Part shown: piece by piece, positions 1-63,554 of the stretch
Layout: every line of letters starts with the position of its first letter
How positions within the stretch are numbered: the first letter of the stretch is position 1
NCBI GenBank assembly: GCA_902805565.1
Contig: CADCTP010000212.1
Span: 1-63,554 of the forward strand
Length of the DNA stretch: 63,554 nucleotides
Origin: an uncultured Mycobacteriales bacterium
GTDB taxonomy: Bacteria; Actinomycetota; Actinomycetes; Mycobacteriales; CADCTP01
Direction: 5' to 3'
Translations under genes and position numbers: made by a program
Notes under the pieces: generated by a model
What the model saw: only the letters and a program-made list of their open reading frames with translations
Told to the model about the DNA's origin: nothing
Databases searched by the model: none

Positions 1-3000
1 TCGAGGACGTCTACCCGCTCACGCCGATGCAGGCCGGCATGGTCTTCCACGGGCTGTCCCAGGCCGCCGACGGCGTCTACGTCGAGCAGGTCACGTTCGT
101 GCTGGACGGGATCGAGGACACCGGCGCCCTGGCCGCCGCCTGGCAGCATGTGCTGGACCGGACGCCGGTGCTGCGCAGCAGCGTCGTCTGGGCCGACGTG
201 CCGCGACCGCTGCAGGTCGTGCACCGCGACGTCACCCTGCCCGTCGCCCTGCTCGACTGGACCGGCGCCGACCCGGCCGCGGAGCTGGACCGGCTGCTCG
301 CCGAGGACCGCGCCGCCGGCCTGGACCTCGGCGCCCCGCCGCTGCTGCGGGTGGCGCTGGCCCGGCTGCCCGACGGCGCGGTCCGGGTGGTGTGGACCTT
401 CCACCACGTCCTGCTCGACGGCTGGAGCGTCTTCCAGCTGCTCACCGACGTCTTCGCCGCGTACGCCGCGCTCAGCCGCGGCCGGCGGCCCGAGCTGCCC
501 ACCCGCCGGCCCTTCGCCGACCACCTGCGCTGGCTGGCCGAGCGGGATCCCGCCGAGGCCGAGCGGCACTGGCGGTCCGTGCTGGCCGGCTTCGCCGAGC
601 CGACCGCCCTGCCGTACGACCGGCGGCCGGCGCCGGAGCAGGCGACCCGGTCGGCGCAGTGGCTGTCGATCGACCTGACCGAGGCCGAGTCCGGGCGGCT
701 GGACGAGTTCGCCCGGCGGCACGGGCTGACGCCCAACGCGATCGTGCAGGGCGCCTGGGCGCTGCTGCTGTCCCGGCACAGCGGCCAGCGGGACGTCGTG
801 TTCGGCGCCACCGTGTCCGGGCGGCCGGCGGAGCTGACCGGCGCCGACGGGATCGCCGGCATCTTCATCAACACCCTGCCGGTGCGGGTCGCGATCGACG
901 GCGACGCCACCGTGGCCGAGTGGCTGGGGCGGCTGCAGGCCGCGCAGGCCGAGGCCCGCCGGTTCGACTCCGTCCCGCTGTCCGAGCTGCGGACCTGGAC
1001 CGACCTGGCCCCCGGCGTCGGGCTCTTCGACAGCATCGTGGTGTTCGAGAACTACCCCGTCGACGACTCGGCCGCCGCCGGGCACGGCCTCCGGCTGCGG
1101 GACGTGGGCGCCCGGGAGACCACCAACTACCCGCTGACCGTGGTCGCGTCCCCCGGGGCCCGGCTGTCCCTGGAGCTGGGCCACGACCCGGCCCTGTTCG
1201 ACGAGCCCACGGTGCGCCGGCTGGCCGAGCGGCTGCGGGCGGTGCTGGCCGGCTTCGCCGCCGACGGGGACCGGCCGCTGTCGCGGGTGCCGGTGCTGCC
1301 GGCGGACGAGCGGCGCCGGGTGCTCGTCGAGTGGAACGACACGGCGGCGCCGGTGCCGCCGGCGACCCTGGCCGAGCTGGTCCGGGCCCGGGCCGAGCTG
1401 GCGCCCGACCTGCCGGCGGTGGTGGCCGGGGACGTCGAGCTGTCGTACCGGGAGCTGGTGGCGCGGGCGGCGCGGCTGGCCCGGCACCTGATCGGGCTGG
1501 GCGCGGGGCCGGAGCGGGTGGTGGCGCTGCTGCTGCCGCGCTCGGCGGAGATCGTGGTGGCGCAGCTCGCGGCCGGGATGGCCGGCGCGGCGTACCTGCC
1601 GGTGGACCCGGGGTACCCGGCGGAGCGGATCGCGTTCCTGCTGGCCGACGCGGACCCGGTGGTCGTGCTGACCACCGCCGCCGGGGCCGCCGGGCTGCCG
1701 CCGACGGCCGCGCCGGTGGTGGCGCTGGACGACCCGGCGACGCTCGCGGCGGTGGCCCGGGCCTCGGGCGCCCCGGTGACCGACGCCGACCGGCTGGCCC
1801 CGGTGGCGCCGGAGCACCCGGCGTACGTGATCCACACCTCCGGCTCCACCGGGCGGCCCAAGGGCGTCGTCGTCACGCACGCCGGGCTGGCCAGCTTCGC
1901 CGCCGCCGAGGCGGACCGGTACGCGGTGTCGCCCGGCGACCGGGTCCTGCAGTTCTCCTCGCCCGGCTTCGACGCCTCGGTGCTGGAGCTGTGCATGGCC
2001 CTGCCGAACGGCGCGGCGCTGGTGGTGCCGCCGCCCGGCCCGCTGCTCGGCGAGCAGCTGGCGGCCGTGCTGACCGACCACCGGGTGACGCACGCGCTGA
2101 TCCCGCCGGCGGCGCTGGCCACCGTGCCGCCGGACGCCGGGCTGCCCGGGCTGCGGACGCTGGTCGTCGGCGCGGAGGCGTGCCCGGCCGAGCTGGTGGA
2201 CCGCTGGGCCCCGGGCCGCCGGCTGATCAACTCCTACGGCCCGACCGAGGCCACCGTGGTCGCCACCTGGACCGGTCCGCTGGCCGCCGGGCGGGGGACC
2301 CCGCCGATCGGCCGGCCGATCCCCAACACCCGGACGTACGTGCTGGACCGGGACCTGACGCCGGTGCCGGTGGGGGTGCCCGGCGAGCTGTACGTGGCCG
2401 GCGGCGGGCTGGCCCGCGGCTACCTCGACCGGCCGGGGCTGACCGCGGAGCGGTTCGTGGCCGACCCGTTCGGCGGCCCGGGGCAGCGGATGTACCGCAC
2501 CGGGGACCGGGTCCGCTGGACCGGCGACGGGGAGCTGGAGTTCCTCGGCCGCGCCGACGACCAGGTCAAGATCCGCGGCTTCCGGGTCGAGCCCGGGGAG
2601 GTCGCGGCGGTCCTGCTGCGGCACCCCGACGTGGCCGAGGCGGCCGTGGTCGCCCGGGACGACACCGGCACCCCGCAGCTGGTCGGCTACGCCGTCCCGC
2701 GGCCCGGCGCGGTCCTGGACCCCGCCGACCTGCGCCGGCACCTGGACGCGGTCCTGCCCCGGCACATGGTGCCGGCCGCGCTCGTCCCGCTCGACCGGCT
2801 CCCGCTGACCCCGCACGGCAAGCTGGACCGCCGCGCCCTGCCCGCCCCGGACCGCGCCGCCGTCCCCGGCGTCGGCCACGTCCCGCCCGGCACCGAGACC
2901 GAGCAGGTCGTGGCGGAGATCTGGGCCGAGGTGCTGGAGCTGGCCGCCGTCGGCGTCGAGGACGACTTCTTCGCCCTGGGCGGCGACTCGATCCGCAGCC

Positions 3001-3164
3001 TCCTGGTCTCGTCCCGGGTCGGCGCGGCGTTCGACATCTCCCTGTCCCCGCGCGACGTGCTCGTCGCGCACACCGTCTCCGCGCTGGCCGAACTGGTCGA
3101 GGACAAGATCCTGGGCGAATTGGAACGTCTCGCCCTGGATGACGGCACCGACCAGGAACTCTGA
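1..3164 (+). CDS. NRPS subunit, 5' end cut by the window edge. The visible part is one module: DCL-type condensation, adenylation, thiolation, plus an acidic C-terminal tail of about 25 aa.
   Basis: The frame is open from nt 3 and begins [16 protein letters not shown], the linker/start of a C domain that normally follows an E domain. Motifs seen: HHVLLDGWS (about nt 401); A-core motifs [58 protein letters not shown]; carrier motif LGGDSI (Ser codon 2988-2990). Stop TGA at 3162-3164. Confidence 0.95.
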
Positions 3165-3174
3165 AGGGAAGACG

Positions 3175-6100
3175 ATGTCGTCATCGCGAGAGAGCCGGAT
3201 CGCGGGCCTGCCGGCGGAGCTGCGTGAGCAGCTGCGGCGCCGGCTCGCCGGTCGGACCGCCGCCGCCGCCATCCCGCGGGCGGACCGCACCGGCCCGCTG
3301 CCGCTGTCGTTCCCGCAGCAGCGGCTGTGGTTCCTGGACCAGTTCCAGCCGGGCGGGGCCGAGTACAACAGCGCCGTCGCGCTGCGGCTGCTGGGCCCGC
3401 TCGACGTCGCGGCCCTGACCGGCGCGCTGCGGGAGCTGCGCGCCCGGCACGAGTCGCTGCGGACCACCGTCGAGGAGGTGGACGGCCACGGGGTGCAGGT
3501 CGTGCACCCGGCCGAGGACACCGGGCTGCCGGTGGTCGACCTCGGCGGCGCCGGCCCGGAGGCGCTGGACCGGCTGCTGGCGGAGGAGTACGCCCGGCCG
3601 TTCGACCTCGGCCGCGGACCGCTGTTCCGGGCCACGCTGGTCCGGCTGGCCGACGACGAGCACGTGCTGCTGCTGTGCGCGCACCACATCGTCACCGACG
3701 GCTGGTCGATGGGGGTGCTGGTCGAGGAGCTGGGCCTGCTCCACGACGCCGCCGCGCGGGGGACCGACGCGGCGCTGCCGCCGCTGCCCCTGCAGTACGC
3801 CGACTTCGCGGTCTGGCAGCGTCGGCGGCTCTCCGGGCCGGTCCTGGACGAGCAGCTCGCGTACTGGACCGAGCGGCTGGCCGGGGTGGCCCCGCTCGAC
3901 CTGCCCACCGACCGCCCCCGCCCGGCCGTACGGACCTCGGCCGGCGCGGTGCACCAGTTCCCGATCCCGGCCGAGGTCGCGGCCGGGCTGCGGGCGCTCG
4001 CCCGGGCGCACGGGACCACCCTGTTCACCGCGCTCCTCGCCGCCAGCAAGGTGCTGCTGGCCCGGTACGCCGGCCAGGACGACGTGGCCGTCGGCACCGT
4101 CACCTCCGGCCGGGACCGGCCCGAGCTGGACCGGCTGGTCGGCTTCTTCGTCCGGACCGTGGTGCTGCGCTCCACGGTCGACCAGCGGCAGACCTTCGGG
4201 GAGTTCCTCGCGGCCGTGCGGGACACGTCCCTGGACGCCTTCGCGCACGACGAGGTGCCGCTCGAGCGGCTCGTCGACGCGCTGCGGCTGGAGCGCGACC
4301 CCGGCCGGCAGCCGCTGTTCGACGTGATGGTGCTGATGGGGGGTGCGCAGCGGACCGGCCGCGCCTTCTCCGGCCTGCGGGTCGAGGACGTCCCGGTCCG
4401 CCGGCACGCGGCCGACTTCGACCTGACCCTGGACTTCCAGGAGACCGGCGAGGAGCTGTCCGGCGCGCTGGAGTACAGCACCGACCTGTTCGACGCGGCG
4501 ACGGTCGAGCGGATGGCCGGGCACCTGCTGGTGCTGCTGCGCGGCATCACCGCCGGGCCGGACCGGCCGCTGGCGGAGCTCCCGCTGCTCGACGCGGCGG
4601 AGCGCCAGCAGCTGCTGGTGGACTGGAACGACACCGGCCTGGAGGTCCCGGACGCGACGTTCGGCGAGCTGTTCGAGGCGCAGGCGCGGCGGACCCCGGA
4701 GGCGGGCGCGCTGGTCTTCCAGGACACGGTGCTGACCTACGCCGAGCTGAACGCCCGCGCGAACCGGCTGGCCCGCCGCCTGGTCGAGCTCGGCGCCGGG
4801 CCGGAGCGGGTGGTCGCGCTGGCCCTGCCGCGGACGGCCGAGATGGTGGTGGCCATCCTGGCGACGGTCAAGGCCGGCGCCGCGTACCTGCCGGTGGACC
4901 CCGGCCACCCGGCCGAGCGGATCGGGTTCCTGCTCCGGGACACCGCCCCGGCGGTGGTGGTCACCGGCGCCGGTTCCCCGCCGGTCCCGGCACCGGCCGG
5001 CGCGGCCGTGCTGCCCCTGGACGACCCCGCGGTGGCGGCGGCGGTCCGGGACCTGCCGGCCGGGGACCTGACCGACGCCGACCGGCTCGCCCCGCTGACC
5101 TCCGCCAACCCGGCGTACCTCATCTACACCTCCGGCTCCACCGGCCGGCCCAAGGGCGTGGTGGTCTCCCACCGCAACCTGGTGAACCTCGTCCACGACC
5201 ACCGGCAGGAGTCGGCCCCGGCCGGCGGGCAGGGCCTGCGGATGGCGTTGACGGCCGCGTTCTCCTTCGACTCCTCCCTGCTCGGGATGGTGTTCCTGGC
5301 CGGCGGCCACGAGGTGCACGTCCTCGACGACGCCGTCCGCACCGACCCGGAGGCGTTGCTCGACTACGTCGCCGACCGCCGCATCGACGTGGTCAACGTG
5401 GTGCCGTCCTACGTCCGGCAGCTCCTGCTGGCCGGGCTGCTGGCCGAGGGGCGGCACCGGCCGCGCCGGCTGCTGCTGGGCGGCGAGGCCATCGGGGAGA
5501 CGCTGCACGCGGAGCTGACCGCCGCCGCGGACGTGGCGGTCTTCAACCTCTACGGCCCGACGGAGTGCACGGTCGACTCGGTCTGGCACCGCCTGCGGGC
5601 GGGCGAGCGGCCGCTCATCGGGCGGCCGGGGCGCAACCTGCGGGCGTACGTGCTCGACGCCCGGCTGCGGCCGGTGCCGGTGGGGGTCCTCGGTGAGCTC
5701 TACCTCGCCGGTGAGCAGGTCGCCCGGGGCTACCTGAACCGCCCGGGGCTGACCGCGGACCGGTTCGTGGCCGACCCGTTCGGCCCGCCCGGGACCCGGC
5801 TGTACCGGACCGGGGACCTGGTGCGCCGGACCGCCGACGGCCGGCTGGAGTTCTCCGGCCGGGCCGACGACCAGGTGAAGATCCGCGGCTTCCGGGTGGA
5901 GCCGGGCGAGATCGAGGCGGCGCTGACCGCCCAGCCGGGGGTCGCCGGGGCGGCCGTGGTGGCCCGGGCGGACGGCGGCCACGCGCGCCTGGTCGCGTAC
6001 GTGGTGCCGGCGGCCGGAGCCGCGCCGGCCGGCCCGGAGTTGCGGGAGGCGCTGCGCCGCACGCTGCCCGACCACATGCTGCCCTCGGCCTTCGTGACGC

Positions 6101-7848
6101 TGGAGACGCTGCCCCGCACCCCGAGCGGCAAGGTCGACCGGCGGGCGCTGCCCGCCCCGGACGCCGCCCCGGAGCCGGGGTCCGCCTACGTCGCCCCGCG
6201 CACGCCCGTCGAGCGCGACCTGGCCGCGGTCTGGGCCGAGGTGCTCGGCGTGCAGCGGGTCGGCGTCGAGGACAACTTCTTCTCCCTCGGCGGCGACTCG
6301 ATCCTCAGCATCCAGGTGGTGTCCCGGGCCCGGAAGGCCGGCTACCGGCTGACCTCGAAGGACATCTTCCTGCACCAGACGGTCGGCCAACTCGGCACCG
6401 CCGTACGGACCGGGACGGGCCCGGTGGCGGCCCACCGGGAACCGGCCGGCCCGGCCCCGCTGAGCCCCATCCAGCGCTGGTTCCTGGCCACCCACGGCCC
6501 GCAGCCGCACTTCACCATGTCCACCCTGGTGGAGCTGGCGCCGGACATCGACCCGGACGTCCTGGCCACGGCCCTGGACGCGGTGGTCGCCCACCACGAC
6601 GCGCTGCGCCTGCGGCTGTCGGAGGTGGCCGGCGAGTGGCGGCAGCAGGTGGCGGCGGAGCCGCCGACCGGGCTGCTGCGCCGGCACGACCTGTCCGCGG
6701 TCGCCGAGGCCGACCGCCCGGCCGCCATCGAGGCCGCCGCCGCGGCGGCGCGCTCCGGGCTCGACCTGCGCGCCGGCGCGCTGCTGGCCGCGGCGCTGTT
6801 CGGGCTCGGCGCCGGCCGGGGCGCGCGGCTGCTGGTCATCGCCCACCACGCCGTCGTCGACGGGGTCTCCTGGCGGATCCTGCTGGAGGACCTGGAGACC
6901 GCGTACCGGCAGGCCGCCGCCGGCGGGCCGGTGCGGCTGGACCCGGTCGGCACGCCGTTCGTCGGGTGGGCGCGGGCGCTGACCGAGCACGTCCGCTCCG
7001 GCGCCTTCGACGCCGACCTGCCGTACTGGCAGCAGGCGTCCGACCCGGCCGCGGCCGTCCTGCCGGTCGACCGGGACGGCGTCCCCACCGGCGGCTCCAC
7101 CCGGACGGTGACCGTCCGGCTCGGCCGGGCCGAGACCGACGCGCTGCTGCACCGGGTCCCGGACGCGTACCAGACCCAGGTCAACGACGTGCTGCTCAGC
7201 GCGCTGGGCCGGACGCTGGCCGAGTGGACCGGGCGCCGGCGGGTGCTGGTCGCGCTGGAGGGCCACGGCCGGGAGGAGATCCTCGACGGGGTCGACCTGT
7301 CCCGCACGGTCGGCTGGTTCACCAGCCAGTTCCCGGTCGGCCTCGACCTGCCGGACGGCGGCTGGGGGACCACGCTCAAGGCGGTCAAGGAGCAGCTGCG
7401 GGCGGTGCCGCACCGCGGGCTCAGCTACGAGGCCCTGCGCTACCTCGGCGCGCCGGGCTCGCCGGCCGCGGCGCTGGCCGGCGACCCGCGGCCCGGGGTG
7501 TCCTTCAACTACCACGGGCAGTGGGACGCGGCCGCGGCCGCGGACGGCATGTACCGGGCCCGGCTGGACGGCGCCGGCCCGGAGGTGGCGCCGGACCAGC
7601 CGGCCAGCTACCTGCTCGACGTCGCCGGCGTGGTGCACGGCGGCGAGCTGGAGCTGACCTGGTTCTACCGCGACCAGGTGCACGACGAGGCCACGGTGCG
7701 GCGGCTGGCCGAGCGGATGGTCCGGGCGCTGGCCGAGATCGTCGAGCACTGCGCGCGGCCCGGCGCCGGTGGCCGGACGCCCTCGGACTTCCCGCTGGCG
7801 AAGCTGGACCAGGCCGGCGTCGACCGGCTGGTCGGCACCGGCCGCGAG
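3175..7848 (+). other. NRPS module 1: C(LCL)-A-T-E (approximate borders)
   Basis: [14 protein letters not shown] and HHIVTDGWS (LCL type). A motifs include AFSFDSS and [12 protein letters not shown] motif [10 protein letters not shown] motifs [35 protein letters not shown]. Confidence 0.85.
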
Positions 7849-10800
7849 GTGGAGGACGTCTACCCGCTGACCCCGCTGCAGGCCGGCATGCTGTTCCACA
7901 GCCTGGTCGACGAGGGCTCCGGGGTCTACGTCAACCAGATCCGGATGGTCCTGGACGGGGTGGGCGACCCCCGGGCGCTGGGCGAGGCATGGCAGCGGAC
8001 CGTGGACCGGACGCCGGCCCTGCGCACCTCGGTGGTCTGGCAGGGCGTCGCCGAGCCGCTGCAGGTCGTGCACCGCCGCGCCACCGTGCCGGTCACCCAC
8101 CACGACTGGCGCGAGCTGGCCGAGCCCGAGCGGGAGCGGGAGCTGGCCCGGCTGCTGGCCGCCGACCGCGCGGCCGGGCTGGATCTCGGCACCGCGCCGC
8201 TGCTGCGGCTGGCGGTGCTGCGGCTGACCGGCGACCGGGTGCTCGTGGTCTGGACCTCGCACCACCTGGTGCAGGACGGCTGGAGCCTGGCGCAGCTGTT
8301 CGTCGAGATCGGCGAGCACTACGCCGCGATCGTCGGCGGCCGGCCCCCGCGGCTGTCCCCGCGCCGGCCGTTCCGCGACTACCTGCAGTGGCTGGCCGAG
8401 CAGGACGACCGGGACGCCGAGGCGTACTGGCGGAAGGTGCTCGCCGGTCTCGGCGCGCCCACCCCGCTGCCGTACGACCGGCCGCCGCGCCAGGCGCACC
8501 GCAGCGAGTCCTCCGAGACCCTCCGGGCCGGGCTCACCGCCGAGGAGTCCGCCCGGCTGCACCGGGTGGCCCGCGGCAACGGGCTGACCCTGAACACCGT
8601 CGTGCAGGGCGCCTGGGCGCTGTTGCTGTCCCGCTACAGCGGCGAGTCCGACGTCGTGTTCGGCACCACGGTCTCCGGCCGGCCGGCGGAGCTGCCCGGC
8701 GTCGAGTCGATGATCGGCATGTTCATCAACACGGTGCCGACCCGGGTGCGGGTGGACCGCGGCGAGGACCTGCTGCCGTGGCTGCGCCGGCTGCAGGCCG
8801 AGCAGAGCGACGCGCGCCGGTACGACTTCGTCTCGCTGGCCCAGCTGCAGGGCTGGACCGACCTGCCGGGCGGCCGGGCGCTGGCCGACAGCATGCTGGT
8901 GTTCGAGAACTATCCGTTCGACGAGGAGGCCGCGGCGGCCACCGGCCTGCGGATCGCGGAGGTCGCGGGGGAGGACCCGACGAACTTCCCGCTCAGCGTC
9001 CGGGCCTTCCTGGCCGACCGGCTGACCTTCGACATCGGGCACGACCCGCGGCTGTTCGACCCGGGCACCGTACGGGCGCTGGCCGACCGGCTCTGCCTGC
9101 TGCTGCGGGAGATCGCCGCCGACCCGCAGCGGCCGCTGTCCCGGCTGCCGTGGCTGTCGGCCGCCGAACGCCGGCAGGTGCTGCCGGAGTGGGCCGGGCC
9201 GGGGCCGGAGCCGACCGCGACCCTGCCCGGGCTGTTCGCCGCCCGGGCCGCCGCCGACCCGGACGCGGTGGCGCTGACCGACGGCGCGGACCGGTGGACG
9301 TACGCGGCCCTGAACGCCCGGGCCAACCGGCTGGCGCACCGGCTGATCGAGGCCGGCGCCGGTCCGGAGCGGTACGTCGCGCTGGCGCTGCCCCGCTCCG
9401 CCGACCAGGTGGTGGCGGTGCTGGCCGTGCTCAAGTCCGGCGCGGCGTACCTGCCGCTGGACCCGGCCCACCCGGCCGAGCGGATCGCCCACGTGCTGGC
9501 GGACGCGGCGCCGGTGCTGGTGCTGTCCACCACCGACCTGCGCACGCGGCTGTCCGGCGTGGCCGGCGACCGGCCGTGGTGGGCGCTGGACGACCCGGAG
9601 CTCGCCGCGGACCTGGCCGGGCGGCGGGACGACGACCCGGCCGACGCGGACCGCACGGCCCCGCTGACCCCGGCCAGCCCGGCGTACACGATCTACACCT
9701 CGGGCTCGACCGGCCGGCCGAAGGGCGTGGTCGTCACGCACGCGAACGTGGTGCGGCTGTTCACCGCGACCCGGGAGCAGTTCGGCTTCGGCCCGGACGA
9801 CGTGTGGACGCTGTTCCACTCGTACGCCTTCGACTTCTCGGTCTGGGAGATCTGGGGCCCGCTGCTGCACGGCGGGCGGCTGGTCGTGGTGCCGCACGCG
9901 GTGTCCCGCTCGCCGCGGGAGTTCCTCCGGCTGCTGGTCGAGGAGCGGGTGACGGTGCTCAACCAGACCCCGTCCGCCTTCCACCAGCTGGTGCGGGCCG
10001 ACGTCGAGGCGCCCGAGCTCGGCGACGGGCTGGCCCTGCGGTACGTCGTCTTCGGCGGCGAGGCGCTGGACCTGTGGCGGCTGGAGGAGTGGTACGCCTG
10101 GCACCCCGACACCGCGCCGGTGCTGGTCAACATGTACGGGATCACCGAGACCACCGTGCACGTCACCCAGGTCGCGCTGGACCGGGCCGGCGCCGCCGCG
10201 GCGACCGGCAGCGCCATCGGCGTCGCGCTGCCCGACCTGCGGGTCTACGTGCTGGACGCCGACCTGCGGCCGGTCCCGCCCGGGGTGGCCGGCGAGATGT
10301 ACGTGGCCGGCGCCGGGCTCGCCCGCGGCTACCTCAACCGCCCCGGGCTCACGGCGGAGCGGTTCGTCGCCGACCCGTTCGGCACGCCGGGGACCCGGAT
10401 GTACCGCACCGGTGACCTCGCCCGGTGGACCGCGCCGGCCGGCCGGCCGGACATGGAGCTGGAGTACCTCGGCCGGGCCGACTCCCAGGTCAAGATCCGC
10501 GGGTTCCGCATCGAGCTCGGCGAGATCGAGGCGGTGCTGGCGGCCCGCCCGGAGCTGGCCCAGGTCGCCGTGCTCGACCGGGAGGACCAGCCCGGGGTGC
10601 GGCGGCTGGTCGCCTACCTGGTGCCGGCGCCCGGCCGGCAGCTGCCGCCGGGGGACGAGCTGCGGGCGCTGGCCGCCCGGTCGCTGCCGGACTACATGGT
10701 GCCCTCGGCGTTCGTGCCGCTGGACCGGCTCCCGCTGAACGCGAACGGCAAGCTGGACCGCCGGGCGCTGCCCGCCCCGGAGACAGGCGTCGGCGACGGT

Positions 10801-13800
10801 GCCGGGCACGTCCCGGTCCGCACCGAGGCCGAGCGGCTGGTCGCCCAGGTCTGGTCGGAGGTGCTCGGCGTCGAGCGGGTCGGCGCGGAGGACGACTTCT
10901 TCGCCCTCGGCGGCGACTCGATCCTCAGCATCCGGGTCGCGTCCCGGCTCCGGACGGCGCTCGGCGTGGACGTCTCGCCGCTCGCCGTGTTCTCCGAGCC
11001 CACCGTGGCCGGGCTGGCCGCCGCGCTGTCCGCGGCGGCGGAGCCGGCCGGGGACGCCCCCGTCCTGCGCCCCGTCCCCCGGGACGGCGCGCTGCCGGCG
11101 TCCTTCGCCCAGCAGCGGCTGTGGTTCCTCGACCAGTTCGAGCCGGGCAGCACCGAGTACGTCGCCCCGTTCGCGCTGCGGCTGCGCGGCGAGCTCGACC
11201 CGGGCGCGCTGGCCGCCGCCCTCACCGCGCTGGTCGCCCGGCACGAGTCGCTGCGGACCACGTTCGAGTCGGCGGACGGCCGGGCGGTGCAGGTCGTGCA
11301 CCCGCCGGCCGAGGTGCCGCTGCCGGTGCTGGACCTCACCGCGGTCCCGGAGCCGGAGCGGCCGGCCGCGCTGGAGCGGGCGCTGGCCGAGGAGGTCGGG
11401 CGGCCGTTCGACCTGCGGACCGGGCCGCTGCTGCGGGCCCGGCTGGTCCGGGCGGCCGCCGACGAGCACGTCCTGGTCCTCACGGCGCACCACATCGTCA
11501 CCGACGGCTGGTCCGTCGGCGTCATCAGCGGCGAGCTGGCCGCCGGCTACGCGGCGGCGCTGGCCGGGGAGCGGGCGGAGCTGCCGGCGCTGCCGGTGCA
11601 GTACGCGGACTTCGCGGTGTGGCAGCGGGAGCTGCTGGCCACGCCGGTGCTCGGTGAGCAGTTGGCGTACTGGCGGGAGCGGCTGGCCGGGCTGGAGCCG
11701 CTGGAGCTGCCGACGGACCGGCCCCGGCCGGCGGTGCAGACCAAGAACGGCGCCCTGCTGCGGACGGTGTTCCCGGCCGGGCTGGTGACCCGGCTGCGGG
11801 AGCTGGGCCGGGACCGGGACGCGACGCTGTTCGTCACCCTGGTCGCGGCCTGCCAGGTGCTGCTGGCCCGGTGGTCCGGGCAGGACGACGTGGCGGTCGG
11901 GACCGTGACCTCCGGCCGGGACCGGCCGGAGCTGGAGCGGCTGGTCGGCATGTTCGTCAACACCCTGGTGCTGCGCTCCACGGTGGACGCCGGGGCGAGC
12001 TTCCGGGACCTGCTGCCCCGGGTGCGGGGGACCGTGCTGGACGCCTTCGCCCACCAGGACGTGCAGTTCGAGAAGGTGGTGGACGAGCTGCAGCCGGCCC
12101 GGGACACCTCCCGCCCGCCGCTGTTCCAGGCCATGGTGGCGCTGCACAACCTGGGCACCACCGTGCCGGACCTGCCCGGCCTGCGGGTCGAGGAGGTGGC
12201 GCTGTCCACGGCGACCGCGAGCTTCGAGCTCAACTTCGACTTCGTCGAGCAGGGCGACGAGCTGGCCGCGCTCGTGCAGTACAACACCGACCTGTTCGAC
12301 CCGGCGACGATCGAGCGGATGGTCGGGCACCTGCGGGTCCTGCTGGAGCAGGTCGCGGCCGAGCCGGACCGGCCGGTCGGCGACATCCCGCTGCTGGGTG
12401 CGGACGAGCGGCGACTGCTGGCGGAGTGGGACGGCCCGGCGCTCGACGTCCCGGCCGCGACCTTCGGCGAGCTGTTCGAGGAGCAGGTGCGGCGCACCCC
12501 GGATGCCGACGCGCTGGTCTTCCAGGACACCGTGCTGACGTACGCCGAGCTGAACGCCCGGGCCAACCGGCTGGCGCGGCACCTGGTCACGCTGGGCGTC
12601 GGGCCGGAGCGGGTGGTCGCCCTCACGCTGCCCCGCTCGGCCGAGATGGTCGTGGCGATCCTGGCCACCACCAAGGCCGGCGGCGCCTACCTGCCGATCG
12701 ACCCGACCATGCCCGCCGACCGGATCGCGTTCCTGCTGGGCGACGCGGTACCGCCGGCGGTGGTCACCCTCGGCGACAGCCGGCAGGTCGACGAGGCCCT
12801 CCCGCCCGGCACGGCCTGCGTACGGCTGGACGACCCCGGCACCCGGGCCGCGCTGGAGTGGTGCTCGGACGCCGACCTCACCGACGCCGACCGGACCGCC
12901 CCGCTGCGGCCCGACAACGCCGTCTACGTGATCTACACCTCCGGCTCGACCGGCCGGCCGAAGGGCGTGCTGATCGAGCACAGCGGCCTGGTCAACCTGC
13001 TCGCCGACCACCGCTCGCTGCTGCCGACCCGGGTCCCGGGCGAGGACCGCACCCGGGTCGCGCTGACCGCGGCGTTCTCCTTCGACACCTCGCTGGAGGG
13101 CCTGCTGTTCCTGCTCGGCGGGCACGAGCTGCACGTGATCGACGAGGACGTGCGGCTGGACCCGGCCGCCCTGGTCGACTACGTGGCCGAGCGCCGGATC
13201 GATCTGCTCGACCTGACCCCGTCCTTCGCCCAGCAGATGGTCCCGGCCGGCCTGCTCACCGACCCCCGGCACCGGCCGCGGATCGTGATGCTCGGCGGCG
13301 AGGGGGTCGGCGAGCGGCTGTGGCGGGAGATGCGGGACGCGCCCGACACCGAGGTGCACAACTACTACGGGCCCACCGAGTTCACCGTGGACGCCGTCTA
13401 CTGCGGACTCGCCGAGCACGACCGGCCGATCATCGGCCACCCCGGCTCGAACGTGCGGGCGTACCTGCTGGACGCGCAGCTGCGGCCGGTGCCGATCGGG
13501 GTCCGCGGGGAGCTCTACCTGGCCGGGGTCCAGCTGGCCCGCGGCTACCTGCACCGCCCGGGGCTGACCGCGGAGCGCTTCGTCGCCGACCCGTTCGGCG
13601 AGCCCGGGTCGCGGATGTACCGCACCGGTGACGTCGCCCGGTGGACCCCGTCCAACGGCCGGCCGCCCCGGTACGCCGGCCGGCCGGCCGGGTTCCGGCC
13701 CCCCACCGGGGTGCTGGAGTACCTCGGCCGGGCCGACGAGCAGGTCAAGATCCGCGGCTTCCGGATCGAGCCGGGCGAGATCGAGGCCGCCCTGCTGGCG

Positions 13801-16800
13801 CACCCCGAGGTGGACGAGGCCGTCGTGCTGCCCCGCGACGACGCCACCGGTCTGACCCGGCTGGTGGCCTACCTGGTGCCGGCCGCCGGTGCGCTCCCGG
13901 ACACCACCGGCCTGCGGGCCTGGCTCAAGCGCAGCCTGCCCGACTACATGGTGCCGGCCGCCTTCGTGCAGCTGGACCGGATCCCGGCCACCACCAGCGG
14001 CAAGGTCGACCGCCAGGCGCTGCTGCGGATGGAGGTGCTGACCGAGTCCGCGGCCCGGTACGTGGCCCCGCGCACCCCGGTGGAGGCCGAGCTGGCCCGG
14101 ATCTGGGCCGGCGTGCTCGCCGTCGACCAGGTCGGCGTGGACGACAACTTCTTCGAGCTGGGCGGCGACTCGATCCTCAGCATCCAGCTGGTCTCCCGGG
14201 CCCGGCAGGCCGGCCTGCGGGTGACGTCCAAGGACGTCTTCGTCCACCAGACCGTCGCCGAGCTCGCCGCGGTGGCGCGGACGGAGGCCGCGGCCGCCCC
14301 GCTCGGGCCCGAGCCGGTCGGCCCGGCGCCGCTGACCCCGATCCAGCACTGGTTCGTCGGCAGCGGGCAGGCCGACCCGCAGCACTACACGATGTCCGTG
14401 CTGGTCGAGCTGGACGGGAACGTCGACCCGCCGGCGCTGGACGCCGCGGTCGGCGCGCTGGTGGGGCGGCACGACGCCCTGCGCAGCCGCTTCTCGGTGG
14501 TCGACGGGCGGTGGACGCAGGACGTGGCGCCGGCCGAGCCGGCCGGGCTGTTCTCGGTGCGGGACCTGTCCGCGCTGGACGCCGCGGACCGGGCCGCGGC
14601 GATGGAGGAGGCGGCGCTGGCCGCGCAGACCGGCCTGGACATCGAGCGCGGGCCGCTGCTGCGGGCGGTGCTGTTCCTGCTCGGCCCGGGCCGGGCGCCC
14701 CAGCTGTTCCTCACCGTCCACCACCTCGTCGTCGACGGGGTGTCGTGGCGGATCCTGCTGGAGGACCTGGAGACCGCGTACGCCCGGCTCGCGGCCGGGC
14801 AGCCGGTGGAGCTCCCGCCGGCCACCACCGGGTACGGCCAGTGGGCCCGGCTGCTGGCCGAGCACGTGCTGGCCGGCCGGCTCGACGGCGACCTCCCGTA
14901 CTGGACCGAGGTCGCCGGCACCGCGGTGCCGGCGCTCCCGGTCGACCGGGCCGGGCGGAACACGGTCGGCTCCGGCCGGACGGTCTCGGTCCGGCTGGAG
15001 GAGGCCGAGACCGACGCGCTGCTGCACGCCGTGCCGCGGGCGTACCGCAACCAGATCAACGACGTGCTGCTGGCCGCGCTGGGCCGGACGCTGGCCCGGT
15101 GGACCGGCGGCGAGCGCGTGCTGGTCGGCCTGGAGGGGCACGGCCGGGAGGAGATCCTCGACCGGGTCGACCTGTCCCGCACCGTCGGCTGGTTCACCAG
15201 CGAGTTCCCGCTGGCGCTGAGCGTGCGCCCGGACGCCGGCTGGGGCGAGGTGCTGAAGTCGGTCAAGGAGCAGTTGCGGGCGGTGCCGCACCGGGGGATC
15301 AGCTACGGCGCGCTGCGCCACCTGGCCGCCGGCGACGAGCGGACCCGGGCGCTGCGGGAGCACCCGGAGCCCCAGGTCAGCCTCAACTACCACGGCCGGT
15401 GGGACGTGGGCGGGCCGGACGGCGACCAGGCCGGCGGCGGGCTGTTCCGCGGCTGGGGCGACGGCATCGGCCAGGACGCCGCGGCCGGCAGCGAGCGCGG
15501 CCACCTGCTGGAGGTCACCGGCATGGTGACCGACGGCCGGCTGGAGCTGGGCTGGACCTACTCGGCCGCGGTGCACGACGAGGCCACCGTGCGGCGGCTG
15601 GCCGAGGAGGTCGCCGAGTCGCTGCGGGAGATCGTGCGGCACTGCGCCGAGCCCGGCGTCGGCGGCTGCACGCCGTCGGACTTCCCGCTGGCCCGGCTCA
15701 CCCAGCACGAGCTGGACTCGGCCGTGCGGGCCGGCCGGGACGTCGAGGACGTCTACCCGCTGACCCCGCTGCAGTCCGGGATGCTGTTCCACACGCTGCT
15801 CGGCACGTCCGGGGCGTACTTCGACCAGGTGTCGTTCCGGCTGGCCGGGGTGCGGGACCCGGCGGCGCTGGCGACGGCCTGGCAGCGGGTGGTGGACCGC
15901 ACGCCGGTGCTGCGCAGCCGGGTGGTCTGGGAGGGCGTCGACGAGCCGGTGCAGGTGGTGCACCGGGACGTCACCGTGCCGGTGACCCGGCACGACTGGC
16001 GGGACCTGCCGGAGCCCGAGCAGCAGGAGCGGCTGCGCCGGCTGCTGGCCGAGGACCGGGCGGCCGGGGTGGACCTGACCGTCGCCCCGCTGATGCGGCT
16101 GGCGATCGGCCGGCTGTCCGACGACGACGTGCTGCTGGTCTGGAGCTCGCACCACGTGCTGCTGGACGGGTGGAGCACGGCGGCCGTGTTCGCCGAGGTC
16201 TGCGAGCAGTACGCGGCGATCGTGGCCGGTGGCCGGCCCGAGCTGCCGGCCCGCCGGCCGTTCCGCGACTACCTGCAGTGGCTCGCCGAGCAGGACGGCC
16301 GCCAGGTCGAGGAGCACTGGCGGCAGGTGCTGGCCGGCGTCACCGCGCCGACCCCGCTGCCGTACGACCGGCAGCCGCAGGACGCCCACGGCAGCGAGTC
16401 CTCCGCCACGGAGTCGCTGCGGCTGCCGGCCGAGGTGACGGCCCGGCTGCAGCGGGCCGCCCGGCAGGCCGGCCTGACCGTGAACACGCTGGTCCAGGGC
16501 GCCTGGGCGCTGCTGCTGTCCCGCTACAGCGGGGAGCCGGAGGTCATCTTCGGCAGCACGGTGTCCGGCCGGCCGGCCGAGCTGCCCGGCGTCGAGTCGA
16601 TGGTGGGCATGTTCATCAACACCCTGCCGACCCGGGTCCGGATCGAGGCCGACCGGCCGCTCGCCGGCTGGCTGCGCGACCTGCAGGCCGCGGAGACCGA
16701 GTCCCGCCGGGTCGACTTCGTCCCGCTGGCCCAGCTCCAGGCCTGGAGCGGGCTGCCCGCCGGCACCGCCCTGTTCGACAGCATCCTGGTCTTCGAGAAC

Positions 16801-19800
16801 TATCCCTTCGACGAGAACTCGACCGCCGGCGCCGGGCTGCGGATCCGGGACGTGGAGTCGGTCGACCCGACGAACCTCCCGCTCAGCGTCAGCGCGTACC
16901 TGGCCGACCGGCTCGGCGTGGACCTCGCCTACGACCCGCGGCTGTTCGACGCGGCGACCGTACGGCGGCTGGGCGGGCACCTGCTGGCGCTGCTGGCCGG
17001 CATGGCCGACGGCCTGGACCGGCCGGTGGGCGGGCTGGAGCTGCTCGGCGCCGAGGAGCGCCAGCAGCTGCTGGTGGACTGGAACGACACCGCGCTGGCG
17101 GTGCCGGCCGCGACGTTCGGCGAGCTGTTCGAGGCCCAGGTGCGGCGGACCCCGGACGCGACCGCGCTGGTCGCCGGGGACACCACCCTGACCTACGCCG
17201 GGCTGAACGCGCGGGCGAACCGGCTGGCCCGGCACCTGGCCGCCCTCGGTGCCGGCCCGGAACGGGTCGTGGCGTCGGCGCTGCCGCGGACGGTCGGGAT
17301 GATCGAGGCGATGCTGGCGGTGGCGAAGGCCGGGGCGGTGCACCTGCCGGTCGACCCGGCGCTGCCGGCGGACCGGATCGCGTTCGTGCTGGCCGACGCG
17401 GCGCCGGCGCTGGTGCTCACCGCCGGGGCCGGCGACGGGCCGGTGCTGCCGGCCGGCGCGGCCGTGCTCCGGCTGGCCGACCCGGGGGTCCGGGCCGCGC
17501 TGGAGCGCCACCCGGACACCGACCTGACCGACGCCGACCGGACCGGCCCGCTGCGGCCGGACAACGCGGCGTACGTGATCTACACCTCCGGCTCCACCGG
17601 CCGGCCGAAGGGGGTGGCGGTCGAGCACCGGAGCCTGGCGAACCTGCTGGCCAACCACCGGGCCGACCTGGTGCCCGCCGGCGGCGACCGGCTGCGGGTG
17701 GCGCTGACCGCCTCCTTCTCCTTCGACACCTCGTGGGAGGGGCCGCTGCTGATGGCCGGCGGGCACGAGCTGCACCTCATCGACGACGAGGTCCGCGCCG
17801 ACCCGCCCGCGCTGGCCGGCTACGTGGCCGGGCACCGGATCGACTTCCTCGACGTCACCCCGTCGTACCTGCGGCAGCTGCTGCCGGCCGGCCTGCTCAC
17901 CGACGAGCGGCACCGGCCGCGGGTGCTGATGGTCGGCGGCGAGCCGCTGGACGCGGACCTGTGGGCGGAGCTGGCCGCGGCGCCGGACACCGTCGCGCAC
18001 AACTTCTACGGCCCGACCGAGTGCACGGTGGACGCGCTGTCCGCCCGGGTGGCCGGGACGTCCCGGCCGTCGGTCGGCCGGCCGCTGCGCAACGTCCGGG
18101 CGTACGTGCTGGACGCCGCGCTGCGGCCGGTGCCGGTCGGTGTGGTCGGCGAGCTGCACCTGGCCGGGGACCAGGTGGCCCGCGGCTACCTGAACCGGCC
18201 GGGGCTGACGGCCGACCGGTTCGTGGCCGACCCGTTCGGCCCCCCGGGGTCGCGGATGTACCGCACCGGCGACCTGGTGCGCTGGACGGCCGAGGGCCGG
18301 CTGGAGTTCGCCGGCCGGGCCGACGAGCAGGTCAAGATCCGCGGGTTCCGGATCGAGCCGGGCGAGATCGAGATGGCCCTGCTCGGTCACCCGGACCTGG
18401 CCCGCGCGGTCGTGGTCGCCCGGGACGACGACGGCACCGGTCACCGGCGGCTGGCGGCGTACCTGGTGCCGGCGGAGGGGGCGGCGGTCCCCGGGGCGGC
18501 GGAGCTGCGCGAGCTGCTGGGCCGGAGCCTGCCCGAGCACATGGTGCCGGCCACGTTCACCGCGCTGGACGCGCTGCCGCTGAGCTCCAGCGGCAAGGTG
18601 GACCGGCGCGCGCTGCCGGCCCCGGAGGCCGGGCCGCGCGCGGAGTCCGCGTACGTCCCGCCGCGGACCGAGGCGGAACGCCAGGTGGCCCGGATCTGGG
18701 CCGAGGTGCTCGGGGTGGAGCGGGTCGGGGCCGAGGACAACTTCTTCGAGGCCGGCGGCGACTCGATCCTCAGCATCCGGCTGGTGTCCCGGCTGCGCAC
18801 CGAGCTGGGCGCCGACGTCTCGCCCCGGGCCGTGTTCAGCACCCCGACCGTGGCCGACCTGGCCCGGTCCGTCCCGGTCGACGGCGTGGCCGGGGCGGCG
18901 GCCGCCCCGGCCATCCCGGTCCGGCCGCGGGACGGGCAGCTGCCGATGTCCTTCGCCCAGCAGCGGCTGTGGTTCCTGGCCGAGTTCGAGCCGGACAGCG
19001 CCGAGTACCTGACGCCGACGGCGCTGCGGCTGCGCGGCCGGCTCGACGTGCCGGCGCTGTCGGCCGCGTTCACCGCGCTGGTCGCCCGGCACGAGTCGCT
19101 GCGGACGACGTTCGGGTCGGTCGACGGGCGGGGCGTGCAGCTGGTCGGCGCGCCGTACGAGGTGCGGGTGCCGGTGCTCGACCTGACCGGCACGCCGGAA
19201 TCGGAGCGGGCCGCCGCGCTGGCCGGGGTCCTCGCCGAGGAGACCGGGCGGCCGTTCGACCTGCGGACCGGGCCGCTGCTGCGGGTCCGGCTGGTCCGGC
19301 TCGCGCCGGAGGAGCACGTGCTCACCCTGGTCCTGCACCACATCGTCACCGACGGCTGGTCGATGGGCGTGCTGGCCGACGAGCTCGGCACCCTGTACGC
19401 GGCCGCGCTGGCCGGGGAGCGGGCGGAGCTGCCGGCGTTGCCGGTGCTGCCGGTGCAGTACGCGGACTTCGCGGTGTGGCAGCGGGAGCTGCTGGCCACG
19501 CCCGTGCTCGGCGAGCAGTTGGCGTACTGGCGGGAGCGGCTGGCCGGGCTGGAGCCGCTGGAGCTGCCGACGGACCGGCCCCGGCCGGCGGTGCAGACCA
19601 AGAACGGCGCCGTGCTGCCCTTCACCGTGCCTGCGGACGTCGTCACGCCGCTGCGGGAGCTGGGCCGGCGCCGGGACGCCACGCTGTTCATGACGCTGGT
19701 GGCCGCCTGCCAGTTGCTGTTCGCCCGCTGGTCCGGCCAGGACGACGTGGCGGTGGGGACCGTGACCTCCGGCCGGGACCGACCGGAGCTGGAGCGGCTG

Positions 19801-22800
19801 GTCGGCATGTTCGTCAACACCCTGGTGCTGCGGTCCCGGGTGGACGGCGCGCTGAGCTTCGCCGACCTCCTCGGGCAGGTGCGCGAGACCACGCTGTCCG
19901 CGTTCGACCACCAGGACGTGCAGTTCGAGCGGATCATCGACGAGCTGAACCTCGCTCGGGACACCTCCCGCTCGCCGTTGTTCCAGGCCATGGTGGTGCT
20001 GCAGAACCTCCCGAGCGGGCCGCCCGACTTCGCCGGGCTGGCCGCGGAGGGGGTCGAGCTGCCCGTGGTGGCCGCCGGCGTCGACGTCACGGTCGAGTTC
20101 GCCGAGGTCGACGGAGGCCTGGAGGGCGCGCTGACCTACAACACCGACCTGTTCGACGCCGCCACCGTCGAGCGGATGGCCGGGCACCTGCGGTGCCTGC
20201 TCCGCGGGATCGCCGCCCACCCGGACCGGCCGGTGGGCGAGATCGAGATGCTGGGCGCGGACGAGCGCCGGCAGGTGCTGGTGGACTGGAACGACACCGC
20301 GCTGGACGTGCCGGCCGCGACGTTCGGGGACCTGTTCGAGGCGCAGGTGCGGCGGACCCCGGAGGCGACCGCGCTGGTCTTCCAGGACACCGTGCTGACC
20401 TACGCCGAGCTGAACGCCCGCGCCAACCGGCTGGCCCGGCGCCTGGTCGAGCTCGGGGCGGGGCCGGAGCGGGTGGTCGCGCTGGCCCTGCCGCGATCGG
20501 CCGAGATGGTCGTGGCCATCCTGGCGGCCGTCAAGGCCGGCGCGGCCTACCTGCCGGTGGACTCCGGCTACCCGGCCGAGCGGATCGAGTTCGTCCTCCG
20601 GGACACCGACCCGGTGCTGGTGGTCACCGGCGCGGATCCCCTGCCGGTCCCGCCGCCCGGGGACGCGGCCGTGCTGGACCTGGACGACCCGCGGGTGTCG
20701 GCGGCGGTCCGGGAGCTCCCGGACGGGGACCTGACCGACGCCGACCGGCTCGGCCCGCTCGTCGCGGACAACCCGGCCTACGTCATCTACACCTCCGGCT
20801 CCACCGGCCGGCCGAAGGGTGTGGTGGTCTCCCACCGGAACCTGGTGAACCTCGTCCACGACCACCGGCAGGAGTCCGGCCCGGCGGCCGGGCGGGGCCT
20901 GCGGATCGCGCTGACCGTCGCGTTCTCCTTCGACCCCTCCCTGCTGGGCCTGGTGTTCCTGGCCGGCGGCCACGAGGTGCACGTCGTCGCCGACGCCGTC
21001 CGCACGGACCCGGAGGCGCTGGTCGACTACGTCGTCGACCGCCGCGTCGACGTCGTCATCGTGGTGCCGTCCTACGCCCGGCAGCTCCTGCAGGTCGGGC
21101 TGCTGGCGGATGGGCGGCACCGGCCGCGGAGGGTGCTGGTGGGCGGCGAGGCCATGGGGGAGACGCTGCACGCGGAGCTGACCGCCGCCGCGGATGTCGA
21201 GAGCTACAACGTCTACGGCCCGACGGAGTGCACGGTCACCGCGGTCTGGCACCGCCTCCGGGCGGACGGGCGGCCGCTGATCGGGCGGCCGGGCCGCAAC
21301 CTGCGGGCGTACGTGCTCGACGCCCGGCTGCGGCCGGTGCCGGTGGGGGTCCTCGGTGAGCTCTACATCGCCGGTGACCAGGTCTCCCGGGGCTACCTGA
21401 ACCGGCCGGGGCTGACCGCCGAGCGGTTCGTGGCCGACCTGTCCGGGCCGGCGGGGTCGCGGATGTACCGCACCGGTGACCTGGTGCGGTGGACCGCCGA
21501 CGGGCGGCTGGAGTTCGCCGGCCGGACCGACGACCAGGTGAAGATCCGCGGGTTCCGGGTGGAGCCGGGCGAGATCGCGGCCGCCCTGCTCCGCCGCTCG
21601 GACCTGGCGCAGGCCGTCGTGGTCGCCCGGACCGACCAGGTCGGTCACCACCAGCGGCTGGCCGCGTACGTGGTGCCGGTCGACGGGGCGCCGGAGCCGG
21701 GGACCGCGGAGCTCCGGGAGCTGCTGGCCCGGACCCTGCCCGACCACATGGTGCCCTCGACCTTCACGGTGCTCGAGGCGCTGCCGCTGACCTCCAGCGG
21801 CAAGGTCGACCGGCGGGCCCTGCCGGCCCCGGCGGCCGACCAGCAGCCGGCGTCCGGCCACGTCGGGCCGCGCACGCCGGTGGAGAAGGTGCTGGCCGCC
21901 GTCTGGGCCGACGTCCTCGGCCTGGAGCAGGTCGGCGTGGAGGACACCTTCTTCGCCCTCGGCGGCGACTCGATCCTGAGCCTGCAGGCGGTGTCCCGGG
22001 CCCGGCAGGCCGGCCTGCGCCACACCACCAAGGACCTCTTCGTGCACCAGACGATCGCGGCCCTGGCGCCGGTGGTCGAGGTCGAGGAGGCCGGCGCCGC
22101 CGAGGAGGCGGTCGTCGGGGCGGTCCCGCTGACGCCGATCCAGCACTGGTTCTTCCGGACCCATCGGCGCAACCCGCGGCACTTCACCCAGTCGATGCTG
22201 GTCGAGCTGGCCGACGAGCCGGACGAGGCGGCGCTGCGGGCCGCGCTGGACGCGCTGCTGGCGCACCACGACGCGCTGCGGATGCGCTTCGAGCAGGTCG
22301 ACGGCGAGTGGCGGCAGCACAACGCGCCGGTCGAGCCGGTGCCGGTGCTGGACCGGCAGGACCTGTCCGGGCTGGTCGGGGAGGACGAGCGGCTCGCCGC
22401 GATGGAGAAGATCGCCGACGAGACGCACGCCGGCTTCGACCTGGCGCGGGGGCCGCTGCTCAAGGCGGTCCTGTTCGGGCGGGGCGACCGGCCGCCGATG
22501 CTGTTCCTGGCCGCCCACCACCTGGTGGTCGACGGGGTGTCCTGGCGGATCCTGCTCGACGACCTCGCCACGGCGTACCGGCAGGCGGGCGGGGGCGGGG
22601 CCGTCGACCTCGGGGCCCGGACGACGTCGTTCCGGGACTGGTCCCGGCGGCTGACCGAGCACGTGGCCGCCGGCGGGCTGGACTCCGAGCTGGACCACTG
22701 GGCGACCGCGCTGGACGTGGCGCCGCTGCCGGTGGACCGGCGGGACGGGCCGGCCGGCACCGACACCGTCTCGGTGGGGCTGGACGCCGCGGACACCGAC

Positions 22801-23442
22801 GCCCTGCTCCGCGGCGCCCCGACCGCGTACCGCACCGGAATCAACGACGTGCTGCTGGCCGCGCTGGCCTGGGGGCTGTCGCGGTGGACCGGGCGGGACC
22901 GGGTGTCGCTGGAGCTGGAGGGGCACGGTCGGGAGGACCTCCTCGACGGCGTCGACCTCTCCCGGACCGTCGGCTGGTTCACCTCCAGCTTCCCGGTCGC
23001 GCTGGAGGTGCCGGCGGAGGACCGGCCGGACTGGCGGGCCCTGGTCAAGTCGGTACGCCGCCAGCTGCGCCGGATCCCGCGCAACGGCATCGGGTTCGGC
23101 GCGCTGCGCCACCTCGGCTCGCCGGCGGCCCGGGACCGGTTGCCGGCCGACACGGCCGGGCCGCAGTTGGTCTTCAACTACCTCGGCCAGTGGGACGCCC
23201 GCTCGGCGGAGGCCGCCGACGGGTTCTACCGGGCGGTGCACGGCTCCCTCGGCCAGGACCACGACCCGGCCGAGGAGCCGACCCACCTGCTGGAGGTGTC
23301 CGGCGCGGTCCAGGACGGCCGGCTGGAGTTCTCCTGGACCTACCGGCCCGACCGGCACGACCGCTCCACCGTGGAGTCGGTGGCCGAGGACTTCGCCGCG
23401 GCGCTGCGGCGGATCGCCGAGGACTGCCGGGGGGCCCGGTGA
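3175..23442 (+). CDS. Giant NRPS (about 6755 aa), five modules C-A-T-E / C-A-T / C-A-T-E / C-A-T / C-A-T-E. It has no TE, R or terminal C domain.
   Basis: Uninterrupted 20.3-kb frame. AAGGGAAG Shine-Dalgarno at 3164-3171, just before ATG 3175. The track's ATG 3139 would overlap the upstream gene by 26 nt and has no SD. HHxxxDG motifs at about 3683, 6844 (E), 8259, 11488, 14719 (E), 16150, 19336 and 22516 (E). Five SGSTGRPKG motifs. Five GGDSI carrier serines (6298, 10918, 14170, 18762, 21970). Stop TGA at 23440-23442. Confidence 0.95.
7849..11070 (+). other. NRPS module 2: C(DCL)-A-T (approximate borders). The A pocket reads Thr-like.
   Basis: [16 protein letters not shown] and HHLVQDGWS (DCL type, consistent with the preceding E domain). 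A motifs [34 protein letters not shown] motif FFALGGDSI. Confidence 0.85.
11071..15741 (+). other. NRPS module 3: C(LCL)-A-T-E (approximate borders)
   Basis: [14 protein letters not shown] and [10 protein letters not shown] motifs AFSFDTSLE and [11 protein letters not shown]. An 18-aa insertion precedes [12 protein letters not shown] motif [10 protein letters not shown] motifs [23 protein letters not shown]. Confidence 0.85.
15742..18930 (+). other. NRPS module 4: C(DCL)-A-T (approximate borders)
   Basis: [16 protein letters not shown] and [10 protein letters not shown] motifs SFSFDTSWE and [12 protein letters not shown] motif FFEAGGDSI. Confidence 0.85.
18931..23439 (+). other. NRPS module 5: C(LCL)-A-T-E (approximate borders). 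The E domain is the C-terminus of the protein.
   Basis: [14 protein letters not shown] and [10 protein letters not shown] motifs AFSFDPSLL and [12 protein letters not shown] motif [10 protein letters not shown] motifs [42 protein letters not shown]. The protein then ends ...IAEDCRGAR. Confidence 0.85.
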
Positions 23443-24689
23443 CCGCGGCGACCGTCCCGCTGTCCCGCAACCGGGACTACCGGATCCTCTGGACCAGCCA
23501 GGCGCTGGCCGAGTTCGGCTACAACGCCTCCACGATCGCCTTCCCGCTGCTCGTGCTGGCGCTGACCGGGTCGGCGGCGGCCTCCGGGGCGGTGCTCGGC
23601 ACGATCGCGGCCGCCCGGCTGGTCGCCGGCCTGCCGGCCGGTGCCCTGGTGGACCGGTGGAGCCGGAAGAAGGTGATGCTCGGCTGCGAGGCGGCGCAGG
23701 CGCTGGCCGCCGCCAGCCTGGTGGCGGCCCTGTGGCGGGACGTGGCCTCCGTGCCGCACCTGATCGCGGTGGCCGCCGTGCTCGGGATCTCCGCGGCCCT
23801 GTTCGAGCCGGCCGAGGACGCCTGCCTGCCGGCCCTGGTCCCGGCCGAGCAGCTGTCCACCGCGGTGTCGCTGAACGCCGCGCGCTCCTCGCTCGGCCAG
23901 CTGTCCGGCACCGCGGCGGGCGGGCTGCTGTTCGCCGTCGGCCGGGCGGTCCCGTTCGCGGTGGACGCGGTCACGCACACCCTGGCGTTCGTGGCGCTGT
24001 CCTTCCTGCGGGTGCCGCCGCGGCCGGCGGCGCCCCGGCCGGCCGGCCGGCTGGGCGCGGAGATGGCCGCCGGCGTGCGGTGGGCCTGGCGGCAGCCGGA
24101 GATCCGGGTGACCGCGTTCTGCGCGGTCGTGCTCAACCTGTTCTTCAGCGCCTTCTACATCGTGGTCATCGTGCTGGCCCAGCAGCGCGGGGTGCCGGCC
24201 GGCCAGATCGGCGTGATGGCCGCGATGCTCGGCGCCGGCGGGATCGCCGGGGCGCTGCTCGCGCCGTACCTGCACCGGGTGGTGAGCCCGTACGTGTCGA
24301 TCGCCGGCGTGTTCTGGGTGCTGACCGTGCTGACCGCGGTCTCCGTGCTCGTCCGGGACCCGGTCGCCGTCGGGGCGGTGTTCGCCGGGATGGCCCTGCT
24401 CCCGCCGACCGCGAACACCACGATCGTCACCCGGCAGCTGCTGCTCACCCCGGACGAGCTGCGCGGCCGGCTGAGCGGCGCGGTCGGGCTGGTGGTGGGC
24501 GTCGCCGGCGCGCTCGGGCCGGGGCTCGGCGGCCTGCTGGTGCAGGTCCTCTCCGGCCGCCAGGCGATCGGCGTGTGCGCGGCCGGGATGGCCGTCGTCA
24601 CGGTGCTGGTCACCGTCAGCCCCACCCTGCGCCGCTTCCCCCGCGACCTGGCCTCCCCCGACTCGGGGGTGGCCGTACCCGCGTCCTGA
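23439..24689 (+). CDS. MFS transporter, EntS/DHA3-like exporter (416 aa)
   Basis: GTG 23439 overlaps the NRPS stop (GTGA at 23439-23442). About 12 hydrophobic spans. The loop motif [10 protein letters not shown] is typical of this MFS subgroup. This is the in-frame tail of the composite track ORF 21489..24689. Confidence 0.85.
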
Positions 24690-24736
24690 CGGCGACCGCC
24701 CCGGGACGACCCGCACGACCGAGAGGAGACAGCGAG

Positions 24737-24943
24737 ATGGACGACGACGCCCGGTACGAGGTGCTCCGCAACGACGAGGACCAGTACTCGCTCTGGCTGG
24801 CCGGCCAGGAGGTGCCCGCCGGCTGGCACCAGGTGGGCAAGGAGGGCACCCGGCAGGAGTGCTCGGCCTACGTGGACGAGGTCTGGACCGACATGCGGCC
24901 GCGCAGCCTGCGCGAGCGGATGGACGGCGTGCCCAGCTCCTGA
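24737..24943 (+). CDS. MbtH-like protein (68 aa)
   Basis: GAGAGGAGA SD at 24721-24729, upstream of ATG 24737. NDEDQYSLW...PAGW...EVWTDMRP is the MbtH signature with the three conserved Trp. Confidence 0.9.
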   Translation: MDDDARYEVLRNDEDQYSLWLAGQEVPAGWHQVGKEGTRQECSAYVDEVWTDMRPRSLRERMDGVPSS

Positions 24944-24956
24944 GCCCGGAGCGCGA

Positions 24957-24983
24957 GGTCCCGGCCCACCTCGGGCCGGGACC
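24957..24983. terminator. GC-rich hairpin between the convergent mbtH-like and luxR-type genes
   Basis: GGTCCCGGCCC (24957-24967), loop ACCTC, GGGCCGGGACC (24973-24983). This is a perfect 11-bp stem with no U-tract. Confidence 0.55.
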
Positions 24984-25022
24984 GGGCCCGCCCGGGTGGC
25001 GCGCCCGGGCCTGGGTGTGGGG

Positions 25023-25628
25023 TTAGAGCCAGCCGGCGGCTTGGGCGATGCGGATGGCTTCGACCTTGGTGCGGCCGCCGGTTTTGGTGATGGCGCGGGA
25101 GAGGTAGTTGCGGACGGTGCCGTCGGCGATGAAGAGTTTGGCGGCGATCTGGCGGTTGGGGTCGCCGTAGGCGGCCAGGCGTAGGACGTCGCGTTCGCGT
25201 TCGGTGAGGGGGTTGTCGCGGGCGTGCAGGGCGGCGACGGCGAGTTGGGGGTCCAGGAAGGGTTCGCCGCGGGCGGTGCGGCGGATGGCTTCGACGAGGG
25301 TGTCGCGGGTGGCGTCGGTGGAGATGAAGCCGACGCGGGGTGCGTTGCGGGGTAGTGCGCGGCCCAGGAGTCCGGTGCGTTCGGCGTCGAGGAGGACCAG
25401 CAGGCGGCTGCCGGAGAGGGTGGCGTAGAGGGAGGCGATGAGTTCGTCGGCCTCGGGCAGGGTGGCGTCCAGGACGGTGACCTCGGGTTGGTAGCGGTCG
25501 ATCGACCCCGGTACGTCGGTGGACTCCGAGACCTCCCCGACGATGTTCATGTCCTTCTCACTGGTCAACATGTGCATCAACGCACTACGGAAAAGGATGC
25601 CGCGGTGCGCGACCAGCACGGATACCAC
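25023..25628 (-). CDS. NarL/FixJ (LuxR-type) response regulator with a degenerate receiver domain (about 201 aa)
   Basis: C-terminal LuxR HTH (LTERERDVLRLAAYGDPNRQIAAKLFIADGTVRNYLSRAITK). The receiver-like N-terminus VLVAHRG has H-R where the acidic DD pair normally sits, and VTVLDATLP keeps a candidate acceptor Asp. GTG 25628 is preceded by GAGGGGG. The track start at 25769 adds 47 non-homologous residues. Confidence 0.75.
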   Translation of the reverse strand: MVSVLVAHRGILFRSALMHMLTSEKDMNIVGEVSESTDVPGSIDRYQPEVTVLDATLPEADELIASLYATLSGSRLLVLLDAERTGLLGRALPRNAPRVGFISTDATRDTLVEAIRRTARGEPFLDPQLAVAALHARDNPLTERERDVLRLAAYGDPNRQIAAKLFIADGTVRNYLSRAITKTGGRTKVEAIRIAQAAGWL

Positions 25629-25754
25629 CAACGCCCCCTCAGTGCCGCGACCCCTCTCGGCGATCGCCTCGTCCGACCACGCGCACGCGCCGGGGTCCAG
25701 GTCGGCGGGGGCACGGCCGGCCGGACCACGACCTGCGACTGCGCGCAACGGCAC

Positions 25755-25767
25755 GAACGTAACGTTC
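25755..25767. promoter_or_regulatory. 13-bp palindrome GAACGT-A-ACGTTC upstream of the luxR-type gene
   Basis: Perfect 6-1-6 inverted repeat lying 127-139 nt upstream of GTG 25628, in a lower-GC intergenic region. Confidence 0.3.
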
Positions 25768-26277
25768 ACCCGCTTCTTCGACCTCCGTAGTCAGACCCTG
25801 ATGTATCGCGCGCCAACACCCGAATTGGGCGAACTATGGAGATCACCGGACCCGGCACAGCGCTCGGCCGTCGGGCCGAGCCCCGCGTCCGGCGGCGGCA
25901 CCGGGACCTGGTGACCGAGAAGCGCGGTCACCGAACCGCTGCTACGTTCCGGGCCGGAGTCACCCAACGTGACGATGTTGACCGATCGTCGACATCCCGC
26001 GTCGCCTGGCCCGCGCGGTTGAGATTCCCGTCCCGCGCTGGTCGGAAAGGCTGATACTTCCGCCCACACGCCGCCAAGCTGGCAGTTCGCCAGCTCGCCG
26101 ACAAGCTGGCACCGCAGGTAACAGCAAATCCGTCCATCCGCGACACGAACATGAACTAAACGTGTTCTGTATCACGCTTGAGACTCGCTACGGACCGTTG
26201 CAGGTAGCAATCACCGTTGATACCTTTTTCACATCGGGCAAGCGCCCACAAACCCCCACAGAAAGGTTGTGATACCC

Positions 26278-26544
26278 ATGCGCAAGCTGACTCGGGCCAC
26301 CCTCGGAGCCGTGCTCGCCGGCGGTGCCCTCTTCGCCAGCGCGACCCCGGCGATGGCGTCCGGCGACAACGACGGCTCGCTGGTCGACGTCACCATCGGC
26401 GACGTGGACATCCTCAACGGCACCAACATCACCGCGGTCGCCGCCGCGGCGCTCTGCGGCGTCGACGTGAACGTCATCACCGCCCTCAATGAGGGCGACA
26501 AGATCACCTGCGTGCTGATCCCCGGCGCCAAGATCGAGCAGTAG
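26278..26544 (+). CDS. Small secreted protein (88 aa) with a chaplin-like two-Cys domain
   Basis: Signal peptide MRKLTRATLGAVLAGGALFASATPAMA-SG. The mature part has LNGTN...CGVDVNVITALNEGDKITC, with Cys-to-Cys spacing of 19 and a CG..VNVI..LN pattern like the chaplin segment CGN..SVIGLLNP....C as I recall it. GAAAGG lies 11 nt before ATG 26278. Confidence 0.6.
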   Translation: MRKLTRATLGAVLAGGALFASATPAMASGDNDGSLVDVTIGDVDILNGTNITAVAAAALCGVDVNVITALNEGDKITCVLIPGAKIEQ

Positions 26545-26670
26545 AACGCCGGGCCGGTGGGGTGGCGGAGCCAGGCCGTCACCCCGCCGGCGCCCGCCGG
26601 AGTGCATCGACGACGGCGGCCGGCCCCGTCGGGCGGCCGGCGCCGGGCTGACCGAGGTCGCTGGTCGAAG

Positions 26671-27585
26671 ATGCGCAAAGTGAGGACCGTCGTCGCCGGC
26701 ATCGCGAACCTGCAGACCACCGTGCCGGTGGCCGGCTTCCCGATCGAGTACGAGCCGGCGCGCTACCTGCCCGGGGAGATCGTCATCGGCGCCGGCGGGG
26801 TCGGGATGAACGTCGCCCGCGTGCTCGCCGGTCTCGGCGGTCGCGTGGTGCTGGTGGCCCCGCTGGGCACCGACGTCACCGCGGACGCGGTCGAGGCGGA
26901 GACGCGGCGGGCCGGCGTCGAGCTGCGCCGCTCCGCCGCGCTGGACCGCTCGCCCCGCTCGGTGGTGCTGCACGCCCCGGACGGCAGGCGGCAGGTGAAC
27001 ACCGACCTGGCCGGGGCGACGGCCGCACCGGTGGACCTCCCCGGCTTCACCTCGCTCGCCGCCGGCGCCGACGCGGTGGTGCTGGGCAATGTCGACTTCA
27101 CCCGGCCGCTGTTGCGGCCCGTGCAGGCGCTCGGGGTGCCGGTCGTGGTGGACCTCCAGGACGTGCGGGGCCCGGACAACCCGTACGACCGGGACTTCCT
27201 GGCCGCGGACGTCCTGCTGATGAGCGACGAGCGGGTCCGCGGCGCGGAGGCGGACGTGCTGCGGGCGGTCGCCGGCCGGTCCGCCGCCCGGCTGGTGGTG
27301 CTGACCCGCGGCGCCGGGGGATGCCTGGCGCTGGCGGCCGGCGAGGACGAGCCGTGGGCGGTCCCGGCGGCGGACGCCGGTCCGGTCGGCAACACCACCG
27401 GGGCCGGCGACGCGTTCACGGCGGCGCTGACCCACTACCTGCTCGGGCGGAAGCTGCCGGCCCGGCAGGCGCTCCCCGCCGCCGCGGCCGCGGCGGCCGC
27501 GGTGCTGGCCCGGCCGGACCGGCCGGTCACCGAGGGCACCGTCGCCGACGTGCTCGCCGGGCCGGCGCCCACGGAACACGGGTGA
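26671..27585 (+). CDS. PfkB-family carbohydrate/nucleoside kinase (304 aa)
   Basis: Ribokinase-fold signature NTTGAGDAF near the C-terminus. GAGG and VVLG motifs. Start chosen at ATG 26671 (MRKVRTVVAG). Confidence 0.75.
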   Translation: MRKVRTVVAGIANLQTTVPVAGFPIEYEPARYLPGEIVIGAGGVGMNVARVLAGLGGRVVLVAPLGTDVTADAVEAETRRAGVELRRSAALDRSPRSVVLHAPDGRRQVNTDLAGATAAPVDLPGFTSLAAGADAVVLGNVDFTRPLLRPVQALGVPVVVDLQDVRGPDNPYDRDFLAADVLLMSDERVRGAEADVLRAVAGRSAARLVVLTRGAGGCLALAAGEDEPWAVPAADAGPVGNTTGAGDAFTAALTHYLLGRKLPARQALPAAAAAAAAVLARPDRPVTEGTVADVLAGPAPTEHG

Positions 27586-27713
27586 CCCGAGCCCCTCGCG
27601 CCCGGCTTCACCGGCGACTACCCGCCGATCCTGATGCACCGCGGGCCGGCGCGGCTGCCGGTGCGCTGGCGCCCGCCGGCCTGACCGGGGGCCACGATGG
27701 CGGCCCCACCGGG

Positions 27714-28103
27714 TCAGTCACCGCCGGGGTCCGACCCGGACGCGGCGTCCTGGATGTCCAGGCGGACGATGCGGGAGTCCTCGATGTGGTGGAGGTGGTC
27801 GAAGGACCCCGTGGAGATGACCTCGCCGGCGAGGGACCGGACGACCTGGCTGATCCGGACCGTGACCGTGCCGTCGGGGCGGTGCGTGAACCTGACGGGC
27901 CGGTCGTGGGTGCGCACGCGGGTCCACTGCTGCGTCCAGTAGGCCGTGACCGCGGCCCTCCCCCGCAGCCGGTGCGACCCGTCCGGCCAGTCCACCTCGT
28001 CGCTCACGAGGGCGAGCAGGCCGTCGAGATCCTGCTGGTTGTACGCCGCATAGGCCCGCGCGAGCAGCTCCTCCGCGGCGCCCGCGGTGTCTTGCGCCGT
28101 CAC
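27714..28103 (-). CDS. SnoaL-like / NTF2-fold protein (129 aa)
   Basis: AYAAYNQQDLDGLLALVSDEVDWPDG...AYWTQQW pattern. GTG 28103 overlaps the stop of the upstream hydrolase (GTGA at 28100-28103). Confidence 0.65.
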   Translation of the reverse strand: MTAQDTAGAAEELLARAYAAYNQQDLDGLLALVSDEVDWPDGSHRLRGRAAVTAYWTQQWTRVRTHDRPVRFTHRPDGTVTVRISQVVRSLAGEVISTGSFDHLHHIEDSRIVRLDIQDAASGSDPGGD

Positions 28104-28795
28104 AGGCTCAGCACCAGGTCGCGGACGGCGGCGGGCCGGGACAGGAACGGGTGGTGGCCCGCATCGAGCTCGACCACGCTGCCGGCCCGCCGGGCGAACT
28201 CGCGCTGCAGCCGTGCCGGGGTGCCCCGGTCCTCCGCGCACACCAGGTACGTCGAGGGCACCTGCTGCCAGGCGGCCGCCCCGACCGGCGCCGCGGTCAC
28301 CCGTACGCTCTGCCGCGCGAGATGGTCCGCCGCATCCGCCCGGACCTCGGGGTCGCAGTCCTGCAGGAACGTCCCCACGAGGAGCTCGGGGCGGACCCCG
28401 AACGTGCCGGCGTCCGGATCGACGTCGAGGAACGGGGCGGGGCCGCCGTTGCCGAACTCCGACAGGCTCTGCCCGATCTCCGGCAGGTAGCTGGACACGA
28501 GCAGCAGGTGGCGCACCGACCCCACTCCGGCGGCGGCCTCCGCGGTGACGATGCCGCCGTAGCTGTGCGCGACCACGACGGTCGGCTCGTCGCCGTCCCG
28601 CAGCACCTGCCGTACCGCCGCCACGTCCTCGGGCAGCCCGGGGCCGTCGGCACCGCCCGGCACGCCCGTCTCGCCGCAGCTCGGCAGCGGCGGCGCGACG
28701 CTCGACACCCCCCGCTCCCGCAGCAGGTCGGCGGTGCGGTGCCACCACCACGACCCGTCCCGTACGCACGCCCCGTGCACGAACACGACCCTCAT
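28100..28795 (-). CDS. Alpha/beta hydrolase (231 aa)
   Basis: MRVVFVHGA start, nucleophile elbow AHSYGG, C-terminal DAGHHPF. Strong SD GAGGGGGAGGG before ATG 28795. Confidence 0.8.
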   Translation of the reverse strand: MRVVFVHGACVRDGSWWWHRTADLLRERGVSSVAPPLPSCGETGVPGGADGPGLPEDVAAVRQVLRDGDEPTVVVAHSYGGIVTAEAAAGVGSVRHLLLVSSYLPEIGQSLSEFGNGGPAPFLDVDPDAGTFGVRPELLVGTFLQDCDPEVRADAADHLARQSVRVTAAPVGAAAWQQVPSTYLVCAEDRGTPARLQREFARRAGSVVELDAGHHPFLSRPAAVRDLVLSL

Positions 28796-28873
28796 CGACG
28801 CCCTCCCCCTCAGCTGTGGTTGCCTGGGGACGACGGTAGACGTAACGTTTATTACACGAAAAAAGAAGGGGTC

Positions 28874-29449
28874 ATGGGCCGACGACCGCAGCCGCACATC
28901 AGGGACAGCCTGCTCGACGCGTGCACCGACCACGCCCTCGCGCACGGCCTCCCCGACCGGCTCGAGCCGCTGGTCACCGCCACCGGCACCTCGGCCCGCA
29001 TGCTGCTCTACCACTTCGGCAGCCGGGACGCCCTGCTGCGCGCGGTCCTCGGGCACGCGCGGCAGCGCCAGGTCGCCCTGTTCGGCGACCTGCTGCGGGC
29101 GCGACCGGACGAGCCCTACCCCGCCACGCTGGAGCGCGCCTGGACCGCCATGACCGGCCCGGACGGGCAGCCGTACCTGCGGATGTTCGGACAGCTGCGG
29201 GAGAGCGCGGAGCAGCAGCTGTGGCCGGACTTCCGCCGGATCGCGACGACCGACTGGCTCGGGCCGCTGGAGGACGGCCTGCGCAGCCTCGGCCGGCCGG
29301 ACCTCGCCACCCTCGTCCTCGCCGTCATCCGGGGCCTCCTGCTCGACCTCGACGCCACTGCCGACACCGGCCGCGTCGACCGGGCCTTCCGCGACTTCCT
29401 CGGCGCTCTCCGGCACCTGGCCCGGGCCGACGCCCCGACCGCCCACTGA
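28874..29449 (+). CDS. TetR-family transcriptional regulator (191 aa), divergent from the hydrolase-SnoaL operon
   Basis: HTH region ATGTSARMLLYHFGSRDALL. AAGAAGGGG SD before ATG 28874. The intergenic spacer is 78 bp and lower in GC. Confidence 0.8.
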   Translation: MGRRPQPHIRDSLLDACTDHALAHGLPDRLEPLVTATGTSARMLLYHFGSRDALLRAVLGHARQRQVALFGDLLRARPDEPYPATLERAWTAMTGPDGQPYLRMFGQLRESAEQQLWPDFRRIATTDWLGPLEDGLRSLGRPDLATLVLAVIRGLLLDLDATADTGRVDRAFRDFLGALRHLARADAPTAH

Positions 29450-29864
29450 CCACCCGGGCCCTGCCCCGGGTACCCGGCCCCGTGGGCGTACCCGGCCGGC
29501 TTCCGGACCCGCGACCAGATCTTCCGCGCGTACGGCCCGAACGGCCGGATCGTGGACGCAGAGGTGGTGCCCGGCACCGACGCCGAGGCGGCGATCGAGC
29601 GGCTGCTGGCCCGGCCGGAGGTGGACCGCATCGACTGCCGCAACGTCGCGTACGGGTGCTACACCTTCCGGGTCGAGCGCGCGGCCTGAGGTCCGACGGG
29701 CGTGCCCGCCGCCTGGTCGACATCCCGGGCTCCGCCCGGAAGGATCAGGACATGGACCGATCAGCGGGTCACCGCGACCGACCCGGCGTCGGCGCGCAGC
29801 TCCTGCCGGTCCACGCCGGGCCGTCCGGGCACCGGTTCCGCCCCGGCCGGGACCGGTGACGGCC

Positions 29865-30779
<915 letters not shown>

Positions 30780-30787
30780 GGCGTGGG

Positions 30788-31945
30788 TCAGCGGCGGAAC
30801 GGGCCGCTGATCTCGTAGGTGATGCCGCCGGAGGACGAGCCGCTGGTGCCCCGCTGCGAGGACAGGTAGAGCCGGGTGCCGTCCGGGGTGAAGGCGGGCC
30901 CGGTGATCTCCGACCCCGACTGGTTGGCGATCCGCAGGAACGGCGCGACGGTGCCGGCCGGGGTGATGAGGTTGACCTCCATGTTCCCGCCGTCCTCGGC
31001 GACGTAGATGTCGCCGGTGGCCGTCCCGGTGATGTTGTCCACGCCGGTCAGCGGGGCGGGACCGGGGTTGACCAGGTTGTCGTCGTACGCGAGCTCGTAC
31101 CGGTTGTCCGCGGCGGACAGCCGCCACACCCTGTTGTCGCCCTTGGTGGTGAACCAGCAGACGCCGTCGGCGTAGTAGCAGCCCTCGCCACCGTTGAACC
31201 GCTTGGCCCCGGCCACCTGGTAGCGCGTGTACGTCGGGGAGCCGTCGGGATCCGGCACGACCTGCCAGCGGCCCGTGCCGCTGGTCGCGGTGCCGGCGAC
31301 GAAGACCTCCAGGGTGCCGGTCGACAGGTCGCCCCACGTGGTCGGCCGGAACCGGTAGAGGCAGCCGTCGGACTGGTCCTCGGTCAGGTACACCACCCGG
31401 CGGACCGGGTCGGCCGCGGCCGCCTCGTGGTTGAAGCGGCCCATCGCGGGCCGGCGCACGGCGGCTCCGCCGAACGGGTTCGTCTCGTAGACGTACCCGC
31501 GTTCGACCTCCTCGCAGGACAGCCACCGGTTCCACGGCGTGCGGCCACCGGCGCAGTTGCGGTTGGTGCCGGACAGGATCCGGTACGCCGCGGTGACCGT
31601 GCCGCCCGAGCCGAAGCGGATCGCGGACGCGCCGCCGGTGCCGGAGATCTCCGAGTTCGACACGTAGATCCAGCCGGTGCCGTCGGCGAAGCAGGCGCCG
31701 CCGTCCGGGGCGTCGTGCCAGCGGTAGGAGGTGCCGGCCACCAGCTGGCCGGACCGGGCCACGACCCGGCTGCGGAAGCCCGCGGGCAACCGGATCCCGT
31801 TCGCGTCCGCCGAGCCGAGAGCGCCGTACGGCCCGGGCCCGAGCTGCGCCGGCGCGGCGGTCGCCACCGCCTGCCACAGCCCGCCGGAGAACGCCACGCC
31901 ACCGGCTCCGACCACCGCGGCTCGCAGGAACGTACGACGCTGCAT
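30788..31945 (-). CDS. Tat-exported DUF839 / PhoX-like beta-propeller protein (385 aa)
   Basis: Twin-arginine signal MQRRTFLRAAVVGAGG. GGGAGAG SD before ATG 31945. Body motifs NCAGGRTPWNRWLSCEE and GPAFTPDGTRLYLS are typical of the PhoX/DUF839 family. Confidence 0.75.
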   Translation of the reverse strand: MQRRTFLRAAVVGAGGVAFSGGLWQAVATAAPAQLGPGPYGALGSADANGIRLPAGFRSRVVARSGQLVAGTSYRWHDAPDGGACFADGTGWIYVSNSEISGTGGASAIRFGSGGTVTAAYRILSGTNRNCAGGRTPWNRWLSCEEVERGYVYETNPFGGAAVRRPAMGRFNHEAAAADPVRRVVYLTEDQSDGCLYRFRPTTWGDLSTGTLEVFVAGTATSGTGRWQVVPDPDGSPTYTRYQVAGAKRFNGGEGCYYADGVCWFTTKGDNRVWRLSAADNRYELAYDDNLVNPGPAPLTGVDNITGTATGDIYVAEDGGNMEVNLITPAGTVAPFLRIANQSGSEITGPAFTPDGTRLYLSSQRGTSGSSSGGITYEISGPFRR

Positions 31946-32150
31946 GGGCTCTCCCAGCTCGACCGGCCTCAACTGACCCGATCGTGACCCGGGAACGGCT
32001 GCGATCCGGGAGCCGGTGGATGAACACTGCGCGACCGTCCGCTGAGCGCGCGACAGCGCGCCGGGCGGAGCCTGACCGGGACAACCCGGCGCGGAGCGGG
32101 TCCGCGGTCAGCCGGCCCGAGGGTGAGGTCGAGGTGCCCGGCTGGACGCT

Positions 32151-33779
32151 CTACCTTGCGGCTCTTCCGGCCGGATACAACGGCCGCCATGTTCGCGCAC
32201 GCCCCAGACTGCGTCCAAAGGTGTAAGCGGCGGCCGCGGCGAGGGCTGTGGTCAGGTGGAGGAGGTGAGCTTCGCGGCCCAACGGATAGCTGAGCATCAG
32301 GTAGAAGTAGCCCACAGGTAAGCCGGCGGCTGTTGCTGCGAGCGCCCATGGGACAGCTCGGAGCACCGCGGCGCGGACGCTCGTCGTCGGGTGCACGAGG
32401 TGCGTCCTGGTGTACCACCAGCCGCGCACGAGGGCGGCAACCGAGAACAGGGCGGCGACCAGCGGCCAGAACGGTCCGAGCGGCCCACGATCGAGCGCAT
32501 CGAGCGGCACGATCCGGGCGCGTGCCGCGACGTTGGTGGCGAGCTGCAGGCTCGCGATGGTGCAGCAGTAGACACCTTCGCGGGTGCGTATCACGGTGTC
32601 GTTCTGACCGGTGACGGGATTCCAGCTCGTGACCGATCCTGAGTCGGACTCGAGTAGCAGCCGCCCTCGGTTCCAGGCGAGCGGCGCGGACGGGTCCGGA
32701 GGGGCGAGCAGGGCAGGAACATCGCCCTCGGCGGCGATGTGCACGATCGGCTGGCCGGCAGGGCGCCGCTGATAGGGGGTGGTGGTGCCGGTGCCTGTCG
32801 GTACGACGTCCGGGCTGGAGTCCTGCGCCCGGCGAAGCGCGAGGATCCGCCCGTCGGGAGACCAGCCGGCGGCCGCGATGTCCCATCCGGGGAGCATCGT
32901 GTCGCCGCCGATACGACGTCCATCGGCCCGGAACACGTCGAGGCGGGTCCGGCCCGCGAGGGCGAGCCGGCCGTCGGGTGCGAAGGCAGCGCTTGTCGCC
33001 GCCTCCGTCACGTGGACAGCGAAGCCGTTCGACACGTCCACCACATCGGTGCCGGTGGCGGAGCCGACTGCGATCCGGGTGCCGTCGAGGGACCAGGCGA
33101 GCAGGCGTGCGCTGTTGGCGAGTTCGAGACCGGGGACGGTTCGTGTGCGGCCGTTCGTCAGATCCAGCACCTGCAGGGAGTGTCCCCGGCGCACCGCGAG
33201 CTGACGTCCGTCCGGTGCGAGGAGGAACGGACTGTTGGTCGAGTCAGCGGGGACTCCGTCAGGTGCTGCGGTCGAGCCTGTCGGGTCGGGGACCTGGCGA
33301 GCCGAGGTGCCCTCGGCGCCGATCAGGACGAGGAAATGCGCGCCGTCCTCGTCGCCGTCGAGGTAGGCCATGGACGCGGCTCCGGCAGGCGACCTGTCCG
33401 CCCGAGCGGGCGGGGGGTCCCAGGCAGGGAACCGGTCGGGCAACACCGGGCCGGCCGTTGCCGATGGCTCCTCGGTGCCGGTGCGACTCGCGGCCACGTC
33501 GTGGGCCGCCACTGCCGCGGCGATCGTCAACAGCATCGCCACCGCCACGCCGAGGCGAGCGACGGGGTCGACGAACAGGCAGCGCAGTCTGGACCGCGCA
33601 GCGAGAGCCAGCAGATCCGCGGCCTCCGAGACCGTGGGGCGGGACTGCGACGGCGTGGCGGCCTGGAGGAGGACCGCGACCATCTCCTCCTCACGCGCGG
33701 CCCGTTGCGGTGCAGGCAGTGCGCGGAGCAGCCGACGATAACGCCGCTCGAGCCGCTCGCCGGACCCCTCGTCCGTCAT
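32151..33779 (-). CDS. Membrane protein (542 aa): cytoplasmic helical N-domain, TM helix, TolB/WD40-like beta-propeller repeats, C-terminal TM bundle
   Basis: ATG 33779 overlaps the padR stop (ATGA at 33776-33779). N-terminus ERLERRYRRLLRALPAPQR resembles DUF1700-type PadR partners. Repeats WSLDGTRIAV, FAPDGRLALA, WSPDGRILAL. Hydrophobic C-terminal spans. Confidence 0.7.
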   Translation of the reverse strand: MTDEGSGERLERRYRRLLRALPAPQRAAREEEMVAVLLQAATPSQSRPTVSEAADLLALAARSRLRCLFVDPVARLGVAVAMLLTIAAAVAAHDVAASRTGTEEPSATAGPVLPDRFPAWDPPPARADRSPAGAASMAYLDGDEDGAHFLVLIGAEGTSARQVPDPTGSTAAPDGVPADSTNSPFLLAPDGRQLAVRRGHSLQVLDLTNGRTRTVPGLELANSARLLAWSLDGTRIAVGSATGTDVVDVSNGFAVHVTEAATSAAFAPDGRLALAGRTRLDVFRADGRRIGGDTMLPGWDIAAAGWSPDGRILALRRAQDSSPDVVPTGTGTTTPYQRRPAGQPIVHIAAEGDVPALLAPPDPSAPLAWNRGRLLLESDSGSVTSWNPVTGQNDTVIRTREGVYCCTIASLQLATNVAARARIVPLDALDRGPLGPFWPLVAALFSVAALVRGWWYTRTHLVHPTTSVRAAVLRAVPWALAATAAGLPVGYFYLMLSYPLGREAHLLHLTTALAAAAAYTFGRSLGRARTWRPLYPAGRAAR

Positions 33780-34129
33780 GACGCGGTTCCCGTCCCCGGG
33801 AGCGGCCCCCCGACGCCGCGCAAGCGGCTCAGTGCGACCTCGACCTGGCTGCGACGACGCATCGCCTCGGCCTCGAGCCGCTGCGCACCTGCGGCTGTGA
33901 GTCGGTAGTAGCGACGCAGCCGCGAGTCCACGACCTCCTCCGCGTCGAGCTCGACCAACCCCTCGGATGCGAGCCGGTCCAGCGCGCCGTACAGGGTGCC
34001 CACGCGGAGCTTCACCGCCCCTGCCGAGATCTCCTCCACGTCCTTCAGCACTCCGTAGCCGTGCTGCGGCCCGCGGGCCAGCGCCGTGAGGACGAGGAAC
34101 GACGGCTCCTGCAGGCGCCTTATTGGCAT
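33776..34129 (-). CDS. PadR-family transcriptional regulator (117 aa)
   Basis: LVLTALARGPQHGYGVLKDVEEISAGAVKLRVGTLYGALDRLASEGLV is the PadR winged-helix signature. Confidence 0.85.
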   Translation of the reverse strand: MPIRRLQEPSFLVLTALARGPQHGYGVLKDVEEISAGAVKLRVGTLYGALDRLASEGLVELDAEEVVDSRLRRYYRLTAAGAQRLEAEAMRRRSQVEVALSRLRGVGGPLPGTGTAS

Positions 34130-34139
34130 GGCGGCGACA

Positions 34140-34160
34140 ATACTCCGCTCGACGGAGTAT
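34140..34160. promoter_or_regulatory. Perfect 8-5-8 inverted repeat ATACTCCG-CTCGA-CGGAGTAT immediately upstream of padR
   Basis: It lies 11-31 nt upstream of ATG 34129, and its proximal arm contains the only GGAG near the start. It is a candidate autoregulatory operator or an RBS-sequestering hairpin. Confidence 0.45.
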
Positions 34161-34256
34161 CCCGGTTGGTCGTGGGCCTCCACAGCAGCCAACCTGACAA
34201 CGACCCGTATCCCCATCGGTCGGGAGCGTGGCCGGTATCCGAACTGGGCCGAACGG

Positions 34257-34640
34257 TCAGCGCACGGTGCCGTCCACGTACACCCAGCGCCCCCGTCGGC
34301 GCTCGAACCGGCTCCGCTCCCGGAGCCGGCCATGCGTCCCGGCGGACTCGAAGGCCGCCTCGAACTCGACCTCGCCGGTCTCGTCGCCCCGGCCACCACC
34401 GACGACGTCGAGCACGGTCAGTCCGGTCCAGGCCCGCGCCGTGTCGAGAGCGAGCGGCTCAGGTCGTGTCCGCGGATGCCAGCTGCGGACGAGATGACCG
34501 AGGTCACCCACGGCGTACGCCGCGTACCGCGAGCGCATCAGTTCCTCGGCGCTCACCGCGTCCCGGGTGCCGCAGTGCAGCGGGCCGCAACACGCGGCGT
34601 ACGGCACGCCCGATCCGCACGGGCAGCCGGGCAGCACCAT
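34257..34640 (-). CDS. YchJ-family (UPF0225) SEC-C-motif protein (127 aa)
   Basis: N-terminal CPCGSGVPYAACC (SEC-C metal-binding motif) followed by an NTF2-like body. Confidence 0.75.
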   Translation of the reverse strand: MVLPGCPCGSGVPYAACCGPLHCGTRDAVSAEELMRSRYAAYAVGDLGHLVRSWHPRTRPEPLALDTARAWTGLTVLDVVGGGRGDETGEVEFEAAFESAGTHGRLRERSRFERRRGRWVYVDGTVR

Positions 34641-34807
34641 GCCTACGACGATAGATGGCTCGGGAAGGACCCGCGCCGGCCGTCGACGGGCCCACCGCTG
34701 ACCGCCACCATCGCGCAACGCCACGAGCCTGCGGACGTTCGCGCTCGGCGAAGAGGAGAGCCGCCGGGTCGACCGCCGCGGCGGTCCTCGACCGGGATGA
34801 TGGCGGT

Positions 34808-35536
34808 ATGGCTCAGGCAGCGCAGTCGCCGGCTCGGTACGACTCCGTGGCGGACTTCTACGCGGCAGGCTTCCCCGACCGGTACGACGACTCGGCCACC
34901 GCGGCACTGCTCGATCTGGCCGGGCCGGTCGACGGGCTCGACGTCCTCGACCTGGCCTGCGGGCACGGACGGATCACGCGTGAGCTCGCCCGCCGTGGCG
35001 GCCGAGCGACCGGGATCGACATCGCCGGCCGGCTGATCGAGAAGGCCGAGGACCTCCAGCGCACAGAGCCGCTCGGGATCGCCTACGCGGTCTCGGACGC
35101 GAGCGCACCCGGCGACGCCCTGCGGGATGCCGCCTTCGACCTGGTCGTGTGCTGCTTCGGCCTGTCCGACATCGACGGGCTCGACGGCGCGATGGCCACC
35201 GTCGCGCGGTGCCTGCGCCCGGGCGGCCGGTTCGTCTTCTCGATCCTGCATCCGTGCTTCCCGGGTGCCGGCGACATCTCCGGCTCCTGGCCACCGGACG
35301 GCAGCTACTTCCACGAGGGACGATGGACCGCGGTCGGCTCCCGGTCCACACTGCGACAGCAGGTCGGCGCCAACCACCGCATGCTCTCCACCTACGTCGC
35401 CGCCCTCAGCGGACACGGCCTGAACCTCGACGTCCTGCGCGAGGCGACGCCGCCGGCGGAGTGGGAGACCTCGGCTCCGGTCGCCGCCCGCCACCCCGTC
35501 TTCCTCGCCGCCTCCTGCTCGCTCCGGCAACACTGA
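34808..35536 (+). CDS. Class I SAM-dependent methyltransferase (242 aa)
   Basis: Motif I VLDLACGHG, post-I GIDIA, and LRPGGRFVFS. Confidence 0.8.
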   Translation: MAQAAQSPARYDSVADFYAAGFPDRYDDSATAALLDLAGPVDGLDVLDLACGHGRITRELARRGGRATGIDIAGRLIEKAEDLQRTEPLGIAYAVSDASAPGDALRDAAFDLVVCCFGLSDIDGLDGAMATVARCLRPGGRFVFSILHPCFPGAGDISGSWPPDGSYFHEGRWTAVGSRSTLRQQVGANHRMLSTYVAALSGHGLNLDVLREATPPAEWETSAPVAARHPVFLAASCSLRQH

Positions 35537-35777
35537 CCCCGCCTCGGGCACCGGGCTCCGGCCCGCGAGCCCGGTCCGGGTCCACCATGGCGAGGACGCC
35601 GGCCGGGGCTCGCGGCGCTGCGCTGTGCCGACGTCGTGCTCGTCAACGCCTGGGAGGATGGCCCGCCGCCTGGCTCGACGGCCGGCTCCGCGCTCCACCG
35701 TGCCGTTCGGGCCGGTCCTCGCGGCAGGCGATGCCACGCCCGAGCCCGCAGAATTGATCGCGGGCCTGTTCGCAAGG

Positions 35778-36572
35778 TCAGGTGTTGGCGTCAGTGCGTA
35801 CGAGGCGGAGCCAGCCGAGCAGGAGCGCGGCGCTGGCCCAGACCAGCAGCACGGAGACCGAGGAGCTCGTCGTCATGCCGTCGATCTCGCCGACCAGCAG
35901 GTGCACCGCACCGGTACCCGGGAGTAGCCGGGCCACGTCGTCGCCCCACTCGAGCGGCAGGTTCGGCAGCATGATCGGCAGCACGAGCATCACCAGGAAG
36001 ACGCTGACGAGCACACCGGCCGTGCTCCGGAGCAGGAACCCCAGGCCGACGCCCAGCAGCGAGCCGGCGGCCACGACGAGCGCGACCGTCGCCAGCACGC
36101 CGGCACCGTCCGCGGGAAGGACGAGCACCCCCCGGGAGGCGGTGAGCGCGGTGAGCACCGCGGCCAGGGCCAGCAGCACGGCCGCGGCCGTCGCCACCGT
36201 CACCGCCACGATCGACCGGGCCACCAGCAGCACCGTCCGGCGGGTCGTCCACTGCAGCGTCGGGACGATGCCGCCCGTCGCGTAGTCCGAGGTCACCAGC
36301 GTCAGCGCCAGGGCGAGGAACGCGAACTGCCCCGGCAGCGTGGTGAACTCCGCCGCGACCCACGCCGGGTCGCCGGCGGCCTCCGGGTCCGACGCGGCGC
36401 CGCTCCCCGCCGCCGCGGCGATGCCGACCATGACGACCGCCCCGGCGACGAGGAACAGCCACGTGGCGCGGACCGTCCACAGTCGCGTCCACTCGGCCGC
36501 GCACGTGCGGGCCAGCACCCGCGCTGAGGACACCTCCGCGTGCGGGGGCCCGACGTCCGTCGTCGTCGTCAC
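35778..36572 (-). CDS. ABC-2-type transporter permease (264 aa)
   Basis: Six hydrophobic spans. GTG 36572 overlaps the ATPase stop (GTGA at 36569-36572). Confidence 0.75.
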   Translation of the reverse strand: MTTTTDVGPPHAEVSSARVLARTCAAEWTRLWTVRATWLFLVAGAVVMVGIAAAAGSGAASDPEAAGDPAWVAAEFTTLPGQFAFLALALTLVTSDYATGGIVPTLQWTTRRTVLLVARSIVAVTVATAAAVLLALAAVLTALTASRGVLVLPADGAGVLATVALVVAAGSLLGVGLGFLLRSTAGVLVSVFLVMLVLPIMLPNLPLEWGDDVARLLPGTGAVHLLVGEIDGMTTSSSVSVLLVWASAALLLGWLRLVRTDANT

Positions 36573-37507
36573 GATGCTCCTTCGCTCGCCGCGGCGGCCA
36601 GCGGCTGCGCGCCGCCGTGGAATTCCACGCTGCTGCCGGTGAGCTCGACGAAGGCGTCCTCGAGGGACTGCCCGACCTCCGTCAGCTCGTGCACCGGCAG
36701 TCCGAGGGCATGGGCCAGCTCCCCGACCTCGACCCTCGGCGCCTGCACCTCGAGCGCGCCGTCGTCCAGCCTGCGGACCTGCCGGTCGCGCTGCCGCAGC
36801 GCCAGGAACAGCCGCTCGGTGTCCGGCACCCGCACCCGCACCTGCGCGCCGCCGAGTCCGCGCAGCACCTCCTCGGTGGTGGCGTCGGCGATGAGGCGCC
36901 CGCGCCCGATGATGACCAGGCGGTCGGCGGTCTGCTGGACCTCGCTCATCAGGTGGCTCGAGTACAGGACCGTGCGTCCGTCGTCGGCGAGCCGGCGCAG
37001 CAGGCCCCGGACCCACCGGACACCGTCGAGGTCGAGCCCGTTCACCGGCTCGTCGAACATGAGCACGGCCGGGTCGGCGAGCAGCGCGGTGGCGATCCCG
37101 AGCCGCTGCCGCATGCCCAGCGAGTAGCCCTTCACCCGACGGCGGGCCGCCTTGCCGAGGCCGACCAGCTCGAGGACCTCGTCGACCCGGCGGGACGACA
37201 GGCCGGCGGTGCGGGCGGCCACCCGCAGGTGGTCGCGGCCCGAGCGGCCGGGGTGGACCGCGCCGGGGTCGAGCAGCGCCCCGACGTGCTTGAGCGGCTC
37301 GGCCACGGTCGCCATCTCGCGCCCGCCGACGAGCGCCTGCCCGGCACTGGGCCGGTCGAGCCCGAGCACCATGCGCATGGTCGTCGACTTGCCGGCGCCG
37401 TTGGGGCCGAGGAAGCCGGTGACCAGCCCGGGACGCACGTCGAAGGTCAGGTCGTCCACCGCGACGACGTCTCCGTAGCGCTTGGTCAGGCCGCGGACCT
37501 CGATCAC
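36569..37507 (-). CDS. ABC transporter ATP-binding protein (312 aa)
   Basis: Walker A GPNGAGKST, signature YSLGMRQR, Walker B LMFDEP, H-loop SSH. Start chosen at GTG 37507 (VIEVRGLTKRYG). Confidence 0.85.
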   Translation of the reverse strand: MIEVRGLTKRYGDVVAVDDLTFDVRPGLVTGFLGPNGAGKSTTMRMVLGLDRPSAGQALVGGREMATVAEPLKHVGALLDPGAVHPGRSGRDHLRVAARTAGLSSRRVDEVLELVGLGKAARRRVKGYSLGMRQRLGIATALLADPAVLMFDEPVNGLDLDGVRWVRGLLRRLADDGRTVLYSSHLMSEVQQTADRLVIIGRGRLIADATTEEVLRGLGGAQVRVRVPDTERLFLALRQRDRQVRRLDDGALEVQAPRVEVGELAHALGLPVHELTEVGQSLEDAFVELTGSSVEFHGGAQPLAAAASEGAS

Positions 37508-37604
37508 GGAGCGGGGTTCCTGTTCATGCCGGGTGAGCACCGCGGAGTCCCCGGATGTGACGACCCGAGGTCGTCTTCTGCCGTGGGTCCCGCGCAACAG
37601 GTGG

Positions 37605-37874
37605 TCATCGCGAGCCTCCCGAGCTCGCGGCCGACCACTGGGCCGGCGGGCCGGACCGGCCCTCGTCGTCGTCCTCGACCCATTCGAGCAGGTCCCCGGG
37701 CTGGCAGCCGAGCACCCGGCACATCGACTCGAGGGTGCTGAACCGGATCGCCTTGGCCCGCCCGTTCTTGAGCACCGCGACGTTCGCCGGCGTGAGGCCG
37801 ACCCGGTCGGCGAACTCGCCGACGCTCATCTTCCGCTTCGCGAGCTCCACGTCGATGCGTACGACGATGGCCAT
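37605..37874 (-). CDS. XRE/Cro-type HTH regulator, YozG-like (89 aa)
   Basis: MSVGEFADRVGLTPANVAVLKNGRAKAIRFSTLESMCRVLGCQPGDLLEW. ATG 37874 shares one nt with the upstream stop (TGATG). Confidence 0.8.
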   Translation of the reverse strand: MAIVVRIDVELAKRKMSVGEFADRVGLTPANVAVLKNGRAKAIRFSTLESMCRVLGCQPGDLLEWVEDDDEGRSGPPAQWSAASSGGSR

Positions 37875-38350
37875 CAGACGACGGCCTCCAGCTCGGCCTG
37901 CAGGCTCGCCGCCTGTCGCAACAGCGCCCGCATCACGACCATCAGCAGGCAGACGACCGCGCCGAAGATCCACAGCAGGAGCAGCACGACCGGGAGCGCG
38001 GCGCCCTCGGCCACGAGCAGTGAGTGCACGAAGGCCACGAGCACCAGCGCACAGGCGGTGGCGAGCACCCCCACGATGGCGTCCACCCAGGCGAAGGACG
38101 CCTCGCTGAAGATCCGGCGGTCGGCCACCATGGTGAGCAGGCGCCAGATGCAGACGATGACCACCTGGACGCTCCCGAGGAGCAGCAGCGCGACGACGAG
38201 CATCGGCCAGCGTGGGACCGACCCCTCGGGCACCTGCCGCACCCAGTCGTCGTAGATCGCCGGCACCGCGCGCAACTGCGCGAAGGCGAGGACCACAAAG
38301 GCACAGGACAACAGCACACGAAGGACGACGACAGGACGAGGCACGGACAT
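37874..38350 (-). CDS. DUF2975-like small membrane protein (158 aa)
   Basis: Four hydrophobic spans. It sits first in an operon directly ahead of a YozG-like HTH gene, a recurrent pairing. Start chosen at ATG 38350, because the 69 nt upstream are low-GC. Confidence 0.6.
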   Translation of the reverse strand: MSVPRPVVVLRVLLSCAFVVLAFAQLRAVPAIYDDWVRQVPEGSVPRWPMLVVALLLLGSVQVVIVCIWRLLTMVADRRIFSEASFAWVDAIVGVLATACALVLVAFVHSLLVAEGAALPVVLLLLWIFGAVVCLLMVVMRALLRQAASLQAELEAVV

Positions 38351-38463
38351 GGGCACGACTGTCGATGGCAATCTATCGAAAGTCAATAGCCACGCCAAGA
38401 CTCGCGCAGTGGGAGGCACATCAGGATCGGGGCCGGGTCACCGGACCCGGCGGGCCCCGGCAA

Positions 38464-39336
38464 TCAGACGAACAGCGGCTCCGGCGGGCGCCGCCGCATC
38501 AACTCCTGCATGGCGGGCTCCGCCGGCGGCTGTCGGAAGCGGGCGGCGGCCGAGAGCACCCTCGGCAGCAGGTCGACGTCGCCGACGCTGTCCAGGAACA
38601 CCTCGGGCCGGCCGAGCGCCCACCACACCGCCAGGTCGATGTCGTCCTGGTCCTGCAGCGGCTCGTACCAGGTGGACCTCGTCCTGGGCCGGCCCGACCA
38701 GGGCCGCAGGGCCAGAGCCTTGATGGTCTGCACCGCGACCCGGCGCTCGCGGCAGGTCGCGAGCAGCGCCTCGAAGTTCTCCGCGTAGTACGGCAACTGC
38801 ATGCTGACGTGGCTGTACGGCAGCAGCACCGAGTCGAAGTCGAACCGTTCCAGGCTGCGCCGGTGCGTCGCCGCGATCTGGGATCCGTGCCCGGTGACCC
38901 CGATCCAGCGGACCAGCCCCTGCTCGCGCGCCTCGACGGCCGCCTCGATCGCGCCGCCCGGGCTCAGCGCCACGTCCCACTCGATCGGGTCGGCCAGCGC
39001 GTGCAGTTGCCAGAGGTCCACCGAGTCGACGCCCAGGCGGTCCAGCGACCGGTGCAGTTCCTCGCGGGCCTCGGCCGCGGTCCGCTTCCCGGTCTTGGTG
39101 GCGACGAAGAACCGACCCGGCTCCCGACGGAGCCACGGCGCCACCCGGAGCTCGGCGTCGCCGTAGTCGGCGGCGACATCGATGTGGTTCACCGCGTACT
39201 CCAGCAGCACGTCCAGCGTCCGGTCAGCGACGGCCTGGCTGACCTCGGCCAGCGCCGCGCCGCCGAAGATGACCCGGCTGCTGACGTGGCCGGTACGGCC
39301 GAACGTCTCCATCGGCACTGCCATCGGCATCGGCAT
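38464..39336 (-). CDS. Aldo/keto reductase (290 aa)
   Basis: GAAGGAGG SD 4 nt before ATG 39336. Motifs [38 protein letters not shown]. Confidence 0.8.
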
Positions 39337-39490
39337 GAAGCCTCCTTCGGGCCGGGTCCGGCCAGCCTCGCACGGGAACGGGATCCCCGCGGAACCTAGG
39401 GTGCCCGGCTGTCGATCACCCGTCCGTGCGGCGCCGGATCGCAGCGGCCGGAACTGTGCGTGTCCGGTGGCTCAGGCCTACTGTTGCGAC

Positions 39491-39868
39491 GTGCTGCGGG
39501 ACCTCATTCGGCTGCGTCGGGCTGCTCGGCGGGTGCAGGAGGATCTGCGCCGGACGACGGGTGGACCGTGGTCATGCGTCGTGGGCGACGACTACGTCCT
39601 GTCGATCGACGACGGCCGGCGGGTGGAGCAGGTGCTGCTGGCGGCGGCGGTCGAGGACGAGGAGTGGTTCTTGCCGCCGGGTGTGGACGCGACGCAGGTG
39701 GACGAGTCCCTGGATGCCGATGCCGATGAGGTGGTGGGCGGCGAGGCCGCGCACGTGCTGACGGTCCTGGGCGTCCGGTGGCCGGTCTGCGCGGAGCACG
39801 GCGGGATGCTCGGGAACCGCTCAGCGGCAGAAGGGCCGGTCCCGCGGGCGGCACGGGCTGAGGGATGA
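39491..39868 (+). CDS. Hypothetical protein (125 aa), weak call
   Basis: GC3-rich frame from GTG 39491. Its stop overlaps an in-frame ATG of the next ORF (ATGA at 39865-39868). No recognisable motif. Confidence 0.3.
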   Translation: MLRDLIRLRRAARRVQEDLRRTTGGPWSCVVGDDYVLSIDDGRRVEQVLLAAAVEDEEWFLPPGVDATQVDESLDADADEVVGGEAAHVLTVLGVRWPVCAEHGGMLGNRSAAEGPVPRAARAEG

Positions 39869-39921
39869 GCAGCTGTCGCCTTGGGGCTGAGGTCGGCGGC
39901 CTCGGGGGCTACGGTCTGCGG

Positions 39922-40524
39922 ATGGGCGCCCTGACGGTGGACGGCTACCGGATCGAACCCCTGAGCATGCGGACGTGGGACGCGTTCGCCGATCTCGCCG
40001 AACGGCACAACGGCGTGTGGGGCGGGTGCTGGTGCACGTACTTCCACCTCGCCCCGGAGAACGAGGAGGAGCGCCGGGCGGTCGGCCACCGCGAGTTCAA
40101 GCGGCGGCTGGTCGAGGCCGGCCGTGCGCGCGCCGCCCTGGTGATGGAGGGTGCCGTCGCGGTCGCCTGGGCCGAGTTCGGGACGGTTCCCGAGCTGCCG
40201 AACCTCCACCACCGCAAGGAGTGGGAGCGGGGCGTCACCCGGATGCCGGACTACCGGATCACGTGCCTGTTCGTCGACCGCGCCCACCGTCGCGCCGGGA
40301 TGGCCGCGGTCGCCGTGCGGGGTGCACTGGCGCTGATCGCCGAAGCGGGCGGCGGCCTCGTCGAGGCGTACCCGCACGACCTGCCCGAAGGCAAGAAGAC
40401 CTCGGCGTCGTTCCTCTACAACGCCACCCGGACCATGTACGAGCGGCTCGGGTTCAGCTACGAGCGACCGAAGGGCAAGGGCAACTGCGTCATGAGCGCG
40501 GTCGTCCCGGCCGCCCCGGCCTGA
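39922..40524 (+). CDS. GNAT-family N-acetyltransferase (200 aa; alternative start at 39865)
   Basis: RITCLFVDRAHRRAGMAAVAVRGAL is the acetyl-CoA-binding motif A region (R-x-x-G-x-A). C-terminal YERLGF. Confidence 0.7.
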   Translation: MGALTVDGYRIEPLSMRTWDAFADLAERHNGVWGGCWCTYFHLAPENEEERRAVGHREFKRRLVEAGRARAALVMEGAVAVAWAEFGTVPELPNLHHRKEWERGVTRMPDYRITCLFVDRAHRRAGMAAVAVRGALALIAEAGGGLVEAYPHDLPEGKKTSASFLYNATRTMYERLGFSYERPKGKGNCVMSAVVPAAPA

Positions 40525-40714
40525 CCGACCGCAGGCCGCTCTGCGGGGAGGCCACGGTGTCCACCATCGGGCAGGACGATGCCGGGCCGGCGCTCGAGGA
40601 CGTTGCCGCTGCAGTGGGCGACCGCTGCGTCCGGATCCCTCCCCACCACAGCGGGCGAGGTGACCGCGCGCAATCCCGGCCGCTGCGCCGGGACACGGGC
40701 CGGCCGGCGGTGGG

Positions 40715-42142
40715 TCAGGCGACCGGGGCGGTCACGGAGGGCTCCGGCGCGTGCTTCGGCATCGCCAGCAGGGCCAGGGCGGCCAGCAGGGCGGCGACCG
40801 CGCAGATCGACCAGACGGTGAGGTAGCCGGAGAGCGGGGCCCGCCCCTCCTCCGGTCCGTCGAGCGAGCCGGTCGAGGTCAGGGCGATCGCGAAGACCGC
40901 CGAGGCGAGCGCACCGCCGACGGTCTTGGTCGCGTTGGTCATGCCGGTGGCGAACCCGGTGCGCTCCGGGGGCGCGGCGGCCGCGGCGACCGCCGGGAGG
41001 GCCGCGACCAGCGCGCCGGAGCCGAGCCCGGCGACGGCCATGTTGAGCAGCGCCTGGCCGGTGGTGTCGTGGAAGGGCAGCCACAGCGCGTACCCGAGGG
41101 CGACGAGCAGGCAGTAGGCGACCATCGCGGTGCGCGGGCCGAGCAGGCGGGACGTCAGCGGCAGCGTGAGCGCACCGATCGCGAGGAACACGACGTAGAC
41201 GCCGATGAGGGTGGAGACGAAACCCGCGTCGGCACCGAGGCCGTAGCCGGCGACGGCCGGGTCGGTGCGGGCGAACGTCGACAGGGGGATCTGGGCGCCG
41301 AGCACGGACATGCCGAACAGGAACGCGGTCAGCTGCACCGGCCACTGGCCCGGCGAGCGCAGCAGGCGTACGTCGACGATCGGGTCCGGCCGCGCCTCCT
41401 CGTGCCGCCCGAACGGCACCAGGGTGGCGAGGCCGGCCAGGACCAACCCCCACGCCGGCAGGCTGGTCGGCCCGTCCAGCCGGATGACGACCAGCCCGGC
41501 CATGACCAGGCCGAGGGCGGCGGTGACGAACGCCAGCCCGGTCCAGTCGAAGCCGCCGGTGGCCGCGCCGGGGACGTCCTCGACCCCGACCCAGATCGCG
41601 ACCAGGCAGAGGGTGACGGCGACCGCGGGCAGCGTCAGCAGGAGGTTCATCGACGTGGCCTCGACGAGGGCGCCGGAGGTGAGGGCGCCGACGATCACGG
41701 CGAGCTCGAGCGCGCCGACCAGGACCGCGGCCGCGCGCCGGGTCAGCAGCGACTGGCGGCCGGTGCCGGCGGTGCGGCGGTGGATGATCGCGATCTCCAG
41801 CGGCAGCCAGATGACGTACGCGCCCTGCAGCGCCCAGCCGATCAGGAAGGTCGTGAACCCCGGGGCGAGGACGAGCAGCCACGAGCCGACCGCGGTCACG
41901 GCGGTCGACAGCAGCAGCACCTTCTTGTGCCCGACGAGGTCGCCGAGCCGGGCCAGCGGCGGGACGAGGAGCGCGGAGACGATCAGCTGCGCGGCCTCGA
42001 ACCAGTTGACGTCGGCGTCGTCGATGTCGAGGTGGTCGGCGATGTCGGTGAAGATCGGCGTGTAGTAGCCCTGCAGGATGCCGCTGGCCAGCTCGACGCA
42101 GACGAGGAAGCCGACGACGGCCACCAGGCCGCGGGCCCTCAC
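40715..42142 (-). CDS. MFS transporter, DHA2-like (475 aa)
   Basis: About 14 hydrophobic spans and loop motif LGDLVGHKKVLL. GTG 42142 overlaps the peptidase stop (GTGA at 42139-42142). Confidence 0.8.
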   Translation of the reverse strand: MRARGLVAVVGFLVCVELASGILQGYYTPIFTDIADHLDIDDADVNWFEAAQLIVSALLVPPLARLGDLVGHKKVLLLSTAVTAVGSWLLVLAPGFTTFLIGWALQGAYVIWLPLEIAIIHRRTAGTGRQSLLTRRAAAVLVGALELAVIVGALTSGALVEATSMNLLLTLPAVAVTLCLVAIWVGVEDVPGAATGGFDWTGLAFVTAALGLVMAGLVVIRLDGPTSLPAWGLVLAGLATLVPFGRHEEARPDPIVDVRLLRSPGQWPVQLTAFLFGMSVLGAQIPLSTFARTDPAVAGYGLGADAGFVSTLIGVYVVFLAIGALTLPLTSRLLGPRTAMVAYCLLVALGYALWLPFHDTTGQALLNMAVAGLGSGALVAALPAVAAAAAPPERTGFATGMTNATKTVGGALASAVFAIALTSTGSLDGPEEGRAPLSGYLTVWSICAVAALLAALALLAMPKHAPEPSVTAPVA

Positions 42143-43479
42143 CGGGGCAGCTCCTCGATCAGGCGGCGGTACCAGCGGACGCCGTCGAGGAAGGCGTCGA
42201 CGCCGAGGTGCTCGTCGTACGAGTGGATCGACTCGCGCTGCGCCCGGCTCATCCGGAACGGCGCGAAGCGGTAGACCCGGTCGCAGATGCGGGTGAAGAA
42301 GCGGGAGTCGGTGGCGGCCAGCATCACGTACGGCGCCGGGACCGCGTCCGGGAAGACCGCGCCGATCGTGGCCTCCAGGAGCCGGAAGGCGTCGTCCCGC
42401 GGCGAGATCGGGCTCGGCTCGTTGCGCTCGACCACGTCGAGGTGGACCCGGTCGTCGGCCACCACCTTCCGCACGTGGTCGAGGACGCCGGCGACCGTGT
42501 CCCCGACCATGACCCGGATGTTGACGCCCGCCGTCGCGGTCGCGGCCACGACGTTGAGCGCCGGGCTGCCCGACAGCGTGGTCACGGCGAACGTCGTCCG
42601 CGTCATCGCCGCCGCCTCCGGCCCGGCGGCGAGGAGCACCCGGGCCAGCGCGGGGCCGAGGCGGTCGGCACGGGCGAGGACCGTGCGCAGCGGGAACGGC
42701 GCGTGCGGCGCCAGCCGGCGCAGCAGCTCGACCGTCGGCTCCGGGGTGGTGGCCCGCATCGACGACCGGTCCAGCCGGGTGACCGCGCGGGCCAGCCGGG
42801 CGGTGGGCCCCATCCGGGCCGGCGTCGAGGCGTGCCCGCCGCGCCCCTCGACCCGCAGCTCGATCGAGGTCACGCCCTTCTCGGTCACGCCGATCACGCC
42901 GACCGGTGCGGCGACCCCGGGGAAGGCCTCGGCGGCGACCGCGCCGCCCTCGTCCAGGACGAACCAGGGCCGTACGCCCCGGCGCTCGAGCTCGTCGACG
43001 GCGAGCGTCGCGGCCGGTCCGGACACCTCCTCGTCGCAGCCGAAGGACAGCCAGACGTCCTGGGCCGGGACGTGGCCGTCCTCCAGCAGGGTCTCGACCG
43101 CCTCGCAGATGCCGGCCAGGCAGCCCTTGTCGTCGAGCGTGCCGCGGCCCCACACGCTCCCGTCGGCGACGACGCCGGAGAAGGGCGGATGCCGCCAGCT
43201 GCCCTCGACCGGGACGACGTCGAGGTGGGCCATCAGCACGACCGGTCGCTCGCCGCTCGCCCCCGGCCAGCGGAAGAGCAGGGCGTGGGTGGAGACGCGG
43301 GTCAGCTCCAGCCGCTCGTGCAGGACCGGGAACCGGCGCTCCAGCTCGGCCAGCAGGCGGTCGAAGGCTCGGGTGTCGACCAGGGCGGGGTCCCGGTGGC
43401 TCACGGTGGGGATGCGCACCAGCGCCTGCAGCTTGGCCACGGCGCGATCGCCGCGCCCTGCCGTCCCGCCCGCCGTCAC
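42139..43479 (-). CDS. M20/M25/M40-family metallopeptidase (446 aa)
   Basis: HLDVVP, GRGTLDDKG, CDEEVSG and GGHAS are the M20 zinc-ligand and catalytic motifs. Confidence 0.85.
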   Translation of the reverse strand: MTAGGTAGRGDRAVAKLQALVRIPTVSHRDPALVDTRAFDRLLAELERRFPVLHERLELTRVSTHALLFRWPGASGERPVVLMAHLDVVPVEGSWRHPPFSGVVADGSVWGRGTLDDKGCLAGICEAVETLLEDGHVPAQDVWLSFGCDEEVSGPAATLAVDELERRGVRPWFVLDEGGAVAAEAFPGVAAPVGVIGVTEKGVTSIELRVEGRGGHASTPARMGPTARLARAVTRLDRSSMRATTPEPTVELLRRLAPHAPFPLRTVLARADRLGPALARVLLAAGPEAAAMTRTTFAVTTLSGSPALNVVAATATAGVNIRVMVGDTVAGVLDHVRKVVADDRVHLDVVERNEPSPISPRDDAFRLLEATIGAVFPDAVPAPYVMLAATDSRFFTRICDRVYRFAPFRMSRAQRESIHSYDEHLGVDAFLDGVRWYRRLIEELPR

Positions 43480-43521
43480 CGGCGCGAAGGTACACCCCGG
43501 TACGGCGGTCCGGTGGGTGGT

Positions 43522-44424
43522 CTACGAGGCGTGCCGGGCGGCGGCGGTGCGCAGGCCGGCGAGGACGGCGGCGACGCCGGGGACCCGGCGGGCGTCCGGG
43601 CGGACCAGCACCTCCACGACCCGGTCGTCCACCCCGCGGACCGGCACCGCCCGCACCCCCTCCTGCACGGAGGCGGCGAACGCCCAGGCGGGCAGGAGGG
43701 CGACCCCCAGCCCCGAGGCGACCAGCCGCTGGGCGACGACGTGGTCGTCGGTCGCGAAGCGCACGTCGGGGGTGAAGCCGGCCGCCGACGCGCAGCGCAG
43801 CAGGTGCGCGCGGCAGCGCGCGCAGCCGGCGATCCAGCGCTCGCCGGCCAGGTCGGCCAGCCGGTCCGGGCCGGCGGGCCGGTCCGCGGGGACCGCCGCG
43901 AGCACCCCGTGCCGGGTCAGCGGCTCGCGCAGCAGGTCGCCCTCGCCCGGCGCGGTGTCGAGGACGTGCCGGAAGACGACCGCGACGTCCGCCGAGCCGT
44001 CCCGTACGGCGGCCTCCGCCTCGGGCGGCTCGCACTCGTCCAGGTGCACGTCCAGCCGCGGCGCCTGCCGCAGCAGCGCGGCCAGCACCGGCGGCAGCAG
44101 CACGGCGGCCGCCGTCGGGAACGCTGCGACCCGTACCCGCCCGGTCCGCAGGCCGGCCAGCGCGGCGAGGTCATGCTCGGCGGCCTCCAGCCGGTCGGCG
44201 ACCGCGTCGGCGTGCCGCAGCACGACCCGGCCGGCCTCGGTCAGCGCGACGCCGCGACCGGCCCGGACGACCAGCGGCGTGCCGGCGGCCTCCTCCAGCC
44301 GCCGGACGTGCTGGCTGACCGCCGGCTGCGTCCACCCCAGCGCGCGCGCCGCCCCGGCCAGCGAACCGGCCCGGGCGACCTCGCGGAAGATCAGCAGTCG
44401 GCGGGGGTCGCCCAGGGCGGTCAT
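43522..44424 (-). CDS. LysR-family transcriptional regulator (300 aa)
   Basis: N-terminal HTH LLIFREVARAGSLAGAARALGWTQPAVSQHVRRLE. It is divergent from the racemase gene. Confidence 0.85.
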   Translation of the reverse strand: MTALGDPRRLLIFREVARAGSLAGAARALGWTQPAVSQHVRRLEEAAGTPLVVRAGRGVALTEAGRVVLRHADAVADRLEAAEHDLAALAGLRTGRVRVAAFPTAAAVLLPPVLAALLRQAPRLDVHLDECEPPEAEAAVRDGSADVAVVFRHVLDTAPGEGDLLREPLTRHGVLAAVPADRPAGPDRLADLAGERWIAGCARCRAHLLRCASAAGFTPDVRFATDDHVVAQRLVASGLGVALLPAWAFAASVQEGVRAVPVRGVDDRVVEVLVRPDARRVPGVAAVLAGLRTAAARHAS

Positions 44425-44430
44425 GCCGCA

Positions 44431-44447
44431 CCCAAGCACAGCTTGGG
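44431..44447. promoter_or_regulatory. Inverted repeat CCCAAGC-ACA-GCTTGGG in the lysR/racemase divergent spacer
   Basis: Perfect 7-3-7 palindrome 7 nt upstream of the lysR ATG (44424). Candidate LysR box. Confidence 0.4.
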
Positions 44448-44505
44448 GGTGCTGGGCGACCCCATGCTCTGGCGCTCCCCCACCACCGGGCCGCAGCCTG
44501 GAGGC

Positions 44506-45195
44506 ATGAAGACCATCGGGATGCTCGGCGGCATGAGCTGGGAGTCGACGGCGCTGTACTACCGCCTGGCCAACGAGCTGATCCGCGACCGCTTCGGCGG
44601 GCTGGCCAGCGCCGACCTGCTGGTCCGCAGCGTCGACTTCGCGCCGGTGCGCGAGCTGCAGCTGCAGGACCGCTGGGACGAGGCGGCCGGCCTGCTGCTG
44701 CGCGAGGCCAAGGCGCTGGAGGCCGCGGGCGCCGACCTGCTGGTGCTGTGCACCAACTACATGCACAAGACGGCGCCGGTGCTCGAGGCCGGGCTGGGGG
44801 TGCCGTTCCTGCACATCGCCGACGTCGCGGCCCGGGCGGCCGGCGCGCTCGGCGCCACCCGGGTCGGCCTCATCGGCGCCGCCGGGACGATGGCCGAGCC
44901 GTTCTACGCCGAGCGGGTCGGCCGGCACGGGATCGACGTCGTCGTGCCCGGCGACGCCGACCGGCAGCGGCTGGAGCGGGCGATCTTCGACGAGCTGTGC
45001 CAGGGCGTGCTGTCCGCGGGGACCCGTACCGACCTGCGGCGGATCCTCGCCGGGCTGGTCGGGCAGGGCGCCGAGGCCGTCGTGCTCGGCTGCACCGAGC
45101 TGGAGCTGCTGCTGGGCGCGGAGGACTGCGCCGTCCCGCTGCTGCCCACCGCCCGGCTGCACGTCCGGGCCGCGGTCGAGGCCGCCCTGGCCTGA
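44506..45195 (+). CDS. Aspartate/glutamate racemase family protein (229 aa)
   Basis: MKTIGMLGGMSWEST start. Two Cys-containing active-site segments (LVLCTNYMH and VVLGCTELEL). CTGGAGG SD. Confidence 0.8.
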   Translation: MKTIGMLGGMSWESTALYYRLANELIRDRFGGLASADLLVRSVDFAPVRELQLQDRWDEAAGLLLREAKALEAAGADLLVLCTNYMHKTAPVLEAGLGVPFLHIADVAARAAGALGATRVGLIGAAGTMAEPFYAERVGRHGIDVVVPGDADRQRLERAIFDELCQGVLSAGTRTDLRRILAGLVGQGAEAVVLGCTELELLLGAEDCAVPLLPTARLHVRAAVEAALA

Positions 45196-45298
45196 CCGGA
45201 GGAGGTCGGCGTGGTCGGGGCCGTGGGATCCGGCCTGCCGGCGTACTGTCGCCGGTGGTCGCCGGACCCGGCGACGGTGGCCCGGCCGTCCGCGGCGC

Positions 45299-45519
45299 GA
45301 CGTCCGGCGGGCCGGCGACCTGGTGGTGGCGGTGTGCGACAGCGCGCACGAGGAGCTCGGCCCGGCTCCGGACCGGCTGCACCGGTCGGTGCCCGTACGG
45401 TCCGGACCGACGGCGACGTCGCCTTCGAGCGGGCGTACGACGAGCCGGCCGACCGGGTCGACCGGCTCGCCACCGCAGTCCCCGGCCACCACACCCCGAC
45501 CGCCAGGAGCACCCGATGA
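45299..45519 (+). pseudogene. Decayed LMW-phosphatase/ArsC-like gene remnant (N-terminally truncated, frameshifted)
   Basis: One frame reads DLVVAVCDSAHEELGPAPDRLHRSVP (45317-45394). The next frame continues VRTDGDVAFERAYDEPADRVDRLA (45400-45471). The break is near 45392-45400. No P-loop CX5R region can fit between the racemase stop at 45195 and this segment. The remnant's stop overlaps the arsC ATG (ATGA at 45516-45519). Confidence 0.55.
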
Positions 45520-45965
45520 CCAGCCCGCCGCGGCCCCCGACACCGCAGGACCCGACCGCCGCCCCGCCGGAGGTCCTGTTCGTCTGCGTGCACAACGCCG
45601 GCCGCTCCCAGATGGCCGCCGCGCTGCTGGACTCGCACGCCGCCGGGCGGGTCCGGGTCACCTCCGCCGGCTCCGCACCGGCCGACAGCGTCAACCCGGC
45701 CGTGGTCGAGGCCATGCGCGAGGTCGGCCTGGACATCTCCCGCGAGTTCCCCAAGCGGCTGACCACCGACGCGGTCCGGGCCGCCGACGTGGTGATCACC
45801 ATGGGCTGCGGCGACGCGTGCCCGGTCTTCCCGGGCAAGCGCTACCTGGACTGGAAGCTGGACGACCCGGCCGGCCAGGGCGTCGAGGCCGTACGCCCCA
45901 TCCGGGACGAGATCGACCGCCGCGTCCGCGCGCTGCTGGCCGAGCTCACCGGCGCGCCGGCGTAG
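45516..45965 (+). CDS. arsC: Arsenate reductase, LMW-PTP (thioredoxin/mycoredoxin-coupled) type (149 aa)
   Basis: P-loop VLFVCVHNAGRSQMAAAL, plus SAGS and ITMGCGDACP. AGGAG SD 7 nt before the ATG. Confidence 0.85.
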   Translation: MTSPPRPPTPQDPTAAPPEVLFVCVHNAGRSQMAAALLDSHAAGRVRVTSAGSAPADSVNPAVVEAMREVGLDISREFPKRLTTDAVRAADVVITMGCGDACPVFPGKRYLDWKLDDPAGQGVEAVRPIRDEIDRRVRALLAELTGAPA

Positions 45966-46043
45966 GCGCGGCGGCCGGCGCGCGCCTCGGGCCGGGTCCG
46001 CCCCGATCCGCGCACCGGCGGCTCAAGGACGGTCCCCGGCCGG

Positions 46044-46418
46044 TCAGGACCGGGAGCCGGTGAGCGCCCGGGCGATCTCGGCGAGCCGCGCCGGCACGGC
46101 CCGGTAGTACATCCAGACCCCCCGCTTCTCCCGCGTGACCAGCCCCGCCTCGTGCAGGACCTTGAGGTGGTGGCTGACCGTCGGCTGGGAGAGACCGACC
46201 GGCCCGATCAGGTCGCAGACGCACGCCTCGCCGTCCGGCCCGGCCTGGATCAGGCTGAGCAGCCGCAACCGGACCGGGTCGGCGACCGCCTTCAGCACCG
46301 AGGCCAGACCGACGGCCTCGTCGTGGTCGAGCACCGCCCCGGTGATCGGCGGGCAACAGGACGCCGCGGCCGGCGCGACAACGGACGGCTCCAGGCTCGA
46401 TACGCCGGCGGCACCCAT
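46044..46418 (-). CDS. arsR: ArsR/SmtB-family metalloregulator (124 aa)
   Basis: LKAVADPVRLRLLSLI, the metal site EACVCDL, HTH LSQPTVSHHLKVLHEAGLV, and an N-terminal vicinal Cys pair (ASCCPP). Confidence 0.85.
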   Translation of the reverse strand: MGAAGVSSLEPSVVAPAAASCCPPITGAVLDHDEAVGLASVLKAVADPVRLRLLSLIQAGPDGEACVCDLIGPVGLSQPTVSHHLKVLHEAGLVTREKRGVWMYYRAVPARLAEIARALTGSRS

Positions 46419-46448
46419 GAGCCCAGTGTGGCACCCGACCGGCCGGCG

Positions 46449-46520
46449 CATCGACGGACGTCGATGGTTGCACGCATCGATCCTCATCGATACGTTCGAC
46501 CCATCGAAGGGCGTCGATGG
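46449..46520. promoter_or_regulatory. Array of TCGAT-type repeats in the arsR / oxidoreductase divergent spacer (candidate ArsR operators)
   Basis: CATCGACG-GA-CGTCGATG (46449-46466, perfect 8-2-8). CATCGAT-CCT-CATCGAT (46475-46491). CCATCGA-AGGGCG-TCGATGG (46501-46520, perfect 7-6-7, overlapping ATG 46517). Confidence 0.55.
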
Positions 46521-47842
46521 AGGAGTACGTGGTGGACGGATATCCCGTGGTGGTGGTCGGAGCGGGTCCGATCGGGCTGGCGGCCGCGGCCCGGCTGCTG
46601 GAGCGCGGCCTGGAGCCGCTGGTCCTGGAGGCCGGGCCGGTGGCCGGGGCGGCGGTGGCGCAGTGGCGGCACGTGCGGTTGTTCTCGCCGTGGTCGGAGG
46701 TGATCGACCCGGCGGCCGGGACGCTGCTCGCCGGCACCGGGTGGCGCAGCCCCGAGCCGGGGGCGTACCCGACCGGCGCCGAGTGGGCCGGCTCCTACCT
46801 CCGGCCGCTCGCCGCGGCCCTGGGTGGACGCGTCCGGTACGGCACCACCGTGGTCGGGGTGGCCCGCCGCGGCCGGGACCGGGTCGTCGACGCCGGCCGG
46901 GACACCGAGCCGCTGACCGTGCACGTCCGCACCGCCACCGGCGAGCAGCGGATCCCGGCCCGCGCCGTCGTCGACGCCTCGGGCACCTGGTCCACGCCGA
47001 ACCCGCTGGGCGCCGACGGCCTCCCCGCGACCGGGGAGCGCGAGGCCGCGGACCGGATCAGCTACCGCGTGCCGGACCTCGCCGACCCGGCCGTCCGGGC
47101 CCGGTACGCCGGCCGCCGGACCGCCATCGCCGGCAGCGGGCACAGCGCACTGACCGCCCTGGTCGCCTTCACCGAACTGGCGCCGGACACCGGGCTGGTC
47201 TGGCTGCTGCGCCGCGGCGAGGTCGGCGCCGTCCTCGGCGGTGGCGACGCCGACGAACTGCCGGCCCGGGGAGCGCTCGGCCGCCGGGCCGCCGCCGCGG
47301 TCGGGGCCGGGCGGATCGAGGTGGTGCGCGGCTTCCGTACCGCCGAGGTCCGGCCCGGGCCGGTGCTGGTGGGCGAGGACGGCCGCGAGGTGCCGGCCGA
47401 CGAGGTCGTGGTGCTGACCGGGTTCCGCCCGGACCTGTCCTGGCTGTCGGAGCTGCGCCTGGAGCTGGACCCGACCCTGCAGGCCCCGGTCGCCCTGGCC
47501 CCGCTCATCGACCCCAACGTGCACTCCTGCGGCACCGTGTACCCGCACGGCGTCCGCGAGCTGTCCCACCCCGAGCCCGGCGTGTTCCTGGTCGGGATGA
47601 AGAGCTACGGCCGGGCCCCGACCTTCCTGGCCCGGACCGGCTACGAACAGGTCCGCAGCATCGCCGCCGCCCTCGCCGGCGACACCGCCGCCGCCGAGCG
47701 GGTCGAGCTGACCCTCCCGGAGACCGGCGTCTGCGGCGGCTCCGGCCTCTACGACGAATCCGGAGCCGCCGGGGCGGACGGCGGCTGCTGCGTCCCGCCG
47801 GCCGCGCCGGTCGCCGTGTCGATCGGCACCGGTCGGGGCTGA
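46517..47842 (+). CDS. FAD/NAD(P)-dependent oxidoreductase, ArsO-like flavoprotein with a Cys-rich C-terminal tail (441 aa)
   Basis: Two dinucleotide folds (VVVVGAGPIGL and AIAGSGHSA). The tail reads GVCGGSG...GGCCVPP. Confidence 0.75.
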   Translation: MEEYVVDGYPVVVVGAGPIGLAAAARLLERGLEPLVLEAGPVAGAAVAQWRHVRLFSPWSEVIDPAAGTLLAGTGWRSPEPGAYPTGAEWAGSYLRPLAAALGGRVRYGTTVVGVARRGRDRVVDAGRDTEPLTVHVRTATGEQRIPARAVVDASGTWSTPNPLGADGLPATGEREAADRISYRVPDLADPAVRARYAGRRTAIAGSGHSALTALVAFTELAPDTGLVWLLRRGEVGAVLGGGDADELPARGALGRRAAAAVGAGRIEVVRGFRTAEVRPGPVLVGEDGREVPADEVVVLTGFRPDLSWLSELRLELDPTLQAPVALAPLIDPNVHSCGTVYPHGVRELSHPEPGVFLVGMKSYGRAPTFLARTGYEQVRSIAAALAGDTAAAERVELTLPETGVCGGSGLYDESGAAGADGGCCVPPAAPVAVSIGTGRG

Positions 47843-47844
47843 GC

Positions 47845-47880
47845 GGCCCCGACACCGCCGGCCCCGACACCGCCGGCCCC
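47845..47880. repeat. Tandem 15-mer GGCCCCGACACCGCC x2.4
   Basis: Copies at 47845-47859 and 47860-47874, plus a partial copy at 47875-47880, starting 3 nt after the oxidoreductase stop. Confidence 0.8.
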
Positions 47881-47955
47881 GGGCGGCGTCGGAGTACGGG
47901 CCGGGCCAGCCGGCGAGCGGGATCGGGGCGTGGAAAAAAGTCGTCCGGGCCATGT

Positions 47956-47975
47956 CCGGACCGGCGCCGGTCCGG
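47956..47975. repeat. Perfect 20-bp palindrome CCGGACCGGCGCCGGTCCGG
   Basis: Self-complementary over all 20 nt. It sits in the spacer before the DUF998 gene. Confidence 0.8.
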
Positions 47976-48030
47976 CGACGCACGGGTGAAGGGCACCGCG
48001 AGGAGGTGCCCGTGGCCCAGGGAGCGGACC

Positions 48031-48741
48031 ATGTCGAGCACCATCAGCACCGCCGGCACTTCTGTCGCCGACACCCCCACCGGCCCTGTCGCGGGGTCGG
48101 CCGCGGCGGCCCGCGAGCGGCGTACGACGGCGCGCCTGCTGTCGGCCGGTGTCGTCGCCGGGCCGCTGTTCCTTACCGTCGGGTCGGTCCAGGCGGCCAC
48201 CCGCGACGGTTTCGACCTGGACCGGCACCCGCTGAGCCTGCTCGCGCTGGGGCAGCTCGGGTTCGTGCAGCTCGCGAACTTCGTCGTGACCGGTGTCCTG
48301 CTGGCCGTGGCCGCGGTCGGGCTGCGCCGGGCCCTGGGCCCGGGGGCCGGCGCGACCTGGGGGCCGCGGCTCGTCGCCGGCTTCGGCGCCGGCATGGTCC
48401 TGGCCGGTGTCTTCGTCGCCGACCCCGCGGACGGCTTCCCGGTGGGCACGCCCGCCGGGCCGGGGCAGGTCAGCTGGCACGGCGCGCTGCACGGCCTCGG
48501 GTTCGCGGTGGCGATGCTGTCCTGGGTGTCGGCCTGCCTCGTGCTCGCCCGCTGCTTCGCCGCCCGCGGCCGGCGGGCCCGGGCCGCCGGGTGCGTCGCC
48601 GCGCTCGCCGTCGCCGCGGCGGTCGCCGCCTCGCCGCAGGTGGGCAGCGTCGGTGTCCGGCTCGTGCTGGTGTCCGCCGTCCAGTTCGCGCTCGTCGCCG
48701 CGGTATCCGCCGGGCTCGCCCGGGCACCCCGCACCGCATGA
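48031..48741 (+). CDS. DUF998-like integral membrane protein (236 aa)
   Basis: Six or seven hydrophobic spans. Motifs DLDRHPLSLLALG and SWHGALHGLGF are typical of the family as I recall it. Confidence 0.6.
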   Translation: MSSTISTAGTSVADTPTGPVAGSAAAARERRTTARLLSAGVVAGPLFLTVGSVQAATRDGFDLDRHPLSLLALGQLGFVQLANFVVTGVLLAVAAVGLRRALGPGAGATWGPRLVAGFGAGMVLAGVFVADPADGFPVGTPAGPGQVSWHGALHGLGFAVAMLSWVSACLVLARCFAARGRRARAAGCVAALAVAAAVAASPQVGSVGVRLVLVSAVQFALVAAVSAGLARAPRTA

Positions 48742-48794
48742 TCAACGCCGGCAGCGCCGGCCCACGTCCGTCCATCCCCTCGAAGGAGACCGAG

Positions 48795-49157
48795 ATGCAG
48801 TTCATGACCATGCTGAAGATGCGTGAGGACGTCGGCGCGCCGCCGCCGGAGTTCCACGAGGCGATGGGCCGCTACATCGCCGAGGTCGCGGCCGGGGGCC
48901 GGCTGGTCACCATGGGCGGCCTGCTGCCCAGCGCCGCCGGCGCCGAGATCCGCGCCGGCGGCGGCGGGATCGCCGTGACGCACGGCCCGTTCGCCGAGGC
49001 CACCGAGCTGGTGGGTGGCTACGCCGTCTTCCGGGTCGGGTCCCTGCAGGAGGCCGTCGCGATGGCGACCGACTTCGTCCGGCTGCACGTCGAGCACTGG
49101 CCGGGCTGGGAGGGCGCCTCCGAGGTCCGCCAGATCATGGAGCCGCCGGGCGCCTGA
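48795..49157 (+). CDS. YciI/DGPF-domain protein (120 aa)
   Basis: THGPFAEATELVGGYAVF matches the DGPF(A/S)E motif. GAAGGAG SD. Confidence 0.75.
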   Translation: MQFMTMLKMREDVGAPPPEFHEAMGRYIAEVAAGGRLVTMGGLLPSAAGAEIRAGGGGIAVTHGPFAEATELVGGYAVFRVGSLQEAVAMATDFVRLHVEHWPGWEGASEVRQIMEPPGA

Positions 49158-49230
49158 CCGCACCCGCGCACCCGGGCGAGCCGCGTACGCCGGCTTGCCC
49201 GGGTGCGGCCGTCCCTGCTTCCATCCGCCG

Positions 49231-50529
49231 GTGACCAGCTCGCACGACGCCGTGGTGACCGCCTGGCGGGAGCAGGCACCGCGCCTGATCGGTGGTCTGG
49301 TGCGGCTGACCCGGGACGTCGACCTCGCCGAGGACCTCGCCAACGACGCGATGGTCGCGGCGCTGGAGCAGTGGCCGGCGACCGGTGTCCCGCAGAATCC
49401 CGCCGCCTGGCTGATGACGGTGGCCAAGCGCCGCGCCGTCGACCAGCTGCGCCGCGCCGAGCGGCACGGCCGGGCCGAGACCTGGCTCGCCCACGAGCTG
49501 CGTACCGAGGAGGTGGGGCAGGTGCACGGTGCCGACCCGGCCGACGCGGTCGACACCGTCGAGGACGACGTGCTCCGGCTGATGCTGCTGACCTGCCATC
49601 CCGCGCTGACGCCGGAGTCGCAGGTCGCGCTCACCCTGCGGCTGGTGGGCGGGTTGACCTCCCGGGAGATCGCCCGCGCGTTCCTGGTGCCGGAGGCCAC
49701 CGTCGTCCGCCGGATCACCCGGGCCAAGACCACCCTGGCGCAGGTCGCCCGCGGCCAGGACCCCGACGGCGGCGCGCTCGTCGACCCGCCGGACGCGGCC
49801 GGGCGCGTCCGCCGGCTGCCTGCCGTGCTGCACGTGCTCTACCTCGTGTTCACCGAGGGCTACGCCGCCACGGCCGGTGCCGACTGGTTGCGTCCCGAGC
49901 TGTGCGACGAGGCGATCCGGCTCGGCCGCCTCGTCGCCGCGCTGGTCCCCGGCGAACCCGAGGCCCACGGCCTGCTCGCGCTCATGCACCTGCAGGCCTC
50001 CCGCGCCCCGGCCCGGACCGATGCCGCGGGCGACCCGGTGCTGCTGGAGCGGCAGGACCGCGGCCGCTGGGACCGCGACGCCATCGCCCGCGGCGTCGAG
50101 TCCCTCGGTCGCGCGCTGGCCGCCGGCGCGCCGGGCCCGTACACGCTCCAGGCCGCGATCGCCGCCTGCCACTCCCGGGCCGCCACCGTGCGGGACACCG
50201 ACTGGACGACGATCGCCGGCCTCTACGACCGGCTCGCCGCGTCCACCGGCTCCCCGATGGTGCTGCTCAACCGGGCCGTCGCCCGCGGGATGGCGGACGG
50301 CCCGCAGGTCGGGCTGCGGCTGGTCGAGGAACTGGCCGGCGTCCCCGGCCTGCGCGGGCACCACCTGCTGCCGAGCGTGCGCGGCGACCTGCTCGCCCGA
50401 CTCGGGCGCGGCACGGACGCGTGCGCCGAGTTCGAGCGCGCCGCCGCCCTCGCGGCCAACGCCCGGGAACGGGCGCTGCTGCTCCGGCGCGCCCACGCCC
50501 TCCGCGCCGACCCGGCCGGGGACGGCTAG
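49231..50529 (+). CDS. ECF sigma factor with a long C-terminal extension (ECF42-like) (432 aa)
   Basis: Region 2 (DLAEDLANDAMVAALEQW) and region 4 (LTSREIARAFLVPEATVVRRITRAKTTL) are followed by about 230 aa of helical, TPR-like extension. It lies directly downstream of a DGPF gene. Confidence 0.8.
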   Translation: MTSSHDAVVTAWREQAPRLIGGLVRLTRDVDLAEDLANDAMVAALEQWPATGVPQNPAAWLMTVAKRRAVDQLRRAERHGRAETWLAHELRTEEVGQVHGADPADAVDTVEDDVLRLMLLTCHPALTPESQVALTLRLVGGLTSREIARAFLVPEATVVRRITRAKTTLAQVARGQDPDGGALVDPPDAAGRVRRLPAVLHVLYLVFTEGYAATAGADWLRPELCDEAIRLGRLVAALVPGEPEAHGLLALMHLQASRAPARTDAAGDPVLLERQDRGRWDRDAIARGVESLGRALAAGAPGPYTLQAAIAACHSRAATVRDTDWTTIAGLYDRLAASTGSPMVLLNRAVARGMADGPQVGLRLVEELAGVPGLRGHHLLPSVRGDLLARLGRGTDACAEFERAAALAANARERALLLRRAHALRADPAGDG

Positions 50530-50541
50530 CGGCGCGGATCG

Positions 50542-52860
50542 TCAGGGCCGTGCCGGCCGCAGCGCGGCGGCCTCCGCGCGGATCCGGCCGGCCGCCGTGA
50601 CGTCACCCAGCGCCGCGTGGACGTCCGCCGCGCGTCCGTACGCGGCCACGGCCCCCTCCAGGTCCCCCTGCTCGCGCAGCACCCCGGCCAGTTCCTCCTC
50701 GGCGCGGGCCTCGACCACCCCGAACCGTTCGACCCGGAGCAGGACGATCGCCCGACGCAGGTGCTCGGCCGCCTCGGGCAGCCGGCCGAGCGCCCGGTAC
50801 GCCGAGCCGAGCCGGGCCGTCACGGTGGACCGGGCGCCGTCCGCCACGTGCGCGGAGATGCGGCTCCCGGGGTCGTCCAGCAGGGCGAGCAGCCGCCGCA
50901 GCCCGGCCAGGGCCTGGGCGGGCCGGCCCAGTGCCAGATCGCTGTCGGCGAGGTACTGAACCGCCTGGCAGTAACCCTCCAGGTCGTCGATCGAGCGGAA
51001 CAGCGCGGCCGCCCCCGTCGCGCAGCGGGCGACCTCCTCGGTCTCCCCCAGCCTCCAGTGGGCCGTCGCGGCGTAGATCAGCGCCCAGGCCTGCTGGGCC
51101 ACGTCGCCGGCCTGCGCGGCGAGCTCACCGGCCCGCAGCGACAACCGGACCGCCTCGCCCCACTCCCCCTGCATGCTCCTGGCCCAGGACAGGTAGTTCA
51201 GCTGGCGCGCCTCCTCCGCCGGGTCGCCGAGAGCGCCCGCGGCCGCGCTGGACATCGCGAACACCTCGTCCCAGTGGCCCCAGTGCACCCAGTGATCGGA
51301 GAACCAGTGCATGGCCTCGGCGACCTCGACCACCCGGGCCGGCCGGCCGGCCGCCGCGGCGGACCGGAGCGCGGCCAGCCAGTTGTCCGCCTCGACCCGC
51401 AACCAGGCCGACGCCTCCGGCATCGACGCCAACGACACGCCGCCCGCCCAGCCGGCCGGCAGCGCGCCGAAGGCGGGCTCGAACCACCGGCCGGCCACCA
51501 CCGCGACGTCCAGCAGCCAGTCCTCCATCCGCGCGGCCGCGGCGGCCCGCTCGGCCGGTGGCTCCTCCTCGGCGAGCCGCTCCCGCGCGAACAGCCGGAC
51601 CAGGTCGTGGAACCGGTGCCGGCCGCCGGGCACGGGCTCCAGCAGTCCCAGGTCGGCCAGCTCGTCGAGCGCGTCCTCGAGCTCGGCCGGCGTGGCCCCG
51701 TCGACCGCCGCCGCCAGCGGTGCGCCGAAGTCGGGACCGGGTACGAGCGCCAGCCGTCGGAACGCCCGCCGGGCCGGCGGCGACAGGTGCTCGTACGACA
51801 GCCGGAACGCCGCCGCCACCCGGAGATCACCGGCGACGAGCTGGTCCAGCCGGCGCTCCTCCTGCCGGAGCCGGCCGGCGAGGTCGCCGGGGGTCCAGGC
51901 GGGCCGGCTCAGCAGCCGGTTGCCGGCGATCCGCAGGGCCAGCGGCAGGCATCCGCACAGCCGGGTCACCTCCTCGATCGCCGCGGTCCCCGCCGCCTGC
52001 CGGTCCGGGCCGACGATCGCGCTCAGGAGCTCACCCGCCGCGGCCGGGGACAGCGACCCGAGGTTGAGGCGCCGGACGCTCTCCAGTCCGGCCAGCAGCC
52101 GACGGCTGGTGACCAGCGTGAGGCTGCGCCCACCCGCCGGGAGCAGCGGCCGGACCTGGGCCTCGTCGGCGGCATTGTCCAGCACCACCAGGACCCGATG
52201 CTGCCGCAGGAGGGTCCGGTACAGCCCGGCCAGGTCCTGCGGGTCGGCCGGGACCGCTGACTCCGCCGTGCCGAGCGCCCGCACCAGCCGGCCCAGGGCC
52301 ACCGCGCCGGGCACCGGCTCCGGGTCCATGCCGCGCAGGTCCAGGAACAGGGCCCCGTCCGGGAACCGCGCACCGAGCACGTGCGCCGCGTGCACCGCCA
52401 GGGCGGTCTTGCCCAGCCCGGCGGGGCCGCTGACCAGGGCCACCGTGGCGGCGCCGGCCCGGCCGTCCCCGGATGCGTCGGCGAGCGCGGCGACCCAGTC
52501 CAGCTCCGCGCCCCGGCCGGTGAAGTCGGCGACCGACCGGGGCAGCTCGCACAGGCCCGCCGGTGGCGACGCCGCGGTCGACGGCAGCCGCCGGGCCCGC
52601 GCCGCCGCCAGCATCGCCCGGTGGTCGGCCGGTGGCAGCCGCAGCGCCTCGGCGACAGCGATCACCGTGCGCCGCTGCGGGGTCCGGCTGCGGCCACGCT
52701 CCATGTCGCTGATCGCCCGGGCGCTGACACCGGAGGCCTCGGCCAGCTCCTCCAGGGTCAACCGGGCCCGGTGCCGGTGCGCCCGCAGCAGCGAGCCGTA
52801 GGAGTCGTGCCCGGTCGTCGAAAGCCGCTCGTCCGCCTCCGCCACGTGGCCGAGCCCCAT
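50542..52860 (-). CDS. STAND-type regulator: XRE HTH, NB-ARC ATPase, TPR repeats (772 aa)
   Basis: HTH LTLEELAEASGVSARAISDMERG. Walker A GPAGLGKTALA. Walker B VLVVLDNA. C-terminal repeated helical pairs. The start codon is uncertain. Confidence 0.75.
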   Translation of the reverse strand: MGLGHVAEADERLSTTGHDSYGSLLRAHRHRARLTLEELAEASGVSARAISDMERGRSRTPQRRTVIAVAEALRLPPADHRAMLAAARARRLPSTAASPPAGLCELPRSVADFTGRGAELDWVAALADASGDGRAGAATVALVSGPAGLGKTALAVHAAHVLGARFPDGALFLDLRGMDPEPVPGAVALGRLVRALGTAESAVPADPQDLAGLYRTLLRQHRVLVVLDNAADEAQVRPLLPAGGRSLTLVTSRRLLAGLESVRRLNLGSLSPAAAGELLSAIVGPDRQAAGTAAIEEVTRLCGCLPLALRIAGNRLLSRPAWTPGDLAGRLRQEERRLDQLVAGDLRVAAAFRLSYEHLSPPARRAFRRLALVPGPDFGAPLAAAVDGATPAELEDALDELADLGLLEPVPGGRHRFHDLVRLFARERLAEEEPPAERAAAAARMEDWLLDVAVVAGRWFEPAFGALPAGWAGGVSLASMPEASAWLRVEADNWLAALRSAAAAGRPARVVEVAEAMHWFSDHWVHWGHWDEVFAMSSAAAGALGDPAEEARQLNYLSWARSMQGEWGEAVRLSLRAGELAAQAGDVAQQAWALIYAATAHWRLGETEEVARCATGAAALFRSIDDLEGYCQAVQYLADSDLALGRPAQALAGLRRLLALLDDPGSRISAHVADGARSTVTARLGSAYRALGRLPEAAEHLRRAIVLLRVERFGVVEARAEEELAGVLREQGDLEGAVAAYGRAADVHAALGDVTAAGRIRAEAAALRPARP

Positions 52861-53087
52861 TTCTGCGTGTGCTTCTGCATGGCCAGGCCGGCCCGCGTGC
52901 CGTTCGATGGTCCCTGACGGGCCACCCGCGAGCCAGACCCGACAGGACCAGGACGACCGCCGCCCGCCGGCGGCACCGACGCACGGCCCGGGCCCGGCCG
53001 GACCAGCAGCCCCCGGTCCCGACGGGACCGGGACCACCCGACGGCGCGTGGGCGACCCCCCGCGACGAACACAAGGAGCCAGCCACC

Positions 53088-53801
53088 ATGAAGCCCACCA
53101 TCGTCCTGGTCCACGGCGCGTACGCCGAGTCCGCCAGCTGGAACGACGTCATCGATCCGCTGCTGGACGAGGGCCACCGGGTCATCGCCTGGGCCGTACC
53201 GCTGCGCGGCGTCGCGGCCGACGCGGCCGGCCTGACCGACCTCGTCCGCAGCATCGACGGTCCGGTGCTGCTCGTCGGCCACTCCTACGGCGGCGCGCTG
53301 CTCACCAACGTCCCCGCCGACGCCGGCGACATCGTCGGGCTGGTGTTCGTCGCCGGCTACGCGCTGAACCCCGGCGAGAGCTGCGCCGACGCGTCCGGGC
53401 TGGCCCCGGGCGGGACGCTGGGCGGGACGCTGGAGCGGGTGCCGCTGTCCGGCGGCGGCTCGGACACCTACATCGCGCAGGACAAGTACCACGCCCAGTT
53501 CGCCGCGGACCTGCCCGAGGCGCAGACCAGGGTGATGGCGGTGACCCAGCGCCCGGTGCCCGAGGCGGCGCTCGGCGAGCCGTCCGGGGACCAGCCGCTG
53601 TGGCGGACCGTCCCGAGCTGGTTCCTGATCGGGGAGAAGGACCTCAACATCCCGGCGGCCGCGCAGCACATCATGGCCGAGCGCGCCGGGTCGCGGCGGA
53701 CGCTGGAGATCCCCGGCGCCTCGCACGTGGTCGGCATGTCGCACCCGGCGGAGACGGCGCAGCTGATCCTGGAGGCGGCCGGCGCGCGGTCCACGGCCTG
53801 A
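53088..53801 (+). CDS. Alpha/beta hydrolase (237 aa)
   Basis: IVLVHGA, nucleophile elbow GHSYGG, C-terminal GASHV. AAGGAG SD 9 nt before the ATG. Confidence 0.8.
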   Translation: MKPTIVLVHGAYAESASWNDVIDPLLDEGHRVIAWAVPLRGVAADAAGLTDLVRSIDGPVLLVGHSYGGALLTNVPADAGDIVGLVFVAGYALNPGESCADASGLAPGGTLGGTLERVPLSGGGSDTYIAQDKYHAQFAADLPEAQTRVMAVTQRPVPEAALGEPSGDQPLWRTVPSWFLIGEKDLNIPAAAQHIMAERAGSRRTLEIPGASHVVGMSHPAETAQLILEAAGARSTA

Positions 53802-53889
53802 CCCACCGCCACCCCGGCCCGGACGGCCCCGCCCGCTCGGGGGCCGTCCGGGCCGGGACGGCCAGACGACGACCACCCCAGGAGGGCCC

Positions 53890-54169
53890 GTGTTCGAGGG
53901 ATTCACACTGCACCAGGTGGACACCGGGCCGCGGCGACCATCGACTCCCGGCTGGATCAGGCGGACCTCGGCCACCACCGGATCGGCTGCCCGGCCCTCG
54001 CGCTGTGGGCGGCCCGAGGCCTCCTGCCGGTGCTCTACGACCCGCCGGCGGTCTGGTCGGACTGGGCCGACGACGTCCGGGCGAGGCGATCAGCAGCGGG
54101 CACTACCTGGCCGAGGAAGCCCCGCAGGACACCACCCGGGCGCCGCTGGACTTCTTCCTCGCCGGCTGA
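53890..54169 (+). pseudogene. Remnant of a haloacetate-dehalogenase/epoxide-hydrolase-type alpha/beta hydrolase (internal deletion plus two frameshifts)
   Basis: N-terminus VFEGFTLHQVDTG (frame 1). IDSRLDQADLGHHRIGCPALALWAARGLLPVLYDPPAVWSDWADDV (frame 0, from 53940). GEAISSGHYLAEEAPQDTTRAPLDFFLAG-stop (frame 2). About 200 central codons, including the nucleophile, are missing. Confidence 0.6.
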
Positions 54170-54190
54170 GCGGGGCGGACGACCGGGCCG

Positions 54191-54213
54191 GCGGTGGACG
54201 GCTCGTCCACCGC
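54191..54213. terminator. Hairpin GCGGTGGACG-GCT-CGTCCACCGC between convergent genes
   Basis: Perfect 10-bp stem with a 3-nt loop. It is 22 nt after the pseudogene stop and 59 nt after the haloperoxidase-like gene stop. Confidence 0.45.
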
Positions 54214-54271
54214 ACCCGGGGCGCCCTGGTCGGGGTGACGCCGGAGCGCCGCCCCGACCGGGGCGGGCGGG

Positions 54272-55825
54272 TCAGCCGGCGGTGCCGGTGATGTAGGTCC
54301 GGGCCTTGTCCCACGCCGCGTTGCCGACGGCCATGCCGAGGTCGCGGCCGTCGAGGTCGCCGTCCTCGAAGTGGATGCCGCCCTGCCGCCGGGACAGGCC
54401 GGCCTGGTTCGCCGCGTCGGTCCAGCTGGTGAAGCGCAGGACGGTGTCCCTGGCCGGCACCAGCCCCGGCTCGATGCCGGAGCTGCCGGCCTTCACGCTG
54501 GTCGTCAGCTGGATCGGGAACCGGTCGGTGCCGATGTAGCGCAGGAACACCTGGCAGGCGGCGGCGGAGAAGGCGCTGTGCCCGGAGGTGTACTCGGAGA
54601 ACGGCGGCGTGACGACGGACGCCTCCTGGTACGGGCGCCACTGCGACCCGTCCATCCACACGGTGCCGACCCCCGGCCCGCCCCACGCCCTGATCTTCTT
54701 GCCGGCGTACAGCCAGCGGATGTAGGAGATCGGGCGGGCGGTGTCCTGGACGCGCTTGGCGTGCCAGGTCGCGATGCTCGCGTCCAGCAGGGCGTTGCCG
54801 AGCGCGAAGAACGCCTTGACGTTGCCGTCCAGGTCCAGCTTGCCCGCGCGGGACGCGGCCTGCGCGAACATGGCCCAGTGCCCCGGCGGCAGCTCCGAGC
54901 CGGGTCCGTCGGCCCAGTAGAACGCGCTGGTCTTGGCCGCGTCGGTCAGCTTGGCGGACAGGTCCACCAGGTCCTTGGCCTGGGCCGGGAGCTTCGAGCG
55001 GTCCAACGCCGGCGGCCCGAACTGGTCGGGCCTCGTCAGCGCGAACGGGGTGACCCGACCCCACTGCGGGGTGGCGAAGGACTGCACCGTGCCCGTGCAG
55101 CCGGTCGCGCCGGCGGGTGGCGCCGGCACGCACTGCGGCTGCCACCGGTACGGGTCGTTCAGCGTGTTCCACGTGTTGACCGGGGCGTAGCCGGTGTAGT
55201 CCGAGTACGCCCGGCCGGGGACGCCGCCCGGCTCGTCGCCGCGCTGGTTGGACCCGTCCCCGCGCCGGTGCTCCAGCACGGCCTGCGCCGCCACGTTGCC
55301 GATGCCGGCCGGGGTGGTGGTGTCGGTGCTGGCGTCGGCCGGGTCGTAGCCGAGCGCGGTCATGAACGCGGTGAAGTCGGCGGCCCGGGACGGGAACAGG
55401 TCCAGCAGCACCCGGTACGACGCGTAGCTGATCGCCTTGGACTTGTAGTCGACGGTCCGCTCGTCGGCCGGCCGGCGCAGGGTGCCGCCGAGCCGGGTCC
55501 CGACCGCGGTCGCGTCGTACGCGGCCCAGGCGTCGTACCCGGCGGTGTGCACGACGGCCAGGGCCCGGGCCACGACCGTCGGGGCCGGCCCGGTCGCCCG
55601 GACCGCGGCCAGCGTCTGCTCGCCCCAGCGGAGGACGACGTCGTCGGTGGCGGCCGGGCCGTACTGGTCGAACGGCAGGGCGGTCGCCTTGCCCACCGGC
55701 TTGGCCGCCTTGGGCGCGGCCGGCGGCGTCTTCGCCGCCGACGCGCCGTTCTGGAGAACGGCCACGCCCACCAGGGACAGCACCGCGACTCCGACGACGA
55801 TTCGGACCGGGCCGAGCTTCCGCAT
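54272..55825 (-). CDS. Secreted vanadium-haloperoxidase / PAP2-superfamily protein (517 aa)
   Basis: Signal peptide MRKLGPVRIVVGVAVLSLVGVAVLQNGASAA. The three PAP2/VHPO motifs are present: KRVQDTARP, YTSGHS, SRRQGGIHFEDGD. A long helical N-domain has the size seen in actinomycete VHPOs. Confidence 0.7.
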   Translation of the reverse strand: MRKLGPVRIVVGVAVLSLVGVAVLQNGASAAKTPPAAPKAAKPVGKATALPFDQYGPAATDDVVLRWGEQTLAAVRATGPAPTVVARALAVVHTAGYDAWAAYDATAVGTRLGGTLRRPADERTVDYKSKAISYASYRVLLDLFPSRAADFTAFMTALGYDPADASTDTTTPAGIGNVAAQAVLEHRRGDGSNQRGDEPGGVPGRAYSDYTGYAPVNTWNTLNDPYRWQPQCVPAPPAGATGCTGTVQSFATPQWGRVTPFALTRPDQFGPPALDRSKLPAQAKDLVDLSAKLTDAAKTSAFYWADGPGSELPPGHWAMFAQAASRAGKLDLDGNVKAFFALGNALLDASIATWHAKRVQDTARPISYIRWLYAGKKIRAWGGPGVGTVWMDGSQWRPYQEASVVTPPFSEYTSGHSAFSAAACQVFLRYIGTDRFPIQLTTSVKAGSSGIEPGLVPARDTVLRFTSWTDAANQAGLSRRQGGIHFEDGDLDGRDLGMAVGNAAWDKARTYITGTAG

Positions 55826-56054
55826 CACGATATGGACACCTTCGAGGTCAGGGCGCGGTGCGAAGCACTGCCGATTCTGGACAGACACCGCTCACGCAGA
55901 CAAACGCTGAGAAGCTAATGGCCGCGGTCCCGAACAGCAAGGTCGAGTACGCACCGACATCTCCCGGTGACACCGGGTCGCACCGGCGCGGGTCCCGGGC
56001 ACCGCGGTCGAGCGCGGACGCCGATCCGGTCGAGCCCCTGGCGCGGCGGCGGCC

Positions 56055-56777
56055 TCATCCTCGGCTCCGGGCCGCCCCTCCCCGGTCCCCGGCGGCCGGG
56101 TCGCCCGCCGGGCAGCACCCGTCGGCGCAGCCGCCCGGGTCCGCCGGACCGGCCGGGGCCGGGGCGCAGCAGGTGTCACCGCGCCAGGCCTGCCGGCCCT
56201 CCCGGACCGCGACGGCGGCGATGACCAGCGCGGCGACCGGGTCGGCCCACCACCAGCCGAACGCGGAGTTCGCGGCCAGCCCGAGCAGCAGCACCGCCGA
56301 CAGGTACGTGCACAGCAGCGTCTGCTTGGAGTCCGCGACCGCCGACGCGGAGCCGAGCTGCCGCCCGGCCCGGCGCTGCGCCGCGGACAGCACCGGCATC
56401 ACCGCCAGCGACACCGCGGCCAGCACCAGCCCGACGGTGGAGTGGCCGGCCTGGTGCCCGGTCGCCAGGGCCCGGACGGACCCGACCCCGACGTACGCGG
56501 CCAGCGCGAAGAAGGACACCGCGATCACCCGCAGCGTCGCCCGCTCCCGCCGCTGCGGGTCGGCCGCGGCGAACTGCCAGGCCACCGCGGTCGCCGAGGC
56601 CACCTCGATCACCGAGTCGAGCCCGAAGCCGATCAGTGCCGTGGACGACGCCCGGGCGCCGGCGGTGAGGGCCACGACGGCCTCCACCAGGTTGTACGCG
56701 ATGGTCGCCGCGACCAGCAGCCGCACCCGGCGGACGAGCGCCGCCCGCCGGCCGGCCGACACGGCGACGGCGGCCAT
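56055..56777 (-). CDS. Cation-efflux (CDF-like) membrane protein with a Cys-rich C-terminus (240 aa)
   Basis: Five or six hydrophobic spans, ADSKQT motif, C-terminus GDTCCAPAP...GGCADGCCPAG. It lies downstream of an ArsR-type gene. Confidence 0.65.
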   Translation of the reverse strand: MAAVAVSAGRRAALVRRVRLLVAATIAYNLVEAVVALTAGARASSTALIGFGLDSVIEVASATAVAWQFAAADPQRRERATLRVIAVSFFALAAYVGVGSVRALATGHQAGHSTVGLVLAAVSLAVMPVLSAAQRRAGRQLGSASAVADSKQTLLCTYLSAVLLLGLAANSAFGWWWADPVAALVIAAVAVREGRQAWRGDTCCAPAPAGPADPGGCADGCCPAGDPAAGDRGGAARSRG

Positions 56778-56820
56778 CAGCGGCCCCCCGTCATCGGCAG
56801 CGGCCCGTCGTCGGCCACAG

Positions 56821-56847
56821 CGTCATCAGCGTCATCAGCGTCATCAG
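56821..56847. repeat. Perfect tandem 9-mer CGTCATCAG x3 in the arsR-type/CDF spacer
   Basis: Copies at 56821-56829, 56830-56838 and 56839-56847. On the coding (minus) strand this reads CTGATGACG x3. Confidence 0.85.
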
Positions 56848-56856
56848 CGCGGCCCG

Positions 56857-57189
56857 TCATGGGCAGCAGCTCTCGTCCGCGGCGGCCGAGCAGGCGGCCG
56901 GGTCGACGGCGAGCACGAGGCCGAGCAGGTCGCCCAGCGCGTGCCCCAGGCGGGCGTCGGCCAGCTCGTACCGCAGCCGCCGGCCCTCCGGCACCGCCAC
57001 CACCAGCCCGCAGCCGCGCAGGCAGGCCAGGTGGTTGGACAGCTTCTGCCGGCTCACCCCCAGCACGTCGGCCAACTCGGCCGGATACCCCGGCGCCTCG
57101 CGCAGCGCGAGCAGCAACCGGGCCCGGGTCGGGTCCGACAGCGCGCGCCCGAACCGGGCCAGCACCTCGCCGTACGTCAACACCTGCAC
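56857..57189 (-). CDS. ArsR/SmtB-family metalloregulator with C-terminal Cys cluster (110 aa)
   Basis: LSDPTRARLLLAL, HTH VSRQKLSNHLACLRGCGLV, C-terminus CSAAADESCCP. Confidence 0.8.
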   Translation of the reverse strand: MQVLTYGEVLARFGRALSDPTRARLLLALREAPGYPAELADVLGVSRQKLSNHLACLRGCGLVVAVPEGRRLRYELADARLGHALGDLLGLVLAVDPAACSAAADESCCP

Positions 57190-57458
57190 AACCGGGACGG
57201 TACAGCGACGCGTGAATCAAGGGAACCCTGAACAACCGGGCAGCCGGTCCGGAAGGTCCGGGTGCCGGCCGCCTCCTGAACCGGCTGCCGCTAAGGTCTC
57301 GACACAGCTTCCCCGGGCCGACATGACCGGACGTACCCGGACGAAGCGGACCACCCGAACCCGCCCGCCGTGCCGTGTCCCGGCACGGTCCCGGACCGGT
57401 CGGTGCCCGACGCAGGCCCCGTGCCCACCGGCGGGCGCCGCCACCTGGCTCCCACAAC

Positions 57459-58217
57459 ATGGCCGGCGCCCGCCGGCCCGGATTGGATCTCGTGCGCGGC
57501 GTCTCCCACGTCACCACCGGCGTCGTCGCCGGGTTGGCCACCGCCCCGCTGGTCACGTCCGGCCCGTACGAGACCGCCCTGTGGTGCGCCGCGGTCGGCG
57601 GGGCCGCGATGTGGCCCGACATCGACCATCCCTCGGCGACGATCGCCCGCACCTTCGGCCCGGTCACCACGCTGCTGTCCCGGCTGGCGTTCCGGCTGTC
57701 CGGCGGTCACCGCAAGGGCACCCACTCCCTCGCCTTCGCCGCCGCCTCCGGCGTGGTCGCCCACCTGGCCGCGTGGGCCTCCCCCGTCGCCGGCGGCGTC
57801 CTGCTGGTGCTGTTCATCGGCCTCGGCCTGCGGGGCGCGAACGCCGCGGTGCCCCGGCACCAGCGGATCAACGTCGCGGTCCACTTCGCGGTCGCGACCG
57901 GCGCCGTCCTCCTCGCGTACCAGCAGGGCCTGACGCTGGGCTGGCTCGGCGCCGCGGTGGCCCTGGGGAGCGTGACGCACCTGGCCGGGGACTGCCTCAC
58001 GGAGGCGGGGTGCCCGTTGTTCCGGCCGTGGTCGAGACGCTCGTACGGCATCCCGCTCACCGAGGACCGGCCCACCGCCGAGCCCGCGATCATCGCCGCG
58101 GTGAACCTCGCCGGCGTGGCCATGGTGATCGACCGGGCCGGCTGGTGGCCGGTGGTGGTCCAGCTCGATGTCTGGGCCACCCGGCTGGACGACCGGATGC
58201 TGCAGCTGCTGACCTGA
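57459..58217 (+). CDS. Membrane-bound metal-dependent hydrolase, YdjM/DUF457-like (252 aa)
   Basis: SHVTTG, WPDIDHP and GHRKGTHS motifs plus hydrophobic spans. The start codon is uncertain. Confidence 0.6.
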   Translation: MAGARRPGLDLVRGVSHVTTGVVAGLATAPLVTSGPYETALWCAAVGGAAMWPDIDHPSATIARTFGPVTTLLSRLAFRLSGGHRKGTHSLAFAAASGVVAHLAAWASPVAGGVLLVLFIGLGLRGANAAVPRHQRINVAVHFAVATGAVLLAYQQGLTLGWLGAAVALGSVTHLAGDCLTEAGCPLFRPWSRRSYGIPLTEDRPTAEPAIIAAVNLAGVAMVIDRAGWWPVVVQLDVWATRLDDRMLQLLT

Positions 58218-58294
58218 GCCCGCGGCGCCGCGCCCGCCGGGCCGGGGCGCCCCGGCCCGGCGCCGGAACCGGTTACGGTCGGCCGGTGGCCACT

Positions 58295-58879
58295 GTGCAC
58301 CCCGGCGCGTCGCTCGTCCCGCACTTCCGGGACTTCCTGCCGGCATGGGTGGCCCGGCAGCCGTGGTATCAGGGGACGGGCGTGCCGGCGCTGCGCCCGG
58401 TGGGCTTCATCCGGTTCACCGACCCCGCCGGCGAGGTCGGCCTCGAGACCCACCTGGTCACCGACGGCGCCACCACCTACCAGCTCCCGCTGACCTACCG
58501 GGGTGCGCCGCTGGCCGGCGCCGGACCGGTCGCGACCGCCCGGCACAGCGTGCTGGGCAGCCGGTGGATCTACGACGGCGTCACCGACCCGGTGTGGCGG
58601 TCGGTGCTCGTACGGCTCGTCCGGTCCGGCGGGGTGTCCGATCCCGCGGAGAGGTCCGGGGTGGGGCGGGCGGAGGCGCGCGGGCTCCTGCTCGGGCCGG
58701 CGGAGCGGCTGGACGGCCCCGTCGCTATCGACCTCGACCGGGTACCGGCGGCGGACGCGGCGACCGGCCGGCAGCCCGCGGACCCGGACCTGCTCGGCGT
58801 GGTCCTCGGGCGGTGGCATCCCGACGGGCCGGACCGGCCGGCGGTCGCGGCCCGGTTGGCGCGGCTCCGCCCGGCCTGA
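58295..58879 (+). CDS. Stand-alone maltokinase N-terminal-cap-like domain protein (194 aa)
   Basis: FLPAWVARQPWYQGTG...YQLPLTYR resembles the Mak/Pep2 N-cap signature. No kinase domain follows. Confidence 0.5.
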   Translation: MHPGASLVPHFRDFLPAWVARQPWYQGTGVPALRPVGFIRFTDPAGEVGLETHLVTDGATTYQLPLTYRGAPLAGAGPVATARHSVLGSRWIYDGVTDPVWRSVLVRLVRSGGVSDPAERSGVGRAEARGLLLGPAERLDGPVAIDLDRVPAADAATGRQPADPDLLGVVLGRWHPDGPDRPAVAARLARLRPA

Positions 58880-59047
58880 CCGGCCGCGGCCCGGCCCCGC
58901 GTCCACGTCGGGGGCTGACCAGCTCGGGCCGGGCGTGAATACGCTCGGGGTGCTCCCGGGCGGGCGCCGACGTAGTTTCGCCGGGAGCGGCTCCGCACGC
59001 CGGTCGGCGATGAGGCCCGTTCGGGGAGGGGACTGGGAGATGGCCGC

Positions 59048-59995
59048 GTGCCGGACGGGCTGACCGACCTCGAGCGGTCGGCGTACGAGCTGCTCCTGGA
59101 GGGACCGCCGCGGTCGGTCGACGAGCTCCGGTCGCTGCTGGGGCTGGGTGCGGACGCCGTCCGGGCCGCGGTCGCCGGGCTGGAGGCCGGCGCCCTCATC
59201 ATCCGGCTGCCCGGCGAGCCGGCGCGGTACGACGTCCGGCACCCGCAGGAGGGGTTCGCCGAACTGCTGGCCGCGCAGCAGGACCAGCTCCGCAGCACGG
59301 CGGCCATGGTGGACACGTACGTGCAGCGGTACACCAACTCCCGCCGCTCGTCGATGAGCCTGGACGTCGTCGAGGTGCTCACCGACGACGAGGAGGCCTT
59401 CCGGCGCTACCAGCAGATGCAGGAGTCGGCGGTGCACGAGTTCCGGGCGTGCGACCGGCCGCCGTACGTGGGAGACCCCGAGGAGGTGGACGGCCTGGGT
59501 CCGCGCATGGCGGGCGTCCGCTTCCGGGTGATCAGCGACACCCGCAGCCGGGCCTTCCGGCATCCGTCGGCGTGGCAGCGGTGGGCGGCGGCCGGCCAGG
59601 AGACCCGCGAGATGGCCGACGTGCCGCTGAAGCTGATGATCTCCGACGAGCGGATGGCGTTGATCGTCCTGGACAGCCACGACGAGCGGGTCCGCAGCAC
59701 GCTGGTGGTCCACCCGTCGTCGCTGCTCGACGGGCTCATCGCGGTGTTCGAGTCGCTCTGGAAGGCCGCCGTGCCCCGGGATCCGCTGGTCGCCGCGGAG
59801 GAGGACCGGCTGTCCCCGGACGACCAGGCGCTGCTGTCCCTGCTGGCGTCCGGGGTGACGGACGCCGTGATCGCCCGCCGGCTGGGGGTGAGCCAGCGGA
59901 CGCTGCAGCGGCGGATCCATGACCTGATGACGCAGATCGGCGCGGCCAACCGGTGCCAGGCCGGGCTGTGGGCGGCCCGGCGCGGCTGGTTGTAG
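59048..59995 (+). CDS. LuxR-family regulator with an N-terminal TrmB-like wHTH (315 aa)
   Basis: N-terminus LTDLERSAYELLLEGPPRSVDELRSLLG. C-terminal LuxR HTH LLASGVTDAVIARRLGVSQRTLQRRIHDLM. Confidence 0.75.
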   Translation: MPDGLTDLERSAYELLLEGPPRSVDELRSLLGLGADAVRAAVAGLEAGALIIRLPGEPARYDVRHPQEGFAELLAAQQDQLRSTAAMVDTYVQRYTNSRRSSMSLDVVEVLTDDEEAFRRYQQMQESAVHEFRACDRPPYVGDPEEVDGLGPRMAGVRFRVISDTRSRAFRHPSAWQRWAAAGQETREMADVPLKLMISDERMALIVLDSHDERVRSTLVVHPSSLLDGLIAVFESLWKAAVPRDPLVAAEEDRLSPDDQALLSLLASGVTDAVIARRLGVSQRTLQRRIHDLMTQIGAANRCQAGLWAARRGWL

Positions 59996-60016
59996 GCGCT
60001 GATCCCGGCACCCGGG

Positions 60017-60062
60017 CACGGGCGTGCCCCCGGTCGGGATCCCGACCGGGGGCACGCCCGTG
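60017..60062. terminator. 46-bp perfect inverted repeat (22-bp stem, 2-nt centre) between convergent genes
   Basis: CACGGGCGTGCCCCCGGTCGGG-AT-CCCGACCGGGGGCACGCCCGTG. It is 22 nt after the luxR-type stop and 32 nt after the protease stop. Confidence 0.7.
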
Positions 60063-60093
60063 GCGGTGCGGGGGACGCCGCCCGCCCGGCTCC

Positions 60094-63000
60094 CTACCGG
60101 CGGAACGCCCGGAGCACGGTCTGCTCCACCGTGGCGCCCCGCGAGTCCTCGGCCGACGCCCGCAGCGAGACGAAGCCCCGCCCGGCCACCGACGGCGGGA
60201 ACACCGCGGTGCCCTTGCCCCCGCTCAGCCGTACCCGCTGCGGCTTCGACCAGGTCCGCCCGTCGTCGCTCGACGCCCGGACGGTCACGACCGAGGTCTC
60301 CCCCGCCGCTCCCTGGCTGGTGACGGTCACCGGGACCCGCACCACGCCCGGCGAGGTCAGCCGGCCGGTCGGGTCCACCTCCGGCCAGAACCGGACCACC
60401 GACACCGGCAGGTCGACCCGGTCGTCCGACACGGTGGGCTCGGACCGGAACGTCCACGTGACGTCCACCACCGTGCTCAGTGCGGCCAGGCTGGTCCGGT
60501 CGAGCCGGGCCTGGATGCGGTAGTCCGCCGCCTCGCGGGGCACGGTGACGACCGCACGGGATTCGGGCTCGTCCGCCACGACGGTGCCGTTGCGGGTGAC
60601 CACCGTCCGCGCCGAGTCCAAGGTCGGCTGGAAGCCGACATGTCCCGCCCGGTCGCCGACGAGCGTCGGCTGGACGACCAGCCGGTCACCGTAGAACGCC
60701 TGCTCCGGGTACGTCGACCTCGGCACGTTGACCGGGCCGTAGACCGGCACGTTCCAGCTGTCCTGGTACGTGCGACCGGCCTGGTACACCGTGGGGAGGG
60801 GGCTCAGGTAGATGGCTCCCTGGTCCGGGAACGGGCCGTCCGTCGGGATCGGCTCGGTGAAGGTGGCGTCCCACTCGACCGGCAGCCCGTCGGAGGCGAA
60901 CCGGTCGACCCGGCGATGGGGCAGCCGCACGCCCGTCGCCCGGACCAGTGCTCCGTTCTCCGAGACGCCCGGCAGGTTGGGGATCCAGCTGAGCTCCCCG
61001 CGGTCCTGCTTGTTGCGACCGAACGTGTGCACGACCGTCGCGACCTTGTCGTCGGTCAAGGTCCGCTCGAGGCCCTCGAACATCGAGCCCGGGCGGTACC
61101 AGACGCCGCGGTAGGCGTACGGGCTGGCCGCGAAGTCGCCGTTGGCATCGGGGCGGGCCCACTCGCCGAGCGCGGAGGACAGGAACTTCACGTCGGGACG
61201 CAGCGGCGAGGTGTCGCCGTCGGCCCGCACGTTGCCCGTCCAGAGCCGCGTACCGGGTCCGGAGTTCGTCACGAACAGGAACGACAGGCCCTCCGGGGCC
61301 AGCAGCTCCGACGAGACGCCGATCTGGGTGGGCGTCGCGCCCGCCTGCGGGATCCGCACGTCGATCTCCCGGGCCGTCCGCGCGTCGAAAGGCACGGTGG
61401 TGGGGCCGCGCACGGTCACCTGCCGCGCCACCATGACCACCCTCTGCGGCCCCTGCGCGGTCTCCGCGTCCTGGTACGCGACCATGAAGTAGTCACCGGG
61501 CGGCAGGTCGAGGGTGGGGGTGCTGGGCATGAGCTCCCCGCTGACCGTTCCGTCGTACTTGTAGAGGTACACGGAGGCGTCCGTGTCCGCCGGACGCTCA
61601 CCGGCGCGGTCCACCTGGTTGACCGTGACCGGGTAGGACTCGCTGGCCTGGGTCATCGCCAGGGCCGTCTGCACCTGCACACCGGGCGCCGTGGCGACCA
61701 CCCGGCCGCTCCAGAGTCCCAGCGGGGCGTCGGCGGGCAGCAGCCAGGAGACGCCGACGGTGGCCGTGCCGCCGGCGGGGACGGTGACCGAGGGCGCCGC
61801 GAGCGTGAGCGTGCCCGCCGGCCCGGCCGAGCCGTCGGGGGCGACGACCGACGTCGCCAGGTCCAGCGTGACGGCCGCGGTGCCGCTGTTGCGGAAGCCG
61901 ATGGTGCCGGTGAGCGGCTGGTCGTCGTCGTGCGGCCACGGCTGCCGGCCCAGGTTGACGTTGCCGAGCGAGGTCACGGTCTGCTCGATGGCCCGCGCGA
62001 CGTCGACCCGGCCCGAGCCCTGCGCGTACGAGCTGACGCCGGGCAACCCGACCGCCGACGCCATCAGCAGCCGCTTGAGCTGCTCACCGCCCGTCCCCGG
62101 ACGGCGCTGCAGCAGGATCGCCGCGGCGCCCGCCACGTGCGGCGTGGCCATCGAGGTCCCCGAGATCGTCAGGTACGGCCCGGACCCGCCGTCCGGGATG
62201 ATGTTGGTCGAGGCACGGGCGGCGGTGATGGCCACGCCCGGCGCGGCGACGTCCGGCTTGATCGCCCGGTCCCCCACGCGCGGGCCGCGGCTGGAGAAGT
62301 TCGCCATCCGGTCCTCGACGTCGACGGCGCCGACGGTCAGGGCGGCGTCCGCGGTGCCGGGCGAGCCCACGGTGAACGGGTCACCGGTGTCACCGCCGCT
62401 GTTGCCGGCGGCGATCACGAACAGCGTGCCGTAGGTGGCCGAGAGGGTGTTGACCGCCTCCTCCTGGGGGTCGACACCGGGCAGGTCGCCCCCGCCCAGG
62501 CTCAGGTTGACCACCGGAGCGCGCACCTCGGCGGCCGCCCACTGCATCCCGGCGATGGTGGCCGACTCGGGGCACTCGCCGTTGCGGTTGCAGACCTTGC
62601 CGTCGGCGAGCGTGGCGCCGGGCGCCACGCCGCGGTACCTGCCGTCGGAGGCCGCGCCGCTGCCGGCGACGGTGGACGCGACGTGCGTGCCGTGACCGTA
62701 GGAGTCGCCCGGACCGTCGCCGACGAAGTCCCTGACCGCCGTCACCTTGCCGGTGAAGTCCGGGTGGGCGCTGTCGATCCCGGTGTCGAGCACCGCGACG
62801 GTGACGCCGGTGCCGTCGTAGCCGGCCTGCCACGCGGTCGGGGCGCCGATCTGCGGCACGCTGCGCTCGAGCGTGACCTTGCGCACGCCGTCCAGCCAGA
62901 TCCGCCGGACGCCGGCCCGCGTCGCCGTCGGGCTGTCCTCCGGGGCCGCCGTCCGGCCCGTCAGGGCATCCCACAGCCGGACGGACTTCGACCGCTCGGC

Positions 63001-63507
63001 CCGTACGGCCAGGCCCCGCACGGCCGTCAGCTCCCGCCCGGCGCGCGCGCCCGACGCCGTCACCGCCGCCCGCGCGGTGGCCGTCGCCGCGGCGCTGGTG
63101 GCACCGACGATCAGCGGGACCGACTCCGTGCGGTCCAGGCCCTGCTCGAGCAGCGTGGTGACGTCGAAGAGCCGCCGGTCGACCCGCCCGGAGCGGACCA
63201 GCGCCGCGGCGTCCGACGGGATGACGGAGCGGCGACCGTTGACGTTCGTCATCGTGAACGACACGCCCGCGCGACCGGGGCCGGGCGACACCGTCGGCTG
63301 TCCGTCACCGGCCACCGTCACCCGGTCGCCGGTGATCAGCGTGACCGTGCGCGGCGCGGCCTTGGCCCCGGCCTCCGCCGCGACCGGCCGCCGGACCTCG
63401 GTCCCCGCCGCGGGCTGGGGCGCGGCGACCGCGGCCGGGAGGCCCTGCGCGGCCGTCGCCAGGATCGCCAGGGCGACCACCGCGGGAGCGCGGCGGCGCA
63501 GCGGCAC
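60094..63507 (-). CDS. Secreted S8 (subtilisin-like) serine protease with a C-terminal extension of about 600 aa (1137 aa)
   Basis: Signal peptide. Catalytic triad motifs VAVLDTGID, HGTHVAS, SGTSMATPHVAG. GTG 63507 is the start in the track, but the window ends 47 nt upstream, so a longer form cannot be excluded. Confidence 0.85.
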   Translation of the reverse strand: MPLRRRAPAVVALAILATAAQGLPAAVAAPQPAAGTEVRRPVAAEAGAKAAPRTVTLITGDRVTVAGDGQPTVSPGPGRAGVSFTMTNVNGRRSVIPSDAAALVRSGRVDRRLFDVTTLLEQGLDRTESVPLIVGATSAAATATARAAVTASGARAGRELTAVRGLAVRAERSKSVRLWDALTGRTAAPEDSPTATRAGVRRIWLDGVRKVTLERSVPQIGAPTAWQAGYDGTGVTVAVLDTGIDSAHPDFTGKVTAVRDFVGDGPGDSYGHGTHVASTVAGSGAASDGRYRGVAPGATLADGKVCNRNGECPESATIAGMQWAAAEVRAPVVNLSLGGGDLPGVDPQEEAVNTLSATYGTLFVIAAGNSGGDTGDPFTVGSPGTADAALTVGAVDVEDRMANFSSRGPRVGDRAIKPDVAAPGVAITAARASTNIIPDGGSGPYLTISGTSMATPHVAGAAAILLQRRPGTGGEQLKRLLMASAVGLPGVSSYAQGSGRVDVARAIEQTVTSLGNVNLGRQPWPHDDDQPLTGTIGFRNSGTAAVTLDLATSVVAPDGSAGPAGTLTLAAPSVTVPAGGTATVGVSWLLPADAPLGLWSGRVVATAPGVQVQTALAMTQASESYPVTVNQVDRAGERPADTDASVYLYKYDGTVSGELMPSTPTLDLPPGDYFMVAYQDAETAQGPQRVVMVARQVTVRGPTTVPFDARTAREIDVRIPQAGATPTQIGVSSELLAPEGLSFLFVTNSGPGTRLWTGNVRADGDTSPLRPDVKFLSSALGEWARPDANGDFAASPYAYRGVWYRPGSMFEGLERTLTDDKVATVVHTFGRNKQDRGELSWIPNLPGVSENGALVRATGVRLPHRRVDRFASDGLPVEWDATFTEPIPTDGPFPDQGAIYLSPLPTVYQAGRTYQDSWNVPVYGPVNVPRSTYPEQAFYGDRLVVQPTLVGDRAGHVGFQPTLDSARTVVTRNGTVVADEPESRAVVTVPREAADYRIQARLDRTSLAALSTVVDVTWTFRSEPTVSDDRVDLPVSVVRFWPEVDPTGRLTSPGVVRVPVTVTSQGAAGETSVVTVRASSDDGRTWSKPQRVRLSGGKGTAVFPPSVAGRGFVSLRASAEDSRGATVEQTVLRAFRR

Positions 63508-63554
63508 CCGGAGGCGTCTGGGTCGGGCGGGTTCGGGGATGCTCGGGTCGGTCA

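Follow-up and report, generated by a model that had tools for sequence, protein, structure and literature searches.

The window, that is, the whole stretch of DNA that was analysed, is an entire MAG contig of 63,554 bp; a database protein 100% identical to the product of its first frame is encoded on a contig of exactly this length. An NRPS gene is already under way at its start (frame open from base 3 to 3164) and is separated by a gap of only 11 nt from a second NRPS gene, which encodes a protein of 6755 aa. Since the contig opens inside the former, the NRPS line is truncated and its 5' flank is out of reach; an upstream walk with an exact 44-mer from the first bases of the contig gave 0 matches in JGI metagenome contigs. 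The upstream frame encodes DCL-A-T, so what the 6755-aa protein represents is only the final subunit of a longer line whose beginning is cut off. A previous sequence-only reading had described the 6755-aa NRPS and its surroundings correctly but had missed both the whole-contig nature of the window and the truncated gene at its start. The following features were assigned.

3..3164, + strand: 3' portion of the upstream NRPS gene, interrupted by the contig edge (open frame; Pfam C-A-T)
6-1298, + strand: DCL-type C domain of the upstream NRPS (Pfam, C-domain identities)
1320-2837, + strand: A domain of the upstream NRPS (Pfam)
2874-3089, + strand: T domain of the upstream NRPS (Pfam)
3175..23442, + strand: last-subunit NRPS gene, 6755 aa (motif scan, Pfam, tblastn domain mapping)
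Module 1, + strand: C 3235-4584, A 4612-6147, T 6181-6393, E 6427-7752
Module 2, + strand: C 7855-9159, A 9178-10767 (Thr code), T 10801-10959
Module 3, + strand: C 11080-12390, A 12415-14019, T 14050-14265, E 14317-15645
Module 4, + strand: C 15748-16965, A 17068-18612, T 18646-18864
Module 5, + strand: C 18928-20244, A 20275-21819, T 21850-22074, E 22075-23439
22075..23439, + strand: terminal epimerization domain, final domain of the line (all E motifs present)
23439..24689, + strand: MFS_3/MFS_1 transporter, probable exporter (Pfam; orthologues in matching position in related loci)
24737..24943, + strand: MbtH-like protein, A-domain helper (Pfam PF03621, E = 3e-21)
25023..25769, - strand: LuxR/GerE-family regulator, convergent with the operon (Pfam GerE, E = 4e-14)
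about 28100-29416, - strand: generic alpha/beta-hydrolase gene, not a PF00975 thioesterase
29856-30779, + strand: generic alpha/beta-hydrolase gene, not a PF00975 thioesterase
53088-53801, + strand: generic alpha/beta-hydrolase gene, not a PF00975 thioesterase

Motif scanning, Pfam and tblastn mapping agreed on the domain order C-A-T-E / C-A-T / C-A-T-E / C-A-T / C-A-T-E for the 6755-aa NRPS, the same layout as had been read from the sequence alone. The start codon is the ATG at 3175, with GAAGGGAAG in front of it, and the N-terminal head of the protein is kept in its orthologues and in the flk-type NRPS. The A-domain specificity codes were derived by hand. The sole clear call among the six A domains was that of module 2 (DFWNVGMVHK, Thr), and this domain alone was confirmed by comparison with the A domains of flk-type NRPSs. 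The code shared by modules 3 and 4 (DTEDMG[Y/F]VDK), with its acidic pocket, suggests a cationic residue, whereas the codes of modules 1 and 5 and of the upstream module yielded no assignment; substrates other than Thr are given here as predicted. The C domain of the upstream NRPS was 54-56% identical to the two C domains that follow an E domain and only 32-35% identical to the LCL C domains, and the C-terminal tail of this protein is read here as a putative docking tail. Because several homologues of the upstream gene are called at about 1043-1164 aa, it was also considered as a stand-alone C-A-T protein. This was rejected, since some of the homologue calls begin within an E domain or its linker (P0022, P0026, P0015), and in these loci the upstream E and DCL domains adjoin one another unbroken.

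Terminal epimerization domain and downstream genes

The motif scan located every E motif in the last domain of the line, namely PIQHWF (aa 6321), HHLVVDG (6448), EGHGRE (6582), RTVGWFT (6597), PRNGIGF (6635) and FNYLGQ (6667), and the domain is thus intact, as the sequence-only reading had stated. No TE, R or terminal C domain is present in cis in the last module, and its active-looking E domain leads us to expect a D-residue at the C-terminus of the peptide. The protein ends in ...IAEDCRGAR*, 9 residues beyond ...ALRRIAEDC and still inside the E domain. This C-terminus aligns with the matching place in the two internal E domains, and the stop therefore falls at the E/C junction, where it had previously been placed. 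In this alignment, the protein stops at the onset of the internal E-C linkers and shows no added tail. The terminal E domains of 15 related loci were 53-67% identical (mean about 61%) to E5 of the window and only about 46% identical to its internal E1 and E3, whereas 73 internal E domains showed the reverse (mean identity of 50.4% to E1, 48.8% to E3 and 46.0% to E5). Most of the 15 share the ending ...DCRGxx*. Judged by these identities, the terminal E domains are a separate orthologous group, forming a clade distinct from the internal ones.

The MFS_1/MFS_3 gene begins with a GTG that overlaps the NRPS stop as GTGA, and is followed by the MbtH gene, the exporter and MbtH-like protein having been named in this order before. 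The MFS orthologues in L003 and L004 occupy a matching position and are 60-66% identical, and the MbtH-like protein is 79-82% identical to its syntenic orthologues in the same two loci. The MbtH gene is the final conserved gene of the cluster, and the genes past it differ in every relative examined. Pfam analysis of all ORFs called between 23.4 and 63.5 kb detected no PF00975 thioesterase, NAD_binding_4, PF00144 beta-lactamase or further Condensation domain, and neither a SurE-like protein nor a type II TE, used as tblastn queries, had a match anywhere in the window. These searches bear out the earlier observation that the 40 kb following the NRPS contain no TE, R, CT or beta-lactamase-fold gene.

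Three generic alpha/beta-hydrolase genes, which had gone unmentioned previously, lie further downstream. They were rejected as candidate release enzymes, as they are not PF00975 members, are placed 3.2 to 28 kb past MbtH and belong to a region that is not common to the relatives examined. The LuxR/GerE regulator may be linked to the cluster; it had no counterpart after MbtH in the other loci. A siderophore function was considered on account of the EntS-like MFS_3 and of FecCD/Peripla_BP_2 genes that follow L003. It was dismissed, because the remaining relatives examined showed none of these uptake genes, and hydroxylase, formyltransferase and catechol genes are all missing.

Conserved 3' border and cyclase genes in related loci

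Related loci were viewed to about 10 kb on either side. The relatives include Kutzneria sp. CA-103260 (NZ_CP073318.1, around 3.25-3.27 Mb), Amycolatopsis vastitatis (NZ_NMUL01000042.1, around 105-119 kb and further), Saccharothrix tamanrassetensis (NZ_JACHJN010000001.1, from 733.8 kb), Lentzea indica (VSRL01000019.1) and ERZ25039594:contig_15054 (around 599-640 kb). The closest relative, from Amycolatopsis vastitatis (L075), is collinear with the two window NRPS proteins at 63.6% and 61.5% identity; taken together, L075 and L090 are collinear with both at 61-64%. The ending of the window, an E domain with ...DCRGxx* followed by MFS_3, recurs in at least 13 loci (L003, L004, L007, L008, L009, L011, L012, L014, L015, L018, L038, L048, L061, L086) from MAGs and at least five genera, comprising Saccharothrix, Lentzea, Amycolatopsis, Actinosynnema and Streptomyces. 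An MbtH gene follows MFS_3 in most of them and is unseen where the locus sequence stops short. Past the shared ending, the genes of the nine loci examined are mutually unrelated. The recurrence of the ending, together with the unrelated genes that come after it, marks a 3' cluster border and not an internal subunit break.

At the other end, SurE-like PBP-type thioesterase genes (SxxK, YSN, HDG) were found in six related loci (L010, L013, L068, L075, L087, L090), a stand-alone PBP-type TE being defined here by SxxK, YxN, HxG plus a lipocalin-like domain at the C-terminus. The L013 protein matched SurE (PDB 6KSU) along its whole length (E = 5e-71; residues 10-416, C-terminal domain included) and Ulm16 (8FEK) with E = 1e-56. 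In L013 and L068 the gene lies directly upstream of the initiation module; in L087 it is directly upstream of an E-terminated NRPS; and in L010, L075 and L090 the orthologues of the window's two NRPS genes flank it. This last slot, between the two NRPS genes, is empty in the window, and a stand-alone PBP-type TE gene is absent from the 63.5-kb contig, which covers only the 3' part of the cluster and does not reach the initiation module. The region upstream in ERZ26871208 (L005) holds only further NRPS modules. The first NRPS of Lentzea indica (P0241) and that of L013 start with an A-T module devoid of an E domain, and the N-terminal residue of the L. indica relative is hence L. PBP-type TEs require a D-residue at the C-terminus of the peptide, and heterochiral coupling by these enzymes needs an L N-terminal residue (PMC11735501).

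Release of the peptide

We consider it most likely, with a probability of roughly 0.7, that a SurE-like cyclase encoded off the contig releases the peptide in trans as a head-to-tail macrolactam; the window probably holds the 3' end of an NRPS cluster with several subunits that depends on a PBP-type thioesterase. The upstream module would accept a chain ending in a D-residue, as follows from its DCL-type C domain, and the truncated subunit would add an L-residue before passing the chain to the 6755-aa subunit through the conserved tail and head, a putative docking pair. The latter would contribute five residues (D-X1, L-Thr, D-X3, L-X4, D-X5), the terminal E domain epimerizing the T-bound C-terminal residue. 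With no release domain in cis, a stand-alone SurE-like enzyme would load the D-terminated peptidyl thioester onto its SxxK serine, and attack by the free L-amino terminus would close the macrolactam. The MbtH protein would assist the A domains and the MFS_3 pump would export the product. An off-line PBP-type cyclase encoded upstream had already been proposed by the sequence-only reading; the comparative evidence, namely the 3' border, the six cyclase loci, L075 and flk, all points the same way. We infer the cyclase of the source genome, as well as cyclization itself, and by analogy with the relatives would expect its gene on the cluster's 5' flank. The ring would comprise at least 7 residues, or correspond to 10 modules if the L. 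indica relative continues like the window.

E-terminated subunits are common at trans E/C junctions, and the Bacillus subunits TycA, GrsA and SrfA-A also end in E domains. The 6755-aa protein might accordingly be an internal subunit, with the genuine TE or R domain residing on a DCL-first subunit whose gene lies out of order, upstream or at another place, an arrangement compatible with a stop placed exactly at the onset of the internal E-C linkers and with the missing upstream part of the cluster. However, most relatives with such a terminal E domain end identically and continue with MFS_3 (and MbtH in most) and then with unrelated genes, and their terminal E domains are set apart as an orthologous group of their own. 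In every relative seen, the DCL domains follow their own E domain on the same coding stretch, and the related loci showed neither a DCL-first gene nor a type I TE. The sole DCL domain near a gene start is that of the truncated upstream gene, the orthologues of which follow E on the same stretch, and no Condensation domain that could belong to a DCL-first partner occurs downstream in the window. Given also the cyclase genes in six related loci, we regard the internal position as unlikely; the further DCL-first subunit that it calls for, the alternative offered by the sequence-only reading, is unsupported in any relative.

Similarly low odds apply to the hydrolytic release of a linear peptide with a C-terminal D-residue by a type II thioesterase or another alpha/beta hydrolase acting in trans. 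A PF00975 gene directly follows MbtH in L004, another is present in the flk-type locus L088, and the window has its three downstream hydrolase genes; in terms of sequence, the type II TEs of L004 and the flk-type locus keep this route in consideration. However, the distance of the window hydrolases from MbtH, their lack of PF00975 and the variable gene content beyond MbtH among the relatives examined all speak against it, as do the 0 matches in the window obtained by tblastn with a TEII protein. Moreover, a proofreading role is attributed to type II TEs in such clusters, and FlkX has been so interpreted (PMC8399532). The absence of a release domain could also stem from fragmentation or mis-assembly of the MAG, or from gene decay, and have no biological meaning: the contig does break inside an NRPS gene, and nucleotide identity between modules reaches 91% over 300 nt. 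Yet the 20-kb ORF is uninterrupted, with a third-position GC of 0.99, the MFS start overlaps the NRPS stop, and the position of the stop is conserved in finished isolate genomes, e.g., those of Streptomyces iranensis and Lentzea sp. HUAS TT2, which makes this explanation very improbable.

Counting against trans release by a SurE-like cyclase are the lack of a cyclase gene in the 63.5 kb available and the empty slot between the two NRPS genes. No single relative is readable from the cyclase through to the terminal E domain, and, the locus views being short, the link between a 5' cyclase and the 3' T-E/MFS/MbtH arrangement is pieced together from overlapping views, each of part of a locus, and from the published flk cluster. 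The cluster may also differ in content from those of its relatives, since identity to the nearest of them is only about 60%. Read in order, the modules visible here call for at least seven residues in strict alternation, [D]-L-D-L(Thr)-D-L-D. Synthetic rings of alternating D and L residues stack into nanotubes. There is a slim chance that the product is a large natural alternating D/L ring, provided that the unseen modules alternate as well and a PBP-type TE closes it, or else that the genome has no SurE-like gene and uses an undescribed release.

Comparison with known systems

The surugamide, ulleungmycin and desotamide/wollamide lines also end in T-E. In the cpp (pentaminomycin/BE-18257) cluster, the NRPSs lack a TE domain and carry an E domain in their last module (PMC7827011). 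In such lines, a stand-alone PBP-type TE (SurE for surugamide, PenA/CppA for cpp, Ulm16 for ulleungmycin, DsaJ/WolJ for desotamide/wollamide) joins the L N-terminus to the D C-terminus (PMC11735501). All of these lines resemble the window in lacking a TE in cis, and SurE and Ulm16 match the cyclases of the window's relatives over their full length. The window contig, by contrast, has no cyclase gene, and the peptide sequence and length differ from those of the surugamide, cpp, ulleungmycin and desotamide lines. The latter originate from Streptomyces, whereas the nearest relatives of the source MAG are Pseudonocardiaceae.

The flk cluster of Streptomyces albus J1074 / S. koyangensis follows the same two-subunit logic as the window. 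It encodes the PBP-type TE FlkO, an NRPS ending in T-E, an MbtH protein and an MFS_3 transporter, and its product, cyclofaulknamycin, is cyclic (PMC8399532; PMC11735501); FlkO has been characterized in vitro (PMC11735501). The second flk NRPS has an N-terminal head (MNQPSSRDDRIAALPAHLREALAQRLAG) resembling that of the 6755-aa NRPS, starts likewise with C-A-T-E and then C-A(Thr)-T, and ends in T-E without a TE domain, MbtH and MFS_3 genes being present in both clusters. However, identity to the window is only 46-50%, the first A domain is of another type, the MbtH gene sits between the NRPS genes, and TauD, P450 and TEII genes are present that the window does not have. Furthermore, flk makes a hexapeptide, whereas the line in the window has at least 7 modules.

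Lines of this design have been on record since 2018, with more than 300 clusters catalogued, so that no new question is opened by the window. It adds one uncharacterized cluster, from an uncultured actinomycete, to the NRPS lines that need a PBP-type TE, enzymes of practical interest as peptide-cyclizing biocatalysts whose clusters are mined for new cyclic peptides. The '...DCRGxx* / MFS_3 / MbtH' 3' border and the terminal-E clade, found across at least five actinomycete genera, provide a modest annotation aid, as they allow a fragmented MAG contig to be assigned to the class despite its missing cyclase gene. The SNaPP catalogue of NRPS clusters with PBP-like cyclases comprises 316 BGCs in 86 families, with 131 predicted new peptides (PMC8610019). 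Many of these are predicted 10-residue rings, and many are peptides combining Orn or another basic residue with Thr, e.g., pNP-43 of Lechevalieria fradiae, with Orn4-Thr5-End6 (PMC8610019). The catalogued clusters carry the same genomic signature as the window.

NRPS genes and domain order

The window is an entire MAG contig (G+C content 76%) and carries two NRPS genes:

Frame open from base 3 to the stop at 3164, + strand: 3' part of the upstream NRPS gene; C-A-T by Pfam, without a release domain
3175-23442, + strand: 6755-codon NRPS gene; ATG at 3175, eleven bases past the upstream stop, with GAAGGGAAG ahead of the ATG

Pfam, motif scanning and domain mapping agreed on the domain order of the large NRPS, C-A-T-E / C-A-T / C-A-T-E / C-A-T / C-A-T-E. 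Motif scanning of the last E domain (E5) identified PIQHWF, HHLVVDG, EGHGRE, RTVGWFT, PRNGIGF and FNYLGQ. The protein ended in ...IAEDCRGAR, which aligned with ...IVEHCARPG and ...IVRHCAEPG of the two internal E domains (E1 and E3), where TPSDFPL linkers follow directly. The sequence-only reading had described the same domains, an intact last E domain and this stop position, and Pfam, motifs and alignment showed it to be accurate in every particular.

In pairwise comparisons, the first C domain of the contig was 54-56% identical to the two C domains that follow E domains, versus 32-35% for the three LCL domains. Given this grouping, the line must extend beyond the 5' end of the contig, and the module preceding that end must, judging from the domain sequences, include an E domain. 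The tail of the truncated upstream NRPS and the head of the large NRPS co-occurred in relatives and were read as a putative docking pair, which would imply a collinear order from the upstream to the 6755-aa subunit. The stereochemical pattern visible in the line was [D]-L-D-L-D-L-D. Hand-derived specificity codes corresponded to Thr for module 2 (DFWNVGMVHK) and to an acidic pocket for modules 3 and 4 (DTEDMG[Y/F]VDK).

The large NRPS gene (3175-23442) showed a periodicity of approximately 7.8 kb, in which the repeating unit comprises two modules (C-A-T-E-C-A-T). Its modules reached 91% nucleotide identity over 300 nt, and A1 and A5 were 79% identical at the protein level. These repeats point to the gene having grown through tandem duplication of this unit, and they plausibly explain the assembly break inside the NRPS.

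Downstream genes and the 3' border

Genes over the remaining 38 kb were called by codon-position G+C, and all were run against Pfam. The features downstream of the large NRPS gene included:

23439-24689, + strand: MFS_1/MFS_3 transporter gene; its GTG start overlaps the NRPS stop as GTGA (23439-23442)
24737-24943: MbtH gene, next after the MFS gene
After the MbtH gene, convergent: LuxR-type regulator gene
37605-38419, - strand: DUF2975 gene beside a small Cro/C1-type HTH gene, approximately 13 kb beyond the MbtH gene
45516-47842: arsenic-resistance-type island with a low-molecular-weight phosphatase (ArsC-like), an ArsR regulator and a flavin oxidoreductase
54272-55888, - strand, distant from the NRPS: one protein with DUF6851 and the second helical-bundle domain of vanadium chloroperoxidase (VCPO), possibly a haloperoxidase-like enzyme by its domains
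60094-63552, - strand: large S8 subtilase gene, over 1150 codons long, whose frame is still open at most two bases short of the right contig end

The GTGA overlap suggests that translation of the exporter is coupled to that of the synthetase. In addition to the arsenic-type island, the VCPO-like protein and the S8 protease, Pfam identified a kinase, a SnoaL protein, PhoX, regulators, transporters, an M20 peptidase and three generic alpha/beta hydrolases in the remaining 38 kb. None of the called genes of this region contained PF00975, NAD_binding_4, PF00144 or a Condensation domain, and tblastn of a SurE-like protein and a type II TE against the window gave no match in any frame. Both analyses upheld the earlier claim that neither a release domain nor a cyclase gene lies downstream of the NRPS.

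A total of 90 related loci, obtained from gene-context look-ups and one scan of 185,579 species-representative genomes, were mapped with the window's own domains. The matches listed in three homology searches reached at most approximately 1.75 times the query length, and long NRPS orthologues were missed unless the query was long. Homologues of the last module often stopped at the equivalent point, e.g., ...ALRRIARDCRGQSR. The order LCL-A-T-E, stop, MFS_3, MbtH was found in Saccharothrix coeruleofusca, S. obliqua, Amycolatopsis dendrobii, Actinosynnema sp., Streptomyces malaysiensis, S. iranensis and Lentzea sp. HUAS TT2, as well as in two MAG or metagenome contigs (L003, L004). In S. carnea and another Amycolatopsis, the E domain was followed by MFS at the end of the available sequence; in two Streptomyces loci and locus L086, it was followed by MbtH. 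The genes past MbtH (helicase, antiporter, proteases, enolase-family protein, methyltransferase with P450, SARP regulators) were different in each locus examined, which marks MbtH as the 3' border of the cluster.

Fifteen terminal E domains were 53-67% identical to E5 of the window (mean approximately 61%) and approximately 46% identical to E1 and E3, and most of them ended in ...DCRGxx*. For 73 internal E domains, the mean identities were 50.4% to E1, 48.8% to E3 and 46.0% to E5. These values and the shared ending characterize the terminal E domain, at the sequence level, as a conserved, specialised end-piece and not a chance subunit break.

In the public assemblies of L001, L002, L003/L005, L089 and L090, the NRPS coding sequence was split across reading frames. 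The resulting 'stand-alone' C-A-T proteins, some of which begin inside an E domain, are gene-caller artefacts that could mislead domain-order analyses.

SurE-like cyclase genes of relatives and proposed release of the peptide

In L013 (Saccharothrix tamanrassetensis), an A-T initiation module was immediately preceded by a gene for a 422-aa protein. This protein contained the motifs SITK, YSN and GHDG and matched SurE (PDB 6KSU/6KSV) with E = 5e-71 over residues 10-416, C-terminal domain included, and the PBP cyclase Ulm16 (8FEK) with E = 1e-56. Homologues of this protein, 42-49% identical and with the motifs kept, were present in five further loci. In Streptomyces scopuliridis (L068), a cyclase homologue was encoded 5' of the initiation module. 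In a Streptosporangiaceae MAG (L087), one annotated as PF00144 immediately preceded an E-terminated NRPS that was 59% identical to the last 1500 aa of the window NRPS. In the other three loci, a SurE-like gene stood between the orthologue of the window's upstream NRPS gene and that of the large one:

L010, 11753-13275: Kutzneria sp. CA-103260, MbtH gene before
L075, about 4700-6259: Amycolatopsis vastitatis, MbtH gene before
L090, 13724-15061: ERZ25039594:contig_15054, PF00144; the NRPS after the cyclase gene has 6271 aa

The closest relatives of the window, L075 and L090, had the same gene order and were 61-64% identical to the upstream NRPS over 1030-1043 aa and 61% identical to the large NRPS over 2318-2608 aa. 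The 5' edge is the site of the cyclase gene in L013 and L068, as in the flk cluster described in the literature (PMC8399532), and the position of this gene is thus variable within the cluster family. No cyclase gene was present between the two NRPS genes of the window.

Release in trans by a PBP-type cyclase encoded upstream, as the sequence-only reading had proposed, is the best-supported explanation; for this organism we infer it from the relatives, because the contig ends short of the expected site of the gene and the gap between its two NRPS genes holds no cyclase gene. The line might instead be continued by a hidden subunit beginning with a DCL domain, or the peptide might be released hydrolytically, with a type II TE or some other hydrolase as the enzyme. 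Neither explanation found support among the relatives, and the same applied to loss of a release domain through an assembly artefact. None of the related loci yielded a type I TE. The Lentzea indica relative begins with A-T and, if it continues like the window, would form a line of ten modules with an L residue at the N-terminus and a D residue at the C-terminus.

Comparison with known PBP-type TE systems

PBP-type TEs produce head-to-tail macrolactams by joining an L N-terminus to a D C-terminus, and in vitro characterisation exists for SurE, PenA, Ulm16, FlkO and WolJ (PMC11735501). In a published survey, an NRPS was paired with a PBP-like cyclase in 316 clusters; these fell into 86 families, and rings of 10 residues were a frequent prediction (PMC8610019). 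In the pentaminomycin cluster, the cpp NRPSs have a last module with an E domain and without a TE domain, and a DUF2975 and Cro/C1-type HTH pair is annotated as cppC/cppD (PMC7827011, Table 1); the occurrence of this pair in the window is probably a coincidence. The flk cluster, with a type II TE present and a type I TE absent, has the order FlkO, NRPS, MbtH gene and NRPS ending T-E (PMC8399532). The flk-type locus L088 encoded NRPS, MbtH, NRPS ending T-E, TauD, MFS_3, P450, HTH and TEII, and the head of its second NRPS was similar to that of the window's large NRPS. The line in the window is probably a new, truncated addition to a well-known, heavily mined class of PBP-type-TE-dependent NRPS clusters.
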